Assembly: GCA_003247225.1 (NCBI GenBank) | Contig: QKAK01000028.1 | Location: 7,289 to 71,288, forward strand | Source of the DNA: Spirochaetota bacterium | GTDB lineage: Bacteria; Spirochaetota; Spirochaetia; Treponematales; UBA12059 | Direction: 5' to 3' | Length of the DNA: 64,000 nt | Shown: piece by piece, positions 1 through 64,000 of the stretch | How the letters are laid out: each line of letters begins with the position of its first letter | Position numbering within the stretch: position 1 is the stretch's first letter | The notes under the pieces: model-generated | Seen by the model: the letters and a program-made list of their open reading frames with translations, nothing else | Told to the model about the DNA's origin: nothing | Databases searched by the model: none | Program-made: the position numbers and the translations under genes

Positions 1-382
1 AGCGGACTCCGGGGAACAGGTCGTCCATCATGTTCCTGGCTATGGTCTCCGGCTTGTTCGAGACTATGGCCAGCGGAGCGCCCGAGGCGGCCAGCGATTC
101 GAGCGCCTCTACCGCGCCGGGGTAGGGGCGGGAGTCGCCCGAGCCGGCGGCCTCGTACAAGTCGTAGGCTTCCCGATATAATCGATCCATATCGCCCGAC
201 GCCTCCGGCGGCAGGGCGCTCCGCAGCAGGTTGGAGAAGCCGCGCCCGACCATGGTCCGGTACGAGCCGAGCGGGTGCTCCGGCCATCCCTTGGAGCGCA
301 GGAATCCGTTCATGATCGACGCTATGTCGCCGAGCGTGTCGACCAGGGTACCGTCGAGGTCGAATATGAAGGCCTTGATCAT
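1..382 (-). CDS. HAD-superfamily phosphatase (phosphoglycolate phosphatase-like); 3' end cut by window edge
   Basis: Reverse-strand translation from ATG at 382..380 reads MIKAFIFDLDGTLVDTLGDI... (HAD motif I DxDGT) and later LAIVSNKPE. It is absent from the ORF track because it runs off the window. Confidence 0.7.
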   Translation of the reverse strand, partial: MIKAFIFDLDGTLVDTLGDIASIMNGFLRSKGWPEHPLGSYRTMVGRGFSNLLRSALPPEASGDMDRLYREAYDLYEAAGSGDSRPYPGAVEALESLAASGAPLAIVSNKPETIARNMMDDLFPGVR

Positions 383-484
383 TGGCGTACGGTCCTTAAT
401 AGTAGGTATCTGCCGCTAGAGTAAGGATTATACCGGATCCGGTCAACCGCGGCGCGAATTCGGGTTCCGTGGAGGAAGGGGCGC

Positions 485-1279
485 ATGGGAAAGAAGACTG
501 ACGGCGGCGCCGAGGCCTTCGACCGGTTCTTTCGGGAGCTGTTCGAGGGGCGATGGGACGGCCTGCGCGAGGCGCTGCTGGCGCCCGGCGACGCGGTCGA
601 TTACGCCTGCGGCCTCCGGGAGCCGTACAGGCTCGACTCCGCCTCGGTCGCCGCCGCCCGCTGCCTCCGCCTGCCCGACTCGGGCGAGATCCTCGACGCC
701 TGCGCGGCGCCCGGCGGCAAGAGCCTGGTAGTCGCGTCGCGGATGGCCCCCGGAGCGCGGCTGCTGTCGAACGAGCTGTCGAGCGACAGGCGCCGCCGCC
801 TGTCCGACGTGCTCGACCGCCACCTGCCCGGGGAGACGAGGGCCAGGGTGACGGTGTCGGGCTTCGACGCGGCGGCGGCCGGGGGCCGGGCCTCGGAGCG
901 GGGCCGCTTCGGCTCCGTCCTGCTCGACGCGCCGTGCTCGAGCGAGCGGCACGTGCTGCGCGACGAGGCCGCGCTGGCCGCGTGGAGCCCGGCGCGCGTC
1001 AAGTTCCTGGCCAGGAGGCAATGGTCCCTCTTGTCGAGCGCCTTCCTGATGCTGGCGCCGGGCGGGTGCCTGGTCTACGCTACCTGCGCCCTGTCGCCCG
1101 AGGAGAACGACGGCCCGATGCGGCGCCTGTTCGGCAAGTACGGAGGGCTGGCCGAGCTCGACCTCCCGGGCGCGGACGCCGGAGCGGAGCGGACCGAGTA
1201 CGGGATCCACTACCTGCCCGATCGCGCCTCGGGGGCCGGCCCGCTCTACGTGGCCAGGATACGCAAGCGCTCAGTCTGA
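485..1279 (+). CDS. NOL1/NOP2/Sun (RsmB/RsmF-type) RNA m5C methyltransferase, short form
   Basis: 264 aa. Motifs: SAM motif DACAAPGGKS, catalytic Cys motifs DAPCSSERH and YATCALSPEEN. SD GGAGGAAGGGG lies upstream. Confidence 0.75.
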   Translation: MGKKTDGGAEAFDRFFRELFEGRWDGLREALLAPGDAVDYACGLREPYRLDSASVAAARCLRLPDSGEILDACAAPGGKSLVVASRMAPGARLLSNELSSDRRRRLSDVLDRHLPGETRARVTVSGFDAAAAGGRASERGRFGSVLLDAPCSSERHVLRDEAALAAWSPARVKFLARRQWSLLSSAFLMLAPGGCLVYATCALSPEENDGPMRRLFGKYGGLAELDLPGADAGAERTEYGIHYLPDRASGAGPLYVARIRKRSV

Positions 1280-1612
1280 CGCGAGGTCCTCTTCCTTGCC
1301 GCCGGCCTTCTTGAAGGCCTGCTCCTTCGCGTCGATCTGGGCGCGCAGGGCCTCGATGTTGTCGATGGTCTCGCGGACGGCCGGGGAATCCTTGCCGACG
1401 CTCTTCTGGCCCTTCTCGACGAGCACCTCGTAGACCTCGGCGCCGAGCCTGGCCGTCAGCTTCTCTGCTTGGTTGCGTAACTGGACTACCTCGAGCTTGA
1501 GCACGCCTTTCTCGCCCCATTCCTGGGCCTTGTCGCCGGCCTGCCTGGCCAATTCCTTCGACGCGCTGATTCCCTGGTCGACGAGTTGCTTCATGCGCTC
1601 GGAAAACGTCAT
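1271..1612 (-). CDS. small coiled-coil protein (phasin-like), function uncertain
   Basis: Internal ATG at 1612 of ORF 1271..1690 is preceded by AAGGAG. The 113-aa product (MTFSERMKQLVDQG...) is helical and charged. Its 3' end overlaps the convergent gene by 9 nt. Confidence 0.45.
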   Translation of the reverse strand: MTFSERMKQLVDQGISASKELARQAGDKAQEWGEKGVLKLEVVQLRNQAEKLTARLGAEVYEVLVEKGQKSVGKDSPAVRETIDNIEALRAQIDAKEQAFKKAGGKEEDLASD

Positions 1613-1704
1613 TCGCTGCTCCTTGTCGTTCGTGATACTGCAGTAATCTAAAATCGCCCGGAATCGGTAAAAAATCAATGACGTATCCACTGTATCGTGC
1701 TATC

Positions 1705-1733
1705 TTGACAAGGGTTCGGCTAGGCACTATATC
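1705..1733 (+). promoter_or_regulatory. sigma70-type promoter of the nrdR-nrdD operon
   Basis: TTGACA (1705..1710), 17-nt spacer, TATATC (1728..1733), about 115 nt upstream of nrdR. Confidence 0.5.
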
Positions 1734-1770
1734 TAGCTGTCGTTTTAATTTTGGATACTATAACTGGTAT
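1724..1770 (+). promoter_or_regulatory. tandem NrdR boxes
   Basis: GCACTATATCTAGCTG (1724..1739) and ATACTATAACTGGTAT (1755..1770) each match the 16-bp NrdR-box consensus acaCwAtATaTwGtgt at about 11/16. Their centres are 31 bp apart. Box 1 overlaps the -10. Confidence 0.55.
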
Positions 1771-1847
1771 ATGCGTTATAGCAAGAATCGTACCAAGTCG
1801 TGCGCCGCCGTTGTTCCCGCTGTTCGATTCTGTGGAGGTTTTAAAAA

Positions 1848-2318
1848 ATGAGGTGCCCTCACTGCGGTTCGATGGATGATCGCGTCACGGACTCGCGTAC
1901 GCTCGCCAACGGCGAGAGCATCCGGAGGCGCCGCGAATGCCTGTCCTGCGGCTTCCGCTTCACGAGCTACGAGCGTATCGAGGAAAAACCGCTGATGGTG
2001 ATCAAGCGCGACGGCAGGCGCGAGCCCTTCGACCGTCAGAAGCTCGAGCGCGGCCTCCAGCGCGCCCTCGAGAAGCGCCCGGTCTCCCAGATGACCATTG
2101 AGAACATCCTCAACGAGATAGAGGACGACGCGGCGATGCTCGGAAAGGGCGGCAACGAGGTGCAGAGCTCCTCCCTCGGCGAGATGACCCTGCACAAGAT
2201 GTACGACCTGGACAAGGTGGCGTATATCCGCTTCGCAAGCGTGTATAGGAAATTCGAGACCATGGACGAATTCATGCAAGAGATCGAGCGGCTAGAGAAC
2301 GCTCGCGAGGGAGAGTGA
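1848..2318 (+). CDS. nrdR: transcriptional repressor NrdR
   Basis: MRCPHCGS..DSR...RRRRECLSCGFRFTSYERIE is the Zn ribbon, followed by an ATP-cone. SD GGAGG lies 9 nt upstream. Confidence 0.95.
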   Translation: MRCPHCGSMDDRVTDSRTLANGESIRRRRECLSCGFRFTSYERIEEKPLMVIKRDGRREPFDRQKLERGLQRALEKRPVSQMTIENILNEIEDDAAMLGKGGNEVQSSSLGEMTLHKMYDLDKVAYIRFASVYRKFETMDEFMQEIERLENAREGE

Positions 2319-2319
2319 G

Positions 2320-4407
2320 ATGGCCGAGACGCAGCAGGTCTTCCCCGAGTGGCGCAGCTTCCTGAAGACCGAGGACGGGCAGGGGCGCTACGTCGCCAAG
2401 CGCTCCGGCAGCGTAGAGCGCTACGATCGTAGCCGCATCGAGTCAGCCATCGAGAAGGCGTTCAAGGCCGTCAAGGGCGTAGCCGACAAGGACCTGGTCC
2501 AGCGCATCGCCGCCGACGTCGAGTCCCGCCTGGCGATGCTGCTGTCGGGCCGGCACCCGAACTCGATCCCGGCCATCGAGGAAATCCAGGACCTCGTCGA
2601 GACGGCCCTGATAGACGCGAAGGAGGCCCAGGTCGCCCGCGCCTATATCCTGTACCGCGCGAAGCGAGAGGCCGTCCGCGACGCCCAGCGGCTGATGCTC
2701 GACATCAACACGACGATGGACGGCTACCTCGCCCAGGTGGACTGGCGGGTCAAGGAGAACGCCAACGTCAACTACTCGCTCGGCGGCCTGGTCCTGCACA
2801 ACTCCGGCACCGTCACCGCCAACTACTGGCTCAAGAACATCTATCCCGAGGAGATCGCAGAGGCCCACCGCGAGGCCGACTTCCACATACACGACCTGTC
2901 CATGTTCTCCGGCTACTGCGCCGGCTGGTCGCTCAGGCAGCTGATCAACGAGGGCCTGGGCGGCGTACCGGACAAGATCACCAGCTCGCCGGCCAAGCAC
3001 CTGTCGACGCTCGTCCAGCAGATGGTCAACTTCATGGGCATACTGCAGAACGAGTGGGCCGGCGCCCAGGCCTTCTCGAGCTTCGACACCTACCTGGCCC
3101 CCTTCGTCAAGGCCGACGCGATGAGCCCCGAGTCGGTCAAGCAGTGCGTCCAGAGCTTCATCTTCGGCGTCAACACGCCGAGCCGCTGGGGCAGCCAGGC
3201 GCCGTTCACGAACGTCACCCTGGACTGGACCTGCCCGGCCGACCTGCGCGACCGCCCCGCGGTCGTCGGCGGCAAGGAGCAGGCCTATACCTACGGCGAC
3301 TGCCAGCCCGAGATGGACGTGATCAACCGCGTGTTCATCGAGCTGATGCTCGGCGGCGACGCGGACGGCCGCGGCTTCCATTACCCGATACCGACCTATA
3401 ACATCACCCGCGACTTCGACTGGGACTCGGACAACGCGAGGCTGCTGTTCGAGATGACGGCCAAGTACGGCACCCCGTATTTCCAGAATTTCGTCAACTC
3501 GGACCTCGACCCCGGCGACGTGCGCTCGATGTGCTGCCGCCTCCAGCTCGATAAGCGCGAGCTCCGCAAGCGCGGCGGCGGCCTGTTCGGCTCCGACGAG
3601 CTGACCGGCTCGATCGGCGTCGTCACCCTGAACATGCCGCGCCTCGGCTACCTGGCCGACGGCAAGAGCGACTTCTACCGCAGGCTCGACAGGCTGATGG
3701 ACCTGGCCGCCAGGAGCCTGTCGATCAAGCGCAAGGTCTGCTCGAGGCTGCTCGAGGGCGGGCTCTTCCCGTACACCAGGCGCTACCTGCGCACCTTCGA
3801 CAACCACTTCTCGACCATCGGCCTCGTCGGCATGAACGAGTGCTGCCTGAACTTCATGGGCAGGAGCATCGCCGAGCCGGAGGGCAAGGCCTTCGCCGAG
3901 GAGGTCCTCGAGCACATGCGCAAGCGCCTGCAGGACTACCAGGTCGATACCGGAGAGCTGTTCAACCTGGAGGCGACCCCGGCCGAGAGCACCTCGTACC
4001 GGCTGGCCAAGCACGACCGCAAGCGCTATCCCGATATCATATCGGCGGGAGCGGAGGAGCCGTACTACACCAACTCGACCCAGCTGCCGGCGGATTTCAC
4101 CGACGACCTGTTCGACGCGCTCGACCACCAGGAATCGCTGCAGTCGAAGTACACCGGAGGCACGGTGTTCCACGTATTCCTCGGGGAGGCGGTCGACGAC
4201 TGGAGGGCGCTCCGCGACCTGGTAAAGTCGATAGCGGCCCGCTACCGCATACCGTACTACACTATATCGCCGACCTTCTCGGTCTGCCCCGTCCACGGCT
4301 ACGTCTCCGGCGAGCATTTCAGCTGCCCGAAGTGCAAGGCCGAGAAGGAGGCGAGGATCAGGGAAGAGATAGCCGTGCTCGAGAGCGAACTGAACGGCCC
4401 GTCCTGA
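2320..4407 (+). CDS. nrdD: anaerobic ribonucleoside-triphosphate reductase large piece (lacks glycyl-radical domain)
   Basis: 695 aa with N-terminal ATP-cone (VAKRSGSVERYDRSRIESAIEKA). NrdD-type segments include GGTVFHVFLGE, RSMCCRLQLD and the C-terminal Zn site SVCPVHGYVSGEHFSCPKC. The ORF stops 25 codons after CPKC with no RxxGY radical motif. Confidence 0.9.
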   Translation: MAETQQVFPEWRSFLKTEDGQGRYVAKRSGSVERYDRSRIESAIEKAFKAVKGVADKDLVQRIAADVESRLAMLLSGRHPNSIPAIEEIQDLVETALIDAKEAQVARAYILYRAKREAVRDAQRLMLDINTTMDGYLAQVDWRVKENANVNYSLGGLVLHNSGTVTANYWLKNIYPEEIAEAHREADFHIHDLSMFSGYCAGWSLRQLINEGLGGVPDKITSSPAKHLSTLVQQMVNFMGILQNEWAGAQAFSSFDTYLAPFVKADAMSPESVKQCVQSFIFGVNTPSRWGSQAPFTNVTLDWTCPADLRDRPAVVGGKEQAYTYGDCQPEMDVINRVFIELMLGGDADGRGFHYPIPTYNITRDFDWDSDNARLLFEMTAKYGTPYFQNFVNSDLDPGDVRSMCCRLQLDKRELRKRGGGLFGSDELTGSIGVVTLNMPRLGYLADGKSDFYRRLDRLMDLAARSLSIKRKVCSRLLEGGLFPYTRRYLRTFDNHFSTIGLVGMNECCLNFMGRSIAEPEGKAFAEEVLEHMRKRLQDYQVDTGELFNLEATPAESTSYRLAKHDRKRYPDIISAGAEEPYYTNSTQLPADFTDDLFDALDHQESLQSKYTGGTVFHVFLGEAVDDWRALRDLVKSIAARYRIPYYTISPTFSVCPVHGYVSGEHFSCPKCKAEKEARIREEIAVLESELNGPS

Positions 4408-4448
4408 CCGGCGCCGCGGACGCATATACTAAATCCTGGGAGGGAACG

Positions 4449-4982
4449 ATGGAGACGAGGGAGAACAAAGAGGCGAGGCTGGCGGCGCTCAAGGCCGATC
4501 TGCTATGCGTCGAGGGGACGACCACCGAGGTGTACAGCCGCATCGTGGGCTACTATCGATCGGTCAAGAACTGGAACGCCGGCAAGCGGGCCGAATTCGG
4601 CAAGCGCCGGGAATACGCCTTTCCCTCGGTAGGCGGCGCGAACGCCGAGCCGGCAGAGCCGTCCGCGCAGGCCGTCGCCGCGGACGAGCGCCGGGACTCG
4701 GACGTCGCCCGCGAGCCTTCGTCGTACACGCTGTTCACGAGGGCGGCCTGCCCGAACTGCCCGCCGGTACGCGACTTCCTCCGCTCGAGCGGCCTGCCCG
4801 GCGTGGTCGTCGACGTCGACACCGAAGACGGGCTCGAGCTGGCCAGGCGCTACGAGGTCATGTCGACGCCGACCGCCATCCTGATGGGCCCCGGCGGCGA
4901 GCAGCTCGGCCGCGCCTACGCGCGCTCCCAGCTCGAGAAGATGGTCAAGCCGCGGCTCGAGCTCGAGGTGGCGACGGCGTAG
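4449..4982 (+). CDS. detached NrdD glycyl-radical peptide fused to a thioredoxin-fold (CPNC) domain
   Basis: ATG 4449 lies behind SD GGGAGGG (4438..4444). The N-terminal part contains EVYSRIVGYYRSVKNWNAGKRAEFGKRREY, the class III RNR glycyl-radical signature. The C-terminal part (YTLFTRAACPNCPPVRDFL...VMSTPTAILMG) has a thioredoxin/glutaredoxin-like CxxC and a cis-Pro. Confidence 0.7.
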   Translation: METRENKEARLAALKADLLCVEGTTTEVYSRIVGYYRSVKNWNAGKRAEFGKRREYAFPSVGGANAEPAEPSAQAVAADERRDSDVAREPSSYTLFTRAACPNCPPVRDFLRSSGLPGVVVDVDTEDGLELARRYEVMSTPTAILMGPGGEQLGRAYARSQLEKMVKPRLELEVATA

Positions 4983-4984
4983 CG

Positions 4985-5710
4985 ATGCGCCTAGGCATCC
5001 AGAAGACCAGCCTCGTCGACTATCCGGGACGCGTCGCCGCCGTGCTGTTCACGGCCGGCTGCGCGTTCCGCTGCCCGTACTGCCATAACCCCGACTTGGT
5101 CGCGCCGATCGACGACGCCGGTACCCACAGCGACGACGGTATTCCCGGCGACGACGACCTCGTTTCGGTCGAGGAGGCGCTCGCCTTCATCGAGCATCGC
5201 AAGCCGGTGCTCTCGGGCGTCGTCATATCGGGCGGCGAGCCGACTATCCATGACGGGCTGCCGGCCCTGGCCGCCGCCATAAAGCGGCTCGGCCTGCTCG
5301 TCAAGCTCGACACGAACGGCTCGAGGCCGGAGCGCATCGCGGCGGTCGGCGCCGACTACGTCGCGATGGACCTGAAGACGAGGCCGGGGCGCTACGCCGA
5401 GCTGTGGCCGGGCGCCCCGACCGACGCCGCGGACAGGATACGCGAGGCCGCGCGCGCGGTACGCGGGTCGGGAGCGGAGTACGAGTTCAGGATTACCTGC
5501 GCCCCCGGCTTCGTTACCGAGGAAGACGCCGAGGCGATCTCCGAGGTCCTCGAGCCGGGCGACTCCGTGTACCTGCAGCGTTATCGTCCGGGGCGAGTGC
5601 TCGACCCGGACTGGGCCGCGGGCGTCTCGCCGTATACCGAGGAGCGGCTGGAGCGCATCCTGGCCATCGTCAGGCGCGCCGCGCCCAAGGCCCGCCTCAG
5701 GGGCTTCTGA
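4985..5710 (+). CDS. nrdG: anaerobic RNR activating enzyme (radical SAM)
   Basis: Internal ATG of ORF 4505..5710, starting MRLGIQKTSLVDYPGRVAAVLFTAGCAFRCPYCHNP (CxxxCxxC cluster). It begins 2 nt after the previous stop. Confidence 0.85.
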   Translation: MRLGIQKTSLVDYPGRVAAVLFTAGCAFRCPYCHNPDLVAPIDDAGTHSDDGIPGDDDLVSVEEALAFIEHRKPVLSGVVISGGEPTIHDGLPALAAAIKRLGLLVKLDTNGSRPERIAAVGADYVAMDLKTRPGRYAELWPGAPTDAADRIREAARAVRGSGAEYEFRITCAPGFVTEEDAEAISEVLEPGDSVYLQRYRPGRVLDPDWAAGVSPYTEERLERILAIVRRAAPKARLRGF

Positions 5711-6647
5711 GCCATTCGGCCGCCGCGTCCGCGACGCCGTCGTAATCGTCAGCCCCGAACCAGCGCACGCCGGGGATCGCCCGCATGAACGTGAGCTGCC
5801 GCTTCGCGTAGCGCCTCGTGTGCAGCTTGATCGCGTCGGCCACCGCGCGGACGTCCCGCCGCCCGTCCGGTCCCGTCGGAGCGTCCAGGAATTCGGCGTA
5901 GCCTATCGCCTTCATGCCTGGGGCGTCGCGCCCGTAGCCGGCCGCTATCAGCGCGTCCGCCTCGCGCTCGAGGCCGGACGCGAGCATCGCGTCGACGCGG
6001 GCGCCGATGCGAGCGTACAGCTCCTCGCGCGGGCGGTCCAGGCCGACGACCAGGCAGTCCCATCGCGGGCGCGGCTCGGTCGGCGGCTCGTAGCCGGACA
6101 ACGGTCGGCCAGAACATCGGTAGACCTCGAGCGCCCGCGTCGTGCGGTACAGGTCGGCCGGCGCTATGCGGGCGGCCGATACGGGGTCGACGGCCTCGAG
6201 CTCGGCGCGGAGAGCCGCCGGCCCGCGGACGGAGAGCTCCCGCCGGAGCTCCGCCCGTATCGAGGCGTCCGCCGGAGGGGCCGGGGGCGGGCCGTAGATG
6301 AAGCCCTTGACGTAATAAGCGGTGCCGCCCGACAGGACGGGTAGGGCTCCCTCGGCGCCGGCCCTCTCGCAGGCCTCGTCGGCCAGGCGGCAGAATTCGC
6401 CGACCGAGAACGGCTCGGACGGGTCGAGTATGTCGATGAGCTCGTGCCTGGTCTCGCGCCGCTCGGCGGGGCTCGGCTTGGCGCTGCCGATATCGAGGCC
6501 GCGGTAGACCTGGGCGGAGTCGGCGGATACGACGACGACCGGCTTCCTGGGAAGCCGGTCGTCGCGTCGGAGTCGCTCGATGGTCGCCGTCTTGCCGACG
6601 GCGGTCGGGCCGAAGAGTACGAGTACCTTATTCGAACCGGTACTCAA
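5697..6647 (-). CDS. miaA: tRNA dimethylallyltransferase
   Basis: P-loop LFGPTAVGKT, then SADSAQVYRGLDIGSAKP, with MiaA-like sequence over the full length. It overlaps nrdG convergently by 14 nt. Confidence 0.9.
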   Translation of the reverse strand: MSTGSNKVLVLFGPTAVGKTATIERLRRDDRLPRKPVVVVSADSAQVYRGLDIGSAKPSPAERRETRHELIDILDPSEPFSVGEFCRLADEACERAGAEGALPVLSGGTAYYVKGFIYGPPPAPPADASIRAELRRELSVRGPAALRAELEAVDPVSAARIAPADLYRTTRALEVYRCSGRPLSGYEPPTEPRPRWDCLVVGLDRPREELYARIGARVDAMLASGLEREADALIAAGYGRDAPGMKAIGYAEFLDAPTGPDGRRDVRAVADAIKLHTRRYAKRQLTFMRAIPGVRWFGADDYDGVADAAAEWLRSP

Positions 6648-6816
6648 TCTGCTTGCCGAACACCTGGCGCATCGACAGGGAGACTACCTTGCCGTTGTTC
6701 TTCTCGACCTCGGGGGTCTTGAGAACGGCCAGCTGGTACGATCGCTTGTTGACGGCGACCGTGAATTCGTACGCGTTGCCGTCGTACTCGAAAAGATCCT
6801 CTAGCGGCATGCTCAT
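6628..6816 (-). CDS. small protein resembling RNA polymerase omega subunit
   Basis: 62 aa. NAYEFTVAVNKRSYQL fits the omega core pattern N-x-Y-x-[LF]-x-x-x-x-x-[KR]R-x-x-Q. It has an ATGA overlap with zapA and SD GGAGGGGAG. Confidence 0.4.
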   Translation of the reverse strand: MSMPLEDLFEYDGNAYEFTVAVNKRSYQLAVLKTPEVEKNNGKVVSLSMRQVFGKQIEYRFE

Positions 6817-7154
6817 GGCTCCCCTCCGAAAGACTGCCCGGAGGCGTCGGCCTCGGGCTCTTCGCGCAGCGTTTCATCGATCTTGGCGATCAGCCGCTCC
6901 GCCACCGCGCCGATGTCGGGGGCCGCGGAAGGGCGGGCGCTCGCGTCGATCCGTTCCCTGTATAGCTCGTCGACCAGGAATATCCCGGCGAGTATCGAGG
7001 CCTTCAGCGGGTCGTCGACCTTGGAAGACGACCGCACGGTCTCTATCTTGGAGCGCAGGTACGCGATCAGGGACTCGACGTACTCGCGGCTCTCATCGGT
7101 CTGGATGACGAACGAGGCGCCGAGCAGCTCTACGCGAACCGTCTCGACCGTCAT
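6813..7154 (-). CDS. zapA: cell division protein ZapA
   Basis: VRVELLGASFVIQTDESREYVESLIAYLRSKIE...LKASILAGIFLVDELY shows the typical ZapA pattern. Confidence 0.7.
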   Translation of the reverse strand: MTVETVRVELLGASFVIQTDESREYVESLIAYLRSKIETVRSSSKVDDPLKASILAGIFLVDELYRERIDASARPSAAPDIGAVAERLIAKIDETLREEPEADASGQSFGGEP

Positions 7155-7155
7155 C

Positions 7156-7560
7156 CTAGAAAATATCGAGGGCGTCGGCGCTCTCTTCGGTCGCCGGTTC
7201 CGCGGGCTCGCCCGAGGGACCGGGTTCCAGGGCCTCGGGCTCTACCGCGGCCTCGGGTTCCGGCTCGGCGGGCGACGCCGCCTCGGCGGCCGGGGACGGC
7301 CGGGCCGCGCCCGAGGTCGCGGCCTCGTGTACCGCGTCCTCGAAGGAGTCGAGCTTGCGCAGGGCCTCTATGATGCCCTGCTCGATACGCGACTGATCCT
7401 TCTGGAATTCGGATACGAGGCCCTCGAGCTCGGCCACGCGGCCCTCGGCGGCCGAGAGCCCCGAGCGCATCGAGGCGTTCTCGGCGCGGAGCGCGGCGAT
7501 CAGCGCCACGGCCTTCTCTACGCGCGATTCGAGCGCGCGGACCTGCTCGAGACTGATCAT
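7156..7560 (-). CDS. coiled-coil protein, ZapB-like, with Pro/Glu/Ala-rich tail
   Basis: N-terminal heptad-rich MISLEQVRALESRVEKAVALIAALRAENASM... It is adjacent to zapA. Confidence 0.4.
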   Translation of the reverse strand: MISLEQVRALESRVEKAVALIAALRAENASMRSGLSAAEGRVAELEGLVSEFQKDQSRIEQGIIEALRKLDSFEDAVHEAATSGAARPSPAAEAASPAEPEPEAAVEPEALEPGPSGEPAEPATEESADALDIF

Positions 7561-7564
7561 GCGA

Positions 7565-7921
7565 TTAGGCCTGGGCCGACTTGACGCGCTCGACGATGGC
7601 CTTGAACGCGGCGGGGTCGCGGACGGCTATGTCGGCGAGCGCCTTGCGGTCGATGGCCATGTTCGCCTTGGCGGCGGCCTCGATGAAGCGGCTGTAGGTG
7701 ATGCCCTCGGCCCTGCACGCGGCGTTGATGCGCGTGATCCACAGGGCGCGGAAGGTCGGCTTCTTGTCGCGGCGATCGCGATAGGCGTACGACAGCGCCT
7801 TGGCGACCGCGTCCTTCGCGGTCTTATGGTTGGTGGACCTGCGTCCGTAGTATCCTTTGGCAAGCTTGAGGATCTTCTTGCGGTGATCCTTTCGCCTGGT
7901 GCCGTCAACTGCTCTGGGCAT
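7565..7921 (-). CDS. rplT: 50S ribosomal protein L20
   Basis: [29 protein letters not shown]... SD AAGGAG. Confidence 0.95.
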
Positions 7922-8057
7922 TGCGATTCTCCTTGGAAAATATGAACCGGCCGTCGGGGAACGTCCCTCGTCGACCGGCGCGCCTAAGCGGCGCCGAGCC
8001 TCATCCTATCGTCGAGTCCGTCGGCGGCCCTAACGGGGAGAAAGGCCGCTGACCGGC

Positions 8058-8258
8058 TTAACCGTAGGGGAGAAGCTTCTTCTTGATCTGGTATACGGGG
8101 CCGGAAGCTACGAAGCCGGCCTTGCGGAGCTTGCGCTTGCGCTTCGAGCTCTTCTTGGTGAGGATATGGCGAAGGTTCATCTTCTTGTACTTGACCTTGC
8201 CGTCCGCGCTCAGCGTATAGCGTTTAGAGGCAGCCCTCTTCGTCTTCATCTTAGGCAT
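8058..8258 (-). CDS. rpmI: 50S ribosomal protein L35
   Basis: [26 protein letters not shown]... Confidence 0.95.
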
Positions 8259-8271
8259 TACGATCCATCCT

Positions 8272-8850
8272 TCAGGCTTTAGTATCCGGCGCGGCGTCCG
8301 GCTGGGGCCGCTGCGGCTCCGGCTTCTTGATCGCCGGGGCCTTCGGTATAAGCATCATCGACATGAAGCGCCCTTCCATCCTCGGCGGGCTCTCCATGGC
8401 GTATATTCCCTCGATCTTGGTCAATACGCTCTTCAGGACTTCCTCGCCGATCTCGGTATGGGCGAGCTCGCGTCCCCTGAAGCGTATGGTCACCTTGACC
8501 TTGTTGCCCTCGAGCAGGAACGTGCGCACGTGCTTGGACTTGAAGTCCAGGTCGTGGTCGTCGATCTTGGGCTGCATCCGGACTTCCTTGATCTTGACGA
8601 TCTTCTGGTGCTTCCGGTTGTCCTTGAGCTTCTTTTCCTGCTCGAACTTGAATTTGCCGTAGTCGAGGATCTTACAGACCGGCGGATTCGATTGCGGCGC
8701 TATCTCGACGAGGTCGAGACCGAGCTCCTTGGCCATCCTGAGGGCCTCGGCCGTCGGCAGGACGCCCTTCTGCTCCCCGGCATCGTCGATTAACCGTACT
8801 TCACGGACCCTGATCTGTTCGTTGGTCCGCAGATTCTTATTGTCCGCCAA
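8272..8850 (-). CDS. infC: translation initiation factor IF-3
   Basis: [22 protein letters not shown]...[16 protein letters not shown]. The start codon is TTG (8850..8848), 4 nt after GGAGG. Confidence 0.95.
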
Positions 8851-8990
8851 TGGACCTCCTTCGGCTTACCCTGCAAATTTCTATAGTGCTAAGCATTGTA
8901 GCATAGAGCCGCCGGTCGAGTCAAAGGGTGCGGCGTTCCCGGATAGGGAAGGCTCTATCGCGAATGTAAATAACGCGTAAGCTCGAATAT

Positions 8991-9019
8991 TTGACAGCTA
9001 TGGCTTCGAGTAGTATCGT
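8991..9019 (+). promoter_or_regulatory. putative promoter giving a leaderless mRNA for the 9026 ORF
   Basis: TTGACA (8991..8996), 17 nt, TATCGT (9014..9019), then 6 nt to ATG 9026. There is no SD. Confidence 0.35.
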
Positions 9020-9025
9020 TACACT

Positions 9026-9427
9026 ATGATCGAAAATGTTCAAGGGGCGCCTTCTAGCCTATCCGTAGTCTGCGCCGAGGCCGTCATAGGCTATCGCGAG
9101 GCCGGGAAGGGCGTTCAGGCCCCAGCCATACGCAAGGTGATAGAGTCGGTGCTCAGGCAGAAGCTGGAGCACGTATCGGCCCTTCGACCCTTGGACGCGC
9201 GTTTCTCCGGCGCGCTCGAGCGCTTGGCCATACCCGCGGGAGCGGAACCCGAGGACGTGCTTCGGCGCCTGGTATCCCACGAGACGGCCTTCGCGGCGTC
9301 GCTCGACGCGTTCGCGGCGTCGCTCGACGACGAGGAGGCGAGGCAGCTGGTCAAGGGCGTCGCGGACGGCAGCCGTAAATTCGCTAGCTGGGCGCAGGAT
9401 CACCTCGATCTGCTCGCCATGTTCTAG
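9026..9427 (+). CDS. hypothetical protein
   Basis: 133-aa ORF with coding-like composition. I recognised no motif. Confidence 0.45.
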   Translation: MIENVQGAPSSLSVVCAEAVIGYREAGKGVQAPAIRKVIESVLRQKLEHVSALRPLDARFSGALERLAIPAGAEPEDVLRRLVSHETAFAASLDAFAASLDDEEARQLVKGVADGSRKFASWAQDHLDLLAMF

Positions 9428-9479
9428 CTACCGTTCGGCTACCCTTGCCTCGCGCGCGCCGGCGTGGTAGCCTCTGCCC

Positions 9480-10154
9480 ATGTACGTGTTCGCCCTGCTT
9501 TCGATGCCGCTCTCGTTCATGGCCGTCTCGGCATGGACCTTCAGCGTCGGCGAGAAGAGCGGCCGCGCCTTCGCGCGCGGGCTCCTGTTCGGCCTGCCGG
9601 CGGTTTTCGTCTGGATCCTGCTCCGCCGGCTGCTGGCGCCCGTATGGGGTTCCCCGGCGTTAGGCGTCGTCTTCCTCGCGAGGTATTGGCTGCTCCCGCT
9701 CGGCTTGACGACGCTCGCGTACGCGGCGGCCGTCGGGTTCTCGAGCGTCGCGCGCGACGGCGAGTACGACCGCCTGGTATCGTTCTTCATGGGCTCGCTG
9801 TCCGTATTCGGCGCCGCGCACGCCATATCGTCATGGGGGGACCGAAGCGCGGTATTCGCCGTCTACTTGCCGCTGACGCTGGTCGCCACGGCCCTGGCCT
9901 TCCCGTACCTGCTCGAGGAAGCGGTCAAGGACGGCATGCCCGGAGCGCTCAAGCCGCTGGCCCTGGCGACGCTCGGCTGCGCGGCCGCGGCGTTCGGGAC
10001 GGCGTTCTTCTTCTTGAGGCTCGAATGGCTGGGGTACCTGGTGTCGGCGCTGTACGCGGGAGCCGCCGCATGGCTCGGACTGTCCAGGTTATTCCGCGCG
10101 CGGCGCGGCGCTTCATGGGACCAGCGGGGCTCGAACCCACCACCTACGGCTTAG
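9480..10154 (+). CDS. integral membrane protein, unknown function
   Basis: 224 aa with several hydrophobic spans (LLFGLPAVFVWILL, YWLLPLGLTTLAYAAAVGF and others). The last 39 nt run antisense into tRNA-Arg, so the true C-terminus is uncertain. Confidence 0.5.
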   Translation: MYVFALLSMPLSFMAVSAWTFSVGEKSGRAFARGLLFGLPAVFVWILLRRLLAPVWGSPALGVVFLARYWLLPLGLTTLAYAAAVGFSSVARDGEYDRLVSFFMGSLSVFGAAHAISSWGDRSAVFAVYLPLTLVATALAFPYLLEEAVKDGMPGALKPLALATLGCAAAAFGTAFFFLRLEWLGYLVSALYAGAAAWLGLSRLFRARRGASWDQRGSNPPPTA

Positions 10155-10189
10155 AAGGCCGTTGCTCTATCCAGATGAGCTATGATCCC
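10116..10189 (-). tRNA. tRNA-Arg (anticodon TCT)
   Basis: The reverse complement GGGATCATAGCTCATCTGGATAGAGCAACGGCCTTCTAAGCCGTAGGTGGTGGGTTCGAGCCCCGCTGGTCCCA folds as a cloverleaf with anticodon loop CTTCTAA. No CCA is encoded. Confidence 0.9.
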
Positions 10190-10194
10190 GGAGG

Positions 10195-10267
10195 TCGGGA
10201 CGGGGGGATTCGAACCCCCGATATCCAGCTCCCAAAGCTGGCGCCTTAGCCGCTAGGCTACGTCCCG
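10195..10267 (-). tRNA. tRNA-Pro (anticodon TGG)
   Basis: The reverse complement is CGGGACGTAGCCTAGCGGCTAAGGCGCCAGCTTTGGGAGCTGGATATCGGGGGTTCGAATCCCCCGTCCCGA. The anticodon loop is TTTGGGA and the T-loop is GGTTCGAATCC. Confidence 0.9.
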
Positions 10268-10278
10268 ATCAAGGCTAT

Positions 10279-10308
10279 TGTATAAGCCGCGCTCCGAGCG
10301 TTTGTCAA
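10279..10308 (-). promoter_or_regulatory. putative promoter of the tRNA-Pro/tRNA-Arg unit
   Basis: On the minus strand: TTGACA (10308..10303), 18 nt, TATACA (10284..10279), 11 nt upstream of the tRNA-Pro 5' end. Confidence 0.4.
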
Positions 10309-10521
10309 TGAGCGAGCCTATCCGCCTCCTCGGGCGCATAGGCGTCCCCGATGCCTCCGCGCCCGCCTAAGCCCCTCCCGAGCCTGTTTTTCTTGACAAC
10401 TCCTGGAATAGGTTCCATCATTCGAAGACTTAGTACGAAACGGTTCTACTGTTCCGTCGGGGGCTCGGCCGCGTCGAACGACGTCGCGAAGGGCCTCCAA
10501 CCTTCCTTAAGGAGCGAGTCT

Positions 10522-12618
10522 ATGGCCTACACGACCGACCTCATCAGGAACGTGGCCCTAGCGGGCCACGGTAGCACGGGTAAGACGAGCCTGCTCGAAC
10601 ATATCCTCTTCAGCGCCGGCGCCATCCAGAAGCCGGAATTGCTCGAGTCCGGTAAGACGGTGAGCGATTACGCTGAGGAGGAGATCGAGCGTAAGATTTC
10701 GGTACACGCGTCGCTCGCGCACGCGATAGTCGGCGACGTAAAGATCAACCTGCTGGACACCCCCGGATCGTCCGATTTCATCGGCGACGTGATCCTGGCC
10801 TTGAGGTCCTGCGAGTCCGCCATCGTACTACTGGGCGCCAGGGCCGGCGTGCAGATCGAGACCATAAAGATCTGGCGCAATCTCGAGAGCCGCGCCAAGC
10901 CGCGGATGCTGTTCGTCAATAAGCTCGACGAGGAGCGCGCCTCGTTCTCCGGCGCCTTAGCCGACGTAAAAGAGAAATTCAAGCAGGCCCCCGTGGCCAT
11001 TACCATACCGATGGGCGAGGGCGCCGACTACAAGGGCGTCATCGACGTGCTGAACCAGAAGGCCTATCCGACGCCGGCGGCGCACGACCAGAAGGAGGCG
11101 GCGGCCGCGATCCCCGCCGAGTACGCCGACGCGGTGGCCGAGGCGCGCGCCGCGCTGTCCGAGGCGGCCGCCGAGGGCGACGACGAGCTGATGGAGAAAT
11201 ACCTGTCCGAGGGCGAGCTGGCCCAGGACGAGATAGTCAAGGGCATCTCCGAGGCGCTGGCGGGCAATCGCGTCGTGCCGGCCTTCGCCGGCTCGGCTAC
11301 CAGGAACTCCGGCGTCGCGGCCCTGGTCGACTTCCTCGTCGCGATCGCGCCCGACCCGTCGAAGCACTCGGCCGAGAAGGTGAGCGCCCCCGACGGCGGC
11401 CAGTCCGACCTGCTCGTCGACGAGCGGGGCCCCCTGGCCGCCCTCGTGATCAAGACCCAGATCGACCAGTTCTCCGGGAGGCTGTCGTACGTCAAGGTGG
11501 TCCGCGGCGCGCTCGCCTCCGATACCGAGTACCTGAACGTGCAGGAGAACAAGAAGGAGAAGGCCGGCAAGCTCTATACCGCCCAGGGCAAGAAGCTCGA
11601 GGAGATCCACGAGCTGCGCGCCGGCGACATAGGCATCCTGGCCAAGAGCCCGTCGCTCAAGACGAACGAGACCCTCGCCGCGCCGGACGCGCCGGTGTCG
11701 TTCCTGCCCCTCCGGCTGCCCCAGCCGATCCACGCGGTAGCGATCAGCGCGGTGTCCAAGAAGGAAGAGGACAAGCTGTCCGAGCTGCTCCATAAGGCCT
11801 CGGAGGAGGACAAGACCTTCACGATACGCTTCGACGCCGAGACCAAGGAGACGGTGATCGCCGGCATGGGCGAGCTGCACCTGAACATCATGCTCAACAA
11901 GGTGCGGACCCAGCAGAAGATCGAGGTCGAGACCCGCGTGCCGCGCGTCGCGTACCGCGAGACGATCACCAAGCATTCAGGCGGCGAGTATACCCACAAG
12001 AAGCAGACCGGCGGCCACGGCCAGTACGCCCGCGTGGTGATGGAAGTGGAGCCGCTGCCGCGCGGCGAGGGTTACAAATTCGAGAACAAGGTCTTCGGCG
12101 GCGCGGTGTCCAAGGGCTTCATCCCCGGCATCGAGAAGGGCATCCACCAGGCGATGGAATTCGGTACGATAGCCGGCTATCCGGTCGTCGACATCAAGAG
12201 CATCCTGACCGACGGCAAGGAGCACCCGGTCGACTCCTCCGAGATGGCGTTCAAGATCGCGGCGCGCGGCGCGTTCCGCGAGGCCTGCAAGGCCGCCGGC
12301 GCCACGCTGCTCGAGCCGATCATGCGGCTGATGGTATTCGTCGACGAGAAGTACCTCGGCGACGTGATGTCCGACCTCTCGGGCCGCCGCGGCCGCATCT
12401 CCGGCCAGGAGCCGATAGGCGGCGGCATCGTCGAGATCAAGGCCGAGGTGCCCCAGGCCGAGCTGCTGCGCTACTCGATCGACCTCAAGGCGATGACCAG
12501 CGGCACCGGCGGCTTCGAGGTCGAGTTCGACCACTACTCGCCGATCTCCGGCAAGATCGCCGACGACGTGGCCAAGGCCGCGGCCGAGTTCAGGATCCAG
12601 GAAGCCGAGGACGAGTGA
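10522..12618 (+). CDS. elongation factor G family GTPase (EF-G paralog)
   Basis: Internal ATG behind AAGGAG. Motifs: G1 AGHGSTGKTS, G3 DTPGSSDF, G4 NKLD. EF-G domains II-V follow (GELHLNIMLNKV, HKKQTGGHGQYA). Confidence 0.85.
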   Translation: MAYTTDLIRNVALAGHGSTGKTSLLEHILFSAGAIQKPELLESGKTVSDYAEEEIERKISVHASLAHAIVGDVKINLLDTPGSSDFIGDVILALRSCESAIVLLGARAGVQIETIKIWRNLESRAKPRMLFVNKLDEERASFSGALADVKEKFKQAPVAITIPMGEGADYKGVIDVLNQKAYPTPAAHDQKEAAAAIPAEYADAVAEARAALSEAAAEGDDELMEKYLSEGELAQDEIVKGISEALAGNRVVPAFAGSATRNSGVAALVDFLVAIAPDPSKHSAEKVSAPDGGQSDLLVDERGPLAALVIKTQIDQFSGRLSYVKVVRGALASDTEYLNVQENKKEKAGKLYTAQGKKLEEIHELRAGDIGILAKSPSLKTNETLAAPDAPVSFLPLRLPQPIHAVAISAVSKKEEDKLSELLHKASEEDKTFTIRFDAETKETVIAGMGELHLNIMLNKVRTQQKIEVETRVPRVAYRETITKHSGGEYTHKKQTGGHGQYARVVMEVEPLPRGEGYKFENKVFGGAVSKGFIPGIEKGIHQAMEFGTIAGYPVVDIKSILTDGKEHPVDSSEMAFKIAARGAFREACKAAGATLLEPIMRLMVFVDEKYLGDVMSDLSGRRGRISGQEPIGGGIVEIKAEVPQAELLRYSIDLKAMTSGTGGFEVEFDHYSPISGKIADDVAKAAAEFRIQEAEDE

Positions 12619-12643
12619 TCGCCCGGCCGCGCTAGCTATCCGC

Positions 12644-12671
12644 GGGGCCGCCCTCCTGGGCGGCCCCTTTT
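12644..12671 (+). terminator. intrinsic terminator after the EF-G paralog
   Basis: GGGGCCGCCC-tcct-GGGCGGCCCC followed by TTTT. Confidence 0.7.
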
Positions 12672-12714
12672 CTCGGCTCGCCGGCTGACGAGGACGCCCG
12701 TCGGCGCCGCCGGC

Positions 12715-15700
12715 CTACCAGAGCGTCATGACGCCGCGGTCGGCCTCGAAGCCGAGCCCGGCGAGCAGGCCGGCGTACGGCGACGAGGCGGCGCTCTCGC
12801 CGTTGACCGAGGCTACCGCTATGCGGCGCTCGGGAGAGACGGCGCGGCGCCTGGCCTCGAGCGCGAAGGCGAGCGATCCCGCGGCGACGGGGTCGCCGGG
12901 CTCGCGGGAGAGCTCCAGCTCTCGCCACGATCGCCTGGCCACGCAGACCGGCTCGCCGCCTGACAGCGACAGGCGGTTGGCCGGCAGCCGCGACGGCAGC
13001 CCGTCGGGGAGGCCTTCGACGGCCCAGCCCGCTGGGCTCGCCGGATCGCAGGCGTTCATCGACGCGAGCCCGCCGTCGAAGCCGTCCTTGAATACGCGCA
13101 GGGCGTCGGCGCCGATGAACTGCGGCCCGTCCGGGCCGTCGAAGAAGCGGCCGCAGGATAGCTCCCCGGACAGCTCCATGCGCCTGAGCGCCCGCGCGAG
13201 GCCGCCCCAGCGCGCCCTCGGCAGCTCGCGCTCGAGCATCGCCGGGAATACGACGCCGTAGCGCCTGACGACGGCCCTGACCGCGCGGCAGTCCAGTTCG
13301 AGGCGGTCGGCCTCGTCCGCGGGGCCCGCGTCGTCGAGCGCGAGCGCGAACCAGGTTCCGGCCAGCGGGGGGCCGTCCTTCCAGCGGGCGCGCAGCGCGG
13401 TCGGCACGCGAGCCGGCCTTCCGCGAGCCGGCCGTTCGGCCGTATCGGCGGCGCCGGCCGCGGACGCGGATCGCCTGAAGCCTCGTCCGGCCGCCCGCCT
13501 GACGGCCTCGAAACCGTCCGAGCCTATGGCGCCTGCCCATATCTCCGCCCACAGCCGCTCCTCCAGCTCCGCTATCGAGAGGCCGTGCCTGTCCTTGACG
13601 GTCCAGGCGTCGAGAGGTCCGTCGCCCGGCGAGAGGAGCGAGCTGGGCGTCCCGGGCGCGAAGGCCTCGTAGTCGGCCGCGGAGGCGAACGCGACGACGC
13701 GCTCACCGGCGCCGAACCAGATGAATTCGCCGTCGGCGAGGAGCTCGTCCAGGTACTCGGGGCGGTAGCCGGGGACGCGGGCAGGCAGGATCTCCGTCTC
13801 CCAGAGCGCCGCCGGCGCCGGGTAGCCGGACAGCGCCTCGAGCGCCCGCCTCGTGGCCGCTACCCCCGACGGCCGATCGTCCGCGTCCGGATCGTCGTCC
13901 GGCCGGGCGCGGTCGCGCAGTCCCTGCATGGCCGCGACGAAGGCGGGCAGGGCGGCGGCCGGCATCGCCCGCAGCTTGGGCCTGGCGGCGGCGCGGCCCT
14001 GCCTGAGGAGCGACTCGAGCACGTCGCGGTCGCAGGCGCCCTGAACCTCGCCCGCGGGCTCGCCGCCGGACGCTCCGTCCGGCGCGCTCGGCCGCGCGCC
14101 GAGGCCGGGGCCTACTACGACGCCGGCCGCCTCGAGGAGCCCGGGCTCGGCCGCGCCAGGCCCGAAGACGGAGCCGAGCCGGCCGAGCGACGCGGGGCCG
14201 GCGTAGGGCAGCCATCGGGCCGCGAGCGACGCCCGGCCGTCCGGGCGGCCCGCGGACTCCAGCAAGGCGGCCTTGCCCTCTCGCCTGACCACGACGGCCT
14301 CCGAGGCGCCGGGCAGCGTCAGCGCCTCGAGCCTGGACAGGAGCCCGGGGCCGGTCCCCGGGGCGGCGATCGCGGCCCGGGCGGCCTCGCGCAGGCCCTC
14401 CGGGCAGACGGCGAGCAGGGCGTCCCATTCGTCGAGCGGTATGGCCAGCCGCTCGTCGACCCAGTCGGCGAGGCCGTCGGGGCTCGACGGCGCCCAGCCG
14501 GGCAGCTCGCGCCTGAGCCTCGCGCCGTAGGCCGACGCGAGCGCGGGGTCGACGCGCGGGCGGGCGGCCGGGTCGCTCATGGCCCTGGCGATGGCCGCCT
14601 CGGCGGCTCCGGCGGCCCCGACCGCCGGAGTCCCGTTCGGGTATATCGTCGACCCGTCGTCGTCGTAGAGATACCTGTTCGTCTCGGCCCAGCCGCACTG
14701 CCTGGCGAAGGGGCTCGGCGCCGCCGGCGAGAAGACCGGCGCGGCGACGGAGCCGTCCGCCAGGCCCGCGCAGAGGGACGACAGCGCGGCGAGGTCGAAG
14801 CGCTGCTCGAGCACGGTCTTCCAGGTCTCGGCCTCGATCGGGAAGCCCTCGCAGCCGCTCGTGCGCTCGAGGAGGCGCTTGGCCCGGAGCCTCGTGACCC
14901 AGAGCGGGGTGCGCCTGCCGAAGCCGGAGCGCGGCAGGAGGAGGGCGCGTCCGGCGTTCTCCCTGAAGGCCGCGCCGAAGACCGCGCTGCCGGCGAGGGC
15001 GCCGCGCAGGGCCGCGGAAAGGACCGCCGGCTCGGCGAGCGAACGGAGCGCGTCCATCAGCGCTCGGACCGCCTCGTCCCGGTCGACGAACGGCATCGAC
15101 AGCGATACCGAGTCGTCGTTCGCCAGCCGCTCGACCGGCAGGCCCAGCTTGTCGCGCAGCAGCGACGACAGCGCCATGCCGAGCGGCTCGTTGACGGCGG
15201 AGCCGCGCAGGGTATGGACGATCAGCGCCGTCGCGCCGGCCTTGGCCGACGGGTCGCGGAAGGCCTCGACGACGACGGAGCCGGGCGACGGCAGGCCAGC
15301 GCCCTTCTGGGCCCGCGACTGCGACGACAGGAACGCGACGAGGGCTTCGGCCGCCTCGGGCGAGAAGCCGAATCGCCCGCGGAGCGCCGCGCCGAAGCCG
15401 TCCGGGTCCGCGTCGAAGGCCGCGCACAGCTCGAGCATGCGGCGCGAGACCGACGCGCCGCGGGCGGCCTTCTCCGCCTTCCAGAACGGCATGAAGTCGG
15501 CGTCGCGGTCGAGCGGGGCCACGGTGACGGCCTCGTCGCCTATGTCGACGATACGCCAGGCCTGGGTGCCGAAGCTGAAGCTGTTGCCGACGCGGCGCTC
15601 GAAGACGAACTCCTCGTCGAGCTCGCCGAGCCGCGTGCCGTCGGCGAGGCGCATCGCGTAGTAGCCGCGGTCGGGTATGGAGCCGCCGGCCGAGTAGAGC

Positions 15701-17238
15701 AGCATCGCCGCGCCTTCCTTGGCGCGCAGCGCGCCGCGCTCCTCGTCGAGGTAGGCGCGGCCGGACAGCTCCTTGATTCGGCTGCCGGCGAAGCGGCCCG
15801 AGAGCATGCCGACGACGGCGTCGAAGTCGGCCCGCGCGAGGGCCGCGTAGGGCGGGAAGGACAGTACCTCGCCGTAGAGCTCGTCGAGCCGCCGTTCCTC
15901 GAATAGCACCATCGACAGGAGTACCTGGGCGAGCAGGTCCAAGGGCTCGCGCGGCGGGCGCAGCGGGTCGAGGTCGCGATCGAGGGCGGCGCCGACCGCG
16001 GCCGCCGCGGCCAGCAGGTCGAGCCCGTGGAAGGGGTAGACGACGGCGCGGCTGGCCAGCCCGACCCGGTGGCCGGAGCGGCCGGCCCGCTGGAGGAGCT
16101 GGTCGGCTCGCTGGGGCGAGCCGGCGAGCGCGACCAGGTCTATCGCGCCGACGTCTATGCCGAGCTCGAGCGTGCCGGTGGCGACGACGCAGCGCAGGCG
16201 GCCGGCCTTGAGCCTGGCCTCGACGGCCTTGCGCACGTCCTTGGAAAGGGAGCCGTGGTGGGCCCAGGCCGTGCCGTCGCCGGAGCGCTCGTTGAGCATG
16301 GCCGCGAGCCGCTCTGCCCGCCTGCGCGAGTCGGCGAACACGACGGTCGAGCGCTCGCGGGCCAGCCTCTCGGCCAGGTCGTCGGCTATCGCGTCGTAGC
16401 GGCCGGACGGCTCGTCGGCCTCGCGGTCGTCGGGGCCGGCAGTCGGCGGGCGCGCGAGCGGCCGAGCCGCGGGCCAAGCGACCGACAGCTCGTAGCGCTT
16501 GGCGGCCGGCGGCGCGACGACCGCCATCGTCCGCGGCTCGTACCGGGCCGAGCCGTCCGGGGCGCGGACCAGGCGCGACCCGGCGGCGAAGCGGGCGGCC
16601 GTCTCGAAGGGCTCGACGGTGGCCGACAGGGCGACGCGCTGGAACTCGCCGGCCAGCAGGGCGAGCCGCCCGACCGAGCAGGCGAGGGCGGCGCCGCGCT
16701 TGGTTCCTAGGATCGCGTGGAGCTCGTCGAGTATCAGGAGGCGGACCGAGCCGAGCATGGCCTGGCCGGAGCGGGAGGCTATCATGATCGCCAGGCTCTC
16801 GGGCGTCACGCAGAGTATGGAGGGGGGCCTGGATATCATCCCGCGGCGCTCCGACTGGCTCGTGTCGCCCGAGCGCGAGGCTATCTTGAGGCGCGGGAAG
16901 GCCTCGCCCCGATCGCGGAACCACGCGGCCAGTTCCCTGGCCGGCTCGAGCAGGTTGAGCCTGACGTCCTCGTTGAGCGCCTTGAGCGGCGACACGTACA
17001 GCGCCGACAGGCCGTCGGGCGGGTACTCGCCGGTCGCGAAGCGCGACAGGGCGCCGAGGAAGGCCGTCAGGGTCTTGCCGGAGCCTGTCGGCGCCGACGC
17101 GAGGACGTGGCCTCCCGAGGCGATGACGGGCCAGGCAGCGGCCTGGACCGGCGTCGGCTCGCCGTAGCGCTCGGCGAACCAGGAGCGTACGAGCGGGTGG
17201 AACGAATCGGGCAGGGATATCGGCGTCGCTTCGGGCAT
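12715..17238 (-). CDS. lhr: large ATP-dependent helicase Lhr (DEAD/DEAH box)
   Basis: 1507 aa. Motifs: TPVQAAAWPVI (Q-motif region), Walker A APTGSGKT, DELH box, helicase C region (HHGSLS..., VATGTLELGIDVG). The long C-terminal extension is typical of Lhr. Confidence 0.85.
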   Translation of the reverse strand: MPEATPISLPDSFHPLVRSWFAERYGEPTPVQAAAWPVIASGGHVLASAPTGSGKTLTAFLGALSRFATGEYPPDGLSALYVSPLKALNEDVRLNLLEPARELAAWFRDRGEAFPRLKIASRSGDTSQSERRGMISRPPSILCVTPESLAIMIASRSGQAMLGSVRLLILDELHAILGTKRGAALACSVGRLALLAGEFQRVALSATVEPFETAARFAAGSRLVRAPDGSARYEPRTMAVVAPPAAKRYELSVAWPAARPLARPPTAGPDDREADEPSGRYDAIADDLAERLARERSTVVFADSRRRAERLAAMLNERSGDGTAWAHHGSLSKDVRKAVEARLKAGRLRCVVATGTLELGIDVGAIDLVALAGSPQRADQLLQRAGRSGHRVGLASRAVVYPFHGLDLLAAAAAVGAALDRDLDPLRPPREPLDLLAQVLLSMVLFEERRLDELYGEVLSFPPYAALARADFDAVVGMLSGRFAGSRIKELSGRAYLDEERGALRAKEGAAMLLYSAGGSIPDRGYYAMRLADGTRLGELDEEFVFERRVGNSFSFGTQAWRIVDIGDEAVTVAPLDRDADFMPFWKAEKAARGASVSRRMLELCAAFDADPDGFGAALRGRFGFSPEAAEALVAFLSSQSRAQKGAGLPSPGSVVVEAFRDPSAKAGATALIVHTLRGSAVNEPLGMALSSLLRDKLGLPVERLANDDSVSLSMPFVDRDEAVRALMDALRSLAEPAVLSAALRGALAGSAVFGAAFRENAGRALLLPRSGFGRRTPLWVTRLRAKRLLERTSGCEGFPIEAETWKTVLEQRFDLAALSSLCAGLADGSVAAPVFSPAAPSPFARQCGWAETNRYLYDDDGSTIYPNGTPAVGAAGAAEAAIARAMSDPAARPRVDPALASAYGARLRRELPGWAPSSPDGLADWVDERLAIPLDEWDALLAVCPEGLREAARAAIAAPGTGPGLLSRLEALTLPGASEAVVVRREGKAALLESAGRPDGRASLAARWLPYAGPASLGRLGSVFGPGAAEPGLLEAAGVVVGPGLGARPSAPDGASGGEPAGEVQGACDRDVLESLLRQGRAAARPKLRAMPAAALPAFVAAMQGLRDRARPDDDPDADDRPSGVAATRRALEALSGYPAPAALWETEILPARVPGYRPEYLDELLADGEFIWFGAGERVVAFASAADYEAFAPGTPSSLLSPGDGPLDAWTVKDRHGLSIAELEERLWAEIWAGAIGSDGFEAVRRAAGRGFRRSASAAGAADTAERPARGRPARVPTALRARWKDGPPLAGTWFALALDDAGPADEADRLELDCRAVRAVVRRYGVVFPAMLERELPRARWGGLARALRRMELSGELSCGRFFDGPDGPQFIGADALRVFKDGFDGGLASMNACDPASPAGWAVEGLPDGLPSRLPANRLSLSGGEPVCVARRSWRELELSREPGDPVAAGSLAFALEARRRAVSPERRIAVASVNGESAASSPYAGLLAGLGFEADRGVMTLW

Positions 17239-17290
17239 GGAACGATAGTACGCGATCGCCCGAAGGCTCTCAAGTATCGCCTGAGTACAG

Positions 17291-17347
17291 TCGTCGTCGG
17301 GGTACCGTCGTCGTCGGGGTACCGTCGTCGTCGGGGTACCGTCGTCG
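17291..17347. repeat. 17-bp tandem repeat x3.3 (TCGTCGTCGGGGTACCG)
   Basis: Three perfect units at 17291..17341 plus a partial unit, in the divergent lhr / membrane-protein intergenic region. Confidence 0.9.
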
Positions 17348-17354
17348 CCTCCGC

Positions 17355-17384
17355 TTGTCCGGCGCGGCGGCTTCCGGCTATACT
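17355..17384 (+). promoter_or_regulatory. putative promoter giving a leaderless mRNA for the 17392 ORF
   Basis: TTGTCC (17355..17360), 18 nt, TATACT (17379..17384), then 7 nt to ATG 17392. There is no SD. Confidence 0.35.
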
Positions 17385-17391
17385 CCGGCCA

Positions 17392-17871
17392 ATGGACGCA
17401 AACACGCTGCTCGTCACCATAGGCCTATCCTTCCTGCCGATCTCTGAGCTGCGCGGGGCCATACCCTTCGCGGTGGCCCGCGGCGCGCCGCTGTTCGAGG
17501 CGGCCGCGATAGCGGTGGCCTGCAACGCCCTGGTCGGCCCGGTCGCGTTCGTCTTCCTCGAGACCTTCCATAAGCTCCTGTACCGCTGGGCCTTCTACGC
17601 GCGCGTGTTCGACCGCTTCGTCGCCAAGGCCAGGGGCAAGGTCAAGGAGAAGGTCGAGAAATACGGCTACCTCGGCATCATGCTGTTCGTCGCGATACCG
17701 CTGCCGGTCACCGGCGCCTGGACCGGCACGCTCGGCGCCTGGATACTCGGCATGGGCCGCCGCAGGACGATGCTCGCGGTGGCGGCCGGCGTGCTCGTAT
17801 CGGGCGCGATCGTGTCGCTGATAGTCGGCTTCGGCGTCGAGGCCCTGTCCTTCCTCGTCAAGCGGGTCTAG
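17392..17871 (+). CDS. small membrane protein of the putative small multidrug export family (COG2426-like)
   Basis: Internal ATG of ORF 16717..17871. The signature PISELRGAIPFA is present, with 4 hydrophobic spans. Confidence 0.55.
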   Translation: MDANTLLVTIGLSFLPISELRGAIPFAVARGAPLFEAAAIAVACNALVGPVAFVFLETFHKLLYRWAFYARVFDRFVAKARGKVKEKVEKYGYLGIMLFVAIPLPVTGAWTGTLGAWILGMGRRRTMLAVAAGVLVSGAIVSLIVGFGVEALSFLVKRV

Positions 17872-17879
17872 CGGCGCCG

Positions 17880-19892
17880 ATGCACCTCGACTACGAGGCG
17901 GAGCTCAACCCGGAGCAGTACGCCGCCGTCACGACGATAGAGGGCCCGGTCCTGATCATAGCCGGCGCCGGCTCGGGCAAGACCCGCGTGATCACCTACC
18001 GCGCCGCGTACATGCTCGAGAAGGGCGTGCCGCAGTCGGCCATCCTCGCCCTGACCTTCACGAACAAGGCTGCCAGGGAGATGTCCGAGCGCGTCCGCTC
18101 GGTGACCGGCAAGAAGCTCCAGAACCTGACGGTCAGCACCTTCCACTCGTTCGGCGTCAAGATACTGCGCAAGGAGATCCACCGCCTCGGCTGGCGCGAC
18201 AACTTCTCGATCTACGACGAGGTGGACAGGAACCAGCTGATCAAGGACTGCGCCCGCGAGGTCGGCTTCAAGGCGGACGCGTTCGACGCCCAGAAGGCCG
18301 GCATGGTGTTCTCCGACGTCAAGACCGGGCGGAAGAACTGGGAAGGCGTCGACGACGGCTACGAGAAGGTCTACGACGAGTACCAGGCCGCCCTCAAGGC
18401 CTACAACGCGGTCGACTTCGACGACCTGATCGGACTGCCGATCGCGGTGTTCGAGCGCTTCGAGGACGCGCGCGAGGCCTACCGCGACCATTACCGCTAC
18501 ATCATGATAGACGAGTTCCAGGACACGAGCATCCAGCAGTACCGGCTGATGCGGCTCCTGTCGCGCGACAATATCTGCGTGGTGGGCGACGACGACCAGT
18601 CGATCTACTCGTGGCGCGGCGCCAACTTCGAGAACATCACCAACTTCGAGCGCGACTGGCCCGAGCGCAGGGAGATAACGCTCTACCGCAACTACCGCTC
18701 GACGACGACCATCCTCGACGCCGCCAACAGCGTGATCCAGAACAACACGAACCGTAAGGAGAAGGACCTCGAGAGCCCCCACGAGGGCGGCGCGATGATA
18801 GAGGTCTACGCCCCGGAGAGCGAGATCGAGGAGGGCGAGTTCATAGCCCGGGCGATCAAGGAGATCAAGCTCAAGGAGAAGCTCAAGTACGACCAGTTCG
18901 GCGTGCTGATGCGCACGAACAACCTGTCCCGGCACCTCGAGGAGGCCTTCCTGGCGGCCGACCTGCCGTACAAGGTCTCGGGCGGCACCAGCTTCTTCCA
19001 GCGCAAGGAGATCAAGGACGTCATCTCGTACCTGCGCGTGATAGCCAACCCGGACGACGACGTCAACCTGATACGCATAGCCAACGTGCCGAGGCGCGGC
19101 ATAGGCCGGCGAGCGATGGAGCTGCTCGCCGACATCGGCAAGCGGCACGGCCGCTCGATACGCGGCGCGATGCAGCTCGTGCGCAGCGACCACCAGATAG
19201 ACTTCCCCGAGCGGCTCAGGCAGGACATCGACTCGTTCCTGACGCTGCTCGAGTACGAGCGCGAGGAGCTCCTGGGCCGCCGTAACCTCGGCGCCAAGGT
19301 CCGCAAGCTCGTCGACACCATCGACTACTGGGGCTACCTCGTCTCCGAGAACCAGCATAACGACAAGGCCGCCAAGTGGAAGTTCCTCAACGTCGAGAGC
19401 CTTATCAAGGGCATCGAGACCTGGGAGAAGGACCCGGATAACCTCGACCCGAGCCTGTTCGCGTGGCTGAACCGCATCTCGCTGATCACCCGCGACGACC
19501 AGGAGGAGGACGACTCCGGCAAGGTCAACCTGATGACCATCCACGCGGCCAAGGGGCTCGAGTTCGACGTCGTGTTCGTCGCCGGCTGCGAGGACGGCCT
19601 CATCCCGCACGCGCGCTCGCTCGAGGAGGGCGAGGGCAACGTCGAGGAGGAGCGGCGGCTGTTCTACGTCGCCATCACGCGGGCCCGCAAGCGACTGCTC
19701 CTGACCGCCTGCAAGCGGCGGCGCCGCAACTCGATGCCGGTCGACTGCGTGCCGTCCCCCTTCCTCGCCGAGATCCCGGAGGAGCTGCTCTGCTGGCGCG
19801 AGGAGGAGGAGCCGCTGACCGAGGACGAGCAGGCGGACGTCTGGGCGAGCGTTCACAGGATGTTCGCGCCGCCCGAGGAAGACGCGTCGTAG
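17880..19892 (+). CDS. pcrA: UvrD/PcrA-family ATP-dependent DNA helicase
   Basis: LNPEQYAAV...AGAGSGKTRVITYR, DEFQDTS, VGDDDQSIYSWRGA, TIHAAKGLEFDVVF, EEERRLFYVAITRA. Confidence 0.9.
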   Translation: MHLDYEAELNPEQYAAVTTIEGPVLIIAGAGSGKTRVITYRAAYMLEKGVPQSAILALTFTNKAAREMSERVRSVTGKKLQNLTVSTFHSFGVKILRKEIHRLGWRDNFSIYDEVDRNQLIKDCAREVGFKADAFDAQKAGMVFSDVKTGRKNWEGVDDGYEKVYDEYQAALKAYNAVDFDDLIGLPIAVFERFEDAREAYRDHYRYIMIDEFQDTSIQQYRLMRLLSRDNICVVGDDDQSIYSWRGANFENITNFERDWPERREITLYRNYRSTTTILDAANSVIQNNTNRKEKDLESPHEGGAMIEVYAPESEIEEGEFIARAIKEIKLKEKLKYDQFGVLMRTNNLSRHLEEAFLAADLPYKVSGGTSFFQRKEIKDVISYLRVIANPDDDVNLIRIANVPRRGIGRRAMELLADIGKRHGRSIRGAMQLVRSDHQIDFPERLRQDIDSFLTLLEYEREELLGRRNLGAKVRKLVDTIDYWGYLVSENQHNDKAAKWKFLNVESLIKGIETWEKDPDNLDPSLFAWLNRISLITRDDQEEDDSGKVNLMTIHAAKGLEFDVVFVAGCEDGLIPHARSLEEGEGNVEEERRLFYVAITRARKRLLLTACKRRRRNSMPVDCVPSPFLAEIPEELLCWREEEEPLTEDEQADVWASVHRMFAPPEEDAS

Positions 19893-19966
19893 AGGGGCCG
19901 CCCGCCCGCGGACGGGACCGGTCGGCCGCTCGCGCGGCCCGCCGGGCTATCCGGGGACGGACCCCG

Positions 19967-20335
19967 TCAGGCGCCTACGCCGAAGACGACGCCAGACAGG
20001 TACGGCACGAGCCAGGCCGCCCAGACCGCCAGGCTGAGCCGGTGGAAGCCCGCGATCGCCTTCTCGTCCTTTCGTACCAGCACGACGGTCGCCCATACGG
20101 CGTGGGCCGCCATCAGCGCGATCGCCAGCGCCCCCGTGACGCCGTGGAAATCCAGCCTGAACGCCGACCCGGCGATCCGGCCCATCGCCGCCGTCCCCGC
20201 GGTATCGCAGGCGAACCCGGCCCAGAAGAAGGCTAGCCAACGCGGCTGGAGCCTCCCCGATAATTTTTCCCCCCATACGCCTATCGAATAGAACGCCAGG
20301 GCTCCCGTGATCAGGGCTATCGCCGCTATAAGCAT
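19967..20335 (-). CDS. small integral membrane protein (4 predicted TM)
   Basis: 122 aa, hydrophobic throughout. It lies 19 nt downstream of marR on the same strand. Confidence 0.55.
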   Translation of the reverse strand: MLIAAIALITGALAFYSIGVWGEKLSGRLQPRWLAFFWAGFACDTAGTAAMGRIAGSAFRLDFHGVTGALAIALMAAHAVWATVVLVRKDEKAIAGFHRLSLAVWAAWLVPYLSGVVFGVGA

Positions 20336-20354
20336 GTCGTACCTTCCTTCCGTA

Positions 20355-20882
20355 TCATTCGTCGCCGTGAGTACCGTCGTCGCCGTGAGTACCGTCGTCG
20401 CCGGCTCCTCGAGCGGAGTTCACGTTGGTTAGCGCTCCGACGGCCGCGCCGAGCGCCCGCTCGAGCAGGGCCAGGTCCGTTCCGGCCAGGTCCGAGAACG
20501 CCGCGCCTAGGGCCGCGCCGACCGTCGAGCGTATCTCCGCGAGCCGCTCCCCGGCTTCCGGGGCGAATCCGACGCGCACCTCCCTGCGGTCGCCGTCGGG
20601 ATTCCTCCTCCGCTCGACTAGGCCCTTCGCCTCGAGCCGGTCGACGAGGCCGACCGCGGTCGGCTTGCTCACGTACAGCTCGCGAGCGACGTCGCCGACC
20701 GTCATATCCCCCGCGTGGGCCAGCGCCTTGACGAGCAGCAGCTGCGGCAGGGTGAGTCCCGTAGGCGCCAGGCTCTCGCCGATCCGCGAGGTGAGCGCCG
20801 CGTTCAGCTCCCTGACGAGCGCGGCCACGCGGTATACGGCGCTACCGGGCCCGTCATCGGTTAGCTCACTAATGATTAACAT
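20355..20882 (-). CDS. MarR-family transcriptional regulator
   Basis: Winged-helix core LTLPQLLLVKALAHAGDMTVGDVARELYVSKPTAVGLVDRLEAKGLVERRRNPDGDRREV. The C-terminus carries a GDDGTH repeat. Confidence 0.85.
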   Translation of the reverse strand: MLIISELTDDGPGSAVYRVAALVRELNAALTSRIGESLAPTGLTLPQLLLVKALAHAGDMTVGDVARELYVSKPTAVGLVDRLEAKGLVERRRNPDGDRREVRVGFAPEAGERLAEIRSTVGAALGAAFSDLAGTDLALLERALGAAVGALTNVNSARGAGDDGTHGDDGTHGDE

Positions 20883-20888
20883 GCTAAC

Positions 20889-20918
20889 TATATACCGCGT
20901 TTAACCGTCTCGCGTCAA
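20889..20918 (-). promoter_or_regulatory. putative marR promoter (leaderless)
   Basis: On the minus strand: TTGACG (20918..20913), 18 nt, TATATA (20894..20889), then 6 nt to ATG 20882. Confidence 0.4.
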
Positions 20919-21121
20919 GGGGCGTCCGTTGGGCGCCGCTGCCGCTCGTAGGCCCGAGCGGATCCCGGAACCGGACGTGATTGTTAGCTATGAAGAGCGT
21001 GACATGATCGACATGATACGGCCCGGCCTCCCGATGCTCATTTTCGGAAGTCGGTCGCCCTATGCCTGATTCTTGCTTTTTCTCCCTCTCGCCTCATATG
21101 CTCGTATCCTCTTCGTCGCCT

Positions 21122-22051
21122 TCACTCAGCATCCCTGATCAGCGTCCAGGTCAGTTCGTGCTTGTTGTGCCAGAGGTGCGTCACGCGGGAGCCGGGTATA
21201 GCGGCGAAGCGGGCGACCGTCTGGCGGTCCCACTCGGCGCCCTGCATCTTGATCGTGCAGACGAAGTTGCGCGCCAGGCCCGAGTCGAGCCACAGCGACA
21301 CCCAGTCGTACAGGGCCGGCGGGTAGCAGATCACGTCGGAGCAGAACCAGTCGACCGGGCCGATGTCCTCGGGCTTGATCGTGAACGCGTTATGCTTGAT
21401 GAAGCTGACGCCGGGCATCGCGGCGACGCGGTCGTCGATCGGCGCGCGGTCTATGGCGACGACCTCGGCGCCGAGGCCGGCGAGGGCCCAGGTCCAGCCT
21501 CCGGGGCAGGCGCCCGCGTCGACGCAGCGCCGTCCGGGGCCCGGCATCGCTCCGGCCGAGACGAGGGCCTCCCATAGCTTGCGGTAGGCGCGGCTCGGCG
21601 GGCCCTCCCTGTCCTCGGCGAAGTCGAGGCGGCCGTTCGGCCACGGGCTCGAGCAGGCGGCCGATGCGAGCAGGGTATGCTCGTCGAGCAGCGTGAACGC
21701 GCCCATCGGCGCGTTCGGCGCCGAGAACGGGAAGGCCTTGGGCTTGGACGGCAGCGGCGGCAGGGCGGCGGCTATCAGCTCGCCTCGCCTGGCGTTGCGG
21801 GTCGGGTAGTGGGCCCAGTTGCGCTGCATGCCCTTGAGGAGGCGGGCCGCGTCCGAGATCGAGCCGAATTCGGCGGTGAACGGCTCCTTCCAGACGTTCC
21901 TCGTCCAGTAGGCCGTCCGTTCCTCGCCCATGACGGTCAGGAGGTCGCCGTCGCGGCGATACGGTTCGGGCAGCTCGCCTTCGAGATGGGCCATGAATCC
22001 GGGCGCCGCGTGGTAGCAGGCGGCGTCTAGGCGCTTAATCGTATCGCTCAT
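21122..22051 (-). CDS. rlmM: 23S rRNA 2'-O-ribose C2498 methyltransferase RlmM-like (FtsJ fold)
   Basis: PSRAYRKLWEAL, SAM motif DAGACPGGWTWAL, WFCSDVICYP. It has an ATGA overlap with the upstream 973-aa gene. Confidence 0.7.
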   Translation of the reverse strand: MSDTIKRLDAACYHAAPGFMAHLEGELPEPYRRDGDLLTVMGEERTAYWTRNVWKEPFTAEFGSISDAARLLKGMQRNWAHYPTRNARRGELIAAALPPLPSKPKAFPFSAPNAPMGAFTLLDEHTLLASAACSSPWPNGRLDFAEDREGPPSRAYRKLWEALVSAGAMPGPGRRCVDAGACPGGWTWALAGLGAEVVAIDRAPIDDRVAAMPGVSFIKHNAFTIKPEDIGPVDWFCSDVICYPPALYDWVSLWLDSGLARNFVCTIKMQGAEWDRQTVARFAAIPGSRVTHLWHNKHELTWTLIRDAE

Positions 22052-24969
22052 ATGAATTTATGTAACCTCGCCGCCTCGAGCAGGCGCCTATTCCATATAT
22101 TCTTTTCCATATACAGCGCTCGTTGCGCCCTATCCTCGATGCGGCCGGCGCGCTGCTGGAGCAGCTTGAACGACCGCGACAGCACCGTCTGCTTATCCAC
22201 CGGCGGCGACGGCAGGCGCTCCTCGAGCAGGTAGCAGAAGAAGCCGTAGGTTCCCATGCCCGGATTATCGCCGGCGCCGCGCTCGGATCGCGTCAGCTCA
22301 TGGAGCTGGACGGCGCAGGCCGGATCCCGCTCGTCGAGGCCCCTGGCGAACAGCTCGAGCGAGGACCGCAGCTGCGACAGGGGCGCGTCAGCAGCCTCGA
22401 AACCGATGCTCCGCCCTTCGATCTCCGAGAGGAGGCACGACCAATCGAAGGTATCGGCCGGGTCGAAGGCGCGCAGGAGCGGTTCGTCCGGGGCCGCCAG
22501 CCAGGCCCGCGCCTCTCGCGGCCTGCCTCGCAGCAGCTCGAGCTCGCCTCGGAATACCATCGCCTCGGGGTCGGGGCGCGTCTCGTCGCCGAGCTCCGCC
22601 TCGAGGGCGACGGCGGCGGCGTCGTAGCTTCCGGCGTAGGCCAGGGCCCTGGCTCCCCATATCCTGGCGCGCCTCGCGGCTTCGCCCATGCCGTACGCCG
22701 CGGCCGTCTCGGCCAGCGCCCCGAAGCGCCTGGCCGCCTCGTCGTAGGCGCCGAGCTCCAGGTCTATCCTGCCGCGCAGCGACTCGACGGCCGCCTTGGC
22801 GTCCATCCTGAACAGCCGCGACGACGACTCCTCGGCGTGCCGCAGTACCTTGAGCGACCGGCCGATGGCGCCGGAGAGGAAGTCGACGACGGCCTTGGCG
22901 TAGGCGGCCATCATGCGCTCGTACTCGATGCCGGCGCTCTCAGAAAGCTCCTGGGCGTTCGTCAGGTAGTCGGCCGCCTCGGTATGCCGGCCGAGCGCCA
23001 AGGAGGCCAGGCCCATCAGTCGCTGGCTCCTGGCCTCGAGCCTCGGGGGAGCGCCCTTGCCGAGGGCGAGCATCGCCTCCCTGGCGCCTTTCGACGCGCG
23101 CTCGGCGTCGCCCTGGGCGTAGGCCAGCTCGGCCTTGACGAGCGCCTTCATCGCCTGGGCCCGCGGGCCGGAAAGGCGTTCGTCGGCCGAGGCCGCGGCC
23201 GCCTCGCTGGCGTCCCGGTCGCGGGCGACGAGGGCCGTCCAGAATCGATTGACGGCCGCCGACGATGGCGACAGGAACGAAGGATCGTCGGCGGCCGGCT
23301 TGTCCGGCCTCATCGCGTCCTCGAATAGGCAGTCGCAGATCAGGCGCTCGTCGTCCTGGCGCTCGCCGACCCGGCGGAGGAAGCCGAGGCTGGCCCGGAT
23401 ACGGCCCGAGCGATAGAGACCGACCAGGTAGCGCGATAGGCCGTCCCTCAGCGCTTCGGCCACGTCGTCCCCGATGACGCCCGCCAGCTCGTCGGCCGAT
23501 AGCGGTTCCACCGGCGTCCTCGGGTCGAACGGGTCGACGAGGCCGGCCTGGACGAGCAGGCGGCGCAGGACGGCGGCGCCCGCCCGCCCGAGCCCGAGCC
23601 CGCCGACGAAGTCGGCTAGCTCGTCCTCGGAAAGCTCGTTCTCGGCGATGACGATCGTGTACAGGTAGACGAAGGCCTCCATCGGCAGGAGCTCGAGCAG
23701 GCCCGCTAGCCCGGCGCCCGGGCGGCCTCGCCGGGCGCCGTCCCATCCGGACACCGCGCCGAAGCGCTCGGCCAGCGCGTCGCGCGTAGCGCCCTCGGTC
23801 GAGCCGAGCGCGAGGGACAGGGCGCGAGGCCTGTCGTCGGCGTCGGCGAGGCCGTCCGGCACCTTGGCGGCCCATGAGCCTATCCAGCGCTCGAGCGGGC
23901 CGCCCGACGAAATGGACAGGTACCGCTCGTCGCCGCGGCCCGACTCGAGCCTGGACGCTATCAGCTCGCGGGCCTCGGGAGAGAAGCGCTCGGGAGCGTC
24001 GCAGGCGACGACGCCGCCCGACGCGCCGAACGCGTCGAGCCAGGAACCTATGAACGCGGCGCATCCCGTGGCTACCGACGCCGGCGCGGCGGCCGAGAAC
24101 GAGGACGCCTCGACGAAGCGGAAGGCCATGGCGTCGTCGCCGCGCAGTAGCGCGTCGTCGCCGCGATCCGGAGCGCCGTCGGCGTCGCGGCAACGAGCCA
24201 TGATCGCCTCGATCAGCGGGGAGAACGGTATGGGCCGAAGCCTGGCGCCGCAGAGCATCAGCGCGCGCTCGGGCGGCAATCCCATGTCCGCGGCTATCGC
24301 GTCGATCGACCGGACGCTCGAGCCGGCGTCGAGGTGGACGAGCCTCGGGCCGTGCCTCGACGACCTGCCTATCGCCTTGGAGAGCGTCGCCGCGAGCCTG
24401 GGCCTGTCGAACAGGCGGACGGCGTCGGCGTCGGCCATCATGCCGACGTGGAGCGGCCGCCGCCAGGCGCCGTCGCCGTCGGGGAAATAAGCCTCGAGGC
24501 GGGCCGCCGCCCCCGGGCTGAGCGTCTTCGAGTACGCCGCATGGTCGCGATAGCGCGCCGCGGCGGAGAAGGCTACGGCGTCGTCGGCCGACGCGCCTTC
24601 GTAGACGGCCAGGCTCGCCCCGCGCAGGGCCGGCTCGCGCGCCGTCAGCGACTCGACCGTCCTATGCATGGCCTCGACGGCCTGGATGCCGTCGAATAGG
24701 CCGCCGGACGGAAACGCGACGACGACGGGGTCCTTCCTGGAGCCGACGGCGCCGCCGAATTCGGCCGCCGTAGACCTGACCTCGTCCAGGAAGGCCGTGG
24801 CCTCGCGCACGCCGGTACGCTCGAGCTGAGACAGGTAATCGATGTAGATGCAGCAGTACATCATGGCGCGGACGTCCCCCGTGCGTTTTTCTCTCAGGCG
24901 AGTATAGTCCATGCGGGGCCGATCGGGAAGCGGGAGCCGTCGGTCCGCGACGGTCAAGGCGCTCGCCAT
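22048..24969 (-). CDS. large TPR-like repeat signalling protein with degenerate N-terminal region
   Basis: 973 aa. The C-terminal half (roughly 450 aa) consists of helical Ala/Leu-rich TPR-like repeats. No Walker A (GxxxxGK[ST]) is found anywhere in the protein. Confidence 0.5.
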   Translation of the reverse strand: MASALTVADRRLPLPDRPRMDYTRLREKRTGDVRAMMYCCIYIDYLSQLERTGVREATAFLDEVRSTAAEFGGAVGSRKDPVVVAFPSGGLFDGIQAVEAMHRTVESLTAREPALRGASLAVYEGASADDAVAFSAAARYRDHAAYSKTLSPGAAARLEAYFPDGDGAWRRPLHVGMMADADAVRLFDRPRLAATLSKAIGRSSRHGPRLVHLDAGSSVRSIDAIAADMGLPPERALMLCGARLRPIPFSPLIEAIMARCRDADGAPDRGDDALLRGDDAMAFRFVEASSFSAAAPASVATGCAAFIGSWLDAFGASGGVVACDAPERFSPEARELIASRLESGRGDERYLSISSGGPLERWIGSWAAKVPDGLADADDRPRALSLALGSTEGATRDALAERFGAVSGWDGARRGRPGAGLAGLLELLPMEAFVYLYTIVIAENELSEDELADFVGGLGLGRAGAAVLRRLLVQAGLVDPFDPRTPVEPLSADELAGVIGDDVAEALRDGLSRYLVGLYRSGRIRASLGFLRRVGERQDDERLICDCLFEDAMRPDKPAADDPSFLSPSSAAVNRFWTALVARDRDASEAAAASADERLSGPRAQAMKALVKAELAYAQGDAERASKGAREAMLALGKGAPPRLEARSQRLMGLASLALGRHTEAADYLTNAQELSESAGIEYERMMAAYAKAVVDFLSGAIGRSLKVLRHAEESSSRLFRMDAKAAVESLRGRIDLELGAYDEAARRFGALAETAAAYGMGEAARRARIWGARALAYAGSYDAAAVALEAELGDETRPDPEAMVFRGELELLRGRPREARAWLAAPDEPLLRAFDPADTFDWSCLLSEIEGRSIGFEAADAPLSQLRSSLELFARGLDERDPACAVQLHELTRSERGAGDNPGMGTYGFFCYLLEERLPSPPVDKQTVLSRSFKLLQQRAGRIEDRAQRALYMEKNIWNRRLLEAARLHKFI

Positions 24970-25074
24970 ACCTTTTCGCTTGACGATATTTTTTTGGCTA
25001 TGCTACACTTGCGCCCTAGCGGGTACGAGCGGTCCCGCGACCTTTCGGTCCGAGCATAACCTCAAGGGAATCCT

Positions 25075-27042
25075 ATGACTATCAATACGTTCAGCCAGGT
25101 TATCATGTCGCCGCTCCTGTCCCGGCTATCCGTGCTGGCGTGCGCCGCGGCGCTGTTCTTCTCGCTCCGCAAGAAGGACGCCGAGGGTCGGTCCGGCTCG
25201 TTCCTGGTCATCATCGCCGTGCTCGTCGTCAGGGACGCCTTCCTGGCCTTCGTCGAGCTGCCCGGCGCGCCGTACCTGAGCGACCTCCTCTATCTCAGCC
25301 TCGCGGCGTTCATGGTCATGGCGCCGTTCGAGCGCTCGCGGCTCCTGCTGGCCGCGACCATGGCCGTCAACGCGGCGGCGGTCGGGCTGTACGTCGCGTA
25401 CGCCTACGCGGGACTCCTCCCGTCGTTCCCGGCCGTCGCCTTCCCGCTCGTGCCGATGGCCGACGCGCTGCTCGTCGCGGCGTCGGGCGCCGTGAACGCC
25501 TCCGACCGCGGCGACGGCGCCAGGCGGCTGATGGGCGAGACCTGGCCGGTCGTCTTCGCGTGCCTCGGCGCCTACGCGGCCGCCGCCTTCTTGCTCGGCT
25601 ACGGGTCCGCGGCGTTCGGCCGGCTCGTGGCGCCGGCGTCGTACGCGTGGCTGCTCGTCGTCGCCCTCGTCGACCTGCGCGACCACGACGCCGAGACGAT
25701 CGAGGCGATTTCGTACTACGAGGAATCGATAGACTCGCTATACAACCTGACCTTCCGCGTCGGCGCCGTGCTCAAGGGCAGCTTCACGACCGAGGACGTG
25801 CTCGGCGGCATGAACGAGGTCATGATGGCCGAGACCGGGGCCGACGGCGGCACGATCTACCTGGTCGACGAATTCGACGACATCATCGTCGCCAAGGCCT
25901 ACGCCGGCGCGTTCCCGCCGCCGTTCCCGTTGCCCGAGAGCCTGCCGCGCAAGCAGAACCGCGTCGAGTCGTACCTGAAGCACGCGCAGTTCAGGCTCGG
26001 CGAGACCGTGCTCGGCGACGTGGCCAAGACCGGCAAGAACGTCTACTCGCCCGATACGGCCCGCGACCCGCGCTTCGCCGCGCTCAGGGCCGAGGGCGCC
26101 GACATGAACGAGGATTTCCTCAGGCTGTCGTCGTTCATGGCGGTGCCGCTGATGGTCGAGGACAAGATCATAGGCGTCTCGGCCGTCTCGAAGGTCAAGC
26201 CCGGCGATCAGTTCGACGAGGCGGCCTTCGACCGCTTCAAGCTGCTGGCGAACTTCGGCACCCTGGCGGTCAGCAACTTCTTCTCGTTCCTCGCCGCCAA
26301 CGAGCGTAGCGCGATAGAGCGCTCCGCCGGCATTGCGGCCGAGATCCAGAGCACCATCATACCGAAGAAGCTGCCGCAGTTCCCGTCGCTGGCGATCGGC
26401 GCGTTCACCTCGCCGGCCCGCGGCGTGTACGGCGACTACTACGACGTGCTGCGCACCCGCGAGGACAGGGTGGTCGGCGTCATCGGCGACGTCGCCGGCA
26501 AGGGCGTCCAGGCGGCCCTCGTCATGGTGATGATACGCGCGATACTCCACCTGATAACGAACACGAACAAGGACATAGCGACCGTCCTCGACTGGGTCAA
26601 CCGCGGCATCACCGGCAAGATCGACATGGACCACTACGCGACGCTCGCTATCGTCGCGCTCAACGTCGCCACCGGCGAGCTCGAGTACGCCAACGCGGCC
26701 CACCAGCCGCTGCTCGTGTACCGCCGGGCGACCGACACGATCGAGACCATAGAGACGAAGAGCGTGCCGATCGGCGTGGAGCGGGCCAACGAGTACAGGC
26801 GCAAGGCCCTCAGGCTCTACGACGGCGATATCGCCGTGCTGTACACCGACGGCATCGTCGAGGCGATGAACGAGCAGGGCAAGCAGTTCGGGCGCAAGAG
26901 CCTCGGCCAGGCCGTGGCCAGGAACCGCGACCTGGCGCCCAAGGATATAGCGGGTAAGATACGGTCGGAGCTGTCGGCGTTCATCGGCGGAGCCAGGCAG
27001 CACGACGACCAGACGATACTCGTATTCAAGATGAAACTATAG
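25075..27042 (+). CDS. membrane-bound GAF-domain PP2C (SpoIIE/RsbU-type) serine phosphatase
   Basis: An N-terminal multi-TM region of about 200 aa is followed by a GAF-like segment. The C-terminal PP2C domain shows GDYYDV...GDVAGKGVQAALVM...LYTDGIVEA...QHDDQTILVFK. Confidence 0.85.
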   Translation: MTINTFSQVIMSPLLSRLSVLACAAALFFSLRKKDAEGRSGSFLVIIAVLVVRDAFLAFVELPGAPYLSDLLYLSLAAFMVMAPFERSRLLLAATMAVNAAAVGLYVAYAYAGLLPSFPAVAFPLVPMADALLVAASGAVNASDRGDGARRLMGETWPVVFACLGAYAAAAFLLGYGSAAFGRLVAPASYAWLLVVALVDLRDHDAETIEAISYYEESIDSLYNLTFRVGAVLKGSFTTEDVLGGMNEVMMAETGADGGTIYLVDEFDDIIVAKAYAGAFPPPFPLPESLPRKQNRVESYLKHAQFRLGETVLGDVAKTGKNVYSPDTARDPRFAALRAEGADMNEDFLRLSSFMAVPLMVEDKIIGVSAVSKVKPGDQFDEAAFDRFKLLANFGTLAVSNFFSFLAANERSAIERSAGIAAEIQSTIIPKKLPQFPSLAIGAFTSPARGVYGDYYDVLRTREDRVVGVIGDVAGKGVQAALVMVMIRAILHLITNTNKDIATVLDWVNRGITGKIDMDHYATLAIVALNVATGELEYANAAHQPLLVYRRATDTIETIETKSVPIGVERANEYRRKALRLYDGDIAVLYTDGIVEAMNEQGKQFGRKSLGQAVARNRDLAPKDIAGKIRSELSAFIGGARQHDDQTILVFKMKL

Positions 27043-27057
27043 GGGAGGGGCCGACGC

Positions 27058-27396
27058 ATGGAGCTCAAGATCCGTAAGAACGGCAATAATTATATTATTG
27101 ACGTCAACGGGGAGATGGATCTTTACAACTCGTACAAGCTCAAGGAGCTCGTCATGAAGATGCTCGAGAAGAAGGTCGAGCGCTTTATCATCAACCTGGA
27201 GAACGTGGACTACATAGACTCGAGCGGGATCGGGGCCCTCATCTATATCTGCTCTACCATCAAGAAGATGAGCCTGAAGCTGATCATCACCAACATCCAC
27301 GGCTCGGTCAAGAAGGTTATCGAGCTGACCAAGCTGATGGGTTACTTCCCGATCACGAACAGCATCGAGGAAGCCATCCTGCAGATGGAAGACTAG
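27058..27396 (+). CDS. STAS-domain anti-sigma-factor antagonist (RsbV/SpoIIAA-like)
   Basis: 112 aa. VDYIDSSGIGALI carries the conserved phosphorylatable Ser. Confidence 0.9.
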   Translation: MELKIRKNGNNYIIDVNGEMDLYNSYKLKELVMKMLEKKVERFIINLENVDYIDSSGIGALIYICSTIKKMSLKLIITNIHGSVKKVIELTKLMGYFPITNSIEEAILQMED

Positions 27397-27405
27397 GAGG
27401 GCGGC

Positions 27406-27963
27406 ATGGCAGACAAGACGTACCTGAGCGATATAAAGGAGATCCGCGTCGACGAGAACAGCCCCCTGTTCGATAAGACCGGCATGCTCTACAAGGAGTT
27501 CCCCTCGGATTACCGGCAGATCAGGTACTTCACGCTCCTGATCGTTCAGTCGGCCCCGCTCGAGATCAAGGAGATCAACCTGCTCGAGCAGCAGATCAGC
27601 GAGGTGATCAAGAACGGCGTCAAGCACGGCAACCGCTGCGACGCGGCCAAGAAGGTGCGGGTCTGGTACTCCTTCGATTCCACGCACGCCCACCTGATAG
27701 TCCAGGACGAGGGCGAGGGCTTCAAGGACCTGGAGAAGTGGAACGAGTTCAACCGGAACCGCCTCGAGATACTGTCAGCCCAGGACTTCGAGAGGCTGTC
27801 CGACTACGTATCGTTCAGGACGCAGAAGAGCGACGACAACGACGGCGGCAACGCGCTGTTCGCCGCCCTCGAGTACTGGAACGGCGGCTTCGTGTTCAAC
27901 GAGGCGAGGAACGCCGTGGCGATGCTGAAGAGCTTCCCGCAGAAGAAGCACGCGATAGGCTGA
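27406..27963 (+). CDS. HATPase_c anti-sigma-factor-like serine kinase (RsbW/SpoIIAB-like)
   Basis: N box EVIKNGVKHG, G1 VQDEGEGF, G2-like DGGNALF. It immediately follows the STAS gene. Confidence 0.7.
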   Translation: MADKTYLSDIKEIRVDENSPLFDKTGMLYKEFPSDYRQIRYFTLLIVQSAPLEIKEINLLEQQISEVIKNGVKHGNRCDAAKKVRVWYSFDSTHAHLIVQDEGEGFKDLEKWNEFNRNRLEILSAQDFERLSDYVSFRTQKSDDNDGGNALFAALEYWNGGFVFNEARNAVAMLKSFPQKKHAIG

Positions 27964-27991
27964 GCCCGGCGTCGCGCCGGGCGAGGATCGA

Positions 27992-28022
27992 GGGCGGCCC
28001 CTACGGGCCGCCCTTTTCTTTT
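27992..28022 (+). terminator. intrinsic terminator after the partner-switching operon
   Basis: GGGCGGCCC-ctac-GGGCCGCCC followed by TTTTCTTTT. Confidence 0.7.
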
Positions 28023-28051
28023 CGGCGGTCCGCGCGGCGGCTCGCGGCGGG

Positions 28052-29296
28052 CTACGGGTTGACGATGCGTATCCCCTCGACCGAGTCCGCGTCGTCGTCG
28101 GTGAAGGGGCGGCCGTAGAGGTACTCGAACAGGAACCTGAAGTCCTCGGGCGCCATCATGTGGAACTCGATGCCGAAGTAGCCCTCCTTCGTACCCGCGT
28201 AATGCCTGCGTATCGTGCCGCTCGCCTCGACGGTGCGTTTCTTCGCCCTCAGCCGCACCGACACCGCGGTGCCTTCCTTGAGCGCCTGGATGAGGCGCTG
28301 GTCGCCGCAGGCGAACAGGAGGCCGCCGGCCGATACGTCGACCACCTGCGTCCGGTAGTCGTCGTCGAGCCTCGGCGCGTCCTTGAAGTAGCCGTGGAGC
28401 TTCAGCGACCACGAGAAGACCCGGGCGAAGGCCAGGAAGGTCTCGACGGTGCGCAGGTCGAAGGGCGGCTTTCCCGCCTGCCTGTTGACTACCGCGGCGT
28501 AGCCGATCGCGTAATCCTGGAACAGGATCGGCACGATAAGCTCGGACAGCACGTTCGCGGAGCGCTTGGACCGCTCGAGCCTGACGATCTCGTCCTCCGC
28601 GAAGTCCTCCTCCATGCCCGAGTCGATGAAATGCTGCTTGAAGTCGTCGCGGGTCAGGATGGTACGCTCGGCGAAGGGGTCGCTACGCGGCAGGCCGCCG
28701 AGCGCGGTCGGCAGGTAGAAGCAACGGCCGGTCGCGGCCGCCAGGCGCTCGGGGACCGTCTCCGGCTTGCGGTCCTTGAACATCACGATGCCGCGGTCGC
28801 TGGCGACGGCCAGGGCCTTGCGCTCGAATTCGGCCATCAGGCCGCGCAGGTCCGACGGGTCGAAGTACGGCGACGGCTCCGGCTCGCGGGACGGGCCCGA
28901 GCCCGAGCTCGACGGGAAGTCCAGGTCGTAGCGCTCGCCGGCGAACGCGAAGGAGGCGGCCAGGTCGCCCGGGGGCGGCAGGCGCACGAAGCGCCTGCTC
29001 AGGTTCTTGTACAGCTTCTCGGGCATCGACGTGGCGAAGCGGCGTTCTCCCGGCTCGAGCATCGTCGCCTTGAAGGCTATCGTCTGGCCCCTGACGTTGT
29101 AGCGGAAGTCGAACGAGGCGCCTTTCCGCTGCAGGTCGAGCGGCAGCTCGTGGCCGAAGCTCAGCTTGTCCTTCTCGACCGCCAGGATGCGCACGGTCCA
29201 TTCGCCGCCGCCGGCGCTCATCGTTATGGGCGAGCGCTCGCGCATCGCCGTCGACAGGAGAAATTCTCGCTCTATGTTTTTTACTAGCACGGCCAT
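28052..29296 (-). CDS. PilZ-like domain protein (possible c-di-GMP receptor, noncanonical motifs)
   Basis: 414 aa. There is a C-terminal DVSAGG (DxSxxG) and an N-terminal RRFVR (RxxxR), but they are not in canonical pairing. SD GGAGGA. Confidence 0.45.
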   Translation of the reverse strand: MAVLVKNIEREFLLSTAMRERSPITMSAGGGEWTVRILAVEKDKLSFGHELPLDLQRKGASFDFRYNVRGQTIAFKATMLEPGERRFATSMPEKLYKNLSRRFVRLPPPGDLAASFAFAGERYDLDFPSSSGSGPSREPEPSPYFDPSDLRGLMAEFERKALAVASDRGIVMFKDRKPETVPERLAAATGRCFYLPTALGGLPRSDPFAERTILTRDDFKQHFIDSGMEEDFAEDEIVRLERSKRSANVLSELIVPILFQDYAIGYAAVVNRQAGKPPFDLRTVETFLAFARVFSWSLKLHGYFKDAPRLDDDYRTQVVDVSAGGLLFACGDQRLIQALKEGTAVSVRLRAKKRTVEASGTIRRHYAGTKEGYFGIEFHMMAPEDFRFLFEYLYGRPFTDDDADSVEGIRIVNP

Positions 29297-29357
29297 CGGG
29301 ACGATCCTCCACTAGCATTGTGCCCCAATCGCGATGATTGTTCAACGTTTTTGTCGA

Positions 29358-30191
29358 TTATTCGCCGATCTTGAATATCGCGCCGTACGGGTCCCACGGC
29401 TCCGACCGGGGCGACGCGCCTTCGATCGCATCCGGATCGAGCTCCAGGTGCTCGATGATCCATTCGCCGTCGTCTCCGGGGGCGATGATGGCCAGCCCGA
29501 CGATGGCCCGGGAGCCGCTATCGTCGGCGAAGGCGCGGAACCGGACGCTGGCGACCGGTCCGGGCCCGACGACCGGCGTCGCGAAGCGTACCCGGGCGAA
29601 CCGCAGCGGGAACGCGTCGCCGAATCGGGCCCGAGCCAGGGCGGCCGCCTCCGGTCCCATCGACCCGTACGGCGGCTCGCCCGATAGGAGGCCGCGCTCC
29701 AGCTCGAGCATGGCCTCGTCGCGAGCGGCGTCGGCCGGCTCGCCAGAGCCGGGGCCGTAGAGCTCGCCGAGCTCGAAATCGCCGGCCGGCGCCGCGTCGA
29801 AGGGCCGCTCGACGAGGCGGCGGTCGCTACCGGCCAGGCTCGCCGAGACGACCGCCTTGACGGCCTTCGCGCCCGTCCCGGCGGCCGGCGAGGCCTTGGG
29901 CGACGCCTTCATCGCTACCGGCTTGTCTGCGGGCTCGGCGCGCGCGGCGTCGGCGCGCGCGGCGTCGGCGCGTACGGCGTCGTCGCCGGGCTCGGGCTCG
30001 GCGCGCGCAGCGTCGTCGCGCGCAGCGTCGTCGCGCGCGACTGCGGCGCTAGCCTCGGCGCCGACGGCCGCCTCGGCCGGCGCTCGATCCGGCCGCTCGC
30101 GGCTCCTCGAGCAGGCCTGGGCGGAGACGGCGGCCGCCAGTACGATGGCGGCGATCATAATGCCGTATAGTCGAGATCGGCTCGCTTGCAT
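29358..30191 (-). CDS. putative lipoprotein with acidic Ala/Asp/Arg repeats
   Basis: Signal peptide MQASRSRLYGIMIAAIVLAAAVSAQAC, with a Cys after the hydrophobic core. Repeats DDAARDDAAR and ADAARADAAR. Confidence 0.5.
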   Translation of the reverse strand: MQASRSRLYGIMIAAIVLAAAVSAQACSRSRERPDRAPAEAAVGAEASAAVARDDAARDDAARAEPEPGDDAVRADAARADAARAEPADKPVAMKASPKASPAAGTGAKAVKAVVSASLAGSDRRLVERPFDAAPAGDFELGELYGPGSGEPADAARDEAMLELERGLLSGEPPYGSMGPEAAALARARFGDAFPLRFARVRFATPVVGPGPVASVRFRAFADDSGSRAIVGLAIIAPGDDGEWIIEHLELDPDAIEGASPRSEPWDPYGAIFKIGE

Positions 30192-30248
30192 CGTGGTATA
30201 GTATCCCCAGACCGAGCCGGTCGATCAACCGGTTCGGACGGAGGCACC

Positions 30249-31490
30249 ATGGACGACATCTGGCAGCGTCTCGGCATCGCGTTCGACGAACCCGTCAGGG
30301 ATCCCCTCTGGCGCAACGTGATGATGCCGGCCGAATTCGAACCGATCCTGACGAGCCCGGATTTCGTCAAGCTGTCGCGCATTCTCCAGCTCGGCCCGAC
30401 GCACCTGGTCTATCCCGGCGCCACCCATACCAGGCGGGCTCACTCCATCGGCGTCTTCGAGCTGGCCAAGCGGTCGCTCTCCGCCGTCCTGTCGCGGTCC
30501 GGCCCCGTCGCCGGGCTCGACGGCGCCGCGGCCAGGGGCTTCCTCGTCGCGGCGCTCTGCCACGACCTCGGCCACTTCCCGTACGCCCATTCGCTCAAGG
30601 AGCTGCCGCTGCGCGAGCACGAGAGCCTGACCGCCGATATCGTGCGCGGCAGCCTGCGCCCGGCGGTGGAGGCCGCCGGAGCCGATCCCGAGTTCGTGGC
30701 GGCCATCGTCGACCAGGGCCTGCCGGCCCCGGCGGGGTCGGGCTCGGCCGCGCTCGGGTTGTTCCGCTCGATGCTGTCCGGCGTGCTCGACCCTGACAAG
30801 CTCGACTACCTGAACCGCGACGCGTGGGCCTGCGGCGTGCCCTACGGCCAGCAGGACGTCGACTTCGTGCTGCAGCAGCTGGGGCTCGACGAGTCCGGCC
30901 GGCCCGGGGTGGCCGAGCGCGGCGTGATGGCCGTCGAGGCGCTGCTGTTCTCCAAGTACCAGATGTACCGTGCGGTCTACTGGCACAGGACGGTCCGCGC
31001 CGCGACCGCGATGATCAAGAAGGCGGTCATAGGCGCGCTCGAAGGCGGCGCCGTCGAGGCGGCCGAGCTGTACGGCCTCGACGACGGAGGCTTCTACGCG
31101 CTGATGGCCGGCCCGGGCCGGGACGGGAGCGGCCTCGTCGCGTCGGTGCTCAACGGTACGGTGCTCGGCTCGTGCCTCGAGCTGGCCTTCGACCCCGGCC
31201 GGGACGAGCACGTCCGGGCGGCCGACCTGAGCCTGCGGCCGCGCCTCGAGGACGCCATCGCCGGAAGCTCCGGCGCCGATACGGTCATAGTCGACGTGCC
31301 CGAGCCCATATCCTTCGAGTCGGACCTGCCGATACTCGGGACCGGCACCGGCTTCTCGGCCTACGCGACGGTGTTCAGGCCGGAGGTGGTCGCCGCCTTC
31401 ACGCGGTCGCTGCGGGTGATACGCGTATTCTCGGACGGCGATCCTGAGCGCGTCTCGGCGGCCGCCCTCGAAGCGCTGGGCGGCCGGTGA
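30249..31490 (+). CDS. HD-domain phosphohydrolase (COG1078/SAMHD1-like architecture)
   Basis: Internal ATG behind GGAGG. Motifs: THTRRAHSIGV, CHDLGHFPYAH, DKLDYLNRDAWACGVPYG. Confidence 0.8.
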   Translation: MDDIWQRLGIAFDEPVRDPLWRNVMMPAEFEPILTSPDFVKLSRILQLGPTHLVYPGATHTRRAHSIGVFELAKRSLSAVLSRSGPVAGLDGAAARGFLVAALCHDLGHFPYAHSLKELPLREHESLTADIVRGSLRPAVEAAGADPEFVAAIVDQGLPAPAGSGSAALGLFRSMLSGVLDPDKLDYLNRDAWACGVPYGQQDVDFVLQQLGLDESGRPGVAERGVMAVEALLFSKYQMYRAVYWHRTVRAATAMIKKAVIGALEGGAVEAAELYGLDDGGFYALMAGPGRDGSGLVASVLNGTVLGSCLELAFDPGRDEHVRAADLSLRPRLEDAIAGSSGADTVIVDVPEPISFESDLPILGTGTGFSAYATVFRPEVVAAFTRSLRVIRVFSDGDPERVSAAALEALGGR

Positions 31491-32272
31491 GCTCCGGCTG
31501 GGAGCCGTCCCCCGAGCTGGCCGACGCGGCCTCCGGGCGGCTTAAGGGCTACTTCGAGCGTTTCATGTCGGCCGCCGGGGCGGGCACGCATCGCCATCGG
31601 CTGATACGCGACGGCGACTCGGTCCTCGTCGGCCTGTCAGGCGGCAAGGACTCGCTGGCCCTGCTCCTGTTCCTCGAGCTGCGGAGGCGGCGGGTCAAGG
31701 ACCGCTATACGCTCAAGGCCGCCCGAGTCGACTGGGACGAGCCGCCCGCCGCGCCGGAGGACATGGCCGCGATCGCCGGCTTCTGCGCCTGGCTCGGCGT
31801 GCCGTTCATCGAGGAGCGCCGGCCGACGCCTGAGTCGCTGGCCGAGCGCGGCCTATCCTGCTACCGCTGCTCGAGGGAGCGGCGGCGCGTCCTGTTCGAG
31901 CTGGCCGATCGCGAGGGCTGCGGCGTCGTGGCGCTCGGCCATCACCTGGACGACTTCGCCGAGACGGCGCTGATGAACCTGTGCAAGCACGGGCGCCTCG
32001 ACCCTATGCGGCCCGAGGCCGTATTCTTCGGCCGTTTCAGGCTGGTGCGCCCGCTCTGCGACGCGCGCGAGTCCGCGATCCGCGCGGTGGCGACCAGGCT
32101 CGGCCTGCCGGTCGTCGGGAACCGCTGCCCCCTGGCCGGCTCGAGCCAGCGAGGGGCCTACAAGGCGGCGCTTGCGGAACTCGCTAAAATCGATACACTG
32201 GTACGGGAGAACGTATGCAAGGCGGCGTCGACGGCGTCGCCGTACCCGGAGGAAGCGCATGGAGATCCATAA
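31487..32272 (+). CDS. PP-loop ATPase, TtcA-like tRNA thiolation enzyme
   Basis: PP-loop VGLSGGKDS, Cys motifs CYRCSRERR and NRCPLAGS, HHLDDFAET. The GTG start overlaps the HD gene stop (GTGA). Confidence 0.7.
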   Translation: MSSGWEPSPELADAASGRLKGYFERFMSAAGAGTHRHRLIRDGDSVLVGLSGGKDSLALLLFLELRRRRVKDRYTLKAARVDWDEPPAAPEDMAAIAGFCAWLGVPFIEERRPTPESLAERGLSCYRCSRERRRVLFELADREGCGVVALGHHLDDFAETALMNLCKHGRLDPMRPEAVFFGRFRLVRPLCDARESAIRAVATRLGLPVVGNRCPLAGSSQRGAYKAALAELAKIDTLVRENVCKAASTASPYPEEAHGDP

Positions 32273-32960
32273 CCTGATGGAAGACCTCGTCGTCAAGACG
32301 GTGGACGAGCTGTTCGACGCCGAGGCCAAGGGCTCGACGAGCGCGTGGTGTACCTGCAGGCAATGCCGCATGGACGTGGCCTGCTACGTTCTCAATCGCC
32401 TCAAGCCGGAGTACGTGCTGTCGGGGCGCGGCGTCGCTTACTCGGAGAACGACTACGGAGAGAAGCTGCAGCGCGTCGCCGACGTCGTGTCGCTCGTCAA
32501 GGAGGGCTGGTCGAGGATCAACGCGGCTCCCCGTCCCAACCATCACTGCGGCTCCAGCGGCGACGAGAGCTGCTACGACCAGGTCAAGGGGCCCGCGTTC
32601 AACTTCAGGCCGATCATGGGGCGCCTGTTCAACGGCGACAGCTTCGAGCCTATCGTCGACGCGGAGGTCTCGCTCGTCGGCGAGTCGGGCCCGATCGCGA
32701 TGATAGACGATAACTGGAGCAATCCGTATCGCCTGGCCAGGAACACCAACGGTACCTTCACCTTCTGGCCGCGGCCGCTGGCCTGCGAGCGGGCGGGGGA
32801 GAGGCGGCGCTTCTCGATGACGGTCAAGGCGAGCCCCGACGGTTTCGAGGATCTATCGCATTATATGGAATTCGAGCTCGTCTCCGACGACTCGCCCGTC
32901 TACCAGCTGTCGATGCAGTCGGCTCACCGGCTCCAGGACCTGTACGTGTTCGCCAAATAG
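32259..32960 (+). CDS. ComFB-domain protein with extra C-terminal domain
   Basis: ATG behind GGAGGAAG. NLMEDLVVKTVDELF...CTCRQCRMDVACYVLNRLKPEYV is the ComFB signature. It overlaps the previous gene by 14 nt. Confidence 0.6.
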   Translation: MEIHNLMEDLVVKTVDELFDAEAKGSTSAWCTCRQCRMDVACYVLNRLKPEYVLSGRGVAYSENDYGEKLQRVADVVSLVKEGWSRINAAPRPNHHCGSSGDESCYDQVKGPAFNFRPIMGRLFNGDSFEPIVDAEVSLVGESGPIAMIDDNWSNPYRLARNTNGTFTFWPRPLACERAGERRRFSMTVKASPDGFEDLSHYMEFELVSDDSPVYQLSMQSAHRLQDLYVFAK

Positions 32961-32969
32961 TGAACGGGG

Positions 32970-33215
32970 CTAGCGCCCCATCAACGCCCGCAGCTCGGCG
33001 GCGGGTACCAGGTCGAGGTACTGGAGCACGTCGAGCTCGCCCCGCTCCTCGACCCGCCTGATCTTGAATACCCTGTAGGCTATCATCCTGTCGCCGGGCG
33101 GCGGCAGGGGCAGGGGATAACCGTTCATATCGACCAGCTCGTCGACGCGCAACAGCCTCTCGGTCTCCTGGCGTTCTCCGTCCGGATAGACGAGCCAGCG
33201 GGTTTCTATCGTCAT
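32970..33215 (-). CDS. hypothetical small protein
   Basis: 81-aa ORF with a promoter-like sequence directly upstream. No motif recognised. Confidence 0.4.
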   Translation of the reverse strand: MTIETRWLVYPDGERQETERLLRVDELVDMNGYPLPLPPPGDRMIAYRVFKIRRVEERGELDVLQYLDLVPAAELRALMGR

Positions 33216-33221
33216 GGGCGG

Positions 33222-33250
33222 ATTCTAGCCGGACGATAGCGTCAGCGCAA
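33222..33250 (-). promoter_or_regulatory. putative promoter (leaderless) of the 81-aa ORF
   Basis: On the minus strand: TTGCGC (33250..33245), 17 nt, TAGAAT (33227..33222), then 6 nt to ATG 33215. Confidence 0.35.
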
Positions 33251-33419
33251 GCCTCCAGCGTTCCTAGGCAACGCGAGCCGGCCGTGTCGGCGCGTTCGCC
33301 TCTCGGCTATAGGTCTAAAATCGCTAATCCCGTCGTTTTTACCGCTCTCGTACTAAACGCGCGTGTAGTTAAACTCGCTAAAAATAATTCTGTCGAGTAA
33401 TCCAATGACGATGATTCCG

Positions 33420-33447
33420 TTGACATTGTTAGCCCGTACGGTAGTAT
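33420..33447 (+). promoter_or_regulatory. dcw cluster promoter (Pmra-like)
   Basis: TTGACA (33420..33425), 16 nt, TAGTAT (33442..33447), in an AT-richer 278-bp intergenic region. Confidence 0.55.
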
Positions 33448-33458
33448 ATAGGAGGATT

Positions 33459-33493
33459 GTGGGAAAAAGTGGGAGAAAAAGGGAATCAGTGGA
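33459..33493 (+). promoter_or_regulatory. MraZ-box array (10-bp-phased GTGGG repeats)
   Basis: GTGGGaaaaaGTGGGagaaaAAGGGaatcaGTGGA sits between the -10 and the mraZ ATG. Repeats begin at 33459, 33469, 33479 and 33489. Confidence 0.5.
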
Positions 33494-33937
33494 ATGGAAC
33501 TGGTAACAGGCGAGTTCAGGAACACGCTCGACGACAAAGGACGGCTCTCCTTGCCGGCCAGGCTGCGCGCCGGCCTGCCGGAGGGCGTCCTCGTCGTCAC
33601 GCAGGGCGTGGACCGCTGCCTGTGGCTCTTCACCCCGGAGCGCTGGAACGCGCTGTCCGAGCAGCTGTTCGCCACGACGAGCCTCTTCCACCAGCAGGCC
33701 CGCCTGATCCAGCGCCGCATCATCGCGCCGGCTCAGGAGGTCGAGGTAGATAAGGCCGGCAGGATCGCCATCCCCCAGTCGCTGCGCGAGTACGCCGGCC
33801 TGTCGAAGGACTGCGTCGTGCTCGGCATCACCAAGCGGCTCGAGATCTGGGACGCCGATAGCTACAAGGCGTGGATCGAGGCCACGGAGGCCGAATTCGC
33901 CGCCGCTTCCGAGACCCTGGACATTCAGAACCTATGA
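33494..33937 (+). CDS. mraZ: division/cell wall cluster transcriptional regulator MraZ
   Basis: FRNTLDDKGRLSLPARLR and VEVDKAGRIAIPQSLREYAGL form the two SpoVT/AbrB-like halves. Confidence 0.95.
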   Translation: MELVTGEFRNTLDDKGRLSLPARLRAGLPEGVLVVTQGVDRCLWLFTPERWNALSEQLFATTSLFHQQARLIQRRIIAPAQEVEVDKAGRIAIPQSLREYAGLSKDCVVLGITKRLEIWDADSYKAWIEATEAEFAAASETLDIQNL

Positions 33938-34926
33938 GCGACCGGAACCAGTCCTTCGGGCACGTACCCGTCATGCTGAACGATACCCTCGAGCGCCTCG
34001 TGCCGCCGACGCCGGATTGCCTCCTTATAGACGGCACGCTCGGCCTGGCCGGCCATTCGAGCGCCTTCCTGGCGCGGTACCCCGGGCTCCGCCTGCTCGG
34101 CGTCGACGCGGATACCGAGGTGCAAGCCATAGCCGGTGCCAGGCTCGAGCCCTACGGCGGGCGGGTCGGCCTGGTCAACGCGTATTTCGACGAGTTCTTC
34201 GCGGGCTACGCCGCCTCCGTCGCGCGGGGCGAGGCCGAGCGGCCGGGCCTCGTGCTGTTCGACTTCGGCGTGTCGATGTTCCATTTCAGGGAGTCCGGGC
34301 GGGGCTTCAGCCTCCAGGGCGACGAGAGGCTCGACATGAGGCTGTCGCCCCGCGCCGAGCGCACCGCCGCCGACCTCGTCGCGGAGCTCGACGAGCGGGA
34401 GCTGCTGCGTATCATCTCCGAGTACGGCGAGGAGCCGTTCGCCTACAATATCGCCAGGGCTATCGTCAGGGAGCGCGCCGCCGCGAGGATAGACTCCACG
34501 GCGCGCCTGGCGGACATAGTCCGCGGCGCCGTGCCGGCCAAGGCCCGCTACGGGCGCATCCATCCGGCGACCAGGACCTTCCAGGCCCTGCGCATCGCCG
34601 TCAACGACGAGCTCGGCCGCATCGAGCGGGTCCTGCCGGCGGCCGTCTCGTGCCTCGCCGAGGGCGGCCTGATCGGCTGCATCAGCTTCCATTCGCTCGA
34701 GGACCGCATCGTCAAGCGCGCCTTCCGCTCGCTGGAGGTGCGCAAGGAGCGAGCCTACTTCAAAGAGGATCGCGATCGGCCGATACCTCTAGGAGAGGCG
34801 GAGCGCGGCCTCGTCATCCTGACCAAGAAGCCGGTGGAACCGGCGGACGACGAGGTTGCGGCTAATCCCGCGTCCAGGAGCGCCAAGCTCCGGGTCGCGA
34901 GAGCCGTAGGAGGGGCGCGATCATGA
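33934..34926 (+). CDS. rsmH: 16S rRNA m4C1402 methyltransferase
   Basis: Internal ATG with an ATGA overlap with mraZ. Motifs: HVPVML, IDGTLGLAGHS, DFGVSMFH, FHSLEDRIVK, NPASRSAKLR. Confidence 0.9.
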   Translation: MSDRNQSFGHVPVMLNDTLERLVPPTPDCLLIDGTLGLAGHSSAFLARYPGLRLLGVDADTEVQAIAGARLEPYGGRVGLVNAYFDEFFAGYAASVARGEAERPGLVLFDFGVSMFHFRESGRGFSLQGDERLDMRLSPRAERTAADLVAELDERELLRIISEYGEEPFAYNIARAIVRERAAARIDSTARLADIVRGAVPAKARYGRIHPATRTFQALRIAVNDELGRIERVLPAAVSCLAEGGLIGCISFHSLEDRIVKRAFRSLEVRKERAYFKEDRDRPIPLGEAERGLVILTKKPVEPADDEVAANPASRSAKLRVARAVGGARS

Positions 34927-35037
34927 TAGGAACGATCGGCTTGGCCGAGTTCGTCATGGAAGCCGTGGCCGTCGTCGCGTTAGGCGTCGCGGCAGCGGCC
35001 TGCGTACCTCCCGTCCCCCGCCGGGGAAGGTCCCGCG

Positions 35038-35328
35038 GTGAAGAAATTCTGGCTGACGCTCTTGGTCCTGTCTATTCCGTGCATGCTGGTGCTGACGGCC
35101 GCCCAGGGCGCGAGGTACTACGCAGTGACGGTCGAGCTGCGGCGCCTGGAGGCGGCGCAGGCGGATTGGGTAGAGGAAAACAGAAGGCTGCTCGCTGATA
35201 TAGCCGTGGCCAAGTCGCGCGCCAGGGTAGGCGCGTCGATGGCCGAGGCCGAGGGCTACCGTATGGTAGGCCCTAAGACGACGTTGAGGATACGGGTTAA
35301 GCCCGGGGCGGAGAAACGGGATGGATGA
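35038..35328 (+). CDS. ftsL: FtsL-like cell division protein
   Basis: 96 aa with a GTG start, a single N-terminal TM (FWLTLLVLSIPCMLVL) and then a coiled coil. It occupies the position between rsmH and murF. Confidence 0.55.
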   Translation: MKKFWLTLLVLSIPCMLVLTAAQGARYYAVTVELRRLEAAQADWVEENRRLLADIAVAKSRARVGASMAEAEGYRMVGPKTTLRIRVKPGAEKRDG

Positions 35329-36730
35329 CGATAGGGTAGCCTGCGACGCGGCCTGGTTCGCGGGCGCGGCCGGCGGATACGTCGCGAGCGGGTCGAACGC
35401 GGCCATAGGGCGCGTCGAGACCGACTCGCGCAAGGCCGGCCCGTCCGCGCTCTTCGTCGCGATACGCGGCGAGCGGAGCGACGGCCACGACTACGCCCGC
35501 CGGGCGGCGGACGCCGGTGCCCCCGCCGCGCTCGTCTCGGCTTCCTGGTGGGCCGCCCATGGCCCGGCCGCGTTCGCGGGATCCCGCTGCGCGGTCATCG
35601 TCGTCCCTGACACGATCGCGGCCCTGCAGAAGGCCGCCGCCGCGTACCGGGCCCGCTTCCCGTCGCTCCTGCGCTTCGGCGTCACCGGTTCGGCCGGCAA
35701 GACCAGCGCGAAGGAGCTGCTGGCCGCCATCGTCGGCGCGTCGCGCCCTACCATAAAGAATCCCGGTAATCTCAATTCCGATATAGGCCTGCCCGCGTCG
35801 ATGTTCCTCGTCCGGCCCGGGCACGAGGCCGCCGTATTCGAGATGGGCATCAACCGGCCCGGCGAGATGGACGAGCTGGCGGCCGTCTACGAGCCCGACT
35901 GCGCCCTGATAACGAACGTCGGCACCGCCCACGTCGGCGTGCTCGGCGGCACCCGCGCCGCGATCGCCGAGCAGAAGAAGCGCATAGCCTCCCGCTTCGA
36001 CGGCGGGCAGACCCTGGTAGTCTGGGAGGACGACGACTTCCGCGACGCGCTGATGACCGGCGTCCGGGGCCGCTGCGAGACCTACGGGCCCCGCTCGACC
36101 GACGGCTTCGAGGGAGCCCGCGACCTGGGCCTCGACGGCTGGGCGCTGCGCTACCGCGGCGTCGAGGCCAGGCTCAGGCTGCCCGGCGCCCATAACCTGC
36201 TGAACGCGCTCGGGGCGATACGCGCCGCGTCGCTGTACGGCGTCGGGCCGGAGCACGTCGCCGCGGGGCTGGAGGCGGTCTCCCCGCTATCCGGCCGGAC
36301 GAGCGTGATACGCGGCGAGTATACCGTGGTCGACGACTGCTACAACGCCAACGCCGAGAGCGCCGTCGCGGCCATCGGCTTCTGCGACGGCGCCGACGCG
36401 CGCGGCCGGCGGCTCTACGTGCTCGGCTCGATGAAGGAGCTCGGCGCCGAGGCCGCGGCGTCGCACCGCCGCGTCGGCGAGGCCGCCGCCGCCTCGAGGG
36501 CCGACGCCGTGTTCTTCTACGGCGACGAGGCCCGCGACGCGTACGAGGCGGCCAGGGCGGCCCGCCCCGGCAAGGAATTCCGCTGGTTCGGCGACTACGG
36601 CGAGCTCGAGTCGGCGGTGGCCGCCGCCGCTGCTCCCGGAGACCTGATCCTCGTGAAGGCTAGCCGGTCGATGGCGCTCGAGCGGCTCGTCGAGCGCCTG
36701 ACCGGGACTGGAGGCGATCATGTTTCTTGA
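35321..36730 (+). CDS. murF: UDP-MurNAc-tripeptide--D-Ala-D-Ala ligase
   Basis: TDSRKAGPSALFVAIRGERSDGHDY, GVTGSAGKTS, DCYNANAES. Confidence 0.9.
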   Translation: MDDDRVACDAAWFAGAAGGYVASGSNAAIGRVETDSRKAGPSALFVAIRGERSDGHDYARRAADAGAPAALVSASWWAAHGPAAFAGSRCAVIVVPDTIAALQKAAAAYRARFPSLLRFGVTGSAGKTSAKELLAAIVGASRPTIKNPGNLNSDIGLPASMFLVRPGHEAAVFEMGINRPGEMDELAAVYEPDCALITNVGTAHVGVLGGTRAAIAEQKKRIASRFDGGQTLVVWEDDDFRDALMTGVRGRCETYGPRSTDGFEGARDLGLDGWALRYRGVEARLRLPGAHNLLNALGAIRAASLYGVGPEHVAAGLEAVSPLSGRTSVIRGEYTVVDDCYNANAESAVAAIGFCDGADARGRRLYVLGSMKELGAEAAASHRRVGEAAAASRADAVFFYGDEARDAYEAARAARPGKEFRWFGDYGELESAVAAAAAPGDLILVKASRSMALERLVERLTGTGGDHVS

Positions 36731-37802
36731 GTGGATCTACCCGCTGGTCAAGTATTTCACGCCGCTGAACGTATTCCGCTACCTGACCTTCCGGTCCGCC
36801 TACTCGGCGGTGACGGCCCTGCTCGTCGCGTTCCTGTTCGGGCCCGCGATCATCGAGCGCCTGCGACGCCTAAAATTCGGCCAGTCGGTCCGGCTGGACG
36901 GCCCCCAGACCCACCTGGTCAAGTCGGGCACGCCGACGATGGGCGGCCTCCTGATCATAGCCGCCGCGGTCTCGGCGACGCTCCTATGGGTCGACCTGTC
37001 GAACCGCTACGTCTGGATATGCCTCGGCTCGATGCTCGGCTTCGGCGCGCTCGGCTTCCTGGACGACTGGCTCAAGATCAAGCGCAAGAACTCCGACGGC
37101 GTCTCGGCCAAGGCCAAGCTGATCGGCCAGGCCGTCATAGCGCTCGGCGCCGCGCTGGCCCTGTACTACGACCCGTCCGGCGAGATGACCAAGCTGTACG
37201 TGCCGTTCTTCAAGAACCCCGTCGTCGACCTCGGCGTATTCTGGATCCCGCTCGCGGTGATCTACGTGATGGGCTGGTCGAACGCGGTCAACCTGTCGGA
37301 CGGCCTGGACGGCCTGGCGACCGGGCTCGTCATCATGGCGCTGATAGCCTTCTCGCTGCTGACCTACCTGACCGGCCGCGCCGACTGGTCCGAGTACCTC
37401 GGCATACCGTTCATACGCGGCTCGGGCGAGCTCACGGTGTTCTGCCTGGCCATGCTCGGCGCCTGCGTCGGCTTCCTGTGGTTCAACGCGCACCCGGCCG
37501 AGGTGTTCATGGGCGACGTCGGCTCGCTGAGCCTGGGCGGCGTGCTCGCGGTGCTGGCGCTGATCGTCAAGAAAGAGCTGCTGTTCTTCGTCATAGGCGG
37601 CGTATTCATCCTCGAGGAGGCCTCGGTAGCGATCCAGGTGCTCTACTTCAAGGCGACCAAGGGTAAGCGGGTCTTCCGCATGGCGCCGCTCCACCACCAC
37701 TTCGAGCTGTCCGGCTGGAAGGAGACCAAGGTGGTCACGCGGTTCTGGATACTCGGCGGGCTGTTCGCGATCATCGCGCTGTCGACGCTCAAGATACAGT
37801 AG
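36720..37802 (+). CDS. mraY: phospho-N-acetylmuramoyl-pentapeptide transferase
   Basis: GTPTMGGLLII, NAVNLSDGLDGLA, FMGDVGSLSLGG, APLHHHFEL. Confidence 0.95.
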   Translation: MFLEWIYPLVKYFTPLNVFRYLTFRSAYSAVTALLVAFLFGPAIIERLRRLKFGQSVRLDGPQTHLVKSGTPTMGGLLIIAAAVSATLLWVDLSNRYVWICLGSMLGFGALGFLDDWLKIKRKNSDGVSAKAKLIGQAVIALGAALALYYDPSGEMTKLYVPFFKNPVVDLGVFWIPLAVIYVMGWSNAVNLSDGLDGLATGLVIMALIAFSLLTYLTGRADWSEYLGIPFIRGSGELTVFCLAMLGACVGFLWFNAHPAEVFMGDVGSLSLGGVLAVLALIVKKELLFFVIGGVFILEEASVAIQVLYFKATKGKRVFRMAPLHHHFELSGWKETKVVTRFWILGGLFAIIALSTLKIQ

Positions 37803-37813
37803 GAGAAGGATCG

Positions 37814-38941
37814 ATGCACGGCGGATTCGTCATGGAGAAGCCCCTCGGCCGAGTCGGGGGCGACCCGGGGATGCTCGTCTCGCTCGCGCTGCTGGTCGGC
37901 GTCGGCCTGGCCTGCCTCTATTCGGCGTCGTACGGCTTCGCGCTGTCGCTCGGCAAGCCATCCGGATATTTCGCCGTGCGGCAGCTGTTCTGGATGGCTC
38001 CCGCCGCCCTCGTCTTCGCGTTCGGGGCCTTCCTGCCGCTGGACGCCGCCCGGCGCTGGATAGGCGCGGCGGTCGTCGCTTGCCTGATCCTGCTCGTACT
38101 GCCCTTCGTCCCCGGCATCGGCATCACCAAGAACGGAGCCTCGCGCTGGTTCGGCTTCGGCGGGCAGATGTTCCAGCCGTCCGAGCTGTTCAAGCCCGTC
38201 GTCGTGCTGTACCTGGCCCATATCCTGTCCAAGAAGGGCGAGAAGCTGGGCGACGTCGTCAACGGCGTGCTGCCCCCGCTGATCGTGGTCATGGCCGGCG
38301 CGCTGATCGTGCTGGCCCAGAACGACTTCTCGACCGCGGTGCTCGTCATCGCCCTCGCGGTCGTCATGTTCTGGATCTCCGGGGTGCCGCTGTCGTTCTT
38401 CGCGGCGATCGGCTCGGTCGGGCTGCCGCTCGTCGCCCTGTCGGTGCTGACGAGCGACTACAGGCTCAGGCGCGTCCTCGGCTTCATAGCGCCCGGCTAC
38501 GACCCGGCCGACCTGTCGTACCAGGTGAACGGATCGCTGCGAGCCATACGCTCCGGCGGCCTCTGGGGCAAGGGCATAGGCCAGGGCACGCTGAAGCTGA
38601 GGAGCATACCGGAGGTTCAGTCGGACTTCGTCTTCGCGGCCTGGGTCGAGGAGACCGGCTTCGTCGGCGTGCTGGCGTTCGCCGCCATGTGGATCGTGTT
38701 CCTCTGGCGGGGGTTCCGGGTCGCGTTCCGCACCGAGGATACGTTCAGGAGCCACCTGGCCTTCGGGATGGCCTGCTACCTTGGCATCCAGACGCTCGTC
38801 AACGTGATGGTCGCCTCCGGCGCGGCTCCGGCTACCGGCATTCCGTTGCCGTTCTTCTCGTCGGGCGGATCGTCGCTCGTGTCCGTCGCGCTCGGCGCCG
38901 GGCTCCTATTCAACGTCTCGAGGAGCGTGAACCATGGCTGA
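37814..38941 (+). CDS. ftsW: SEDS-family peptidoglycan polymerase FtsW
   Basis: Multi-TM. Motifs: FQPSELFK, PEVQSDFVFAAWVEETGFVG, GIPLPFFSSGGSS. The start could instead be the ATG at 37832. Confidence 0.9.
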   Translation: MHGGFVMEKPLGRVGGDPGMLVSLALLVGVGLACLYSASYGFALSLGKPSGYFAVRQLFWMAPAALVFAFGAFLPLDAARRWIGAAVVACLILLVLPFVPGIGITKNGASRWFGFGGQMFQPSELFKPVVVLYLAHILSKKGEKLGDVVNGVLPPLIVVMAGALIVLAQNDFSTAVLVIALAVVMFWISGVPLSFFAAIGSVGLPLVALSVLTSDYRLRRVLGFIAPGYDPADLSYQVNGSLRAIRSGGLWGKGIGQGTLKLRSIPEVQSDFVFAAWVEETGFVGVLAFAAMWIVFLWRGFRVAFRTEDTFRSHLAFGMACYLGIQTLVNVMVASGAAPATGIPLPFFSSGGSSLVSVALGAGLLFNVSRSVNHG

Positions 38942-39875
38942 GCTAGCGATGGCCGACAGGGATTACGCCCCCCCGAGGGCTCGCGGCTTCTCGCGCGAGT
39001 ACGCCGTCGAGCGCGGCCGGGACGCTCGCGCCGCGGGTCGCGTCGTCGAACGCCCCGCGTCGCGAGCGGCGTCCGGGAACGCCGGCGGGGCCTCGCGCCG
39101 CGCGGACGGAGGGCCGCGGCCGGCCGCGGCTATCGCGTCGGCCCTGCTGGCGATAGCGGCGCTCGTCGGCGCGGCGGCCATCGCGCTGCCGCGCACCGAG
39201 GTGCGCGCCCTGACCGTGTCCGGCGCCGTGACGATAGGGGAGCGAGAGCTGTACGCCTGGTCGGGCCTGTCGCCGAGCGAGCATTGGTTCTCCGTCGACC
39301 GCGAGGCCGTGGCCGCCTGCCTATCGGCCCACCCGCGCGTGGCCGCCGTCACGGTGGAGGCGAGGTTCCCCGATACGGTCGCCGTCTCCGTGGTCGAGCG
39401 GAGGCCGATAGCGGTGGTCTACGCCCGCGGCGAATCCGGCCGCACCGAGGCGCACTGCGTCGATTCCGAGGGCGTCGTCTTCGCGCCGGCCTCGATGTAC
39501 GAAGGCTCGTCGGCCCTGCCGGTGCTGTCCGGCGTCGAGATACGCGGGCTGAGCTACGGGCTCAGGCTCGGCTATCCGTTCTCCGAGCTCCTGTCGTCGC
39601 TCGCCGAGGTCGCCGAGGCGAGCCCCGCCCTGGTATCGGCCATCTCCGAGCTGCGCGTCGTCTCGAAGCCGGGCCTCCCGGCCGAGCTGCTCCTGTACCC
39701 GACGGATTACCGGGTGCCGGTCAGGATGCGGCCCGTATTGAACGCCGGGCTCCTGAAGTCTATGATGCTCGTCCTTGACGTCGTCGAGGGGGAGGGACTG
39801 TCCCCCGGCATCCGCGAGCTGGACCTGCGGACCGACACGTTCGTATACCGGACAAAGGAGGCCGTCTCTGGTTGA
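38934..39875 (+). CDS. ftsQ: cell division protein FtsQ/DivIB
   Basis: Arg-rich cytoplasmic N-terminus, a single TM, and a POTRA-like LTVSGAVTIGERELYAWSGL...VTVEARFPDTVAVSVVERRPIAVV. Confidence 0.7.
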   Translation: MAELAMADRDYAPPRARGFSREYAVERGRDARAAGRVVERPASRAASGNAGGASRRADGGPRPAAAIASALLAIAALVGAAAIALPRTEVRALTVSGAVTIGERELYAWSGLSPSEHWFSVDREAVAACLSAHPRVAAVTVEARFPDTVAVSVVERRPIAVVYARGESGRTEAHCVDSEGVVFAPASMYEGSSALPVLSGVEIRGLSYGLRLGYPFSELLSSLAEVAEASPALVSAISELRVVSKPGLPAELLLYPTDYRVPVRMRPVLNAGLLKSMMLVLDVVEGEGLSPGIRELDLRTDTFVYRTKEAVSG

Positions 39876-41130
39876 CAATCTGATCGTGGGGCTTGATATC
39901 GGCACGTCCAAGACATGCGCGGTAATCGGCGAATATAACGAATCCGGGACTCTCGAGATCACCGGCGTCGGCGTCTCGCCGAGCACCGGCCTCAGGAAGG
40001 GCGTCGTCGTCAATATAGAGGCGACCCTGCAGTCGGTCACGAAGGCCGTCGAGGCCGCCGAGCTGATGTCCGGGCGCGAGGTGCGCGACTGCTTCGTCGG
40101 CGTCGCCGGCGCCAACGTCGAGGGCATCAACTCCCGCGGCGTCGTCGCGGTGACCGGCAAGGGGCGCGAGATCTGCCAGTCCGACGTGGACAGGGTGATA
40201 GAGGCGGCCAGGGCGATCGTCATACCGATGGACCGGGAGATACTCCACGTCATCCCCCAGACCTTCATCGTCGACGACCAGAAGGGCATACGCGACCCCC
40301 TGGACATGATAGGCGTCAGGCTCGAGGCCGAGGTGCATATCATCACCGGCTCGGTGACGACGGCCCAGAACCTGGTCCGCTGCGTCAACCGCGCCGGCTT
40401 CAAGGCGGACGGGCTGATACTCCAGAGCCTCGCGGCGTCCCGGGCGGTGCTGTCGGCCGACGAGAAGGAGCTCGGCTGCCTGCTCGTCGACCTCGGCGGC
40501 GGCACCACCGACGTGCTGATGTACTCCGAGGGCGCGCCGTACTTCTCGGCGTCGGTCGGGGCCGGCGGCTCGCAGGTAACGAACGACCTGTCGATCATCC
40601 TCAACGTGCCGATGGACGCCGCCGAGCGCATCAAGCGCGAGTCGGGCTGCTGCTACCTGCCGCACGTCGAGCCCGACGAGAGCATCGTCGTGCCGGGCGT
40701 CGGCGGCAGGCCGCCCCAGGAGATCCCGAGGGCCAAGGTGGCCAGCGTGATCCAGCCGCGGATGGAGGAGATCTTCAGGCTGGTCCGCGAGAAGGTCGAG
40801 CAGCCGGGCTTCTGGCGGCACGTCAAGGGCGGCGTCGTGCTGACCGGCGGCGGCGCGCTGATGCCCGGGGCCGCGGAGCTCGCGTACGAGGTGTTCGGGG
40901 TGCCGGTCAGGACCGGCGCGCCGTCGTCGCTCGGCGGGCTCGTCGACGCGTACCGAAACCCGGCGTACTCGACCGCGGTCGGCCTCGTGATGCTCGGCGC
41001 CGAGCGGCTCGGCGCGCCGGAGCCGGAAGCCAGGGGGAAGGCGGCCGGCGGGGACAAGGCGAAGGCGCAGAAGGCCAGGCCGGACGCGCCGTTCAAGCGC
41101 CTCGGCGAATGGCTCAAGGAATTCTTCTGA
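39868..41130 (+). CDS. ftsA: cell division protein FtsA (start codon uncertain, CTG proposed)
   Basis: LIVGLDIGTSKTCAVIGE is the actin-fold phosphate-1 motif; VDLGGGTTD is also present. GGAGG (39857..39861) lies 6 nt before CTG 39868. The next in-frame start, GTG 39886, is 24 nt from the SD. Confidence 0.85.
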   Translation: MVDNLIVGLDIGTSKTCAVIGEYNESGTLEITGVGVSPSTGLRKGVVVNIEATLQSVTKAVEAAELMSGREVRDCFVGVAGANVEGINSRGVVAVTGKGREICQSDVDRVIEAARAIVIPMDREILHVIPQTFIVDDQKGIRDPLDMIGVRLEAEVHIITGSVTTAQNLVRCVNRAGFKADGLILQSLAASRAVLSADEKELGCLLVDLGGGTTDVLMYSEGAPYFSASVGAGGSQVTNDLSIILNVPMDAAERIKRESGCCYLPHVEPDESIVVPGVGGRPPQEIPRAKVASVIQPRMEEIFRLVREKVEQPGFWRHVKGGVVLTGGGALMPGAAELAYEVFGVPVRTGAPSSLGGLVDAYRNPAYSTAVGLVMLGAERLGAPEPEARGKAAGGDKAKAQKARPDAPFKRLGEWLKEFF

Positions 41131-41207
41131 ACTAGGATACGGCCGGTCCCGGCTCGCTGACACGGGCGGGGATCGGATATTTGTAAACGGGCATACGGGA
41201 GGGGAAT

Positions 41208-42437
41208 ATGACGCTACGGGTCGTGGACGAGGTCGGAGCGTTCCGGCGGGCCGAGGCCGCCGATACGACGGACGCGCCGCGCGGGGACGCCGGGCAGGAA
41301 CAGTGCAACGCCACGGTCATCAAGGTGATCGGCGCCGGCGGCGGCGGGTCGAACGCGGTCAACAGGATGATCGAGGCGGGGCTGCGCAACGTCGAGTTCA
41401 TCGTCGCCAATACGGACCTGCAGGCGCTCGCCAAGTCGAGGGCCGACGTGAGGCTCGGGCTCGGCGCCAAGGTGACCCACGGGCTCGGCGCCGGCGGTAA
41501 GCCCGAGGTCGGCGAGAAGGCCGCGATCGAGGACCGGGCCATGATAGCCGAGGCGGTCCAGGGCGCAGACATGGTCTTCATCACCGCCGGCATGGGCGGC
41601 GGCACCGGCACCGGCTCCGCCCCGATCATCGCCGAGGTGGCCAAGGAGCAGGGCGCCCTCACGGTCGCGGTCGTCACAAAGCCCTTCGACTTCGAGGGCA
41701 AGGTGAAGATGCGCCTGGCCGAGGAGGGCATCGAGAAGCTCAGGCAGGCCGTGGACACGCTGATCGTCATACCGAACCAGCACCTGCTCAAGGTGGTCGA
41801 GAAGCGCACCCCGATACGCGAGGCCTTCAAGCTGGCCGACGACGTGCTCAGGCAGGGCGTGCAGGGCATCTCCGACCTCATCACCGTCGCCGGCGACATC
41901 AACATAGACTTCGCCGACGTCAGCACCGTGATGAGCGGGCAGGGCGACGCGATCATGGGCATAGGCTACGCCCGCGGCGACAACCGGGCCGTCGAGGCCG
42001 CCGAGAAGGCCGTGTCGAACCCGCTGCTCGAGGACGCGCGCATCGACGGCGCCAAGAATATCCTCATCAACGTGACCGGCGGCGAGAGCTTCACGCTGAC
42101 CGAGTACGAGGAGATCGTCGGCATCATCACGCGGAACGCCGACCCCGACGCCCTCGTCATCTCCGGCATCGTCAGCGACGACGCGTCCGAGGACGAGGTC
42201 AGCGTCACGGTCATCGCCACCGGCTTCGACCGCAGCATCAAGCCGCTCGCGCCGAGCGCGCCGGCCCGCAAGGACGTAACCAAGGAGCTGGACGACTTCC
42301 TGTCCGCGGACGAGTGGCGCACCATCGTCGAGCCCAAGCCGAAGGGCTACCTGATGGGCCGCAACGACGCCGACGAGCTCGATATCCCCACCGTGCTACG
42401 GGAGCGCCGACCGGCCTCGGAGCGGAGCGGGGTCTAG
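41208..42437 (+). CDS. ftsZ: cell division GTPase FtsZ
   Basis: [42 protein letters not shown]. It has an N-terminal extension of about 35 aa. Confidence 0.95.
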
Positions 42438-42440
42438 GCC

Positions 42441-43388
42441 GTGGCCGGCAGGGACTCGATAGACCGCTACGGCGCCTGGCTGCTCGCCGCCAGGAGGCGA
42501 TCGCCGCTGACGCTCGAGGCGTACGTCCGCGAGGCGCGCGCGCTGGCCTCGTGGCTCGGAGAGCGCGGCCTCCTCGTCGAGACGGCGGCGGTGGCGGACG
42601 TACTCGAATACCTCGCGTTCCGCCGCGCGGCCGGCCTGTCGCCCAGGACGATGGCCAGGATCATGTCGGGCATACGGGGCTTCTTCAAGTACCTGCGCCT
42701 CGAGGGGCTGCGCCCCGACGACCCGACCGAGCTCCTGGAGAGCCCCAGGCAGGAACGCAGCCTGCCGGACGTCATCCGCGCGGACGACGTCAACCTGATG
42801 CTCGGCTCGATAGACGTCTCGACGCCCGGCGGCCTGCGCGACCGGGCGCTGTTCGAGCTGATCTACTCCTGCGGCCTGCGCATCTCCGAGGCCGCCTCGC
42901 TGACCTTCGATTCCCTCTATCTTAAGGAACGATTCATCCGCGTCGTAGGCAAGCGGCGCAAGGAGCGCATCCTGCCCTTCGGCGACGAGGCCCGCGCGTG
43001 GCTGGCCCGTTACCTGGAGGAGGGGCGGCCGGCGCTCGAGAAGGGGCGGCGGAGCGACCGCGTCTTCCTGAACCGCTCCGGGGCCGGCATCTCGAGGAAG
43101 GGCGTCTGGAAGCGCTTCTCGGAGCTCAGGACGACGAGCGGCGTCGACGGCAAGGTGCACTCGCTCAGGCATTCCTTCGCCACGCACCTCCTGGCGGGGG
43201 GAGCCGACCTCAGGACCGTGCAGGAGCTGCTCGGCCACGCCGACATCTCGACGACCCAGATCTATACCCACGTCGACGCGGAGGACCTGGCCGTGGCCCA
43301 CGAGGCGTATTTCCCCCGGTCCGGCGGCGCGCGAGAGGCAAGCGCCGAGGCTCGGGACGGCGTTTCCGATACGGGGAGGGCGGGCTGA
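42441..43388 (+). CDS. xerD: tyrosine recombinase XerD-like
   Basis: GTG start 3 nt after fts[53 protein letters not shown]. Confidence 0.75.
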   Translation: MAGRDSIDRYGAWLLAARRRSPLTLEAYVREARALASWLGERGLLVETAAVADVLEYLAFRRAAGLSPRTMARIMSGIRGFFKYLRLEGLRPDDPTELLESPRQERSLPDVIRADDVNLMLGSIDVSTPGGLRDRALFELIYSCGLRISEAASLTFDSLYLKERFIRVVGKRRKERILPFGDEARAWLARYLEEGRPALEKGRRSDRVFLNRSGAGISRKGVWKRFSELRTTSGVDGKVHSLRHSFATHLLAGGADLRTVQELLGHADISTTQIYTHVDAEDLAVAHEAYFPRSGGAREASAEARDGVSDTGRAG

Positions 43389-44116
43389 TGAAGAGAACGA
43401 TGATCCTGGCCCTGGCGGCGATCGCCACGCTGTCGTCGTGCGGCGGGGACGACAAGAATTTCATCGAGCGCATGTTCGACCTGGAGTCGCGGTCGTCCAA
43501 GGGCGCTCCGCCGTCGACCATAGAGGAGCTGAAGGACGGCATCCGCCGATACGGCGACGAGGTCGAGAAGACCGCCGCCGCGATGGAGAAGGTCGGCACC
43601 TACTGGCGCATGCTCGCGGTCCGCTACCTGGACAAGGGCCTATACGGCGACGCCTACGACGCGTCGATGAAGGCGCTCAGGCACTATCCCGACTCCTCCG
43701 GCGTCTACTACATAGCGGGCATGTCGGCGGCCTTCCTGTCCAAGACCGCGGCGGCCCAGCCGGGCGGCGGGGCGACGTCCCGCGCCGAGTGGCTGGCGGC
43801 CGCGGAGGGCGCGTACAGGCGCTCTATCGAGATAGAGCCGCGCAATACCAAGGCGCTGTACGGCCTGGCGGTGCTGTACACCTTCGAGCTCGAGGACCAC
43901 GAGGCCGCCATCGCGCCGATCGAGGCCCTGCTCGGCATAGAGACGAAGAACGTCGACGCGATGTTCGTCTACGCGCGGGCCCTGTACGGCTCCGGCCGAC
44001 CGCAGGAGGCCGCGGACGTATACGACCGTATCATAGCGACGACCAGGGTCGACGAGAAGAAGCAACAGGCCGCCGACAACAAGAAGCGCATACTGGACGA
44101 GCTCTATGGCGGCTGA
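43388..44116 (+). CDS. TPR-repeat lipoprotein
   Basis: Internal ATG overlapping the xerD stop. The lipobox is MKRTMILALAAIATLSSCGG, followed by TPR-like repeats. Confidence 0.6.
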   Translation: MKRTMILALAAIATLSSCGGDDKNFIERMFDLESRSSKGAPPSTIEELKDGIRRYGDEVEKTAAAMEKVGTYWRMLAVRYLDKGLYGDAYDASMKALRHYPDSSGVYYIAGMSAAFLSKTAAAQPGGGATSRAEWLAAAEGAYRRSIEIEPRNTKALYGLAVLYTFELEDHEAAIAPIEALLGIETKNVDAMFVYARALYGSGRPQEAADVYDRIIATTRVDEKKQQAADNKKRILDELYGG

Positions 44117-45143
44117 GCTGGCTTCGCCGCGCGACATGGCCGTGGCCAGGATGCCGTTCCTGTCGGCTAGGCAGCGTATTGCGCTCATCATGCGCGTCGG
44201 CGACGCTCCCCTGCGCGAGCTGCGCCTCGAGGACGTCGAGCGGGCGGTCGGGCGGCGCCTGGACGGAGCGCGCTGGGACCCCGACGCCTGGGAACGCGAG
44301 GCCGAGCGTGACCTGCGCTTCCTCTCCGCCGTCGGGGGCTCGTCGTACTGCTATTTCGACCCAGGCTACCCGGCGATACTGCGCGAGACGGCCAGGCCGC
44401 CGTTCATGCTGTACGCGCGCGGCCGGCTGCCCGACGGGCGCCGTCCGTCGGTAGCCATAGTCGGCACGCGCTACCCGACCGGCCGAGGCCTCGATGCGGC
44501 CCTGGCGCTGGCTATGGAGGCGGCCGCCGAGGGCGTGCAGGTGGTATCGGGCCTGGCCCGCGGGATAGACTCGGCGGCGCATCGCGGGGCCGTGGCGGCG
44601 GGCGGCCGTACCTTCGCGGTGCTCGGCCGCGGCATAGACGCGGTGTACCCCGCGTCGAACAAGGAGCTGGCCGCGAGGATGGTCGACGCCGGCGGCGGGA
44701 TAACGTCGGAATATCCGCCCGGAACGCCCCCTTCGCGCTGGACATTCCCGGAGCGGAACCGGATACTGGCCGGATTATGCAGGTCGACCGTGGTGGTCGA
44801 GGCGCCCGGCGGCTCGGGAGCGCTGATCAGCGCCGCCTTCGCCCTCGAGGAGGGCCGCGACGTCTACGTGGCTTCCGCCTGCGCGGGAGGGCCTAGGTCC
44901 GCCGGCTCCGACGCGCTGGCCGCCGACGGGGCGCTGACGCTATCGTCGTTCGGCGATATCATCGAGGATTGGCGCTATGGCGATGAGCGCTGTGGCGATA
45001 GGCGCTGTGGCGCGTATGAACCCGGCTGCCTCTACGCGCTGGCATGGCGACCCGGCGAGCGCCGGCGCAGGGCGCCGCTCAGGCGGCCGAACAGGACTAG
45101 GCCTAGAAGCCCGGCGAACGGGCGAACGAGTAGGAGAGCGTAA
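44106..45143 (+). CDS. dprA: DNA processing protein DprA (Smf)
   Basis: VAIVGTRYPTGRG, VVSGLARGIDSAAHRGA, FPERNRILAGL, VVEAPGGSGALISA. The C-terminal tail is low-complexity and Arg-rich. Confidence 0.85.
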   Translation: MAAELASPRDMAVARMPFLSARQRIALIMRVGDAPLRELRLEDVERAVGRRLDGARWDPDAWEREAERDLRFLSAVGGSSYCYFDPGYPAILRETARPPFMLYARGRLPDGRRPSVAIVGTRYPTGRGLDAALALAMEAAAEGVQVVSGLARGIDSAAHRGAVAAGGRTFAVLGRGIDAVYPASNKELAARMVDAGGGITSEYPPGTPPSRWTFPERNRILAGLCRSTVVVEAPGGSGALISAAFALEEGRDVYVASACAGGPRSAGSDALAADGALTLSSFGDIIEDWRYGDERCGDRRCGAYEPGCLYALAWRPGERRRRAPLRRPNRTRPRSPANGRTSRRA

Positions 45144-45145
45144 CG

Positions 45146-47362
45146 ATGGCGAGCGATGAGACCGCTAGGATTGACAGCATGAACGGCGCGAAGGAAGCCA
45201 AGGCCGGGGCCAAGACGGTCCGTAAGGCGGCGAAGGCGCCGGCCAAGGCCAAGAAGGCGCCCGAGAAGCCGACCCTGGTCATCGTCGAGTCGCCCGCCAA
45301 GGCCAAGACGATCGAGAAGTACCTCGGCTCGTCCTACTCGGTGCTCGCGTCGATGGGGCACCTGATAGACCTGCCCAAGTCGCGCCTGGGCGTCGACGTG
45401 GAGCACGGCTTCTCGCCCGAGTACCTGACGATACGAGGCAAGGCGAAGCTCCTGAAGGAGCTCCAGAAGGCCGCCAAGAAGTCGAAGGCCGTGCTGCTCG
45501 CCTCCGATAACGACCGCGAGGGAGAGGCCATCTCCTACCATATCCGCGCGGCGCTCGCCCAGAAGAACGAGGGGCTCGATATAAAGCGCATCGTCTTCAA
45601 CGAGATAACCCCTCAGGCCATCCGCGACGCCGTGAAGAAGCCGTCGGCCATCGACGAGGACAAGGTGAACGCCCAGAAGGCCAGGCGCGTGCTCGACCGC
45701 CTCGTAGGCTACAACCTGTCACCGCTGCTCTGGAAGAAGGTCAAGAACGGCCTCTCGGCCGGCCGCGTCCAGTCGGTCGCGCTGCGCCTGATCTGCGAGC
45801 GCGAGGTCGAGGTCGAGTCGTTCATCCCCGAGGAGTACTGGACGCTCGAGGCCGACTTCAAGAAGGGGCGCTACTCGTTCTCCGGCGAGCTCGTCTCGTA
45901 CGACGGCGCCAAGGCCGAGCTCAAGAGCGAGTCCGAGGTCGCGGCCATCACCGGCGCCATCGACGGCCTGCCCTGCCTGGTCTCCGACGTCAAGGAGAGC
46001 GAGCGCCAGGTCAAGCCGAAGCCGCCGTTCACGACCTCCAAGCTGCAGCAGACCGCGGCCAACAGGCTCGGCTTCACCAGCAAGAAGACGATGCAGATAG
46101 CCCAGCAGCTCTACGAGGGCATCAACATCGGCTCGACCCGAATCGGCCTCATCACCTACATGCGTACCGACTCGGTCCGCGTCTCGGACGTCGCGCTCAA
46201 GGACGTGCGCGGCTGGCTCGGCGAGCATTTCCCCGCCGAGCTGCCCGCGGAGCCCGTCGTCTACGCCACCGACAAGAAGGCCCAGGACGCGCACGAGGCG
46301 ATCCGGCCGACGATGGTCTCGTACACGCCGGAGGCTATCAAGGAATACCTGAACAAGGACCAGCAGAAACTGTACGGCATCATCTGGGAGCGCTTCGTCG
46401 CCAGCCAGATGACCCAGGCCAAGCAGCGCTCGACCTCGATGGAGGTCTCCGTCGGCCTGGCCAGGTTCCGCGTCGGCGCGTCTCGGCTGGTCGAGAAAGG
46501 CTTCTACAAGGTAATCAAGCTGCTGGCGACGAAGGACGACAAGGAGTCGTCCCTGCCCGAGATGCGCGTGGGCGAGGAGCTCAGGCTCGAGGCCTATAGG
46601 CCCGAGCAGCACTTCACGCAGGGGCCGGCCCGCTTCACCGACGCGTCGATCATCAAGCTGCTCGAGGAGAAGGGCATAGGCCGCCCGTCGACCTACGCCC
46701 CGATCATCTCGGTGCTGCTCGAGCGGTACTACGTGACGAGGGAGAACAAGCAGCTCGTGCCGACCACCCTCGGCCGCAAGATAAACGAGATCCTCGTCGG
46801 CTCGTTCGGCGACGTGGTCGACGCCGGCTTCACCGCCGACATGGAGAACATGCTCGACCAGGTCGAGGAGTCGAAGCGCGACTGGGTCTCGGCGATGGGC
46901 GATTTCTACGGCCCGTTCAAGCAACGCATCGACGACATCATGGCGACGCTCCAGTCGTTCAAGGGCAGCCTCGACGAGCCGACGGACCAGGTCTGCGAGA
47001 AATGCGGCCGGCCGATGGTCAAGAAGCTCGGCCGCTTCGGCTTCTTCCTGGCCTGCACCGGCTTCCCGGACTGCAAGAATACCAAGAGCATCCCGCTCGC
47101 GCGCTGCCCGAGGCCCGGCTGCACCGGCGAGATCGTCGCCAGGCGCAAGTCCAAGGGCCGCGGCCGCGAATTCTACGGCTGCTCGCGCTACCCGGAATGC
47201 GATTTCATCACCTACTACAAGCCGACCAACAGCTACTGCCCGAAGTGCGGCTGGTTCCTCGTGGAGCGCTTCGATAAGAAGCGCGGATCGTACAAGGCGT
47301 GCATCAACCCCGCCTGCGACTACCTGCACAGCCAGGACGAAGACCATGCCGTCGCCGATTGA
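45146..47362 (+). CDS. topA: DNA topoisomerase I
   Basis: Toprim LVIVESPAKAKTIEKYLG, DNDREGEAIS, ITYMRTDS (active-site Tyr), and three C-terminal Zn-ribbon CxxC...CxxC units. Confidence 0.95.
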   Translation: MASDETARIDSMNGAKEAKAGAKTVRKAAKAPAKAKKAPEKPTLVIVESPAKAKTIEKYLGSSYSVLASMGHLIDLPKSRLGVDVEHGFSPEYLTIRGKAKLLKELQKAAKKSKAVLLASDNDREGEAISYHIRAALAQKNEGLDIKRIVFNEITPQAIRDAVKKPSAIDEDKVNAQKARRVLDRLVGYNLSPLLWKKVKNGLSAGRVQSVALRLICEREVEVESFIPEEYWTLEADFKKGRYSFSGELVSYDGAKAELKSESEVAAITGAIDGLPCLVSDVKESERQVKPKPPFTTSKLQQTAANRLGFTSKKTMQIAQQLYEGINIGSTRIGLITYMRTDSVRVSDVALKDVRGWLGEHFPAELPAEPVVYATDKKAQDAHEAIRPTMVSYTPEAIKEYLNKDQQKLYGIIWERFVASQMTQAKQRSTSMEVSVGLARFRVGASRLVEKGFYKVIKLLATKDDKESSLPEMRVGEELRLEAYRPEQHFTQGPARFTDASIIKLLEEKGIGRPSTYAPIISVLLERYYVTRENKQLVPTTLGRKINEILVGSFGDVVDAGFTADMENMLDQVEESKRDWVSAMGDFYGPFKQRIDDIMATLQSFKGSLDEPTDQVCEKCGRPMVKKLGRFGFFLACTGFPDCKNTKSIPLARCPRPGCTGEIVARRKSKGRGREFYGCSRYPECDFITYYKPTNSYCPKCGWFLVERFDKKRGSYKACINPACDYLHSQDEDHAVAD

Positions 47363-48299
47363 CGGCTACCTGGCCTACCTCGGCGCGATACGCTCGCTGT
47401 CGCCCCGTACCGTCGCCGCCTACGGCAACGACCTGCGCATGTTCTCGGCGCTGGTCGAGGAGGCCGGCCGCCCGGTCGAGGCCGCGGAGCCCGCGGACGT
47501 GCGTGACTTCGTCGCCTCGCTCGTGCGCGACGGCTACATGAGCAGCTCCGTGAACCGCGCCCTCTCGGCGGTCAAGGGCTTCTTCCGCTACCTGGTACGC
47601 TACGGCCACGCCTCGTCGAACCCGGCGAAGGACGTCGAGTCCCTGCCGATGGCCAGGACGCTCCCCGCCTTCATGTTCGAGGACGAGATGGCCGAGTTCA
47701 TAGACGGCACGCCCGACGACGGCTTCGCCGGCGCTCGCGACCGGGCCATCTTCGAGACGCTGTACAGCACCGGCTGCCGCGTGGCGGAGCTGGCCGGCCT
47801 GACCCCGGCGGACCTCGACCTGCGCGCCGGCCGGGCCAGGGTGACCGGCAAGGGCTCGAGGGAGCGCGTGGTGTTCCTGTCGGACGCGGCGGCGGAGGCC
47901 ATCAAGGCGTGGCTGCCGTACAGGTCGGCCAGGCTGGCCGCGATGGGCGACGACGAGGCGAGGCGCCTCGGCCTCTTCCTGAACGCCAAGTCCGGGTCGC
48001 TGTCGACCCGCGGCATAGCGTATATAGTCGAGCGCCGCATGGCGGCCGCGGGGCGCGGCCGACGGCTGTCGCCCCATGGCTTCAGGCACAGTTTCGCCAC
48101 CCACCTCGTCGGCCGCGGCGCCGACATCAGGGTGGTGCAGGCGATGCTCGGGCATCAGAACATATCGACCACGCAGGTGTATACGCACGTGGACATGGCG
48201 CGCCTGCGCGAGGTCTACGACGGGGCCCATCCGCACGCCCGGGCCCCCGGCGGGGCTACTGGCGCGACGAACGATAGGATCAAAGGAACGACGAGATGA
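47346..48299 (+). CDS. xerC: tyrosine recombinase XerC (CodV-like position upstream of hslVU)
   Basis: [54 protein letters not shown]. Confidence 0.75.
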
Positions 48300-48832
48300 A
48301 CAGGATACGGAGCACGACGATCATCGCCGTCAGGCGCGGCGGCAAGGTCGCGATGGCCGGCGACGGCCAGGTGACGATGGGCGAGACCGTGATGAAGAGC
48401 AACGCCAGGAAGGTCCGCTCCATCTACGACGGCAGGATACTGACCGGCTTCGCCGGCGCCACCGCCGACGCGTTCACCCTGCTCGAGCATTTCGAGGTCA
48501 AGGTCAAGGAGTACCAGGGCGACCTGACGAGGGCCGCCGTCGAGCTGGCCAAGGACTGGCGCACCGACAAGATGCTGCGCAAGCTCGAGGCGCTGCTCCT
48601 GGTGGCCGACCGGGAGAAGACGCTGCTCCTATCGGGCACCGGCGACGTCATAGAGCCCGCCGGCGACGCGATAGCGATAGGCTCCGGCGGGAACTACGCG
48701 TACGCCGCCGCCCTCGCGTACCTCGATACGAGCGAGCTATCGGCCGCCGAGATCGCGCGGCGCAGCCTCGCGATCGCCGGGGGCATCTGCATCTATACGA
48801 ACGACCATATCCTCGTGGAGGAACTGCCGTGA
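48296..48832 (+). CDS. hslV: ATP-dependent protease subunit HslV
   Basis: [22 protein letters not shown] (N-terminal Thr after processing), [12 protein letters not shown]. Confidence 0.95.
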
Positions 48833-50241
48833 CCGAGGATTTCGAGACCTTCACCCCCCGACGGGTCGTCGAGGAGCTGGACCGCTACATCATCGGGCAG
48901 GACAAGGCCAAGCGGGCCGTCGCCATAGCCCTGCGCAACCGCCTGCGGCGCAAGCTGCTGCCCGAGGCGGCCCGCGAGGAGATAGCCCCGAAGAACATCC
49001 TGATGATAGGCCCCACCGGCGTCGGCAAGACCGAGATAGCCAGGCGGCTGGCCAGGCTGTGCGGCGCTCCCTTCGTCAAGGTCGAGGCGACCAAGTACAC
49101 CGAGGTCGGCTACGTCGGCCGCGACGTCGAGTCCATGATACGCGACCTGATGGCCGCCGGCTACCGCATGGTCGTCGAGGAGATGACGGCCAAGGTCAGG
49201 GAGGACGCCGAGCGCCACGCCGAGGAGCGCCTGCTCGACCTGCTGCTGCCGGGGATAGGCCAGAAGCCCGTCGCCCCGGCGGCCCAGGCCGCCCCCAAGC
49301 CCGAGACCTGGGCGACCCCGGTCGCCGAGCCCCAGGCGGCGCTGCCCGCCCCGAAGGGCGCCGACACCCGCGAGAAGTTCCGCGCGATGCTGCGCGACGG
49401 CCTCCTCGACGACAAGGAGGTCGAGGTCCAGGTCTCCGCCCAGGCGGCGCCGCCGATCGAGCTGTTCGCCGGGCAGCAGATGGAGGAGCTCGAGTCGGCG
49501 TTTTCGGGCATCGCGAACATCTTCGGCGGCAAGAAGAAGAAGAAGACGGTCACCGTCAAGGAAGCCAGGCGCGTCATCCTCGAGGAGGAGCAGGACCGGC
49601 TCGTCGACAAGGACCGGGCCTCGGCCGAGGCCCGCGAGCGCGTCGAGCAGTCGGGCATCGTGTTCATCGACGAGATAGACAAGATAGCCACCCGCGAGGG
49701 GCGCTCGGGCGGCGGCATGGACGTCTCGCGCGAGGGCGTGCAGCGGGACATCCTGCCGATCGTCGAGGGCTCTAAGGTCAGCACCAAGTACGGGGTCGTC
49801 GACACGACCCATATCCTGTTCATCGCGGCCGGGGCGTTCAACGTGTCCAAGCCGTCCGACCTGATCCCCGAGCTGCAGGGGCGCTTCCCTATACGGGTGG
49901 AGCTCGAGGCGCTGTCGGCGTCCGACTTCGTGCGCATCCTGACCGAGCCCGAGAACGCCCTCGTCACGCAGTACACCCAGCTGCTCGGCACCGAGGGCGT
50001 GGGCCTGAGCTTCTCCCCCGCGGCCGTCGAGCGCCTCGCGGCGATAGCGGAGAAGGCGAACGCGCGCACCGAGAACATCGGGGCCAGGCGGCTGCACACG
50101 ATCATGGAGCGCCTGCTCGAGGAGCTGTCCTTCGAGGCGCCGGAGCGCGGCGGCGACTCGGTGGAGATAAGCGAGGCCTTCGTCGAGGAACGCTTCGAGG
50201 GCGTCTTCGAGAGCGAGGACCTCGCGAAGTTCATACTCTAG
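48829..50241 (+). CDS. hslU: ATP-dependent protease ATPase subunit HslU
   Basis: GTG start overlapping the hslV stop (GTGA). [47 protein letters not shown]. Confidence 0.95.
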
Positions 50242-50259
50242 GCGAAGTGAAATAGGTAA

Positions 50260-50418
50260 TTGAACCACGGAGACGCGGAGGCACGGAGTAGAATGAATAC
50301 GAAGGAGAATTTGAACCACGGAGTCACGGAGTAGGAGAACAAAGATGGATTGTATGATGGAATCCCATTCTCCACCTTCCTCGTCTTCATTCTCCGTGCC
50401 TTCGTGTCTCCGTGGTGA
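50260..50418. repeat. palindromic CACGGAGN-repeat element, copy 1 (hslU-flgB spacer)
   Basis: The left arm CCACGGAGACGCGGAGGCACGGAG (50265..50288) is the near-perfect reverse complement of the right arm CTCCGTGCCTTCGTGTCTCCGTGG (50392..50415). An extra half copy TTGAACCACGGAGTCACGGAGTAGGA lies at 50311..50336. Confidence 0.8.
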
Positions 50419-50426
50419 AAAAGCGT

Positions 50427-50453
50427 ATAAGCCCTGACGATATTGGCCGATAA
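50427..50453 (+). promoter_or_regulatory. sigma28 (FliA)-type promoter upstream of flgB
   Basis: ATAA (50427..50430), 15 nt, GCCGATAA (50446..50453). The -10 is an exact match to the TAAA-N15-GCCGATAA consensus. It lies 47 nt before the flgB ATG. Confidence 0.5.
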
Positions 50454-50500
50454 GAGAAGGTGAGGGCTCCCGGCGAACGGGGGCCAACGGAGGTGGATCG

Positions 50501-50920
50501 ATGCTCGAGAATACGACGTTCGGCAGGACGGTGGAGCTGTTGCAGCGCAGCATGGACGTGGCGTCCCTGCGCCACGAGGTCATAGGCAACAACATCGCCA
50601 ACGCCGAGGTGCCGAATTTCAAGCGATCGGAGATCAACTTCGAGTCGTCGCTGAAGCGGGCGATAGACTCCGAGAAGCGCGAGCCGAGGCTGCAGCTGGC
50701 GACCACGGAACCGGGCCACATCGCTTCGTGGAAGCGGGCCGACTGGCGCGACGTCGAACCGCGCAGGGTGCTCGACTACCTGTCGACGACCAAGAACAAC
50801 GGCAACAACGTCGACGCCGAGCAGGAGTTCATGGACTCGATGACGAACCAGCTGCGCTACACGCTGATGACCCAGGCCGCCGCGTTCGAATTCAACCAGG
50901 TCAACCAGGTCCTGAAATGA
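50501..50920 (+). CDS. flgB: flagellar basal-body rod protein FlgB
   Basis: RHEVIGNNIANAEVPNFKR and the C-terminal MTNQLRYTLMTQ pattern. Confidence 0.9.
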   Translation: MLENTTFGRTVELLQRSMDVASLRHEVIGNNIANAEVPNFKRSEINFESSLKRAIDSEKREPRLQLATTEPGHIASWKRADWRDVEPRRVLDYLSTTKNNGNNVDAEQEFMDSMTNQLRYTLMTQAAAFEFNQVNQVLK

Positions 50921-50948
50921 TAGCGGATTTGACGAACAGAGACGCAGA

Positions 50949-51041
50949 CCACGGAGGCACGAAGGCACGGAGTAGGAAAGGCCTGTCCCGTTTTTCCTTT
51001 CCTGCCTCTCCCTTATTCTCCGTGTCTCCGTGTCTCCGTGG
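50949..51041. repeat. palindromic CACGGAGN-repeat element, copy 2 (flgB-flgC spacer)
   Basis: The left arm CCACGGAGGCACGAAGGCACGGAG (50949..50972) pairs with the right arm CTCCGTGTCTCCGTGTCTCCGTGG (51018..51041). There is an inner hairpin AGGAAAGG / CCTTTCCT. Confidence 0.8.
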
Positions 51042-51068
51042 CGAAGCATTCTTACAGGGGGCTTTCTG

Positions 51069-51527
51069 ATGGGAATGTTCACGAGCATCAATATAGCGGC
51101 GAGCGGGATGACGGCGGAGCGGCTGCGCCAGGACGTCATCGCCGACAATATCGCTAACCAGTCGACGACCCGCACGCCCGAGGGCGGCGTGTTCAGGCGC
51201 AGCCGCGTGGTGCTGCGGCCGAAGACGGATACGCCGTACTTCAGGCTGCCGTTCCTGCCGGACCAGTGGGACGGCGGCGCCGGCCAGGGCGTGCGCGTGT
51301 CGGAGATCCAGAAGGACTACGCCGCCGAGACCAGGCTCGTCTACGATCCGACCCACCCGGACGCGATCAAGGCGGGGCCGCGGGCCGGCTACGTCGAGTA
51401 CCCGAACGTCAACGTGGTCACCGAGATGGTCGACCTGATATCCGCGTCGCGCGCCTACGAGGCGAACGCGGCGATAGCCAACGGCGCCAAGGCCATGTTC
51501 ATGAAGGCCTTGGAGATAGGACGGTAG
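51069..51527 (+). CDS. flgC: flagellar basal-body rod protein FlgC
   Basis: Internal ATG of ORF 51030..51527. MGMFTSINIAASGMTAERLRQDVIADNIAN; C-terminal MVDLISASRAYEANA. Confidence 0.9.
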   Translation: MGMFTSINIAASGMTAERLRQDVIADNIANQSTTRTPEGGVFRRSRVVLRPKTDTPYFRLPFLPDQWDGGAGQGVRVSEIQKDYAAETRLVYDPTHPDAIKAGPRAGYVEYPNVNVVTEMVDLISASRAYEANAAIANGAKAMFMKALEIGR

Positions 51528-51530
51528 GCG

Positions 51531-51926
51531 ATGTCGACCCTGTTCGGCGTTCCGGGCGTAGCGAGCCAGATCGGTATCCAGCAGGCGGCCGGCGGGGCGA
51601 TGACCGGCGCGACCCCGGTCGGCGGCGACCGGCTGAAGCTGTCGAGGCTCGACCCGAGGCACTTCGCGGCGGGCGGCGGCACGCCGGCGCTCGGGGACGA
51701 GGGGAAGCCTAACTTCGAGGACGCGATGCTCAAGGCCATGGACGGCGTGAACGCGATGCAGATGGACAGCTCCAACGCCATGGAGGCGATGCTGACCGAT
51801 CCCGACTCGATAGACGCGCACGACGTGACCATCGCTATGGCCAAGGCGAGCATGTCGCTGAACATCACCAGGACCATCATGGACCGCGTCGTCAGGGCGT
51901 GGAAGGATATTATCAATACGAGATGA
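51531..51926 (+). CDS. fliE: flagellar hook-basal body protein FliE
   Basis: C-terminal HDVTIAMAKASMSLNITRTIMDRVVRAWKDI pattern, in the position between flgC and fliF. Confidence 0.85.
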   Translation: MSTLFGVPGVASQIGIQQAAGGAMTGATPVGGDRLKLSRLDPRHFAAGGGTPALGDEGKPNFEDAMLKAMDGVNAMQMDSSNAMEAMLTDPDSIDAHDVTIAMAKASMSLNITRTIMDRVVRAWKDIINTR

Positions 51927-51976
51927 CGGCAGGGCCTTGACGGCCCGGCGTCGTTCGTTCTTCTGGGAGGGGGAAC

Positions 51977-53683
51977 ATGAACGAATGGCTTAAGAAGACC
52001 GCGGAGCGCCTGAAGACCCTTTGGGGCTCCTGGGGACTCGTCCAGAAACTGATCCTGATCGGCGTCGGCGTAGTCGTCATCGTGGGGATCGTGCTGCTCG
52101 TCTCGGTATCCGGCGCGCCTACGCAGGTGCGGCTGATCAACACGCCCATCAAGAGCGACGAGGAGCTCAGGCTCATCACGAGCCGCCTCGACGAGGAGGG
52201 CATCGCCTTCTCGCTCGGCGAGGGCAACGCGCTCTACGTCAAGGACGAGGCGACGCGCTCCCGGGCCAACGCGATACTGCTCAGGGAGGACCTCATCCCG
52301 AAGGGTACCGACCCGTGGGCCGTATTCTCCATCGACAAATTCACGGTCACCGACTTCGAGCGCAACGTCAACCTCCGCAAGGCCATCACGGCCGAGGTGA
52401 CCAGGCACATCGAGTCGATAGCCGACGTCGACAAGGCGAACGTCGTCATCGAGATACCCGAGGACAAGCTGTTCGCCGCCGACCAGAAGAGCGTGACGGC
52501 CAGCATCATCATCTTCCCGAAGCCCGGCTCGGACATCGTGACTAACCGCAAGAAGCTCGAGGGCATCCAGAAGATCGTCCGCTTCGCCGTCTCCGGCCTG
52601 ACCGACGACAACATCGTCATCACCGACCAGAACGGCCTGCAGCTGAACGACTTCGCCGGGCTCGAGGACTTCGACCGCATCGAGCGCACCAAGCGGGAGC
52701 AGCAGCTGATCCAGAAGCAGGAGGCCTACTACCGGGCGGCCGTGCTCAAGGCCCTGCAGCAGATCTATACCGCGGACCGCGTGCGCGACCTGAACATCAA
52801 GATCGACATGGACATGAGCAAGAAGAGCGTGTCCACCGCCGAGCACTTCCCGTTCGTGCTCAAGGAGGACAACCCGACCACGCCGTACGACGACTCCGTC
52901 GTGCAGCCGTCTGTGACGCTGTCCACCGAGAGGACGAGCTACGAGTACCAGGGCACCGGCTTCAACCCGGAGGGGCCCGCCGGCATGGAGGGCCAGACCG
53001 CCCCGGCCTACAAGGACCTCCAGAACATGGTCGGCAAGGCCACCCAGACCCACGAGATCGTGAACGAGGCGCTGAACAAGCGCGAGAGCTTCGAGGAGAG
53101 CTCCCCGACGGTCGACCGGGTGACGGTATCGGTAAATATCGACGGAGTCTGGAACTGGAAGTATAATGACAAGGGCGAGCCGGTCCTGAAGGCCGACGGC
53201 GGCATCGACCGCGAGTACGTGCCGGTGCCGCAGGGGGACCTGGACGCGGCCGCGGCCCTCGTGCGCGACGCGATAGGCTACGACAGGATGCGCGGCGACT
53301 CGGTCACCGTGAGGAACATCCAGTTCGACCGCAGCGCCCAGTTCAAGGCCGAGGACGCGGCCTTCCTGAGGCGCCAGCAGACGAACCGGATAGTGCTATA
53401 CTCGCTGATCGGCCTGGCCTTCCTGCTCGTCGCGTTCATCGTATTCAGGCTGGCCTCGAGGGAGGTCGAGCGCAGGCGCAGGATAGCGGAGGAGAAGCGG
53501 GCCCTCGAGCAGCAGATGCTCAGGGAGAACGCGATACGGCAGGCGGAGGAGCAGAACATCGAGGTGTCCATGTCCGTGGAGGAGCGCAAGCGACTGGATC
53601 TCCAGGAGCACGCGATCAACATGGCCAAGGAGCATCCCGAGGACGTGGCCCAGCTCATCCGGACCTGGCTCAGGGAGGAGTGA
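51977..53683 (+). CDS. fliF: flagellar MS-ring protein FliF
   Basis: 568 aa with an N-terminal TM, YscJ/FliF-family region, a second TM (IVLYSLIGLAFLLVAFIVF) and a charged C-terminus. Confidence 0.9.
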   Translation: MNEWLKKTAERLKTLWGSWGLVQKLILIGVGVVVIVGIVLLVSVSGAPTQVRLINTPIKSDEELRLITSRLDEEGIAFSLGEGNALYVKDEATRSRANAILLREDLIPKGTDPWAVFSIDKFTVTDFERNVNLRKAITAEVTRHIESIADVDKANVVIEIPEDKLFAADQKSVTASIIIFPKPGSDIVTNRKKLEGIQKIVRFAVSGLTDDNIVITDQNGLQLNDFAGLEDFDRIERTKREQQLIQKQEAYYRAAVLKALQQIYTADRVRDLNIKIDMDMSKKSVSTAEHFPFVLKEDNPTTPYDDSVVQPSVTLSTERTSYEYQGTGFNPEGPAGMEGQTAPAYKDLQNMVGKATQTHEIVNEALNKRESFEESSPTVDRVTVSVNIDGVWNWKYNDKGEPVLKADGGIDREYVPVPQGDLDAAAALVRDAIGYDRMRGDSVTVRNIQFDRSAQFKAEDAAFLRRQQTNRIVLYSLIGLAFLLVAFIVFRLASREVERRRRIAEEKRALEQQMLRENAIRQAEEQNIEVSMSVEERKRLDLQEHAINMAKEHPEDVAQLIRTWLREE

Positions 53684-53686
53684 CAG

Positions 53687-54766
53687 ATGCCCCAAGCCGC
53701 CCCAGCCAAGGGCAAGTCGACGGGACCGGGAGCGAGCGGGTCGGCCGGCAAGAAGCCTAAGAGCGCCAAGGACCTGAACGGCCGCCAGAAGGCCGCCATC
53801 TTCCTCATCACCCTCGGCAGCGAGATATCCGCGGAGATCTTCAAGCACCTGCGCGAGGACGAGATCGAGACGCTGACCTTCGAGATAGCCCGCCTGGAGA
53901 ACGTCGAGCCGGAGCTCAAGGACGCCATCCTGATGGAATTCCAGGAACTGATGATGGCCAGCGAGTTCATCAGCTCCGGCGGCATCGACTACGCGCGCGA
54001 GCTGCTCGAGAAGGCCCTCGGCTCCCAGAAGGCGATAGACGTCATCAACCGCCTGACCAGCTCCCTCCAGGTCAGGCCGTTCGACTTCATCCGCCGCACC
54101 GACCCCGCCAACCTGCTCAACTTCATCCAGACGGAGCACCCGCAGACCATAGCCCTGATCCTGGCCTACCTCGAGCCGAACAAGGCCAGCTACATCCTGA
54201 CCAAGCTCCCGAAGGAGCACCAGTCGGACGTGGCCAAGCGCATAGCGACGATGGACCGGACCTCGCCCGAGACCCTGCGCGAGGTCGAGCGCGTGCTCGA
54301 GAAGAAGCTGTCGACGCTGTCGAGCGAGGACTACACCGCCGCCGGCGGCGTCGACGCGATAGTCGAGATACTCAACCTCGCCGACCGCACCACGGAGAAG
54401 AGCATCCTCGAGGCCCTCGAGGAGGAGAACCCCGAGCTGGCCGAGGAGATCAAGAAGAAGATGTTCGTGTTCGAGGACATCGTCATGCTGGACAACCGCT
54501 CGATCCAGAAGGTCATCCGCGAGGTCGACACCCAGGACCTCACGCGCGCCCTCAAGGGCGTCGACACCGAGGTGCAGGAGAAGGTGTTCCAGAACGTGTC
54601 CAAGCGCGCCGCGCAGGCGCTCAAGGAGGACATGGAGTACATGGGCCCGGTACGCATCAAGGACGTGGAAGAGGCCCAGCAGAAGATAGTCGCGGTAATC
54701 CGCCACCTCGAGGACACGGGCGAGATCATCATCGCCCGCGGCGAGGACGATCAGCTGATCCAGTAG
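53687..54766 (+). CDS. fliG: flagellar motor switch protein FliG
   Basis: GRQKAAIFLITLGSEISAEIFKHL, MFVFEDI, and torque-helix region KRAAQALKEDMEY. Confidence 0.95.
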   Translation: MPQAAPAKGKSTGPGASGSAGKKPKSAKDLNGRQKAAIFLITLGSEISAEIFKHLREDEIETLTFEIARLENVEPELKDAILMEFQELMMASEFISSGGIDYARELLEKALGSQKAIDVINRLTSSLQVRPFDFIRRTDPANLLNFIQTEHPQTIALILAYLEPNKASYILTKLPKEHQSDVAKRIATMDRTSPETLREVERVLEKKLSTLSSEDYTAAGGVDAIVEILNLADRTTEKSILEALEEENPELAEEIKKKMFVFEDIVMLDNRSIQKVIREVDTQDLTRALKGVDTEVQEKVFQNVSKRAAQALKEDMEYMGPVRIKDVEEAQQKIVAVIRHLEDTGEIIIARGEDDQLIQ

Positions 54767-54779
54767 GAAAAGGTAGCGT

Positions 54780-55697
54780 ATGGCTAAAACCGTGTTCAGG
54801 CCCCAGGAGACCGTGCCCCTCTCGAGCGCCTACGTGCTCCACGCCCCCGGCGGCGACGACGTCGTCGAGGCCGTGGAGGCCGTCGCGCCCGCGCTCGAGT
54901 ACGAGGGGCCGACCGCAGACGACCTGCGCCGCGAGGCCGAGCTGTTCAGCCAGAACTGGGAGCGCGAGAAGGAGGCGATGATAGCCGCGGCGCGCGCGGA
55001 GGCGCAGGACATCGTCGCCAAGGCCGAGGCCGCCGCCTTCGAGGAGGTCAGGCGCAAGAACGACCAGGCCCTGAAGATACGCCGCGAGGCGGAGTCGGCG
55101 GCGGAGAAGGCCATCGCCGAGGCCGAGGCCAAGATCCAGGCCTTCGAGGCCCAGGCCAAGGCCCGGGTCGACGAGGTGACCAAGGAGGCCCGCAAGGAGG
55201 GCTTCGACCAGGGCCGCGAGGAGGGGTTCAAGGAGGGCAGGCTCGAGGTCGAGCGCCTCGTCGACCGGCTCCACGTGATACTCGACCGCGCGATGGACAA
55301 GCGCGCCGAGATCCTCGAGCAGACCGAGGCCCAGGTCGTCGAGCTGGTGCTGCTGATAGCGCGCAAGGTCGTCAAGACGATATCGGAGAACCAGAAGAAC
55401 GTCGTGCTGTCGAACATCTCCCAGGCCCTGCGCAAGCTCAAGACCCGCAGCGACGTGATCGTCCGCGTCAACCTGGCCGACCTCCAGCTGACCACCGAGC
55501 ACGCCAAGGACTTCATCGAGGCCGCCGAGAACGCCAAGAAGCTGTCTATCGTCGAGGACTCGTCGGTGGACCGCGGCGGCTGCGTCATAGAGACGGACTT
55601 CGGCGAGATCGACGCGAGGATCCAGAGCCAGCTCCACGAGCTCGAGGAGAAGATCCTCGACATATCGCCGATCAAGGCGCGCGGGAAGGCGCAGTAG
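54780..55697 (+). CDS. fliH: flagellar assembly protein FliH
   Basis: Glu/Ala-rich coiled coil followed by the FliH C-terminal domain (DSSVDRGGCVIETDFGEIDARIQSQL). Confidence 0.75.
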   Translation: MAKTVFRPQETVPLSSAYVLHAPGGDDVVEAVEAVAPALEYEGPTADDLRREAELFSQNWEREKEAMIAAARAEAQDIVAKAEAAAFEEVRRKNDQALKIRREAESAAEKAIAEAEAKIQAFEAQAKARVDEVTKEARKEGFDQGREEGFKEGRLEVERLVDRLHVILDRAMDKRAEILEQTEAQVVELVLLIARKVVKTISENQKNVVLSNISQALRKLKTRSDVIVRVNLADLQLTTEHAKDFIEAAENAKKLSIVEDSSVDRGGCVIETDFGEIDARIQSQLHELEEKILDISPIKARGKAQ

Positions 55698-55700
55698 GCC

Positions 55701-57131
55701 GTGGACCTCATAGCGAAGTACCTCGACGCGGTCGAGCGCTCGGACCCGATCAAGTACACCGGCCGCGTCGTCAAGGTGCAGGGCCTCCTCGTCGAGAGCC
55801 GAGGGCCCCAGGCCGTCGTCGGCGAGCTGTGCCAGATACTGATCCCGAGGCTCGGCAAGGTGGCCTGGGCCGAGGTGGCCGGGCTGCGCGGCGAGACCGT
55901 GCAGCTGATGTCGTACTCCGGACTCGACGGCATCGAGGTCGGCTGCACGGTCATAGCGACCGGCGAGATGCTGCGCGTGCCGGTCTCCGACAAGCTGCTC
56001 GGGCGCGTGCTCGACTCGATGGGCCGCCCGTCCGACGGGAAGGGCGATATCGCGTCGCCCGATTTCTACCCGGCGGTGGCCGTCCCGCCCGACGCTATGA
56101 CCCGCAAGCGCATCAGGACGCGCATCAGCTCGGGCGTCCGCTCGATCGACGGCCTCCTGCCGCTCGGCCGCGGCCAGCGCATCGGCATCTTCGCCGGCTC
56201 GGGCGTCGGCAAGTCGACCCTGCTCGGCATGATGGCGCGCAACACGAACGCCGACGTCAACGTCATAGCGCTGATAGGCGAGCGCGGCCGCGAGGTCCGC
56301 GAGTTCATCGAGAACGACCTCGGGCCCGAGGGCCTGGCGCGCTCTGTGCTGATCGTGTCGACCTCGGACACGCCGCCGCTGGCCAGGCTCCGCGGCGCCT
56401 ACGTGGCGACCGCCGTCGCCGAGTACTTCCGCGACCGCGGCCTCGACGTGCTCCTGCTGTTCGACTCGGTCACGCGCTTCGCGAGGGCCCAGCGCGAGAT
56501 AGGGCTGGCGATCGGCGAGCCGCCGACCACGAGGGGCTACACCCCGAGCGTGTTCGACTCGATGCCGAAGCTGCTCGAGCGCTCGGGCACCTCGGACAAG
56601 GGCTCGGTCACCGGCGTCTACACGATACTCGTCGACGGCGACGACATGGACGAGCCGGTGGCCGACACGGTGCGCGGCATCCTCGACGGCCACGTCGTGC
56701 TGTCGCGCAAGCTGGCGGAGCGCTACCATTACCCGGCCGTCGACGCGCTCAAGTCGATCTCGAGGCTGTCCCAGGCCGTAACCGGGCCGATTACCCAGAA
56801 GGCGATGGGCGTGGTCAGGCGGCTGATGGCCACCTACGACGAGGCCGAGGACATGATCAACATCGGCGCGTACGTGAAGGGGACCAATCCGGCCATAGAC
56901 GAGGCCATAGCCAAGCGCGCGGCGATAGAGGAATTCCTGATCCAGGGCGTCGGCGAGAAGGCCCCGATATCGGATACGATCAAGCGGCTCGGCGACATAG
57001 CCGGGCTCGCCATACCGGCGAGCGAGCTGACCGACTTCGCCGAGCCGGCGCGGGCGGCCGCCGCGCCGCGAGGCGACCGAGACGGCGGAGCGGCGGGCGG
57101 CGCCGCCTCCGACGACGAGGCGGCGCCGTGA
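55701..57131 (+). CDS. fliI: flagellum-specific ATPase FliI
   Basis: GTG start. Walker A GSGVGKST, Walker B-like LLFDSVTRFA, YPAVDALKSISR. Confidence 0.95.
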   Translation: MDLIAKYLDAVERSDPIKYTGRVVKVQGLLVESRGPQAVVGELCQILIPRLGKVAWAEVAGLRGETVQLMSYSGLDGIEVGCTVIATGEMLRVPVSDKLLGRVLDSMGRPSDGKGDIASPDFYPAVAVPPDAMTRKRIRTRISSGVRSIDGLLPLGRGQRIGIFAGSGVGKSTLLGMMARNTNADVNVIALIGERGREVREFIENDLGPEGLARSVLIVSTSDTPPLARLRGAYVATAVAEYFRDRGLDVLLLFDSVTRFARAQREIGLAIGEPPTTRGYTPSVFDSMPKLLERSGTSDKGSVTGVYTILVDGDDMDEPVADTVRGILDGHVVLSRKLAERYHYPAVDALKSISRLSQAVTGPITQKAMGVVRRLMATYDEAEDMINIGAYVKGTNPAIDEAIAKRAAIEEFLIQGVGEKAPISDTIKRLGDIAGLAIPASELTDFAEPARAAAAPRGDRDGGAAGGAASDDEAAP

Positions 57132-57568
57132 GGCGCTTCGCGTTCAGGCTGGAGCGCGTGCTCGAGCTGCGCGAATACGACGAGAAGAGGGCGGAGGCGG
57201 CGCTGGGCGAGAAGACGGCCGCCTGCTCCCGCCTGACCCTGGCGCTCGAGGCGAACGCCCGCGCCTCGGTCGAGGCCGCCAGGGAGCGTTTCAGGCCGGG
57301 CGGCGACGCGTCCGACCACCGGGCCGGCGAGCTGTACGCGGTCAGGCTGTCGCAGGAGCGCGAGCGGCTGCTCAAGGCGCTGGCGGCAGCCGAGCTCGAG
57401 CGCGAGGCGGCCCGCGCCGACTACCTCGAGGCGACCAAGGCCCGCCGCCTCGTCACCAAGTTGAGGGAACGCGAGGAGGCCGTGTACTATAGGGCGGTCG
57501 CCCGAGAAGAGACGAAGATGATGGACGACCTGGCCGCCGGGGCGCACGCCCGGGCCGACGCACACTGA
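57128..57568 (+). CDS. fliJ: flagellar export chaperone FliJ (FlbA of Borrelia nomenclature)
   Basis: GTG start overlapping the fliI stop. The 146-aa coiled coil begins FRLERVLELREYDEKRAEAALGE. Confidence 0.7.
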   Translation: MRRFAFRLERVLELREYDEKRAEAALGEKTAACSRLTLALEANARASVEAARERFRPGGDASDHRAGELYAVRLSQERERLLKALAAAELEREAARADYLEATKARRLVTKLREREEAVYYRAVAREETKMMDDLAAGAHARADAH

Positions 57569-57592
57569 GTGACTGGAACGTAGAGGGGCAGT

Positions 57593-58225
57593 ATGGCATC
57601 GTTCGGTAAGAGGCGCGTATTCGGCAGGGTAGTCGTCATGCTCATCATGATCCTCGCCCTCGCCATAGGCGGCATGTTCTGGTTCGATTACCTCGGCATC
57701 GTCGACGCGAAGGACTTCTTCGCGCCGGTCCTGAGGCTCGCCGGCCTCAGGACGCGCAGCGGAGAGGCCCTGCCGGCCGATTCCCCGACGCTGCTCGACG
57801 ACGAGCGCTTCGCGAAGCAGCTCGGCGCGGTCGAGGCGATGCGGCAGGAGCTGACCGAGCGCGAGCGGCAGGCCGAGGAACGGCAGGCGGCGGTCGAGGC
57901 GATGGCCCAGGAGATCGAGGATAGGGCCAGGGATCTCGACGAACGCGAGATTTCATTCAAACAATTGACCGAACAGTACGAGAATAGAAGAGCGAACGTC
58001 GAACAGAACGCCAAGTACCTGACCGGCATGCCGCCGGCCGACGCCGTGAAGATACTCGCGGCGTCCGACGACCAGACGGTCATCGACGTGCTGAGGGCCG
58101 TGGAGGAATTGGCCGCCAAGTCGGGCGAATCCTCCGTCGTCGCGTATTGGCTGTCGCTGCTGCCCGCGGAGCGTTCCGCGACGCTGCAGCGCAAGATGAA
58201 CGAGAAACCAGCGTCGCTGGACTAG
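57593..58225 (+). CDS. flbB: FlbB-like flagellar protein (MgtE_N/MotE-like domain, single N-terminal TM)
   Basis: TM VVVMLIMILALAIGGMFWF, a coiled coil, then GMPPADAVKILAASDDQTVIDVL. The position matches Borrelia flbB and B. subtilis ylxF. Confidence 0.6.
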   Translation: MASFGKRRVFGRVVVMLIMILALAIGGMFWFDYLGIVDAKDFFAPVLRLAGLRTRSGEALPADSPTLLDDERFAKQLGAVEAMRQELTERERQAEERQAAVEAMAQEIEDRARDLDEREISFKQLTEQYENRRANVEQNAKYLTGMPPADAVKILAASDDQTVIDVLRAVEELAAKSGESSVVAYWLSLLPAERSATLQRKMNEKPASLD

Positions 58226-58286
58226 CGCCCGAACCGGCTCCCCGCGAGCGGTCCGGCCTGGCCGGACGCGGAAGGAGCCCGCATAC

Positions 58287-59549
58287 ATGCTGGCGCTAAC
58301 ACGTATCGTAGCCGCCCAGGGAGCCCAGGGGGCGTCGCCCCCGAAGGCCGACTCCGGCAAGGCGGCGAGCGTACAGGACAATCCATTCACCAGGCTGCTG
58401 GCCGCGGCCGAGCGAGGTCGCGGAGCCTCCCGAGCGGGGGCTGACGGCGCCGTCGCGTCCCGCGGCGCGGGAGCCGCCCTGCGGGCCGCGCCGGCTCGCG
58501 CCGCCGTAGCCGGGAGGAACGCCGCGGAACGGGGCGCCCCGGGTAACGCCGCGACGCCGAACGGAGACGCTGCGGCGCGGGCCAAGGCCGCCGCCGCGAA
58601 GCGAGGCGCCGACGGCACGAACGGGCCCGCCGCCAAGACCACCGACGGGACTCCGGCCTCGAACGCCGCCGCTAAGCGCCGAGCCGCCGCGGGCGACGCC
58701 TCGCCGGCCCGCGATAACGCCTCAGTCCTGGCGGCGAGCGCCGCCCAGTCCGCCTCCGGTACCCCGCCGGCGAAACCGGCGCAGGTTTCGCCGAACGGCG
58801 CCTCCGACCGGCAGCGCGCCGGCGGGGAGAACGGCTCGTCGGGGATCGAGACCGTAGGCGTCGGTACCGAGCGGCGCGCCGACGGCGCGAAGGTAACCGT
58901 GGTGGACCTCCGGCTCAAGGCTAATCGCGGAGCCGCCTCGAGGCGTGAGGCCGGCGACGCGGGCGACGAGCGCGGCGGGCTAGCGTCCGCCGCCAAGCCG
59001 TCCGGCGGCTCTGATGCCGCGAACCCGGGCATCGCGATCGGAAAACCGCTCGCCGACGCGGCCGAGAGCGTCCCCCAGGCCAAGGAAGCCGCTCCGGCGA
59101 CGACCCGGCCTACGGCCGAGGGCCTGGCGTCCAGGCTGCGCGAAGGCGCCGCCGACATCGTCCGCTCGGCCCAGGTCGTCCTGCGCGGAGGCGATTCGGG
59201 CGTCATTCGGCTCCGGTTGGAGCCCGAATCGCTCGGAGGCGTCAAGATCGAGCTTAAAATGGCCGAAAAGCAAATTAGCGGCAAGATAGTCGTAGAGTCG
59301 GATATAGCCGGCGAGGCCTTCCGATCGTCGCTCGATTCGCTCAAGGACGCGTTCGCCGAATGCGGCTTCGAGACGAGCGCGCTGGAGGTCGAGGTCCGGA
59401 ACGGCATGGCCTCCGGGCACGGCGACGGCCAGGCCGGCGGGGAGCGCGACGAGGGGCCCTATTGGAGCCGCTCGCTGCGCGAGCTCGACGCGGCGGTACC
59501 GCGATTGGCGGGAGCGGGCCGCGACGGCCTGCTCGACGTAGTGGTGTAA
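58287..59549 (+). CDS. fliK: flagellar hook-length control protein FliK (FlbC/Tap1-like)
   Basis: The Ala/Gly/Pro-rich ruler region is followed by the Flg_hook domain RLRLEPESLGGVKIELKMAEKQISGKIVVES. Confidence 0.7.
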   Translation: MLALTRIVAAQGAQGASPPKADSGKAASVQDNPFTRLLAAAERGRGASRAGADGAVASRGAGAALRAAPARAAVAGRNAAERGAPGNAATPNGDAAARAKAAAAKRGADGTNGPAAKTTDGTPASNAAAKRRAAAGDASPARDNASVLAASAAQSASGTPPAKPAQVSPNGASDRQRAGGENGSSGIETVGVGTERRADGAKVTVVDLRLKANRGAASRREAGDAGDERGGLASAAKPSGGSDAANPGIAIGKPLADAAESVPQAKEAAPATTRPTAEGLASRLREGAADIVRSAQVVLRGGDSGVIRLRLEPESLGGVKIELKMAEKQISGKIVVESDIAGEAFRSSLDSLKDAFAECGFETSALEVEVRNGMASGHGDGQAGGERDEGPYWSRSLRELDAAVPRLAGAGRDGLLDVVV

Positions 59550-59564
59550 GGTAAGGAGCGATCG

Positions 59565-59999
59565 ATGGATATAGACCTTCGGATGAGCCAGGCGGACGCG
59601 GCCAGGACCAGCTACCAGGTGGACGCCCTGAACAAGGAGCTGTCCGGCGGGAAGGCTTTCAAGACCGAGCTGGACAAGGACGACTTCCTCAAGATCCTGA
59701 TCACCCAGCTCCAGCACCAGGACCCGACCAACCCGATGCAGGACAAGGAGTTCATCGCGCAGATGGCCCAGTTCTCGTCGCTCGAGCAGATGACCAACAT
59801 GGCGACGAGCTTCGGCAAGCTGTCGACCGTGCTCAACTCCAGCGAGGCCCAGTCGCTGCTCGGCCGCACCGTCGAGGTGCTCGACGGCGATAAGGCGATC
59901 TTCGGCAAGGTGTCGCAGGTCGTGCGCGGCGAATTCCCGCTCGTCATGGTCAACGGTTCGTTCTACGACCTCGACCAGGTCAGCAAAGTCGAAGAGTAA
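59565..59999 (+). CDS. flgD: flagellar hook capping protein FlgD
   Basis: DDFLKILITQLQHQDPTNPMQDKEFIAQMAQFSSLEQM. Confidence 0.9.
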   Translation: MDIDLRMSQADAARTSYQVDALNKELSGGKAFKTELDKDDFLKILITQLQHQDPTNPMQDKEFIAQMAQFSSLEQMTNMATSFGKLSTVLNSSEAQSLLGRTVEVLDGDKAIFGKVSQVVRGEFPLVMVNGSFYDLDQVSKVEE

Positions 60000-60011
60000 G
60001 GAGGCGCCGTT

Positions 60012-61403
60012 ATGATGCGCTCGTTGTATTCAGGCGTCGCCGGCCTCCAGAACCACCAGGTCCGCATGGACGTGCTCGGCAACAACATCGCCAACGTGAA
60101 CACCACCGGCTTCAAGAAGGGCCGCGCTAACTTCCAGGACCTGCTGTACCAGCAGATGTCCGGCGCCGCGAAGCCGACCGAGGAGGTCGGCGGCATCAAC
60201 CCGAAGGAGATCGGCCTCGGCATGTCGATCGCGTCGATCGACACGATCCATACCCAGGGCTCCCTCCAGACGACCGGCGTGATGACCGACCTGGCCATCC
60301 AGGGCTCCGGCTTCTTCGTGCTGGCCAAGGGCGACGCGACCCTGTACACCAGGGCCGGAGCCTTCGGCCTCGACGCCGAGGGCCGCCTGGTCAACCCGGG
60401 CAACGGCCTGCGCGTGCAGGGCTGGAACGCCGAGGTCATCAACGGCGTCGAGGTGCTCAACACCTCCGGCGCCCTCGAGGACCTGGTCATCCCGGTCGGC
60501 TCCAAGGACCCGGCCCGCGCGACCGAGCAGGTCTTCATGGCCTGTAACCTCGACAAGCGCATCCCGGAGATCCCCGAGGGCGCGGCGGCCGAGACGGTCC
60601 GGCAGGGCACCTGGCGCGTCGAGGAGAAGATCTACGACTCCTTCGGCACCGAGCATACGCTGCGCGTCGAGTTCACGCGGGTCGCCGGGCAGCCGAACCA
60701 GTGGCAGGCGACCGTGTCCGTGGACCCCGAGGCGGCCGCCGCGACGAACGCCGCCGTCGGCCTGGACCCGGCCGCCCTCGAGGGGAACACCTTCATAGTC
60801 GAGTTCGACAACCTGGGCACGCTGCGCAGGCTGACCGACGGCCAGGGCAACCCGTCCGGCGAGGAGGGCCTCCTGGCGATGAACGTGGCCTTCGACGTGG
60901 CGGACACCACCGCCGGCGAGGGCGGCGAGCAGGTCAGGCAGACCTTCGCGCTCAACCTCGGCGTCGCGGGCAGCGTCAGGAACACCGTCACCCAGTTCGC
61001 CGAGGCCTCGAGCACCAAGGTGTTCGAGCAGGACGGCTACGGCATGGGCTACCTCGAGAACTTCAAGATCGACCAGTCCGGCATGATCACGGCCGTGTAC
61101 TCGAACGGCTCGACGAGGACCCTCGGCCAGGTCGCGCTCGCGACCTTCACCAACCCGAACGGCCTCGAGAAGTCCGGCGAGACGAACTTCGTCGCGTCGA
61201 ACAACTCCGGCATGGCCAACATCGGGCCCTCGGGCATAGCCGGCAAGGGCAAGCTGATAGCCGGCGCCCTCGAGATGTCGAACGTCGACCTGGCCGAGCA
61301 GTTCACCGACATGATCGTGACGCAGCGCGGCTTCCAGGCCAACTCGAAGACCATACAGACCTCGGATCAGATGCTCCAGGAGCTGATGACCCTGAAGCGA
61401 TAA
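60012..61403 (+). CDS. flgE: flagellar hook protein FlgE
   Basis: [35 protein letters not shown]; C-terminal [30 protein letters not shown]165 and C178 are present. Confidence 0.95.
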
Positions 61404-61432
61404 TCCGGGCGTGACGGCTCGCGGAGGTGACG

Positions 61433-61630
61433 ATGATCGAATTGACCAGGCTTTCCGGGGACGGGTTCTGGCTGAACCCCCATCAGATCGAGTATATTGA
61501 GCGCACGCCCGATACGTCGATCGCGATGCTGTCCGGGAAGCGCGTCATCGTCCGCGAGGGCGTCCAGGACGTACTGCGCAAGATAGTGGAATACCGCCGC
61601 CAGATCGGCGCGTTCAAGAACGAGGAGTAG
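61433..61630 (+). CDS. flbD: flagellar protein FlbD
   Basis: MIELTRLSGDGFWLNPHQIEYIERTPDT. ATG 61433 lies 5 nt after GGAGG; the ORF track begins at GTG 61427. Confidence 0.85.
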   Translation: MIELTRLSGDGFWLNPHQIEYIERTPDTSIAMLSGKRVIVREGVQDVLRKIVEYRRQIGAFKNEE

Positions 61631-61633
61631 GGC

Positions 61634-62416
61634 ATGGATCTCGCTTCCATCATCGGCCTCGCGGCCGGTATGTTCTGTATCATCGCCTCCATGTACGCCT
61701 CGGGCGGCGTGGTCACGACCTACCTCGACCCGGCGTCCGCCCTGATGACCATAGGCGGCTCGTTCTTCGCGCTGATGCTCAACTACAGCATCAAGGAGAT
61801 GCTCGGCATGTTCAACATCCTCGGCCGGGCCTTCAAGGTCCCGGACTTCGGGGAGATGAAGATAGCCGAGTCGCTGCTGTCGCTGTCGGAGCGCGCCCGC
61901 CGCGAGGGCATCCTGTCCCTCGAGGAGGAGATCGAGAGCGTCGACAGCGCGTTCATGAAGCGGGGCCTCCGGATGGTGGTCGACTCGACCGACCCCGAGG
62001 TCATCAAGAGCATCCTCGAGACCGAGCTGTCGCAGATGAACGAGCGCCACGGCCGCTGGCTCAAGATGATCGACCAATGGGCCAAGCTGGCCCCGGGCAT
62101 GGGCATGCTCGGTACCGTCCAGGGCCTCATCGCGATGATGAAGAACCTAGAGGACAAGAGCCGCATCGGCCCGAACATGGCCGTGGCCCTGATCACGACG
62201 TACTACGGCGCTATGATGGCGAACTTCCTGCTTACCCCGATGATGGGCAAGCTGGCCAACCACGACGCGGCGGAGACGAAGGTCCGCGAGATGGTCATCG
62301 AGGGCGTCCTGTCGATCCAGCAGGGCGACAACCCGCACATCCTCCAGATGAAGCTCTCCTCCTATCTGTCTCCCGAGAGCCAGAAGAAGCTGGAAGAGCT
62401 GCATCCGCAGTCATAA
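61634..62416 (+). CDS. motA: flagellar stator protein MotA
   Basis: 4 TM. GMLGTVQGLIAMM, ALITTYYGAMMANFLLTPM. Confidence 0.95.
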   Translation: MDLASIIGLAAGMFCIIASMYASGGVVTTYLDPASALMTIGGSFFALMLNYSIKEMLGMFNILGRAFKVPDFGEMKIAESLLSLSERARREGILSLEEEIESVDSAFMKRGLRMVVDSTDPEVIKSILETELSQMNERHGRWLKMIDQWAKLAPGMGMLGTVQGLIAMMKNLEDKSRIGPNMAVALITTYYGAMMANFLLTPMMGKLANHDAAETKVREMVIEGVLSIQQGDNPHILQMKLSSYLSPESQKKLEELHPQS

Positions 62417-62428
62417 GGCGGCGTAGGC

Positions 62429-63160
62429 ATGGCGCGCAAGAAGAAAGAGGCCGCCCTCGGCGGCACCGGAGAATGGATCGTCACCTATAGCGACATGGTC
62501 ACGCTGCTCCTGTGCTTCTTCGTGGCCCTCTTCGATACGACCGAGGTGGACGTGGTCCAGCTCAACCAGATGATATCCAGCCTGAACAACATAGGCATGG
62601 GCGCGTCGACCGGCGGCAATACCCTGTCGGTAGGGCGCATGGCCGAGCTCGGGAACTCCATCAACAGCCTGCCGTCGATGGAGAAGGGCAAGATGCTCGC
62701 TACGGCCAAGAAGAAGGCCGTGTCGCTGTTCCAGCCTGAGATCAAGTCGAACAAGGTCAGGGTCAGCTCCGACGAGCGCGGCATCGTCATATCCCTCGCC
62801 TCCGACGCGTTCTTCAAGCCCGCGAGCGCCGACATCAACATCGACGAGACCCGATCGATGCTCGTCAGGCTGTCCGAGCTGCTCAAGTCGGACGAGCTCG
62901 AGGGGCGCAAGTTCAGGATCGAGGGCCATACCGACTCGTCGCCGACCGACCCGACGGGGCCGTGGCAGTCGAACTGGGAATTATCGGCGGCGAGGGCGCT
63001 CGGCGTGCTACACTACCTGAGCGACTTCGGGGTGCCGGAGGCGCGTTTCCAGGTGTCCGGCCTCGCGGCCACGATGCCGATAGCCGACGACTCGACCGCC
63101 GAGGGGCGGGCGTACAATAGGCGCGTCGATATTATAATACTGGACGAGGGCCATCTGTGA
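62429..63160 (+). CDS. motB: flagellar stator protein MotB
   Basis: WIVTYSDMVTLLLCFF contains the plug/TM with the conserved Asp. The C-terminal OmpA-like domain reads GHTDSSP...NWELSAARA...NRRVDIIIL. Confidence 0.9.
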   Translation: MARKKKEAALGGTGEWIVTYSDMVTLLLCFFVALFDTTEVDVVQLNQMISSLNNIGMGASTGGNTLSVGRMAELGNSINSLPSMEKGKMLATAKKKAVSLFQPEIKSNKVRVSSDERGIVISLASDAFFKPASADINIDETRSMLVRLSELLKSDELEGRKFRIEGHTDSSPTDPTGPWQSNWELSAARALGVLHYLSDFGVPEARFQVSGLAATMPIADDSTAEGRAYNRRVDIIILDEGHL

Positions 63161-63179
63161 TGACCGGAGGTAGCGATAC

Positions 63180-63734
63180 ATGAGCGACGAAGATTTCGAC
63201 AAGGGCGGGCCCGATTTCAGCGATTCCCCGGAGATCGCGGACAAGCCGAAGGGCAAGGGCGGCGGCAAGGCCATACTCGGCCTCCTCAAGTGGATCGGCA
63301 TAGGCCTCGGCGCGGTCATCTTCATCATCGTCATCGTCGTCGTCACCGTCAGCCTCCTTAACCGGCAGGCCAAGCCGATGACGACCGTGCCGACCTCGGA
63401 GGAATACCAGCGCGCGACCCCGATCTGGGCCACGTTCACGTCGATCGACCAGATCACGACGAGCACGATCGACAAGGAGCCGTGGTCGGTGATGATCAAG
63501 CTGAACCTGGCCTACGACGAGGCCGACAAGGACATCCAGACCGAGCTGACCTCGCGCAAGTACCAGATCCAGGACGCCCTGCGCAATTTCTTCAGCATGA
63601 AGGCCATCAAGGACCTTATGCCCAACCGCGAGCAGGAGCTCAAGGAGGAGCTGCGGGAGATGCTCAACCGCATGCTGTCGAAACCGGCGATCAAGGACGT
63701 GTACTTCCAGACCTTCTCGCGCAACCAGATGTAG
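63180..63734 (+). CDS. fliL: flagellar basal body-associated protein FliL
   Basis: Single TM (IGIGLGAVIFIIVIVVVTV) and FliL C-terminal pattern (IQDALRNFFS...LNRML...IKDVYFQTF). Confidence 0.85.
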   Translation: MSDEDFDKGGPDFSDSPEIADKPKGKGGGKAILGLLKWIGIGLGAVIFIIVIVVVTVSLLNRQAKPMTTVPTSEEYQRATPIWATFTSIDQITTSTIDKEPWSVMIKLNLAYDEADKDIQTELTSRKYQIQDALRNFFSMKAIKDLMPNREQELKEELREMLNRMLSKPAIKDVYFQTFSRNQM

Positions 63735-63740
63735 CGCTAC

Positions 63741-63797
63741 CGCGGCGCGGGCATTCCCGCGCCGCGAGCGGTCGCGCGGCGCTAGCGGCCGCGCGAC
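63741..63797 (+). promoter_or_regulatory. two perfect GC-rich hairpins in the fliL-fliM spacer
   Basis: CGCGGCGCGGG-catt-CCCGCGCCGCG (63741..63766) and GTCGCGCGGC-gctagcg-GCCGCGCGAC (63771..63797). Confidence 0.5.
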
Positions 63798-63845
63798 GTT
63801 GCTAAAAGCGTTTTTCTATGCAATGATAGCAGGCGGAGTGAACAG

Positions 63846-64000
63846 ATGACCGAAGTCCTGTCCCAGGACGAGATAGACCAGCTCCTCACCGCCATCAACG
63901 CCGGCGACACGTCGCTCGAGACGGTGCAGTCGGCTACCGACTCGCGCAAGATCAAGATCTACGACTTCAGGCGCCCCGACAAGTTCTCCAAGGAGCAGAT
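63846..64000 (+). CDS. fliM: flagellar motor switch protein FliM, N-terminal fragment (runs off window)
   Basis: MTEVLSQDEIDQLLTAINAG is the CheY-P-binding LSQxEIDxLL motif; then KIKIYDFRRPDKFSKEQ. Confidence 0.9.
   Translation, partial: MTEVLSQDEIDQLLTAINAGDTSLETVQSATDSRKIKIYDFRRPDKFSKEQ

Follow-up and report, generated by a model that had tools for sequence, protein, structure and literature searches.

The window analysed here is a stretch of 64,000 nt from a Spirochaetota bacterium (GCA_003247225.1, QKAK01000028.1:7289-71288), taken as one strand and with a GC content of 68%. It carries nrdR, nrdD, a small open reading frame and nrdG, in that order; these genes and all the protein features described below lie on the + strand. 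The product of nrdR (1848..2318) is a 156-residue transcriptional repressor of nrd genes with Zn_ribbon_NrdR and ATP-cone domains (TIGR00244, 188.6 bits for a cut-off of 124.65), and a single nucleotide separates its gene from the start of nrdD. At the other end, nrdG (4985..5710) codes for a radical-SAM activase (TIGR02495, NrdG2, 155.4 bits for a cut-off of 131.15) and starts 2 nt beyond the stop codon of the small frame, exactly where the initial annotation of this DNA had placed it. No promoter-like or terminator-like site was found between the genes of this unit, and the segment 1..9000 of the window gave no Rfam match. Two 16-mers, GCACTATATCTAGCTG (1724-1739) and ATACTATAACTGGTAT (1755-1770), lie 31 bp apart upstream of nrdR, with no strand assigned. 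Each of them agrees with the NrdR-box consensus at 11 of 16 positions. Of 81 related loci, 48 have a similar pair at the corresponding place, compared with 18 of the 81 shuffled ones. The unit had been described as sitting behind nrdR and NrdR boxes; the repressor gene is confirmed, and the boxes are retained as candidates. All-against-all clustering of the ORFs of 81 loci identified nrdG, located downstream in 76 of them, as the sole conserved neighbour, and no conserved thioredoxin reductase or ferredoxin:disulfide reductase gene was detected beside the operon in this comparison. Genes for an RsmB-like methyltransferase and an Lhr helicase, as well as miaA, are found occasionally in the vicinity.

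The nrdD gene (2320..4407) encodes a core subunit of 695 residues composed of an ATP-cone, the catalytic barrel, a zinc ribbon and a C-terminal helix. It responds to the signatures PF13597 (NRDD, E 4.9e-177), TIGR02487 (477 bits for a cut-off of 326) and NF006126 (1083 bits, profile positions 4-656 of 684), and it can be aligned with the NrdD of T. maritima (4COI/4U3E). The ATP-cone spans residues 24-117 (2389..2670; PF03477, E 4e-20). According to the alignment, the beta-A active-site Cys is Cys200 (2917..2919; Cys125 in T. maritima), the thiyl-radical site lies in the finger loop M404-C405-C406-R407 (3529..3540; S328-C-C-R331 in T. maritima), and Glu551 (3970..3972), aligned with T. maritima residue 495, is the putative proton source for disulfide-based reduction (role as in PMC9669993). 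The beta-A Cys, the MCC of the finger loop within an MCCR motif, and the active-site Glu are kept in 120 of 120 relatives, and the C-H-C-C pattern of the zinc ribbon (4285..4335; ligands C656, H659, C669 and C672) in 118. Purifying selection on the core is strong (dN/dS 0.04-0.11). It covers only positions 1-532 of the 562 of the NRDD profile, and no glycyl-radical motif was found on this polypeptide C-terminal to the zinc ribbon. The early description of an ATP-cone, a core and a Zn site without a Gly motif is thereby upheld, except that the TGA stop comes 23 residues past the zinc site and not after 25 codons. These last residues, 673-695 (KAEKEARIREEIAVLESEL; 4336..4404), form the core tail, an amphipathic heptad helix delineated from conservation, co-variation and the model of the unsplit relative P0191.

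The small subunit and its thioredoxin-fold domain

The missing motif is found, as SRIVG34YY, on the next ORF. An intergenic spacer of 41 nt (4408..4448) containing the Shine-Dalgarno (SD) sequence GGGAGGG (4438-4444) ends with 4 nt before the ATG at 4449, where a 177-residue frame (4449..4982) begins in a different frame from that of nrdD. Homologues and profiles delineate in its product, hereafter the small subunit, a head helix, a glycyl-radical domain, a linker and a thioredoxin-fold domain. Its GC3 of 0.93 in its own frame is typical for genes in this window. The head helix is predicted by AlphaFold2 at residues 4-20 (4458..4508; pLDDT 83-89), with heptad positions 7/11/14/18/21. The glycyl-radical domain comprises residues 23-57 (4515..4619; TTTEVYSRIVGYYRSVKNWNAGKR...), with the radical Gly34 at 4548-4550. 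Residues 20-56 match positions 527-562 of 562 of the NRDD profile (E 1.6e-8), and the profile is thus split complementarily between the core (1-532) and the small ORF (527-562). Both the position and translation signals of this ORF and the assignment of the missing signature to its N-terminal part had been noted initially, and the profile comparison recommended at that stage bears them out. Residues T26-R37 are invariant or nearly so among 118 sequences, and the dN/dS of the head and Gly domain is 0.08-0.19. The linker, residues 58-88 (4620..4712), is predicted to be disordered (pLDDT <50 at residues 61-86) and is variable in length and composition; across the family, 42 to 118 residues separate the Gly motif from the CxxC, and the linker dN/dS is about 0.8-1.3. 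The search that gave NF006126 and TIGR02487 for nrdD yielded no curated family model above its cut-off for the small subunit. 

The C-terminal domain, residues 89-166 (4713..4946), was proposed from the outset to have a thioredoxin/glutaredoxin-type fold with a CPNC site and a cis-Pro, and three approaches concur with this proposal. PF00462 (Glutaredoxin) matches residues 94-135 with 24.4 bits for a cut-off of 22.9. AlphaFold2 predicts residues 90-165 with pLDDT >90 and a beta-alpha-beta-alpha-beta-beta-alpha topology, in which C101-P-N-C104 (4749-4760) precedes a helix (104-114) and P141, in the cis-Pro motif T140-P141-T142 (4866-4874), precedes a strand (142-146). Foldseek returned 166 PDB matches at E<=0.001, and the best 50 of these 166 are almost all thioredoxins or thioredoxin-fold designs. 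By sequence, the closest relative of the domain is 1A8L (3.7e-11); 2LST was also matched, and the matches to NrdH (1R7H/4FIW) are weak (0.005-0.011). The hallmarks of NrdH-redoxins are the C(V/M)QC and WSGFRP motifs; in the small subunit, CPNC stands in place of the former and the latter is absent. Among 118 sequences there is no variation at C101, C104, P141 or T142. Of 120 small subunits, 119 have the CxxC and 114 the cis-Pro motif, and the domain has a dN/dS of 0.22-0.42. A close relative, P0219, has wholly lost it.

We found 864 homologues of the small subunit, the best 120 of which are 148-228 residues long with a query coverage of 83-100%; 153 clusters at 50% identity have E<=1e-30. Their database names range from 'hypothetical protein' to 'thiol reductase thioredoxin' and 'anaerobic ribonucleoside-triphosphate reductase'.

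Conservation of the split and of its flanking helices

The arrangement of stop codon, SD sequence and start codon, whose presence in relatives had been suggested as a check, recurs in related genomes: 67 loci are split at the same point, from independent assemblies and from cultured isolates (Treponema lecithinolyticum ATCC 700332, Treponema sp. OMZ 840 and Marispirochaeta associata JC231). In all 67, the core is without a Gly domain. The two ORFs occur in all three relative frames (31, 18 and 18 loci) with gaps of -23 to +239 nt, and a single stop codon parts them in several of the 18 same-frame loci that we checked. The second ORF starts with ATG in 64 of 67 cases and is preceded by a perfect GGAGG in 47, and the head measures 26 residues from M1 to the Glu of TEVY in 46. 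The break is flanked on both sides by conserved sequence, about 45 residues more than at the canonical junction, which forms two helices. The criterion for a split ribonucleotide reductase (RNR), a conserved break with its own translation signals and no splicing element, is met. Oral Treponema species are among the bacteria with this layout.

In the core tail, the hydrophobic positions +8, +12, +15 and +19 after the CxxC are kept in 60-63 of the 67 split loci, and heptad positions are conserved in the tail helix as in the head helix. The two helices also co-vary. An anti-correlation links tail position +19 to head position 4 (30/30 and 33/34, Fisher 2e-17), hydrophobic residues occupy both tail +23 and head 4 in 27 of 27 cases, and the net charges of tail and head are anti-correlated (Spearman -0.58); no correction for phylogeny was applied to these statistics. 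In the unsplit relatives P0191 and P0177, the tail and head helices are joined via a loop of 5-6 residues, and the AlphaFold2 model of P0191 contains a helix (675-694), a loop and a second helix (701-716) with pLDDT 88-97. These predictions support the view that tail and head form an antiparallel helix-loop-helix that has stayed intact in unsplit relatives. The way they pack has been deduced from secondary structure, loop length and the pLDDT of the P0191 model, not from contact distances. The initial idea that two amphipathic helices might dock the pieces onto each other gains support from the unsplit hairpin and from the co-variation, uncorrected as the latter is. We also considered that tail and head, which both contain KEAR, might stem from a tandem duplication. 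This finds no support: the similarity amounts to a pentapeptide and a 9-nt repeat (4348, 4470), the heptad registers differ beyond KEAR, and other clades show no similarity between tail and head.

The Trx fusion is not peculiar to the split form, since the core-Gly-Trx order is also common in a single chain, as in 46 of the top 120 homologues. With the same gene order, three break patterns exist: core followed by Gly-Trx, core-Gly-Trx in one chain, and core-Gly followed by Trx (Woesearchaeota L076). Bootstrapping of a tree places fused forms next to split lineages with a support of 97-100%; the inserts of these fused forms measure 52, then 46, 30, 26, 15 and 9, then 4 residues. After the chain has become covalent again, the hairpin insert appears to shrink stepwise until the canonical junction of 4 residues is reached, and this decay beside split lineages fits the idea that the hairpin is required only while the chain is broken. 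The deep nodes of this neighbour-joining tree are unresolved (bootstrap 2-57), and whether the large fused clades with a canonical junction are ancestral or re-fused is undecided.

The proposed two-subunit enzyme and its alternatives

Taken alone, the core does not meet the criterion of class III RNRs that the Gly motif be on the same chain; the pair together has this motif. In our opinion the locus, as one nrdR-nrdD-(small subunit)-nrdG operon, probably encodes an obligate two-subunit class III (anaerobic) RNR, an oxygen-sensitive enzyme supplying DNA precursors in the absence of air, with a helical zipper and a tethered reductant. This proposal builds on the sequence anatomy and its conservation, on the co-variation and predicted folds, and on the occurrence of fused and intermediate forms, whereas assembly, radical site and electron path are inferred. 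The two-piece reading of the initial annotation is supported to that extent, in the absence of biochemical, proteomic or transcript evidence. In such an enzyme, the tail and head helices would pair in antiparallel, zipper-like fashion where the chain is normally continuous, and the Gly loop would therefore be able to enter the barrel as in single-chain enzymes. NrdG and S-adenosylmethionine would set the radical on Gly34 of the small subunit, from where it would move to the finger-loop Cys and on to the substrate. Reduction would turn the pair formed by C200 and a finger-loop Cys into a disulfide, which the tethered Trx domain might reduce; a reductase with its gene at another locus, probably thioredoxin reductase, would then recharge this domain. 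The beta-A Cys, CC finger loop and Glu have been tied to thioredoxin-dependent reduction (PMC9669993, PMC4493059), and this NrdD2 residue set is met here by C200, C405/C406 and E551. A Met before CC is associated with formate use, SCCR without Met being the mark of thioredoxin-only enzymes (PMC9669993). As the finger loop, MCCR, carries the Met and fails this last criterion, formate is still a possible reductant.

A sequencing or assembly frameshift, or the recent decay of a normal single-chain nrdD into a pseudogene, draws its sole support from the presence of two ORFs in different frames 41 nt apart. The identical break in 67 loci, drawn from cultured isolates as well as independent assemblies, the three frame relations and variable gaps with SD and ATG conserved, the extra helices conserved around the break and the purifying selection on both pieces leave next to no room for it; as judged from the sequences, the split is neither an assembly artefact nor a recent pseudogene. 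Recoding, by frameshift or stop-codon read-through, or else protein splicing, might restore one chain and make the split only apparent. The frame of the small ORF is indeed open upstream into nrdD (3840..4982), and in several same-frame loci only one stop codon would have to be read through. However, such an open frame is expected by chance at 68% GC, and with an unconstrained frame relation and gaps from overlap to 239 nt, the SD and ATG are what is conserved. As for splicing, neither an intein domain nor an RNA family was detected in our searches, and the flanking 20-residue helices are far too short as split-intein halves. We deem restoration of a single chain by any of these routes very improbable.

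Another possibility is that the small protein serves, like GrcA/YfiD, as a spare part for a full-length NrdD whose gene lies elsewhere and which it would rescue; the truncated nrdD beside it would then be a remnant or play another role. Pyruvate formate-lyase has such a free-standing glycyl-radical protein (PMC13450708), and a second full-length nrdD elsewhere in these genomes is not excluded. Nevertheless, the low dN/dS of the adjacent core, its retention of every catalytic residue, the absence of a Gly domain from it in all split loci and the co-variation of its tail with the head of the small protein make a spare part unlikely, and gene order and SD suggest co-translation. With the reservation of a possible second nrdD, an obligate subunit seems a better description of the small protein than a spare part of the GrcA type. 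Finally, there is some chance, although not a large one, that the enzyme consists of two pieces and uses formate as its turnover reductant, the Trx domain protecting it, sensing redox or repairing O2-oxidised cysteines. The MCCR loop is compatible with this, as Met double-Cys enzymes are equipped for formate or thioredoxin (PMC9669993), and so are the lack of linkage to a reductase gene in 81 loci and the existence of P0219 without a Trx domain. Conversely, the CxxC and cis-Pro are kept across almost the whole family in a domain under selective constraint (Trx dN/dS as above), a redoxin is adjacent or fused to nrdD in three break patterns, the Cys/CC/Glu set is present in all 120 cores, and there is a precedent in a Grx fused to NrdB that is an efficient RNR reductant (PMC6187632).

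If the locus does encode a two-subunit enzyme with a tethered reductant, one may go further and speculate, with more doubt than conviction, that the small subunit is an exchangeable, self-reducing 'radical cartridge', a GrcA-like repair strategy built into an RNR. Oxygen cleavage hits only the polypeptide bearing the glycyl radical. With a detached Gly domain, the cell could discard the 19-kDa piece and re-arm the intact 78-kDa core via a reversible zipper. Should this be the case, the repeated switching between split and fused forms and the decay of the hairpin after re-fusion would track changing oxygen exposure among spirochaete lineages, and the enzyme would be the first of the glycyl-radical type to have its radical normally act in trans. 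In glycyl-radical enzymes, the radical domain is thought to exit the barrel for the activase and then return. A Gly domain on its own polypeptide would make activation, docking to the core and exchange of damaged for fresh domains separable. Likewise, the tethered Trx domain would provide a defined system for the access of a dithiol protein to the active-site disulfide of a class III RNR. Together, the split, hairpin-fused, shrinking-insert and canonical-junction forms may inform on how a protein breaks and rejoins.

Comparison with known systems

Full-text literature searches returned no account of an nrdD that is split with its Gly domain detached, and the conserved two-piece layout is apparently undescribed in the literature searched. 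A single Grx::NrdD fusion, from Lachnospiraceae TWA4, has already been catalogued among Grx fusions to NrdA, NrdB, NrdD and NrdJ, as one unsplit and unstudied sequence (PMC6187632). The thioredoxin-dependent class III RNRs of Neisseria bacilliformis and T. maritima (4U3E/4COI) have the barrel, zinc ribbon, Gly motif and NrdG in common with the present system, and share with the spirochaete core the beta-A Cys, double-Cys finger loop and Glu. Their reductant is a protein dithiol (PMC4493059, PMC9669993). They are single chains with a free thioredoxin and SCCR, whereas here the Gly domain is on a second chain, the redoxin is attached and the loop is MCCR.

GrcA/YfiD is likewise a small free-standing glycyl-radical domain that inserts in trans into a large GRE barrel. 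Unlike the small subunit, it is of the formate-lyase class and stands in for the damaged domain of a PFL that already possesses one, and it has neither a zipper helix nor a redoxin. Of the spare-part criteria, that of a small GRE-domain-like protein is met here, but that of a partner with its own Gly domain is not met by the adjacent core in the 67 split loci. Two adjacent ORFs whose products must associate are also known from the split class II NrdJa/NrdJb of Pseudomonas aeruginosa and phages, and from NrdA of phage Aeh1, which is in pieces. Those cases differ in RNR class, break points and docking elements, and involve no glycyl radical. The 'splits' of phage nrdD genes are mostly introns or inteins (PMC3653736).

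The Grx::ATP-cone::NrdB protein of Facklamia ignava resembles the small subunit in that a redoxin is fused to the radical-harbouring RNR subunit as a dedicated reductant (PMC6187632), but it belongs to class I, its redoxin is fused at the N-terminus, and the radical of its subunit is of the metal/tyrosyl type. As for the redoxin itself, archaeal PDO/Grx-like thioredoxins (P. furiosus PDO, 1A8L; MJ0307, 1FO5) and NrdH have in common with it a minimal Trx fold with a CxxC. In the spirochaete protein, in contrast, this fold is a single domain with a CPNC site, tethered to a glycyl-radical peptide.

A conserved two-gene layout of the anaerobic reductase

The nrdD gene (2320..4407) encodes a core of 695 aa with an ATP-cone at residues 24-117 (Pfam). 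It matches NCBIfam NF006126 with 1083 bits (profile positions 4-656 of 684) and has the zinc ligands C656, H659, C669 and C672, with the stop codon 23 residues further on. The Pfam NRDD model covers residues 146-677, reaching only profile positions 1-532 of 562, and the portion absent from nrdD is matched by residues 20-56 of the 177-aa product of a small ORF (profile positions 527-562). This ORF starts with an ATG at 4449, in a frame different from that of nrdD, after a 41-nt spacer that contains GGGAGGG (4438..4444). Its own frame has a GC3 of 0.93, compared with 0.67 and 0.51 for the two alternative frames, which is the coding signature of the window. nrdG (TIGR02495) begins 2 nt past its stop, and nrdR (TIGR00244) ends 1 nt ahead of nrdD. 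The initial annotation had described two ORFs, a Shine-Dalgarno sequence before the second and nrdG 2 nt on, in agreement with the window sequence, and the complementary NRDD ranges bear out its claim that the glycyl-radical signature is missing from nrdD and carried by the small ORF. It had also placed NrdR boxes and nrdR ahead of the unit. Two NrdR-box-like 16-mers are indeed found at 1724 and 1755, 31 bp apart, and comparable pairs occur at the same position in 48/81 related loci, compared with 18/81 shuffled loci.

Two other long frames, a 660-aa antisense ORF (2443-4425, minus strand) and a 380-aa extension of the small-ORF frame (3840-4982, plus strand), are not genes but by-products of 68% GC with GC3 >0.9; shadow ORFs antisense to nrdD are found at 69/81 loci. 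A 139-aa ORF without Pfam domain (1271-1690, minus strand) diverges from the nrdR promoter region. It may be the counterpart of similarly placed ORFs, a family of 22 with the window and 21 related loci, although the membership of the window ORF is unconfirmed. Further away are genes for EF-G (10351-12618), UvrD (17880-19892), a GAF-SpoIIE phosphatase (25075-27042) and a PilZ protein (28052-29296, minus strand), and a housekeeping context with mraY-like (36720-37802), ftsW (37814-38941), ftsA (39775-41130), ftsZ (41208-42437) and topA (45146-47362) genes. A 973-aa ORF (22048-24969, minus strand) has coding-like composition (GC3 0.89) and no Pfam match at E<=1e-5.

The small protein has 864 homologues in a 90% cluster database. 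The best 120 of them have 148-228 aa, with 39-100% identity and 83-100% query coverage, and nearly all their named members are Spirochaetes or Spirochaetota assemblies. A 50%-identity library yielded 153 representatives at E<=1e-30, nearly all of them small proteins that begin at the head helix. A genome scan returned 80 loci, and the split statistics come from the 67 that are split and readable on both sides. The stop-SD-start layout, which the initial annotation had proposed to look for in related spirochaete genomes, is thus present in 67 loci. Spirochaete-type split operons were also found on contigs labelled Paratractidigestivibacter (CAVIQW010000007.1) and Marinamargulisbacteria (CAYUBI010000025.1), with cores 66-68% identical to that of the window; either horizontal transfer or mis-binning could explain them.

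A sequencing or assembly artefact, or a pseudogene of a single-chain nrdD, are rival explanations of the split. These possibilities are excluded by the recurrence of the split in 67 loci, by its presence in the cultured isolates Treponema lecithinolyticum ATCC 700332, Treponema sp. OMZ 840 and Marispirochaeta associata JC231, by the occurrence of all three relative frames (31/18/18), by gaps from nrdD stop to small-ORF start that lie anywhere between -23 and +239 nt (median 42), and by purifying dN/dS values against three relatives (0.04-0.11 for the core, 0.08-0.19 for head and Gly domain, 0.22-0.42 for the thioredoxin domain and about 1 for the linker). Recoding or splicing might instead restore a single chain. 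This is unlikely, as frames and gaps are unconstrained whereas the start signals are conserved, with an ATG in 64/67 split loci and a perfect GGAGG ahead of it in 47/67; furthermore, Pfam and RNA-family searches of the locus found no intein or RNA family. The two-ORF split is real and conserved.

The junction and its evolution

In canonical relatives, only four residues separate the zinc ribbon from the Gly motif (CPTCGAETEVYSRIVGYY). The split loci have some 45 extra residues, 20-39 on the core past the CxxC and 25-29 on the small protein ahead of the Glu of TEVY, with a head of 26 residues in 46/67 loci. Heptad hydrophobic positions are conserved in both the tail (+8, +12, +15, +19 and +22 from the CxxC) and the head (7, 11, 14, 18 and 21). 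A hydrophobic residue at tail +19 goes with a non-hydrophobic one at head 4 in 30/30, and the reverse holds in 33/34 (Fisher 2e-17); hydrophobic residues occur together at tail +23 and head 4 in 27/27, and the net charges of tail and head are anti-correlated (Spearman -0.58), all without correction for phylogeny. The distal tail tracks the proximal head, the pattern that an antiparallel pair predicts.

Two unsplit natural proteins, P0191 (46-residue insert) and P0177 (52), each found on two contigs, have both helices linked by a loop of 5-6 residues. The AlphaFold2 model of P0191, which is similar to solved class III RNRs, has helices at 675-694 and 701-716 around loop 695-700 (pLDDT 88-97). 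The Gly hairpin comes next, and a disordered linker (757-801) then leads to a thioredoxin domain that is modelled with confidence. The split therefore falls in the loop of a helix-loop-helix. Amphipathic helices at the end of the first piece and the start of the second, as initially annotated, are supported by the heptads, the uncorrected co-variation and the unsplit hairpin, while their docking is inferred.

A 9-nt direct repeat, GAGGCGAGG, lies at 4348-4356 and 4470-4478, encoding E-A-R in frame in both core tail and small-subunit head. Recombination between the copies would remove 122 nt and bring both ORFs back into one reading frame, leaving a single helix; the predicted product would look like fused relatives with inserts of 26-30 residues.

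The best 120 homologues of a fused protein comprise 46 single-chain core-Gly-Trx proteins (806-923 aa), 73 cores without Gly domain and one canonical NrdD without Trx domain. A neighbour-joining tree with bootstraps, built on the core only and unresolved at its deep nodes, mixes split with fused forms. One series with 97-100% support adjoins split lineages: P0177 (insert 52) branches first, followed by inserts of 46, 26 and 15, then 9, 30 and 30, and last 4 (L059 and P0145). On the simplest interpretation, the chain was re-fused and the hairpin then lost step by step, although the overall polarity is unresolved. Such a loss is consistent with a hairpin required only for as long as the two pieces are separate. 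P0219 (723 aa), a canonical single-chain NrdD closely related to the split cores and nested with a split locus at 97% bootstrap, no longer has any Trx domain; at least one lineage can therefore do without the redoxin. A Woesearchaeota locus (MAG JAHWIM010000080.1) encodes a full NrdD (939-3212), a separate 91-aa Trx ORF (3219-3494) and nrdG. Thus, these layouts share one order (core, Gly, Trx, nrdG) and differ in their break points. The N-terminus of that archaeal NrdD carries an NrdR-type zinc ribbon (MKCPFCSSETKVIDKR...CGGCGKRFTTYERVE) directly ahead of ATP-cone and catalytic core, so that by its sequence it looks like an NrdR::NrdD fusion.

A putative heteromer with a tethered redoxin

In 118 sequences of the small subunit, the Gly-motif block T26-R37, N41-W42-N43, K46, C101, C104, P141 and T142 are invariant or nearly so. 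A CxxC follows the Gly motif in 119/120 clusters (CPNC in 106) after a spacer of 42 to 118 residues, and a TPT or SPT motif comes after it in 114/120. AlphaFold2 with the family alignment predicts a helix at 4-20 (pLDDT 83-89), a beta-hairpin around Gly34, disorder at 61-86 and, at 90-165, a beta-alpha-beta-alpha-beta-beta-alpha domain with pLDDT >90. Residues 94-135 pass the Pfam Glutaredoxin cut-off. Foldseek matches in the PDB at E<=0.001 number 166, and nearly all of the 50 that were listed are thioredoxins or thioredoxin-fold designs. The family profile matches P. furiosus protein disulfide oxidoreductase 1A8L (3.7e-11), T. thermophilus thioredoxin 2LST and an MJ0307-type thioredoxin, and NrdH weakly. 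The thioredoxin/glutaredoxin-type fold noticed in the initial annotation is hence confirmed by several methods.

The beta-A cysteine (C200 in the window), the MCC finger loop (C405/C406) and the glutamate (E551) are present in all 120 cores and fused proteins, and the C-H-C-C pattern of zinc ligands in 118 of them. Disulfide-based reduction has been linked to the three cysteines and the glutamate; thioredoxin is described as electron donor of N. bacilliformis NrdD, and T. maritima NrdD likewise requires a protein reductant (PMC9669993, PMC4493059). We therefore propose, as the most likely reading, that core and small subunit form an obligate heteromer with a tethered reductant, whose assembly, radical site and electron path are inferred without experiments. 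Tail and head helices would zip the subunits together, NrdG would put the radical on Gly34, the tethered CPNC domain would re-reduce the active-site disulfide after each turnover, and a reductase encoded elsewhere would recharge it. A comparison of neighbours across 81 loci identified no reductase gene linked to the operon. The two-piece reductase with a dedicated reductant that had initially been suggested is thus supported with amendments: split, conservation and thioredoxin fold stand, while assembly and reductant role are only inferred.

The small protein might instead be a GrcA-like spare part for another nrdD, and a second nrdD in the genome is not excluded. Nevertheless, this is unlikely: the neighbouring core shows strong conservation and co-variation with the small protein, and in no split locus does it have a Gly domain of its own. 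A non-reductant role of the Trx domain is the main open alternative to the proposed tethered reductant. Of relevance to electron supply, the Met in MCCR leaves formate use possible (PMC9669993).

A full-text literature search of incomplete journal coverage turned up no description of a Gly domain detached from a class III RNR, of the zipper or of the Gly-Trx subunit. A published catalogue of redoxins fused to RNR components includes one Grx::NrdD, and in a fusion with NrdB the Grx proved to be an efficient reductant (PMC6187632). Known split RNRs are those of class II, with NrdJa/NrdJb (PMC9669993), and those of phages, mostly via introns or inteins (PMC3653736). A split class III enzyme should surprise specialists, and it offers direct experimental access to the dynamics of the glycyl-radical domain and to the way in which class III RNRs receive their reductant.

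Follow-up and report, generated by a model that had tools for sequence, protein, structure and literature searches.

The two long palindromes that lie behind hslU and between flgB and flgC are probably gene-less, non-autonomous copies of a family of octamer-arm cassettes, whose full-length form carries a GxxExxY gene. Among metagenome loci, GxxExxY gene and octamer arms constitute one evolutionary unit. The arms of both palindromes belong to this family, they share with other members a position soon after a stop codon, and their presence is specific to the lineage of the spirochaete studied here. The whole 64-kb stretch of DNA analysed is called the window.

By Pfam, the gene order in this region is topA, xerC, hslV, hslU, element 1, flgB, element 2 and flgC. 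The host spirochaete is G+C-rich (67.7%), and homologues of its FlgC are named Spirochaetota, Spirochaetes or Treponema. The original prediction described a palindrome of ~155 bp after the hslU stop codon, with arms of three tandem 8-bp units, an extra direct half copy inside, an A+T-richer core and a related copy downstream, and each of these parts was recovered. Element 1 is a long imperfect palindrome (50260-50419) whose arms are three tandem CACGGAG-N octamers, and element 2 (50929-51041) is a second copy of the palindrome in the flgB-flgC spacer. The features are given below; the parts of the palindromes are listed without strand.

48850-50241, + strand: hslU (AAA+ ATPase; Pfam AAA_2, 1.5e-34), the upstream host gene, with its stop codon at 50239-50241.
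50260-50288: outer 5' arm of element 1, TTGAAC followed by the three 8-bp units CACGGAG-A-CGCGGAG-G-CACGGAG; matches the family consensus aaTTcAC-(CACGGAG-R)x3, in the outer flank only in part.
50289-50310: purine-rich inner stem extension of element 1, TAGAATGAATACGAAGGAGAAT, pairing with 50367-50391 (inverted repeats, minimum-free-energy fold).
50311-50331: extra second 5' arm of element 1, TTGAAC followed by CACGGAG-T-CACGGAG (TTGAACCACGGAGTCACGGAG), the extra half copy (direct and inverted repeats).
50332-50366: A+T-richer core or loop of element 1, without ORF and without GxxExxY remnant.
50367-50391: pyrimidine-rich inner extension of element 1, ATTCTCCACCTTCCTCGTCTTCATT (inverted repeats, fold).
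50392-50419: 3' arm of element 1, CTCCGTG-C-CTTCGTG-T-CTCCGTG-G followed by TGAA (inverted repeat).
50446-50453, + strand: GCCGATAA, -10 box of the sigma-28-type promoter 5' of flgB, a host feature outside element 1.
50501-50920, + strand: flgB (Pfam Flg_bb_rod).
50929-50948: degenerate extra 5' arm of element 2, TTGACGAACAGAGACGCAGA, 75% identical to 50260-50279.
50949-50972: 5' arm of element 2, C followed by CACGGAG-G-CACGAAG-G-CACGGAG (inverted repeat, TRF).
50973-51017: interior of element 2, purine-rich and then pyrimidine-rich, without ORF.
51018-51041: 3' arm of element 2, CTCCGTG-T-CTCCGTG-T-CTCCGTG-G (inverted repeat, TRF).
51069-51527, + strand: flgC (Pfam Flg_bb_rod and Flg_bbr_C), 27 nt past element 2, with a GGGGG Shine-Dalgarno-like run 5' of its start.

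The arms of element 1 are reverse complementary, as had been predicted, with 22 Watson-Crick and 2 G.T pairs over 24 nt, and the inverted repeat reaches 42 nt per arm at 79% (50264-50305 with 50375-50416). Its extra arm at 50311-50331 may alternatively pair with 50400-50421; doubled or nested arms were also seen in four other loci of the family (L083, L088, L162 and L184). The arms of element 2 (50949-72 vs 51018-41) are 88% complementary, and TRF reported period-8 arrays in the arms of both elements. The double unit CACGGAGNCACGGAG, allowing at most one mismatch, occurs nine times in the 64 kb and all nine occurrences fall within elements 1 and 2, so that the arms are not a product of chance. 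The RNA folding that had been proposed as a check gave -82.2 kcal/mol for element 1 (z = -8.6; none of 200 shuffles equalled it), and for element 2 the predicted RNA fold was -65.9 kcal/mol (z = -4.5 vs shuffles). The arrangement that defines the arm family, three tandem CRCNGAG-N units with a second arm as their reverse complement, is present at 50266-50288/50392-50414 and at 50950-50972/51018-51040. Both elements are intergenic and begin soon after a stop codon, element 1 at 18 nt past that of hslU and element 2 at 8 nt (from the degenerate arm) or 28 nt past that of flgB. Their outer flanks (left TTGAAC and right GGTGAA at element 1, left GCAGAC and right GGCGAA at element 2) match the TTCAC...GTGAA of the family in part.

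Neither the two elements nor the remainder of the window contained a GxxExxY gene, and inside the elements there was no ORF and no tblastn match, for which reason we consider them gene-less derivatives. The view that element 1 is not coding thus held, while homologous arms elsewhere enclose a gene. A sigma28-type promoter had also been predicted next to element 1, and it is supported by the -10 box, which lies about 27 nt past the palindrome and is conserved as GCCGATA/CCGATA in all relatives examined.

The suggestion to look for the arm in other genomes proved fruitful. A scan for the exact pattern CCACGGAGNCRCGRAGNCACGGAG, using one genome per species and with ~0.3 matches expected by chance, found at least 120 stretches in genome contigs, and 119 of those listed are family loci, so that the element is by no means confined to the window. 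The remaining one, from Embleya (L089), was dropped as it consists of a simple tandem repeat of CACGGAGC and lacks the partner arm. The listed loci come from about ten phyla or groups, namely Planctomycetota, Acidobacteriota, Verrucomicrobiota/Lentisphaerae, Chloroflexota, Nitrospirota, Myxococcota, Geobacter, Ignavibacteriota, Sumerlaeota and Spirochaetota. The same motif was found in 39 stretches of IMG/VR viral contigs, which are sometimes dense in it, with about a dozen hairpins in one contig of 42 kb. Typically a family member reads aaTTcAC-(CACGGAG-R)x3, then 15-500 nt, then (Y-CTCCGTG)x3-GTGaa, and 70 non-redundant hairpins measured 52-559 nt. Interiors are unrelated from genome to genome, and copies of the same genome have additional terminal and interior similarity, as in locus L083, where four copies within 8 kb all end in GGAGAATTCAC. 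Another Spirochaetota MAG (L111) has, in an unrelated place, a copy whose 24-nt 3' arm is identical to that of element 1.

Among the 70 hairpins surveyed in the genome sample about 66 are gene-less and 4 bear a gene. In 25 of 28 tandem gene contexts the gene-less copies begin 5-29 nt past a stop codon, as judged by crude ORF calling; their distances to the next start codon vary more widely, reaching 192 nt, with an overlap between arm and called start in some cases. Divergent contexts were rare, with 3 cases beside 6 convergent and 28 tandem ones. The flanking duplications for which the original prediction had proposed a search were absent: 50 of the 70 elements had no direct repeat at the boundary, and in the rest such repeats were at chance level. 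No remnants of a GxxExxY gene were found within the gene-less elements and no GxxExxY gene in the viral-contig loci. Rfam in gathering mode returned only tRNAs from the window, and in E-value mode, applied to the window and 8 other loci, only generic miRNA-precursor hairpin noise far below gathering scores. Full-text literature searches for the arm sequences gave nothing relevant.

In 4 of the listed genome loci an ORF of ~124 aa lies between or beside the arms, and it is a GxxExxY protein by its matches to PF13366 PDDEXK_3 (9.9e-42) and TIGR04256 (about 1e-44). An alignment of these four proteins was used for a reverse survey, which collected 80 GxxExxY loci from metagenomes; the sample is one subfamily, whose members share at least 55% identity with the query clade. 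Arms were present on both sides of the gene in 67 of the 80 loci and on at least one side in 79, in the form of TTCAC-(CRCNGAG-N)x3 upstream and its reverse complement downstream, with a unit spacing of 8 and sometimes 9. The unit varies by locus (CACGGAG in 24, CACAGAG in 18, CGCAGAG in 16, CGCGGAG in 8, CGCCGAG in 6, and rarer others), and left and right arm carry the identical variant in 48 of the 67 loci against 13 expected. Among the 30 loci with 23-nt arms, 95% of cells were paired, and changes on both arms numbered 74 vs 30 +/- 6 in shuffles, a number that none of 500 shuffles attained. Within an arm the three units, and within an element all six octamers, change jointly around an invariant core of C-C-GAG. 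The nearest protein neighbour had the identical unit type in 41 of 72 cases vs 16.7 expected. As both arms share a unit variant and this variant tracks protein relatedness, gene and arms evolve together as a single unit. The association would be equally expected if the GxxExxY gene homes into hairpins that were there beforehand.

The GxxExxY ORF runs in the same direction as the gene upstream of it in 42 of 45 cases and as the one downstream in 43 of 46, and the first unit of the cassette usually lies 5-33 nt past the upstream stop codon. These counts of orientation and placement are somewhat inflated, because about ten of the loci represent a single orthologous site in one group of Terriglobia; the cassette can thus be inherited stably and need not be mobile. 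At this site the host stop codon overlaps an ATG (ATGATTCAC...), and gene callers accordingly annotate N-termini, MIHHGDTE for example, whose codons lie in the arm.

The history of both spacers in the host lineage indicates that the elements are gains. In relatives with FlgC 86-91% identical, the flgB-flgC spacer measures 11-14 nt with an AGGAG Shine-Dalgarno sequence (50 nt in the lineage of L212 and L213), and the hslU-flgB spacer, whose comparison had been proposed, measures 65-163 nt and contains no such hairpin. Given these short, element-free spacers, elements 1 and 2 are lineage-specific gains of ~135-150 nt each. The orthologous hslU loci are L121-L126 and L207-L213, and the -10 box is kept as GCCGATA/CCGATA in L122 and in L207-L213, the surrounding spacer not being conserved. 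An identical FlgB protein was present on 22 contigs. In the six loci of the same species (L121-L126), the genes and the ordinary fliE-fliF spacer are about 97% identical to the window. Two of them (L121 and L126) have the same CACGGAG elements as the window and two (L123 and L124) have an N-run exactly at element 1, while the other two (L122 and L125, assembly GCA_024233765.1) have a different octamer hairpin in both spacers, with the shared arm CGAAGAGGATACGAGGATA. The hairpins of the species, whose MAGs include the window genome, GCA_024233765.1, GCA_035391325.1 and GCA_035447965.1, are of a CACGGAG type and a GAGGATAC type. Between L122/L125 and the window the whole-spacer identity is 56-58%, against 97% for the neighbouring genes, and the divergent interval opens at the stop codon and closes at the -10 box or the start codon. 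The alternative arm of L122, GAAGAGGATACGAGGATA, was absent from the viral contigs and from every other locus examined. We rejected the possibility that deamination or decay of a CACGGAG allele gave rise to that of L122, as the differences are not transitions. An exact pair of empty and filled sites was not seen within one species, nor was a mobility event observed directly. Simple insertion does not account for a change of arm family that has taken place at both sites in concert within one species.

We propose the following reading of the cassettes. The ends of a cassette are the inverted repeats of three 8-bp units, TTCAC-(CRCNGAG-N)x3, and the full-length form holds between them one gene for a GxxExxY / PDDEXK_3 protein of ~125 aa with the PD-(D/E)XK nuclease fold. 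Such cassettes lodge in intergenic spacers a few nt past a stop codon and, being co-oriented with the host operon, are read through by host transcription. The window spirochaete gained its two copies, behind hslU and between flgB and flgC, after its split from the short-spacer relatives. The octamers may be the binding sites of the encoded nuclease, which would cut at or near the arms, or at a hairpin or cruciform formed by them; in repairing the cut, the host would place further copies of the unit elsewhere or produce gene-less ones. The latter would be moved in trans, much like REPINs by RAYTs, and that the nuclease drives such movement is inferred. The copies in the window would be passengers and not canonical terminators, and their stem would fold an insert of ~135-150 nt out of the hslU 3' UTR and of the flgB-flgC junction, lessening polar damage. 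Transcription as a strong stem may in this way render the insert harmless within operons.

Had the palindromes been retained by the host for a function in RNA, they could end or insulate hslVU transcription, protect the upstream mRNA from 3' exonucleases, or offer an RNase III site that uncouples the cistrons. Such a host-selected RNA element would agree with the very stable predicted folds of both copies, with hairpins sitting a few nt past stop codons, with the exact placement of element 1 between the hslU stop codon and the flgB promoter, and with the fact that both alleles of the species have long hairpins in the identical two spacers. We nevertheless regard it as rather unlikely. Neither stem is followed by a T-run (element 1 continues into GGTGAAAAAGCG and element 2 into GGCGAAGCATTC) and a terminator scan called no terminator-like site at either element, so that an intrinsic (Rho-independent) terminator was rejected. 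Element 2 interrupts a junction that is 11-14 nt long and coupled in relatives, where termination would be harmful, and close relatives do without both elements. Selection for RNA pairing would leave G.U mismatches on the transcribed strand, but no bias of G.U over A.C was noticed in the arms around oriented ORFs (30 G.U vs 28 A.C) or in gene-less copies in tandem gene contexts (30 vs 20), which leaves selection at the RNA level unsupported. For such roles an exact octamer across about ten phyla would be unnecessary, and no Rfam family matched. The concerted evolution of the units and the invariant C-C-GAG fit better with repeats recognised by a protein on DNA, or with a DNA hairpin or cruciform, than with an RNA structure. 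Of the three options offered in the original prediction, the sequence does not support a terminator or insulator, given the missing T-runs and the sister copy in the flgB-flgC junction, and a role in RNA stability, although possible, has no sign of RNA-level selection in its favour. The MITE-like insertion is supported and can be made much more specific, since the element is absent from the spacers of relatives, its family extends over about ten phyla and a gene-bearing full-length form exists.

It is also unlikely, in our estimate, that the arms are written where they stand by a templated or concerted process, for example gene conversion among copies, repair templated by a hairpin or the addition of repeats at breaks, with no insertion of whole elements and with the GxxExxY gene as a later lodger. 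The two alleles of the species speak for this mode of origin, as strains with 97% identical genes differ in arm family at both spacers and their elements are similar in length, with flanks and loop weakly alignable. So do the joint change of all six octamers of an element and the occurrence in the same genomes of further hairpin families that are built on the 3 x 8-mer plan but whose units are unrelated. On the other hand, no enzyme or template is known for such writing, arms and gene are inherited together, and the spacers of the relatives are truly short, so that about 135-150 nt must have come as new DNA.

That the elements form a classical REP/REPIN family moved by a RAYT, the IS200/IS605-like tyrosine transposase, appears very improbable. 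They are short palindromic extragenic repeats after genes, without target duplications and with genome-specific sequence variants, and the window copy happens to have GTAG just inside the arm (CACGGAGTAG). GTAG and CGTC tags define the two REP super-families (PMC3733652). But the consensus of the present family, as read from its outer-flank logo, has neither tag at the stem end, each arm consists of three octamers in tandem and not of one palindrome of 20-40 bp, and the gene between them encodes a protein of the PD-(D/E)XK fold (PF13366/TIGR04256) and not an HUH/Y1 enzyme. Membership among the REPs is rejected for want of a GTAG or CGTC tag and of a RAYT gene. Just as improbable is that the elements serve the flagellar operon as an array of sites for a regulatory protein, a CsrA sponge for instance: flagellar genes of spirochaetes are under CsrA control, the A-N-GGA core of its sites recurs in each CACGGAG unit and five to six ACGGA motifs stand on the 5' arms within a flagellar gene cluster, but these GGA motifs are locked in a long stem and not in loops, the sister units CACAGAG, CGCAGAG and CGCCGAG lack GGA, related spirochaetes lack the elements, and the same elements adjoin unrelated genes in about ten phyla.

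Returning to the cassettes, the REPIN/RAYT system is their closest analogy. Both comprise short palindromic extragenic repeats, many per genome, without target duplications, and in both a single associated gene is flanked by inverted repeats whose sequence varies by lineage and tracks the gene. They differ in that the cassette protein is a GxxExxY protein of ~125 aa with the PD-(D/E)XK fold whereas the RAYT is an HUH/Y1 transposase, that the cassette arms are three tandem 8-bp units without GTAG/CGTC tag and have a sequence common to many phyla, and that the GxxExxY gene usually occurs in several copies, has no promoter of its own and lies inside host operons in their orientation whereas the RAYT gene is single-copy. 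MITEs such as Correia of Neisseria and ERIC of enterobacteria resemble the cassettes in their size of 50-250 bp, terminal inverted repeats, several copies, intergenic position, co-transcription with neighbours, possible long RNA hairpins and an excess of gene-less over gene-bearing forms. However, no target-site duplication was detected for the cassettes, their full-length form has no canonical transposase, the GxxExxY nuclease-fold gene being the only one that shares the repeats, and conservation from genome to genome is confined to their octamer arms and does not extend to the interiors. The classical description of a MITE thus applies in part: terminal repeats, size and copy number agree, target duplication and transposase do not.

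The Leptospira-type intervening sequences (IVS) of 23S rRNA contain a small ORF for the 'S23p' four-helix-bundle protein, of unknown function, between inverted repeats. As may hold for the cassettes, the repeats form a long stem in the host transcript, owing to which the host RNA tolerates the insertion; the cassettes, however, sit in intercistronic spacers of mRNA and not in rRNA and encode another protein family, and excision by RNase III is a feature of the IVS. Free-standing homing endonuclease genes, including the PD-(D/E)XK enzyme I-Ssp6803I, and integron cassettes are likewise promoter-less, selfish small genes in the same orientation between host genes, and in integrons an imperfect palindrome (the attC hairpin) marks the end of a cassette. 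The GxxExxY cassette differs from these in having arms of tandem octamers on both sides, many unrelated target sites, no integrase and no cassette arrays.

The AlphaFold (AF2) model of the GxxExxY protein has a pLDDT of 94, and its top fold matches in the PDB are the Hjc Holliday-junction resolvase, Cas4 SSO0001, lambda exonuclease and tRNA-splicing endonucleases, all of them weak (E about 0.01, TM about 0.5). A small predicted nuclease that possibly reads structured DNA is only a lead drawn from this model. The protein matched no PADLOC defence model, and a sequence search of the PDB gave no match. A search for specificity residues gave weak, possibly phylogenetic associations only, e.g. His vs Ser at alignment column 39 with CAC vs CGC units. 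The function of PDDEXK_3 is listed as unknown, with multiple transfers between divisions (PMC3424549). The GxxExxY/PDDEXK_3 family counts 31,651 representatives at 50% clustering (E <= 0.001). In the literature for GxxExxY, PDDEXK_3, PF13366 and TIGR04256 we found no paper on arms or on the flanks of the gene, and we found no description of the link between gene and arms, or of the cassette family, in the searchable literature.

A wider reading, which we put forward tentatively as a possibility, is that GxxExxY genes and their arms are a hitherto unrecognised class of self-propagating mini-cassettes, which would be recognised at the arms by their own small, structure- or sequence-specific PD-(D/E)XK nuclease, be moved by it to positions behind stop codons within operons, be expressed by read-through, have the insert folded out of the mRNA by the stem, leave populations of gene-less hairpins in at least ten phyla and in viral contigs, and replace one arm family by another at the same sites. 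The covarying octamer arms provide the first concrete, testable hypothesis for a DNA partner of the GxxExxY/PDDEXK_3 proteins. Should the arms indeed be moved by the nuclease, one would have a counterpart of the REPIN system that uses another enzyme fold, reaches across phyla and has a notable habit of living within operons. The cassette family would explain a class of conspicuous intergenic hairpins. For the window, the hairpins of the hslU-flgB-flgC region would be recent passengers and not conserved regulators of the flagellar operon. Such hairpins also break metagenome assemblies, as the N-runs at element 1 in L123 and L124 illustrate, and gene callers read through them to produce odd N-termini of the 'HHGDTE...' kind.

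In a strain of the same species as the window (L122), in which gene identity to the window is about 97%, each of the two spacers that carry the gene-less octamer-arm hairpins in the window (hslU-flgB, element 1, and flgB-flgC, element 2) was found to carry a hairpin of a different family, and the same was seen in a second locus of the species, L125. The two spacers concerned in L122 are as follows:
L122:2762-2945, orthologous to window 50242-50445
L122:3421-3567, orthologous to window 50921-51068
The hairpins in them are purine-rich/pyrimidine-rich and the arm CGAAGAGGATACGAGGATA is common to both spacers. The replacement of the arm family in L122 and L125 is coordinated across the two sites. 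Unlike the two hairpin-bearing spacers, the ordinary fliE-fliF spacer is conserved in the L122 strain. In two further metagenome-assembled genomes of this species a run of Ns (L123:2844-2943 and L124:2844-2943) coincides exactly with the position of element 1, where the repeat was probably broken or masked by short-read assembly.

Further hairpins with arms of three 8-mers were observed, whose units, TCATCGGG, TGGATGGT, AACCGCCA, CCACCAAG and CGATGGGG, are unrelated to the CACGGAG type:
L043:961-1094
L059:5992-6112
L091:5438-5547 and 7464-7611
L113:274-420
Because these repeat the same 3 x 8-mer architecture with unrelated units, they suggest that octamer-repeat palindromes form a wider class in these genomes.

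On predicted viral contigs (L227, L232 and L242 [IMGVR_UViG_3300036790_000817]; L219 and L221) CACGGAG hairpins are densely packed, reaching roughly one every 2-3 kb in places, and the GxxExxY nuclease-fold gene was absent from the fetched stretches of these contigs. They could be vectors of cross-phylum transfer, or host DNA wrongly labelled viral.

Among full-length cassettes, a Terriglobia group (L127-L134, L136, L140, L152 and L030:3540-3990) shares one orthologous site, 3' of a gene with the C-terminus ...EFKVGVLQT*, the stop codon of which overlaps an ATG or GTG (ATGATTCAC); here the cassette ORF reads through the 5' arm, giving the annotated N-terminus MI(S)HHGDTE.... Some other cassettes (L088:7239-7768, L162, L184, L168 and L169) have nested double arms, the inner ones built of 9-nt units in frame with the ORF and encoding (T-E-x)n. 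Some GxxExxY representatives (P0241-P0255, 260-295 aa) contain two full domains; these proteins either arose by tandem fusion or come from neighbouring cassettes that were called as a single gene.

Other features of the window are as follows:
17285-17347, near-perfect tandem repeat, 17-nt unit x3.7, 97% identity
20359-20403, near-perfect tandem repeat, 18-nt unit x2.5, 100% identity
29930-30060, G+C-rich tandem repeat with periods of 15 and 63, the 63-nt unit being present about twice
10116-10267, pair of adjacent tRNA genes on the minus strand
GTACCGTCGTCG-like motifs occur within both short repeats, while the G+C-rich repeat is palindromic in character and lies within a high-GC3 ORF (29358-30224, minus strand). 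The two tRNAs are the only Rfam matches at gathering level in the whole window.

Follow-up and report, generated by a model that had tools for sequence, protein, structure and literature searches.

The stretch of DNA analysed here (the window; 64,000 nt, 67.7% G+C) carries hslU, flgB, flgC, fliE and fliF around the hairpin under study, all of them on the plus strand. By the source names of its closest FlgB homologues, the organism belongs to Spirochaetota. Between flgB (50501-50920; Pfam Flg_bb_rod) and flgC (51069-51527 with its ATG at 51069; Flg_bb_rod plus Flg_bbr_C) there is a gap of 148 nt, most of which is taken up by a 93-nt hairpin at 50949-51041. Its 5' arm (50949-50972; CCACGGAGGCACGAAGGCACGGAG; 24 nt) consists of a leading C followed by the tandem octamers CACGGAGG and CACGAAGG and by CACGGAG, and it pairs with a 3' arm of likewise 24 nt (51018-51041; CTCCGTGTCTCCGTGTCTCCGTGG), which is made of the CTCCGTGN octamer three times in tandem. 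Arm complementarity scored 88%, with 21 Watson-Crick pairs, 2 G-T pairs and 1 A-C mismatch on the plus strand. The 24-nt arms enclose a 45-nt loop, and we confirm the inner 10-bp stem of the preliminary description (50972-50981 / 50996-51005), which is again purine-rich and then pyrimidine-rich, closes a 14-nt loop and is followed on the 3' side by an unpaired pyrimidine-rich bulge (51006-51017). As RNA, the hairpin folds at a minimum free energy of -54.4 kcal/mol as compared with -32.2 +/- 3.5 in 200 dinucleotide shuffles (z = -6.4). The 5' arm starts 28 nt past the flgB stop codon (23 nt if the extended stem is counted), and from the end of the 3' arm to the flgC ATG we measure the same 27 nt as reported before. 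The Shine-Dalgarno-like AGGGGG of flgC (51056-51061, plus strand) lies outside the hairpin and 14 nt past the 3' arm, a trivial change from the 13 nt given earlier. The flgC ribosome-binding site is predicted to be modestly less accessible with a hairpin (0.33-0.43) than at empty flgB-flgC junctions of relatives (0.52-0.59).

A larger hairpin of the same family (copy 1; 50260-50421, plus strand) lies between hslU and the flgB promoter and begins 23 nt past the hslU stop codon. Its arms (50265-50288 / 50392-50415) are part of an extended pairing (50264-50305 / 50375-50416), and it holds an additional half 5' arm (50311-50331). Direct identity between copy 1 and the flgB-flgC copy amounts to 89% over 28 nt and 82% over 45 nt; the claim that the hairpin inside the operon is a second copy of the copy 1 family thus holds. 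That the two flank flgB in the same orientation is correct in so far as they are direct repeats, yet for a palindrome 'orientation' is nearly meaningless. When the three-octamer motif was scanned with up to three mismatches, the four arms of these two copies were the sole matches in 64 kb, where 0.01 would be expected, and this confirms the hairpin observation; the heptamer CACGGAG by itself shows no enrichment (16 in the window versus 14 expected). The outer ends read TTGAACC ... GGTGAA in copy 1 and GACC ... GGCGAA in the flgB-flgC copy, as compared with a family consensus of (T)TCACC ... GGTGA(A) that is itself variable. Unpaired extra half 5' arms inside or just upstream of complete hairpins were seen at window 50311-50331 and at about 2940-2975 of contig L137, which suggests nested insertion or slippage of the octamer array. 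Elsewhere in the window (29936-30061), there is a block of GC-rich overlapping direct and inverted repeats (CGCGCGCGGCGTCGGCG ...) with 41-nt arms of 73% complementarity, unrelated to the octamer family.

Ten further contigs have a FlgB protein identical to the window's, and at ~97% nucleotide identity they are colinear with the window over 20 kb (all 11 strain contigs were fetched via FlgB). Between L122 and the window, colinearity is broken only at the two hairpin spacers, namely an upstream block (50245-50443) and the flgB-flgC spacer (50919-51068), both given on the plus strand; the latter begins with the final two bases of the flgB stop codon, reaches up to the start of flgC and hence includes the flgC Shine-Dalgarno-like sequence. 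Each spacer occurs as two alleles of near-equal length and unrelated sequence which are swapped as a block. The A type is the window's CACGGAG hairpin and the B type a different hairpin, also with a purine-rich and then a pyrimidine-rich arm; between A and B there is weak residual similarity (z about 3.6 in composition-preserving shuffles). All four spacer combinations (A/A, A/B, B/A, B/B) were found, independent of which of two SNP backbones flgB and flgC have. At the flgB-flgC spacer, the A allele is identical across both backbones and the B alleles are only 87% identical, hence we read A as the younger allele; this suggests that it was spread by recombination. The upstream block carries an A-type or a B-type hairpin depending on the strain, and in two NCBI MAG assemblies (L123 5157-5256, L124 9844-9943) it appears as 100 N, probably an assembly gap or masking due to the palindrome or to strain heterogeneity. 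Just 3' of this block is a sigma-28 (FliA)-type -10-like box, GCCGATAA (50446-50453, plus strand), ~50 nt 5' of the flgB ATG and with a TAAG/TAAC-like -35 ~15 nt further up. The box occurs once on the plus strand of the window and once on the minus strand (at 62981); it or its variant GCCGATA was found in L122, L131, L133, L258, L260, L135, L137 and L262 and is missing in L264. At window 21076-21118, a 42-nt stretch agrees at 33 positions with the B-type 3' arm from the flgB-flgC spacer, with the next-best window site scoring about half as high. Read on the minus strand it would correspond to a purine-rich 5' arm lying a few nt past the stop codon of an ORF (21122-22051), and by its sequence it resembles a decayed B-type copy at a third location.

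Eight further lineages, with FlgB proteins 88% to 67% identical to the window's, were compared at the same junction. Four of them (L131, L135, L262, L264) have empty flgB-flgC junctions of 9, 11, 25 and 11 nt, in line with the earlier statement that the two genes are nearly adjacent as a rule, and in two of the four a GAGG-type Shine-Dalgarno sequence follows directly on the stop codon. Filled junctions of 143-207 nt with a hairpin were found in L258, L133, L260 and L137 as well as in the window's species; the four filled relatives comprise one B-type orthologue (in a species with FlgB 84% identical to the window's), two hairpins of the CACAGAG/CACGGAG type and one independent CACGGAG hairpin with an extra half arm. 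The lineage with FlgB closest to the window's (88%) has an empty junction. The hairpin that the preliminary description saw is real, whereas the two alleles within the species and the turnover of the junction between lineages had escaped it. None of the relatives showed the flgB-flgC spacer as a coding sequence, a finding which that description had named as speaking against a hairpin element.

Outside the spirochaetes, the arm motif is widespread. Scanning CCACGGAGNCNCGNAGNCACGGAG on both strands of one genome per species (596 Gb) returned at least 120 genome stretches, where by our estimate 20 fixed bases should match about once by chance. Judged from record titles, the matches listed include Acidobacteriota, Planctomycetota, Verrucomicrobiota, Lentisphaerae, Kiritimatiellia and Chloroflexota and further Nitrospirota, Myxococcota, Geobacter, Sumerlaeia, Ignavibacteriae and Spirochaetota, about 12 groups in all. 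The motif is also present in 39 IMG/VR viral contigs and on one RefSeq plasmid, pTs485 of Candidatus Thiodictyon syntrophicum (NZ_CP020372.1); a phage collection gave no match to it. On pTs485 (L257 2430-2710), nested octamer hairpins with TCTCTCACGGAG termini fill a 296-nt gap between genes annotated as anti-phage-associated, DUF499 and DUF3780, and the RefSeq annotation has no feature beneath the match. The data are MAGs and metagenomes, and gene contexts rest on crude ORF calls. Pairing of arms yielded 100 elements, mostly of 54-260 bp, with 76 arms having no recognisable partner. The purine-rich arm always comes first in the paired elements, 94 of which are shorter than 380 bp and cargo-less, like the window copy. 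Where a solo hairpin lies between genes running the same way, it begins 8-22 nt past the upstream stop codon in 22 of 25 cases. Direct repeats abutting the palindrome were no more frequent than in a shuffled control (93 elements), so there is no sign of target-site duplication, and an Rfam gathering scan of ten canonical loci from other phyla returned nothing. Among solo hairpins, selection for an RNA stem showed as no more than a weak 13:7 trend. One 8-kb locus (L084) contains three hairpins, one solo arm and one cassette of the kind described below.

This kind of cassette links the arms to a gene. Four elements of 428-575 bp have a 124-aa ORF exactly between their arms, which matches TIGR04256 (GxxExxY) and PF13366 (PDDEXK_3) at E about 1e-43 to 1e-45, and these four are the sole GxxExxY genes in ~1.3 Mb of loci examined. 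Taking the 80 independent metagenome loci that best match a profile of the four CACGGAG-flanked GxxExxY proteins, we found at least two sense octamers upstream together with at least two antisense octamers downstream in 65, as compared with 2 in the inverted control. The cassette arms are three tandem CRCNRAG-N octamers, usually preceded by TTCACC, and the best inverted repeats use CACGGAG, CACAGAG, CGCAGAG, CGCGGAG, CGCCGAG or CACAAAG. Octamer type is shared with the nearest protein relative in 35 of 76 cases (22% expected by chance). Cassettes are oriented like their upstream gene in 43 of 47 and like their downstream gene in 46 of 50 cases, and in 40 of 43 the upstream stop codon precedes the first octamer by 3-36 nt. 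In 63 cassettes, arm mismatches that wobble in the sense RNA (96) are as common as those that wobble in the antisense (100), and with G-U mismatches equal on both strands the arms look DNA-level rather than like a selected RNA stem. No recurrent cargo besides GxxExxY emerged when the 217 ORFs adjoining arms were clustered. A larger autonomous element, considered on account of arm pairs 1-3 kb apart, was dropped since these proved to be separate elements or ordinary genes. While the assignment of the window hairpin as a second copy stands, the preliminary description did not see that its motif is spread across phyla and normally frames a GxxExxY gene.

The GxxExxY protein had no sequence match in the PDB, and its AlphaFold model (pLDDT 64) found nothing below E = 0.6 when compared with the PDB by Foldseek. 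The GxxExxY / PDDEXK_3 family comprises at least 8000 clusters. A superfamily survey in 2012 listed the function of PDDEXK_3 as 'unknown' and noted multiple transfers between divisions (PMC3424549); in the myRT paper, 'GxxExxY' is an annotation label only. Octamer hairpins mislead gene callers, giving rise to spurious ORFs and to N-terminal extensions such as HHGDTE. The latter would be added to the GxxExxY protein of L030 by an upstream in-frame ATG and read through the 5' arm, and ORFs through octamer arms in other loci give the peptides HHGGTEARR and SVPPCLRGE. GxxExxY proteins may often come with N-terminal extensions such as HRGHRG, of which L030 is the one illustration here. In L261 (1372-1509), a 45-aa gene has been called inside a B-type flgB-flgC hairpin spacer.

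How, then, is the flgB-flgC hairpin to be explained? That it might be a chance palindrome or an assembly artefact may be thought of because the data are MAGs and the upstream spacer is N-masked in two assemblies, but the folding score (z = -6.4), the four motif arms in place of 0.01 and the presence of the identical 148-nt spacer in five further independent assemblies (L121, L123, L124, L127, L129) leave this with a practically negligible probability; the last point alone tells us that the window hairpin did not arise in assembly. Intrinsic termination, or attenuation as raised in the preliminary description, would fit a very stable hairpin between two genes of an operon, yet the stem is not followed by a T-run on either strand, and a consensus scan found neither a terminator nor a sigma-70 promoter at the site. 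As there is no promoter-like site downstream of the hairpin, flgC to fliF and beyond rely on read-through, and termination or attenuation strikes us as very improbable. A repeat of the REP/BIME type, moved by a RAYT (Y1 HUH) transposase, would account for an intergenic palindrome just past stop codons that lacks target-site duplication, and REP-like families are known from PVC phyla and Chloroflexi (PMC3733652). REPs, though, are single units of 20-40 nt with a GTAG or CGTC head, often species-specific and linked to a Y1 transposase (PMC3733652). The arms here are three tandem octamers with a sequence common to many phyla, and the gene found between such arms belongs to the PD-(D/E)XK family; the window arms begin with CCACGGAG, and GTAG occurs solely inside the hairpin, past the third octamer. 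An origin of this kind therefore seems improbable. Readings of the octamer as a CsrA site or as an SD/anti-SD sequence were dropped because its GGA motifs are base-paired and the framed gene would be left unexplained.

More weight is due to the option that the hairpin is a selected cis-acting RNA element, an RNase III site or 3'-end stabiliser that sets levels of flgB against those of flgC-fliE-fliF and which either descends from the repeat family or has converged on it. A hairpin occupies the flgB-flgC junction in five of nine related lineages, and its stem length should be sufficient for RNase III. Moreover, the B-type orthologues of two species have arms 87% and 74% identical and a loop 46% identical, as compared with third codon positions that are 47% (flgB) and 55% (flgC) identical, so the arms are conserved above the synonymous level and the loop is at the neutral level. 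In six of the nine spirochaete copies, the sense strand folds 8-18 kcal/mol better than the antisense strand. These data hint at host-level or RNA-level constraint beyond that on a neutral insertion, but homogenisation by other copies, recent transfer or a mutation bias linked to transcription could explain them, too. Against an RNA element, the hairpin is missing in four lineages, including the one with the closest FlgB, and is replaced by unrelated sequence within one species. No compensatory pairs were seen among the orthologous B-type copies, which comprise too few distinct sequences for covariation, and the window's own copy folds no better in the sense than in the antisense direction. 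Finally, the family adjoins unrelated genes in a dozen phyla where its arms are without strand asymmetry. On balance, we think it unlikely that the hairpin is a selected RNA element.

Instead, we assign the flgB-flgC hairpin, at a probability of roughly 60%, to a palindromic DNA family that crosses phyla, as a MITE-like member without cargo. This is based on the window copy having the family's octamer arms, their purine-first order and a position between co-directional genes, yet no cargo. It is small and non-coding with terminal inverted repeats, and filled as well as empty flgB-flgC sites exist among related genomes, both as in MITEs; the target-site duplication typical of these is absent. 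The hairpin is thus a swappable insertion rather than a fixed or conserved flagellar control element. The spacers were probably exchanged by homologous recombination via the conserved flanking genes, with the CACGGAG allele presumably the more recent. As a cargo-less insertion, the hairpin would carry arms that act as terminal repeats at the DNA level and are probably sites for protein binding, not an RNA structure maintained by compensatory change. Transcribed within the flgB operon, the copy would form a hairpin of roughly 34 bp, which should not terminate transcription as it has no U-tract, and flgC has a Shine-Dalgarno sequence of its own. Its likeliest effect may be REP-like: the hairpin could stall 3' exonucleases and/or serve as an RNase III site that weakens the coupling of flgB to flgC, and such an effect would be tolerated and perhaps mildly useful but not required. 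The arms may be mobilised by the GxxExxY protein, and the hairpin may derive from a cassette, or else cassettes may have come about by insertion of the gene into hairpins. Because there is no target-site duplication and the 64-kb window contains just two copies, with neither an autonomous copy nor a GxxExxY gene anywhere, we infer mobility in this genome rather than observe it.

One may go further and envisage that octamer-armed hairpins and GxxExxY cassettes together make up an undescribed class of mobile elements. According to this tentative scenario, the small PD-(D/E)XK protein would recognise its own inverted arms by their tandem 8-bp repeats and move the unit, without target duplication, into the spacer directly past a host stop codon, and there the unit would ride on host transcription. 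Gene-less derivatives, among them the two around flgB, would be long-lived and exchanged between strains, and the spirochaete clade might have co-opted them as mRNA hairpins of the flagellar operon. Taken with all of these details, the scenario is possible, albeit rather doubtful to our minds. For the flagellar genes, the preferred reading of a cargo-less insertion means that any effect on gene dosage would come from an insert that can be exchanged, at a junction which changes between lineages, and would be strain-specific and outside conserved flagellar regulation. More generally, the arm motif ties the intergenic hairpins of soil and sludge bacteria, which number in the thousands, lack annotation and span about a dozen phyla, to the GxxExxY / PDDEXK_3 family and, as a third element, to a regular insertion position behind stop codons. 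This linkage yields a testable hypothesis for the function of these proteins as well as for the origin of the hairpins.

As for precedents, double-octamer strings of the common types are absent from the searchable, non-subscription literature, concept searches returned REP/RAYT work alone, and we could not find a description of a palindromic insert family with octamer arms. An Rfam 15 gathering scan of the whole window, which covered flagellar-associated motifs as well, passed tRNAs alone, and a permissive scan of 50150-51150 gave only sub-threshold microRNA-precursor look-alikes at the hairpin (at most 26 bits versus 60-100). Like the RAYT-associated REP/BIME elements of Enterobacteria and Pseudomonas, the octamer family consists of short intergenic palindromes past stop codons, often within operons and without target-site duplication; unlike them, it has tandem-octamer arms, an arm sequence that crosses phyla and a PD-(D/E)XK gene inside. 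Once transcribed, the malE-malF REP blocks 3' exonucleases, and by analogy a REP-like mode of action is likely for the window hairpin. Bacterial MITEs such as Chunjie (Geobacter uraniireducens) and Correia/NEMIS (Neisseria), whose transcripts in the case of Correia are RNase III substrates, are similarly small and non-coding, have terminal inverted repeats, form hairpins and are tolerated inside operons. They do, however, make target-site duplications and have DDE-transposase partners, whereas the octamer family lacks such duplications and has a 124-aa protein of nuclease fold as its candidate partner. In 23S rRNA intervening sequences, a small ORF in the loop is transcribed together with its host gene, and RNase III cleaves the stem. 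The octamer cassette is likewise a small ORF looped out by a long inverted-repeat stem, but cassettes are found between protein-coding genes and not inside rRNA. Rickettsia palindromic elements, confined to one genus and without an associated gene, can sit in frame within coding genes. An octamer hairpin in L084 (4843-4956; 114 nt, i.e. 38 codons, no stop codon) resembles them in that a methyltransferase-like ORF of 1247 aa seems to read through it in frame, with the hairpin just past the GxGxF motif of the ORF, although in sequence the two families are unrelated. What sets the octamer family apart from other intergenic palindromic repeats is the combination of arms built as octamer arrays, an arm sequence shared across phyla and a PD-(D/E)XK gene framed by these arms.
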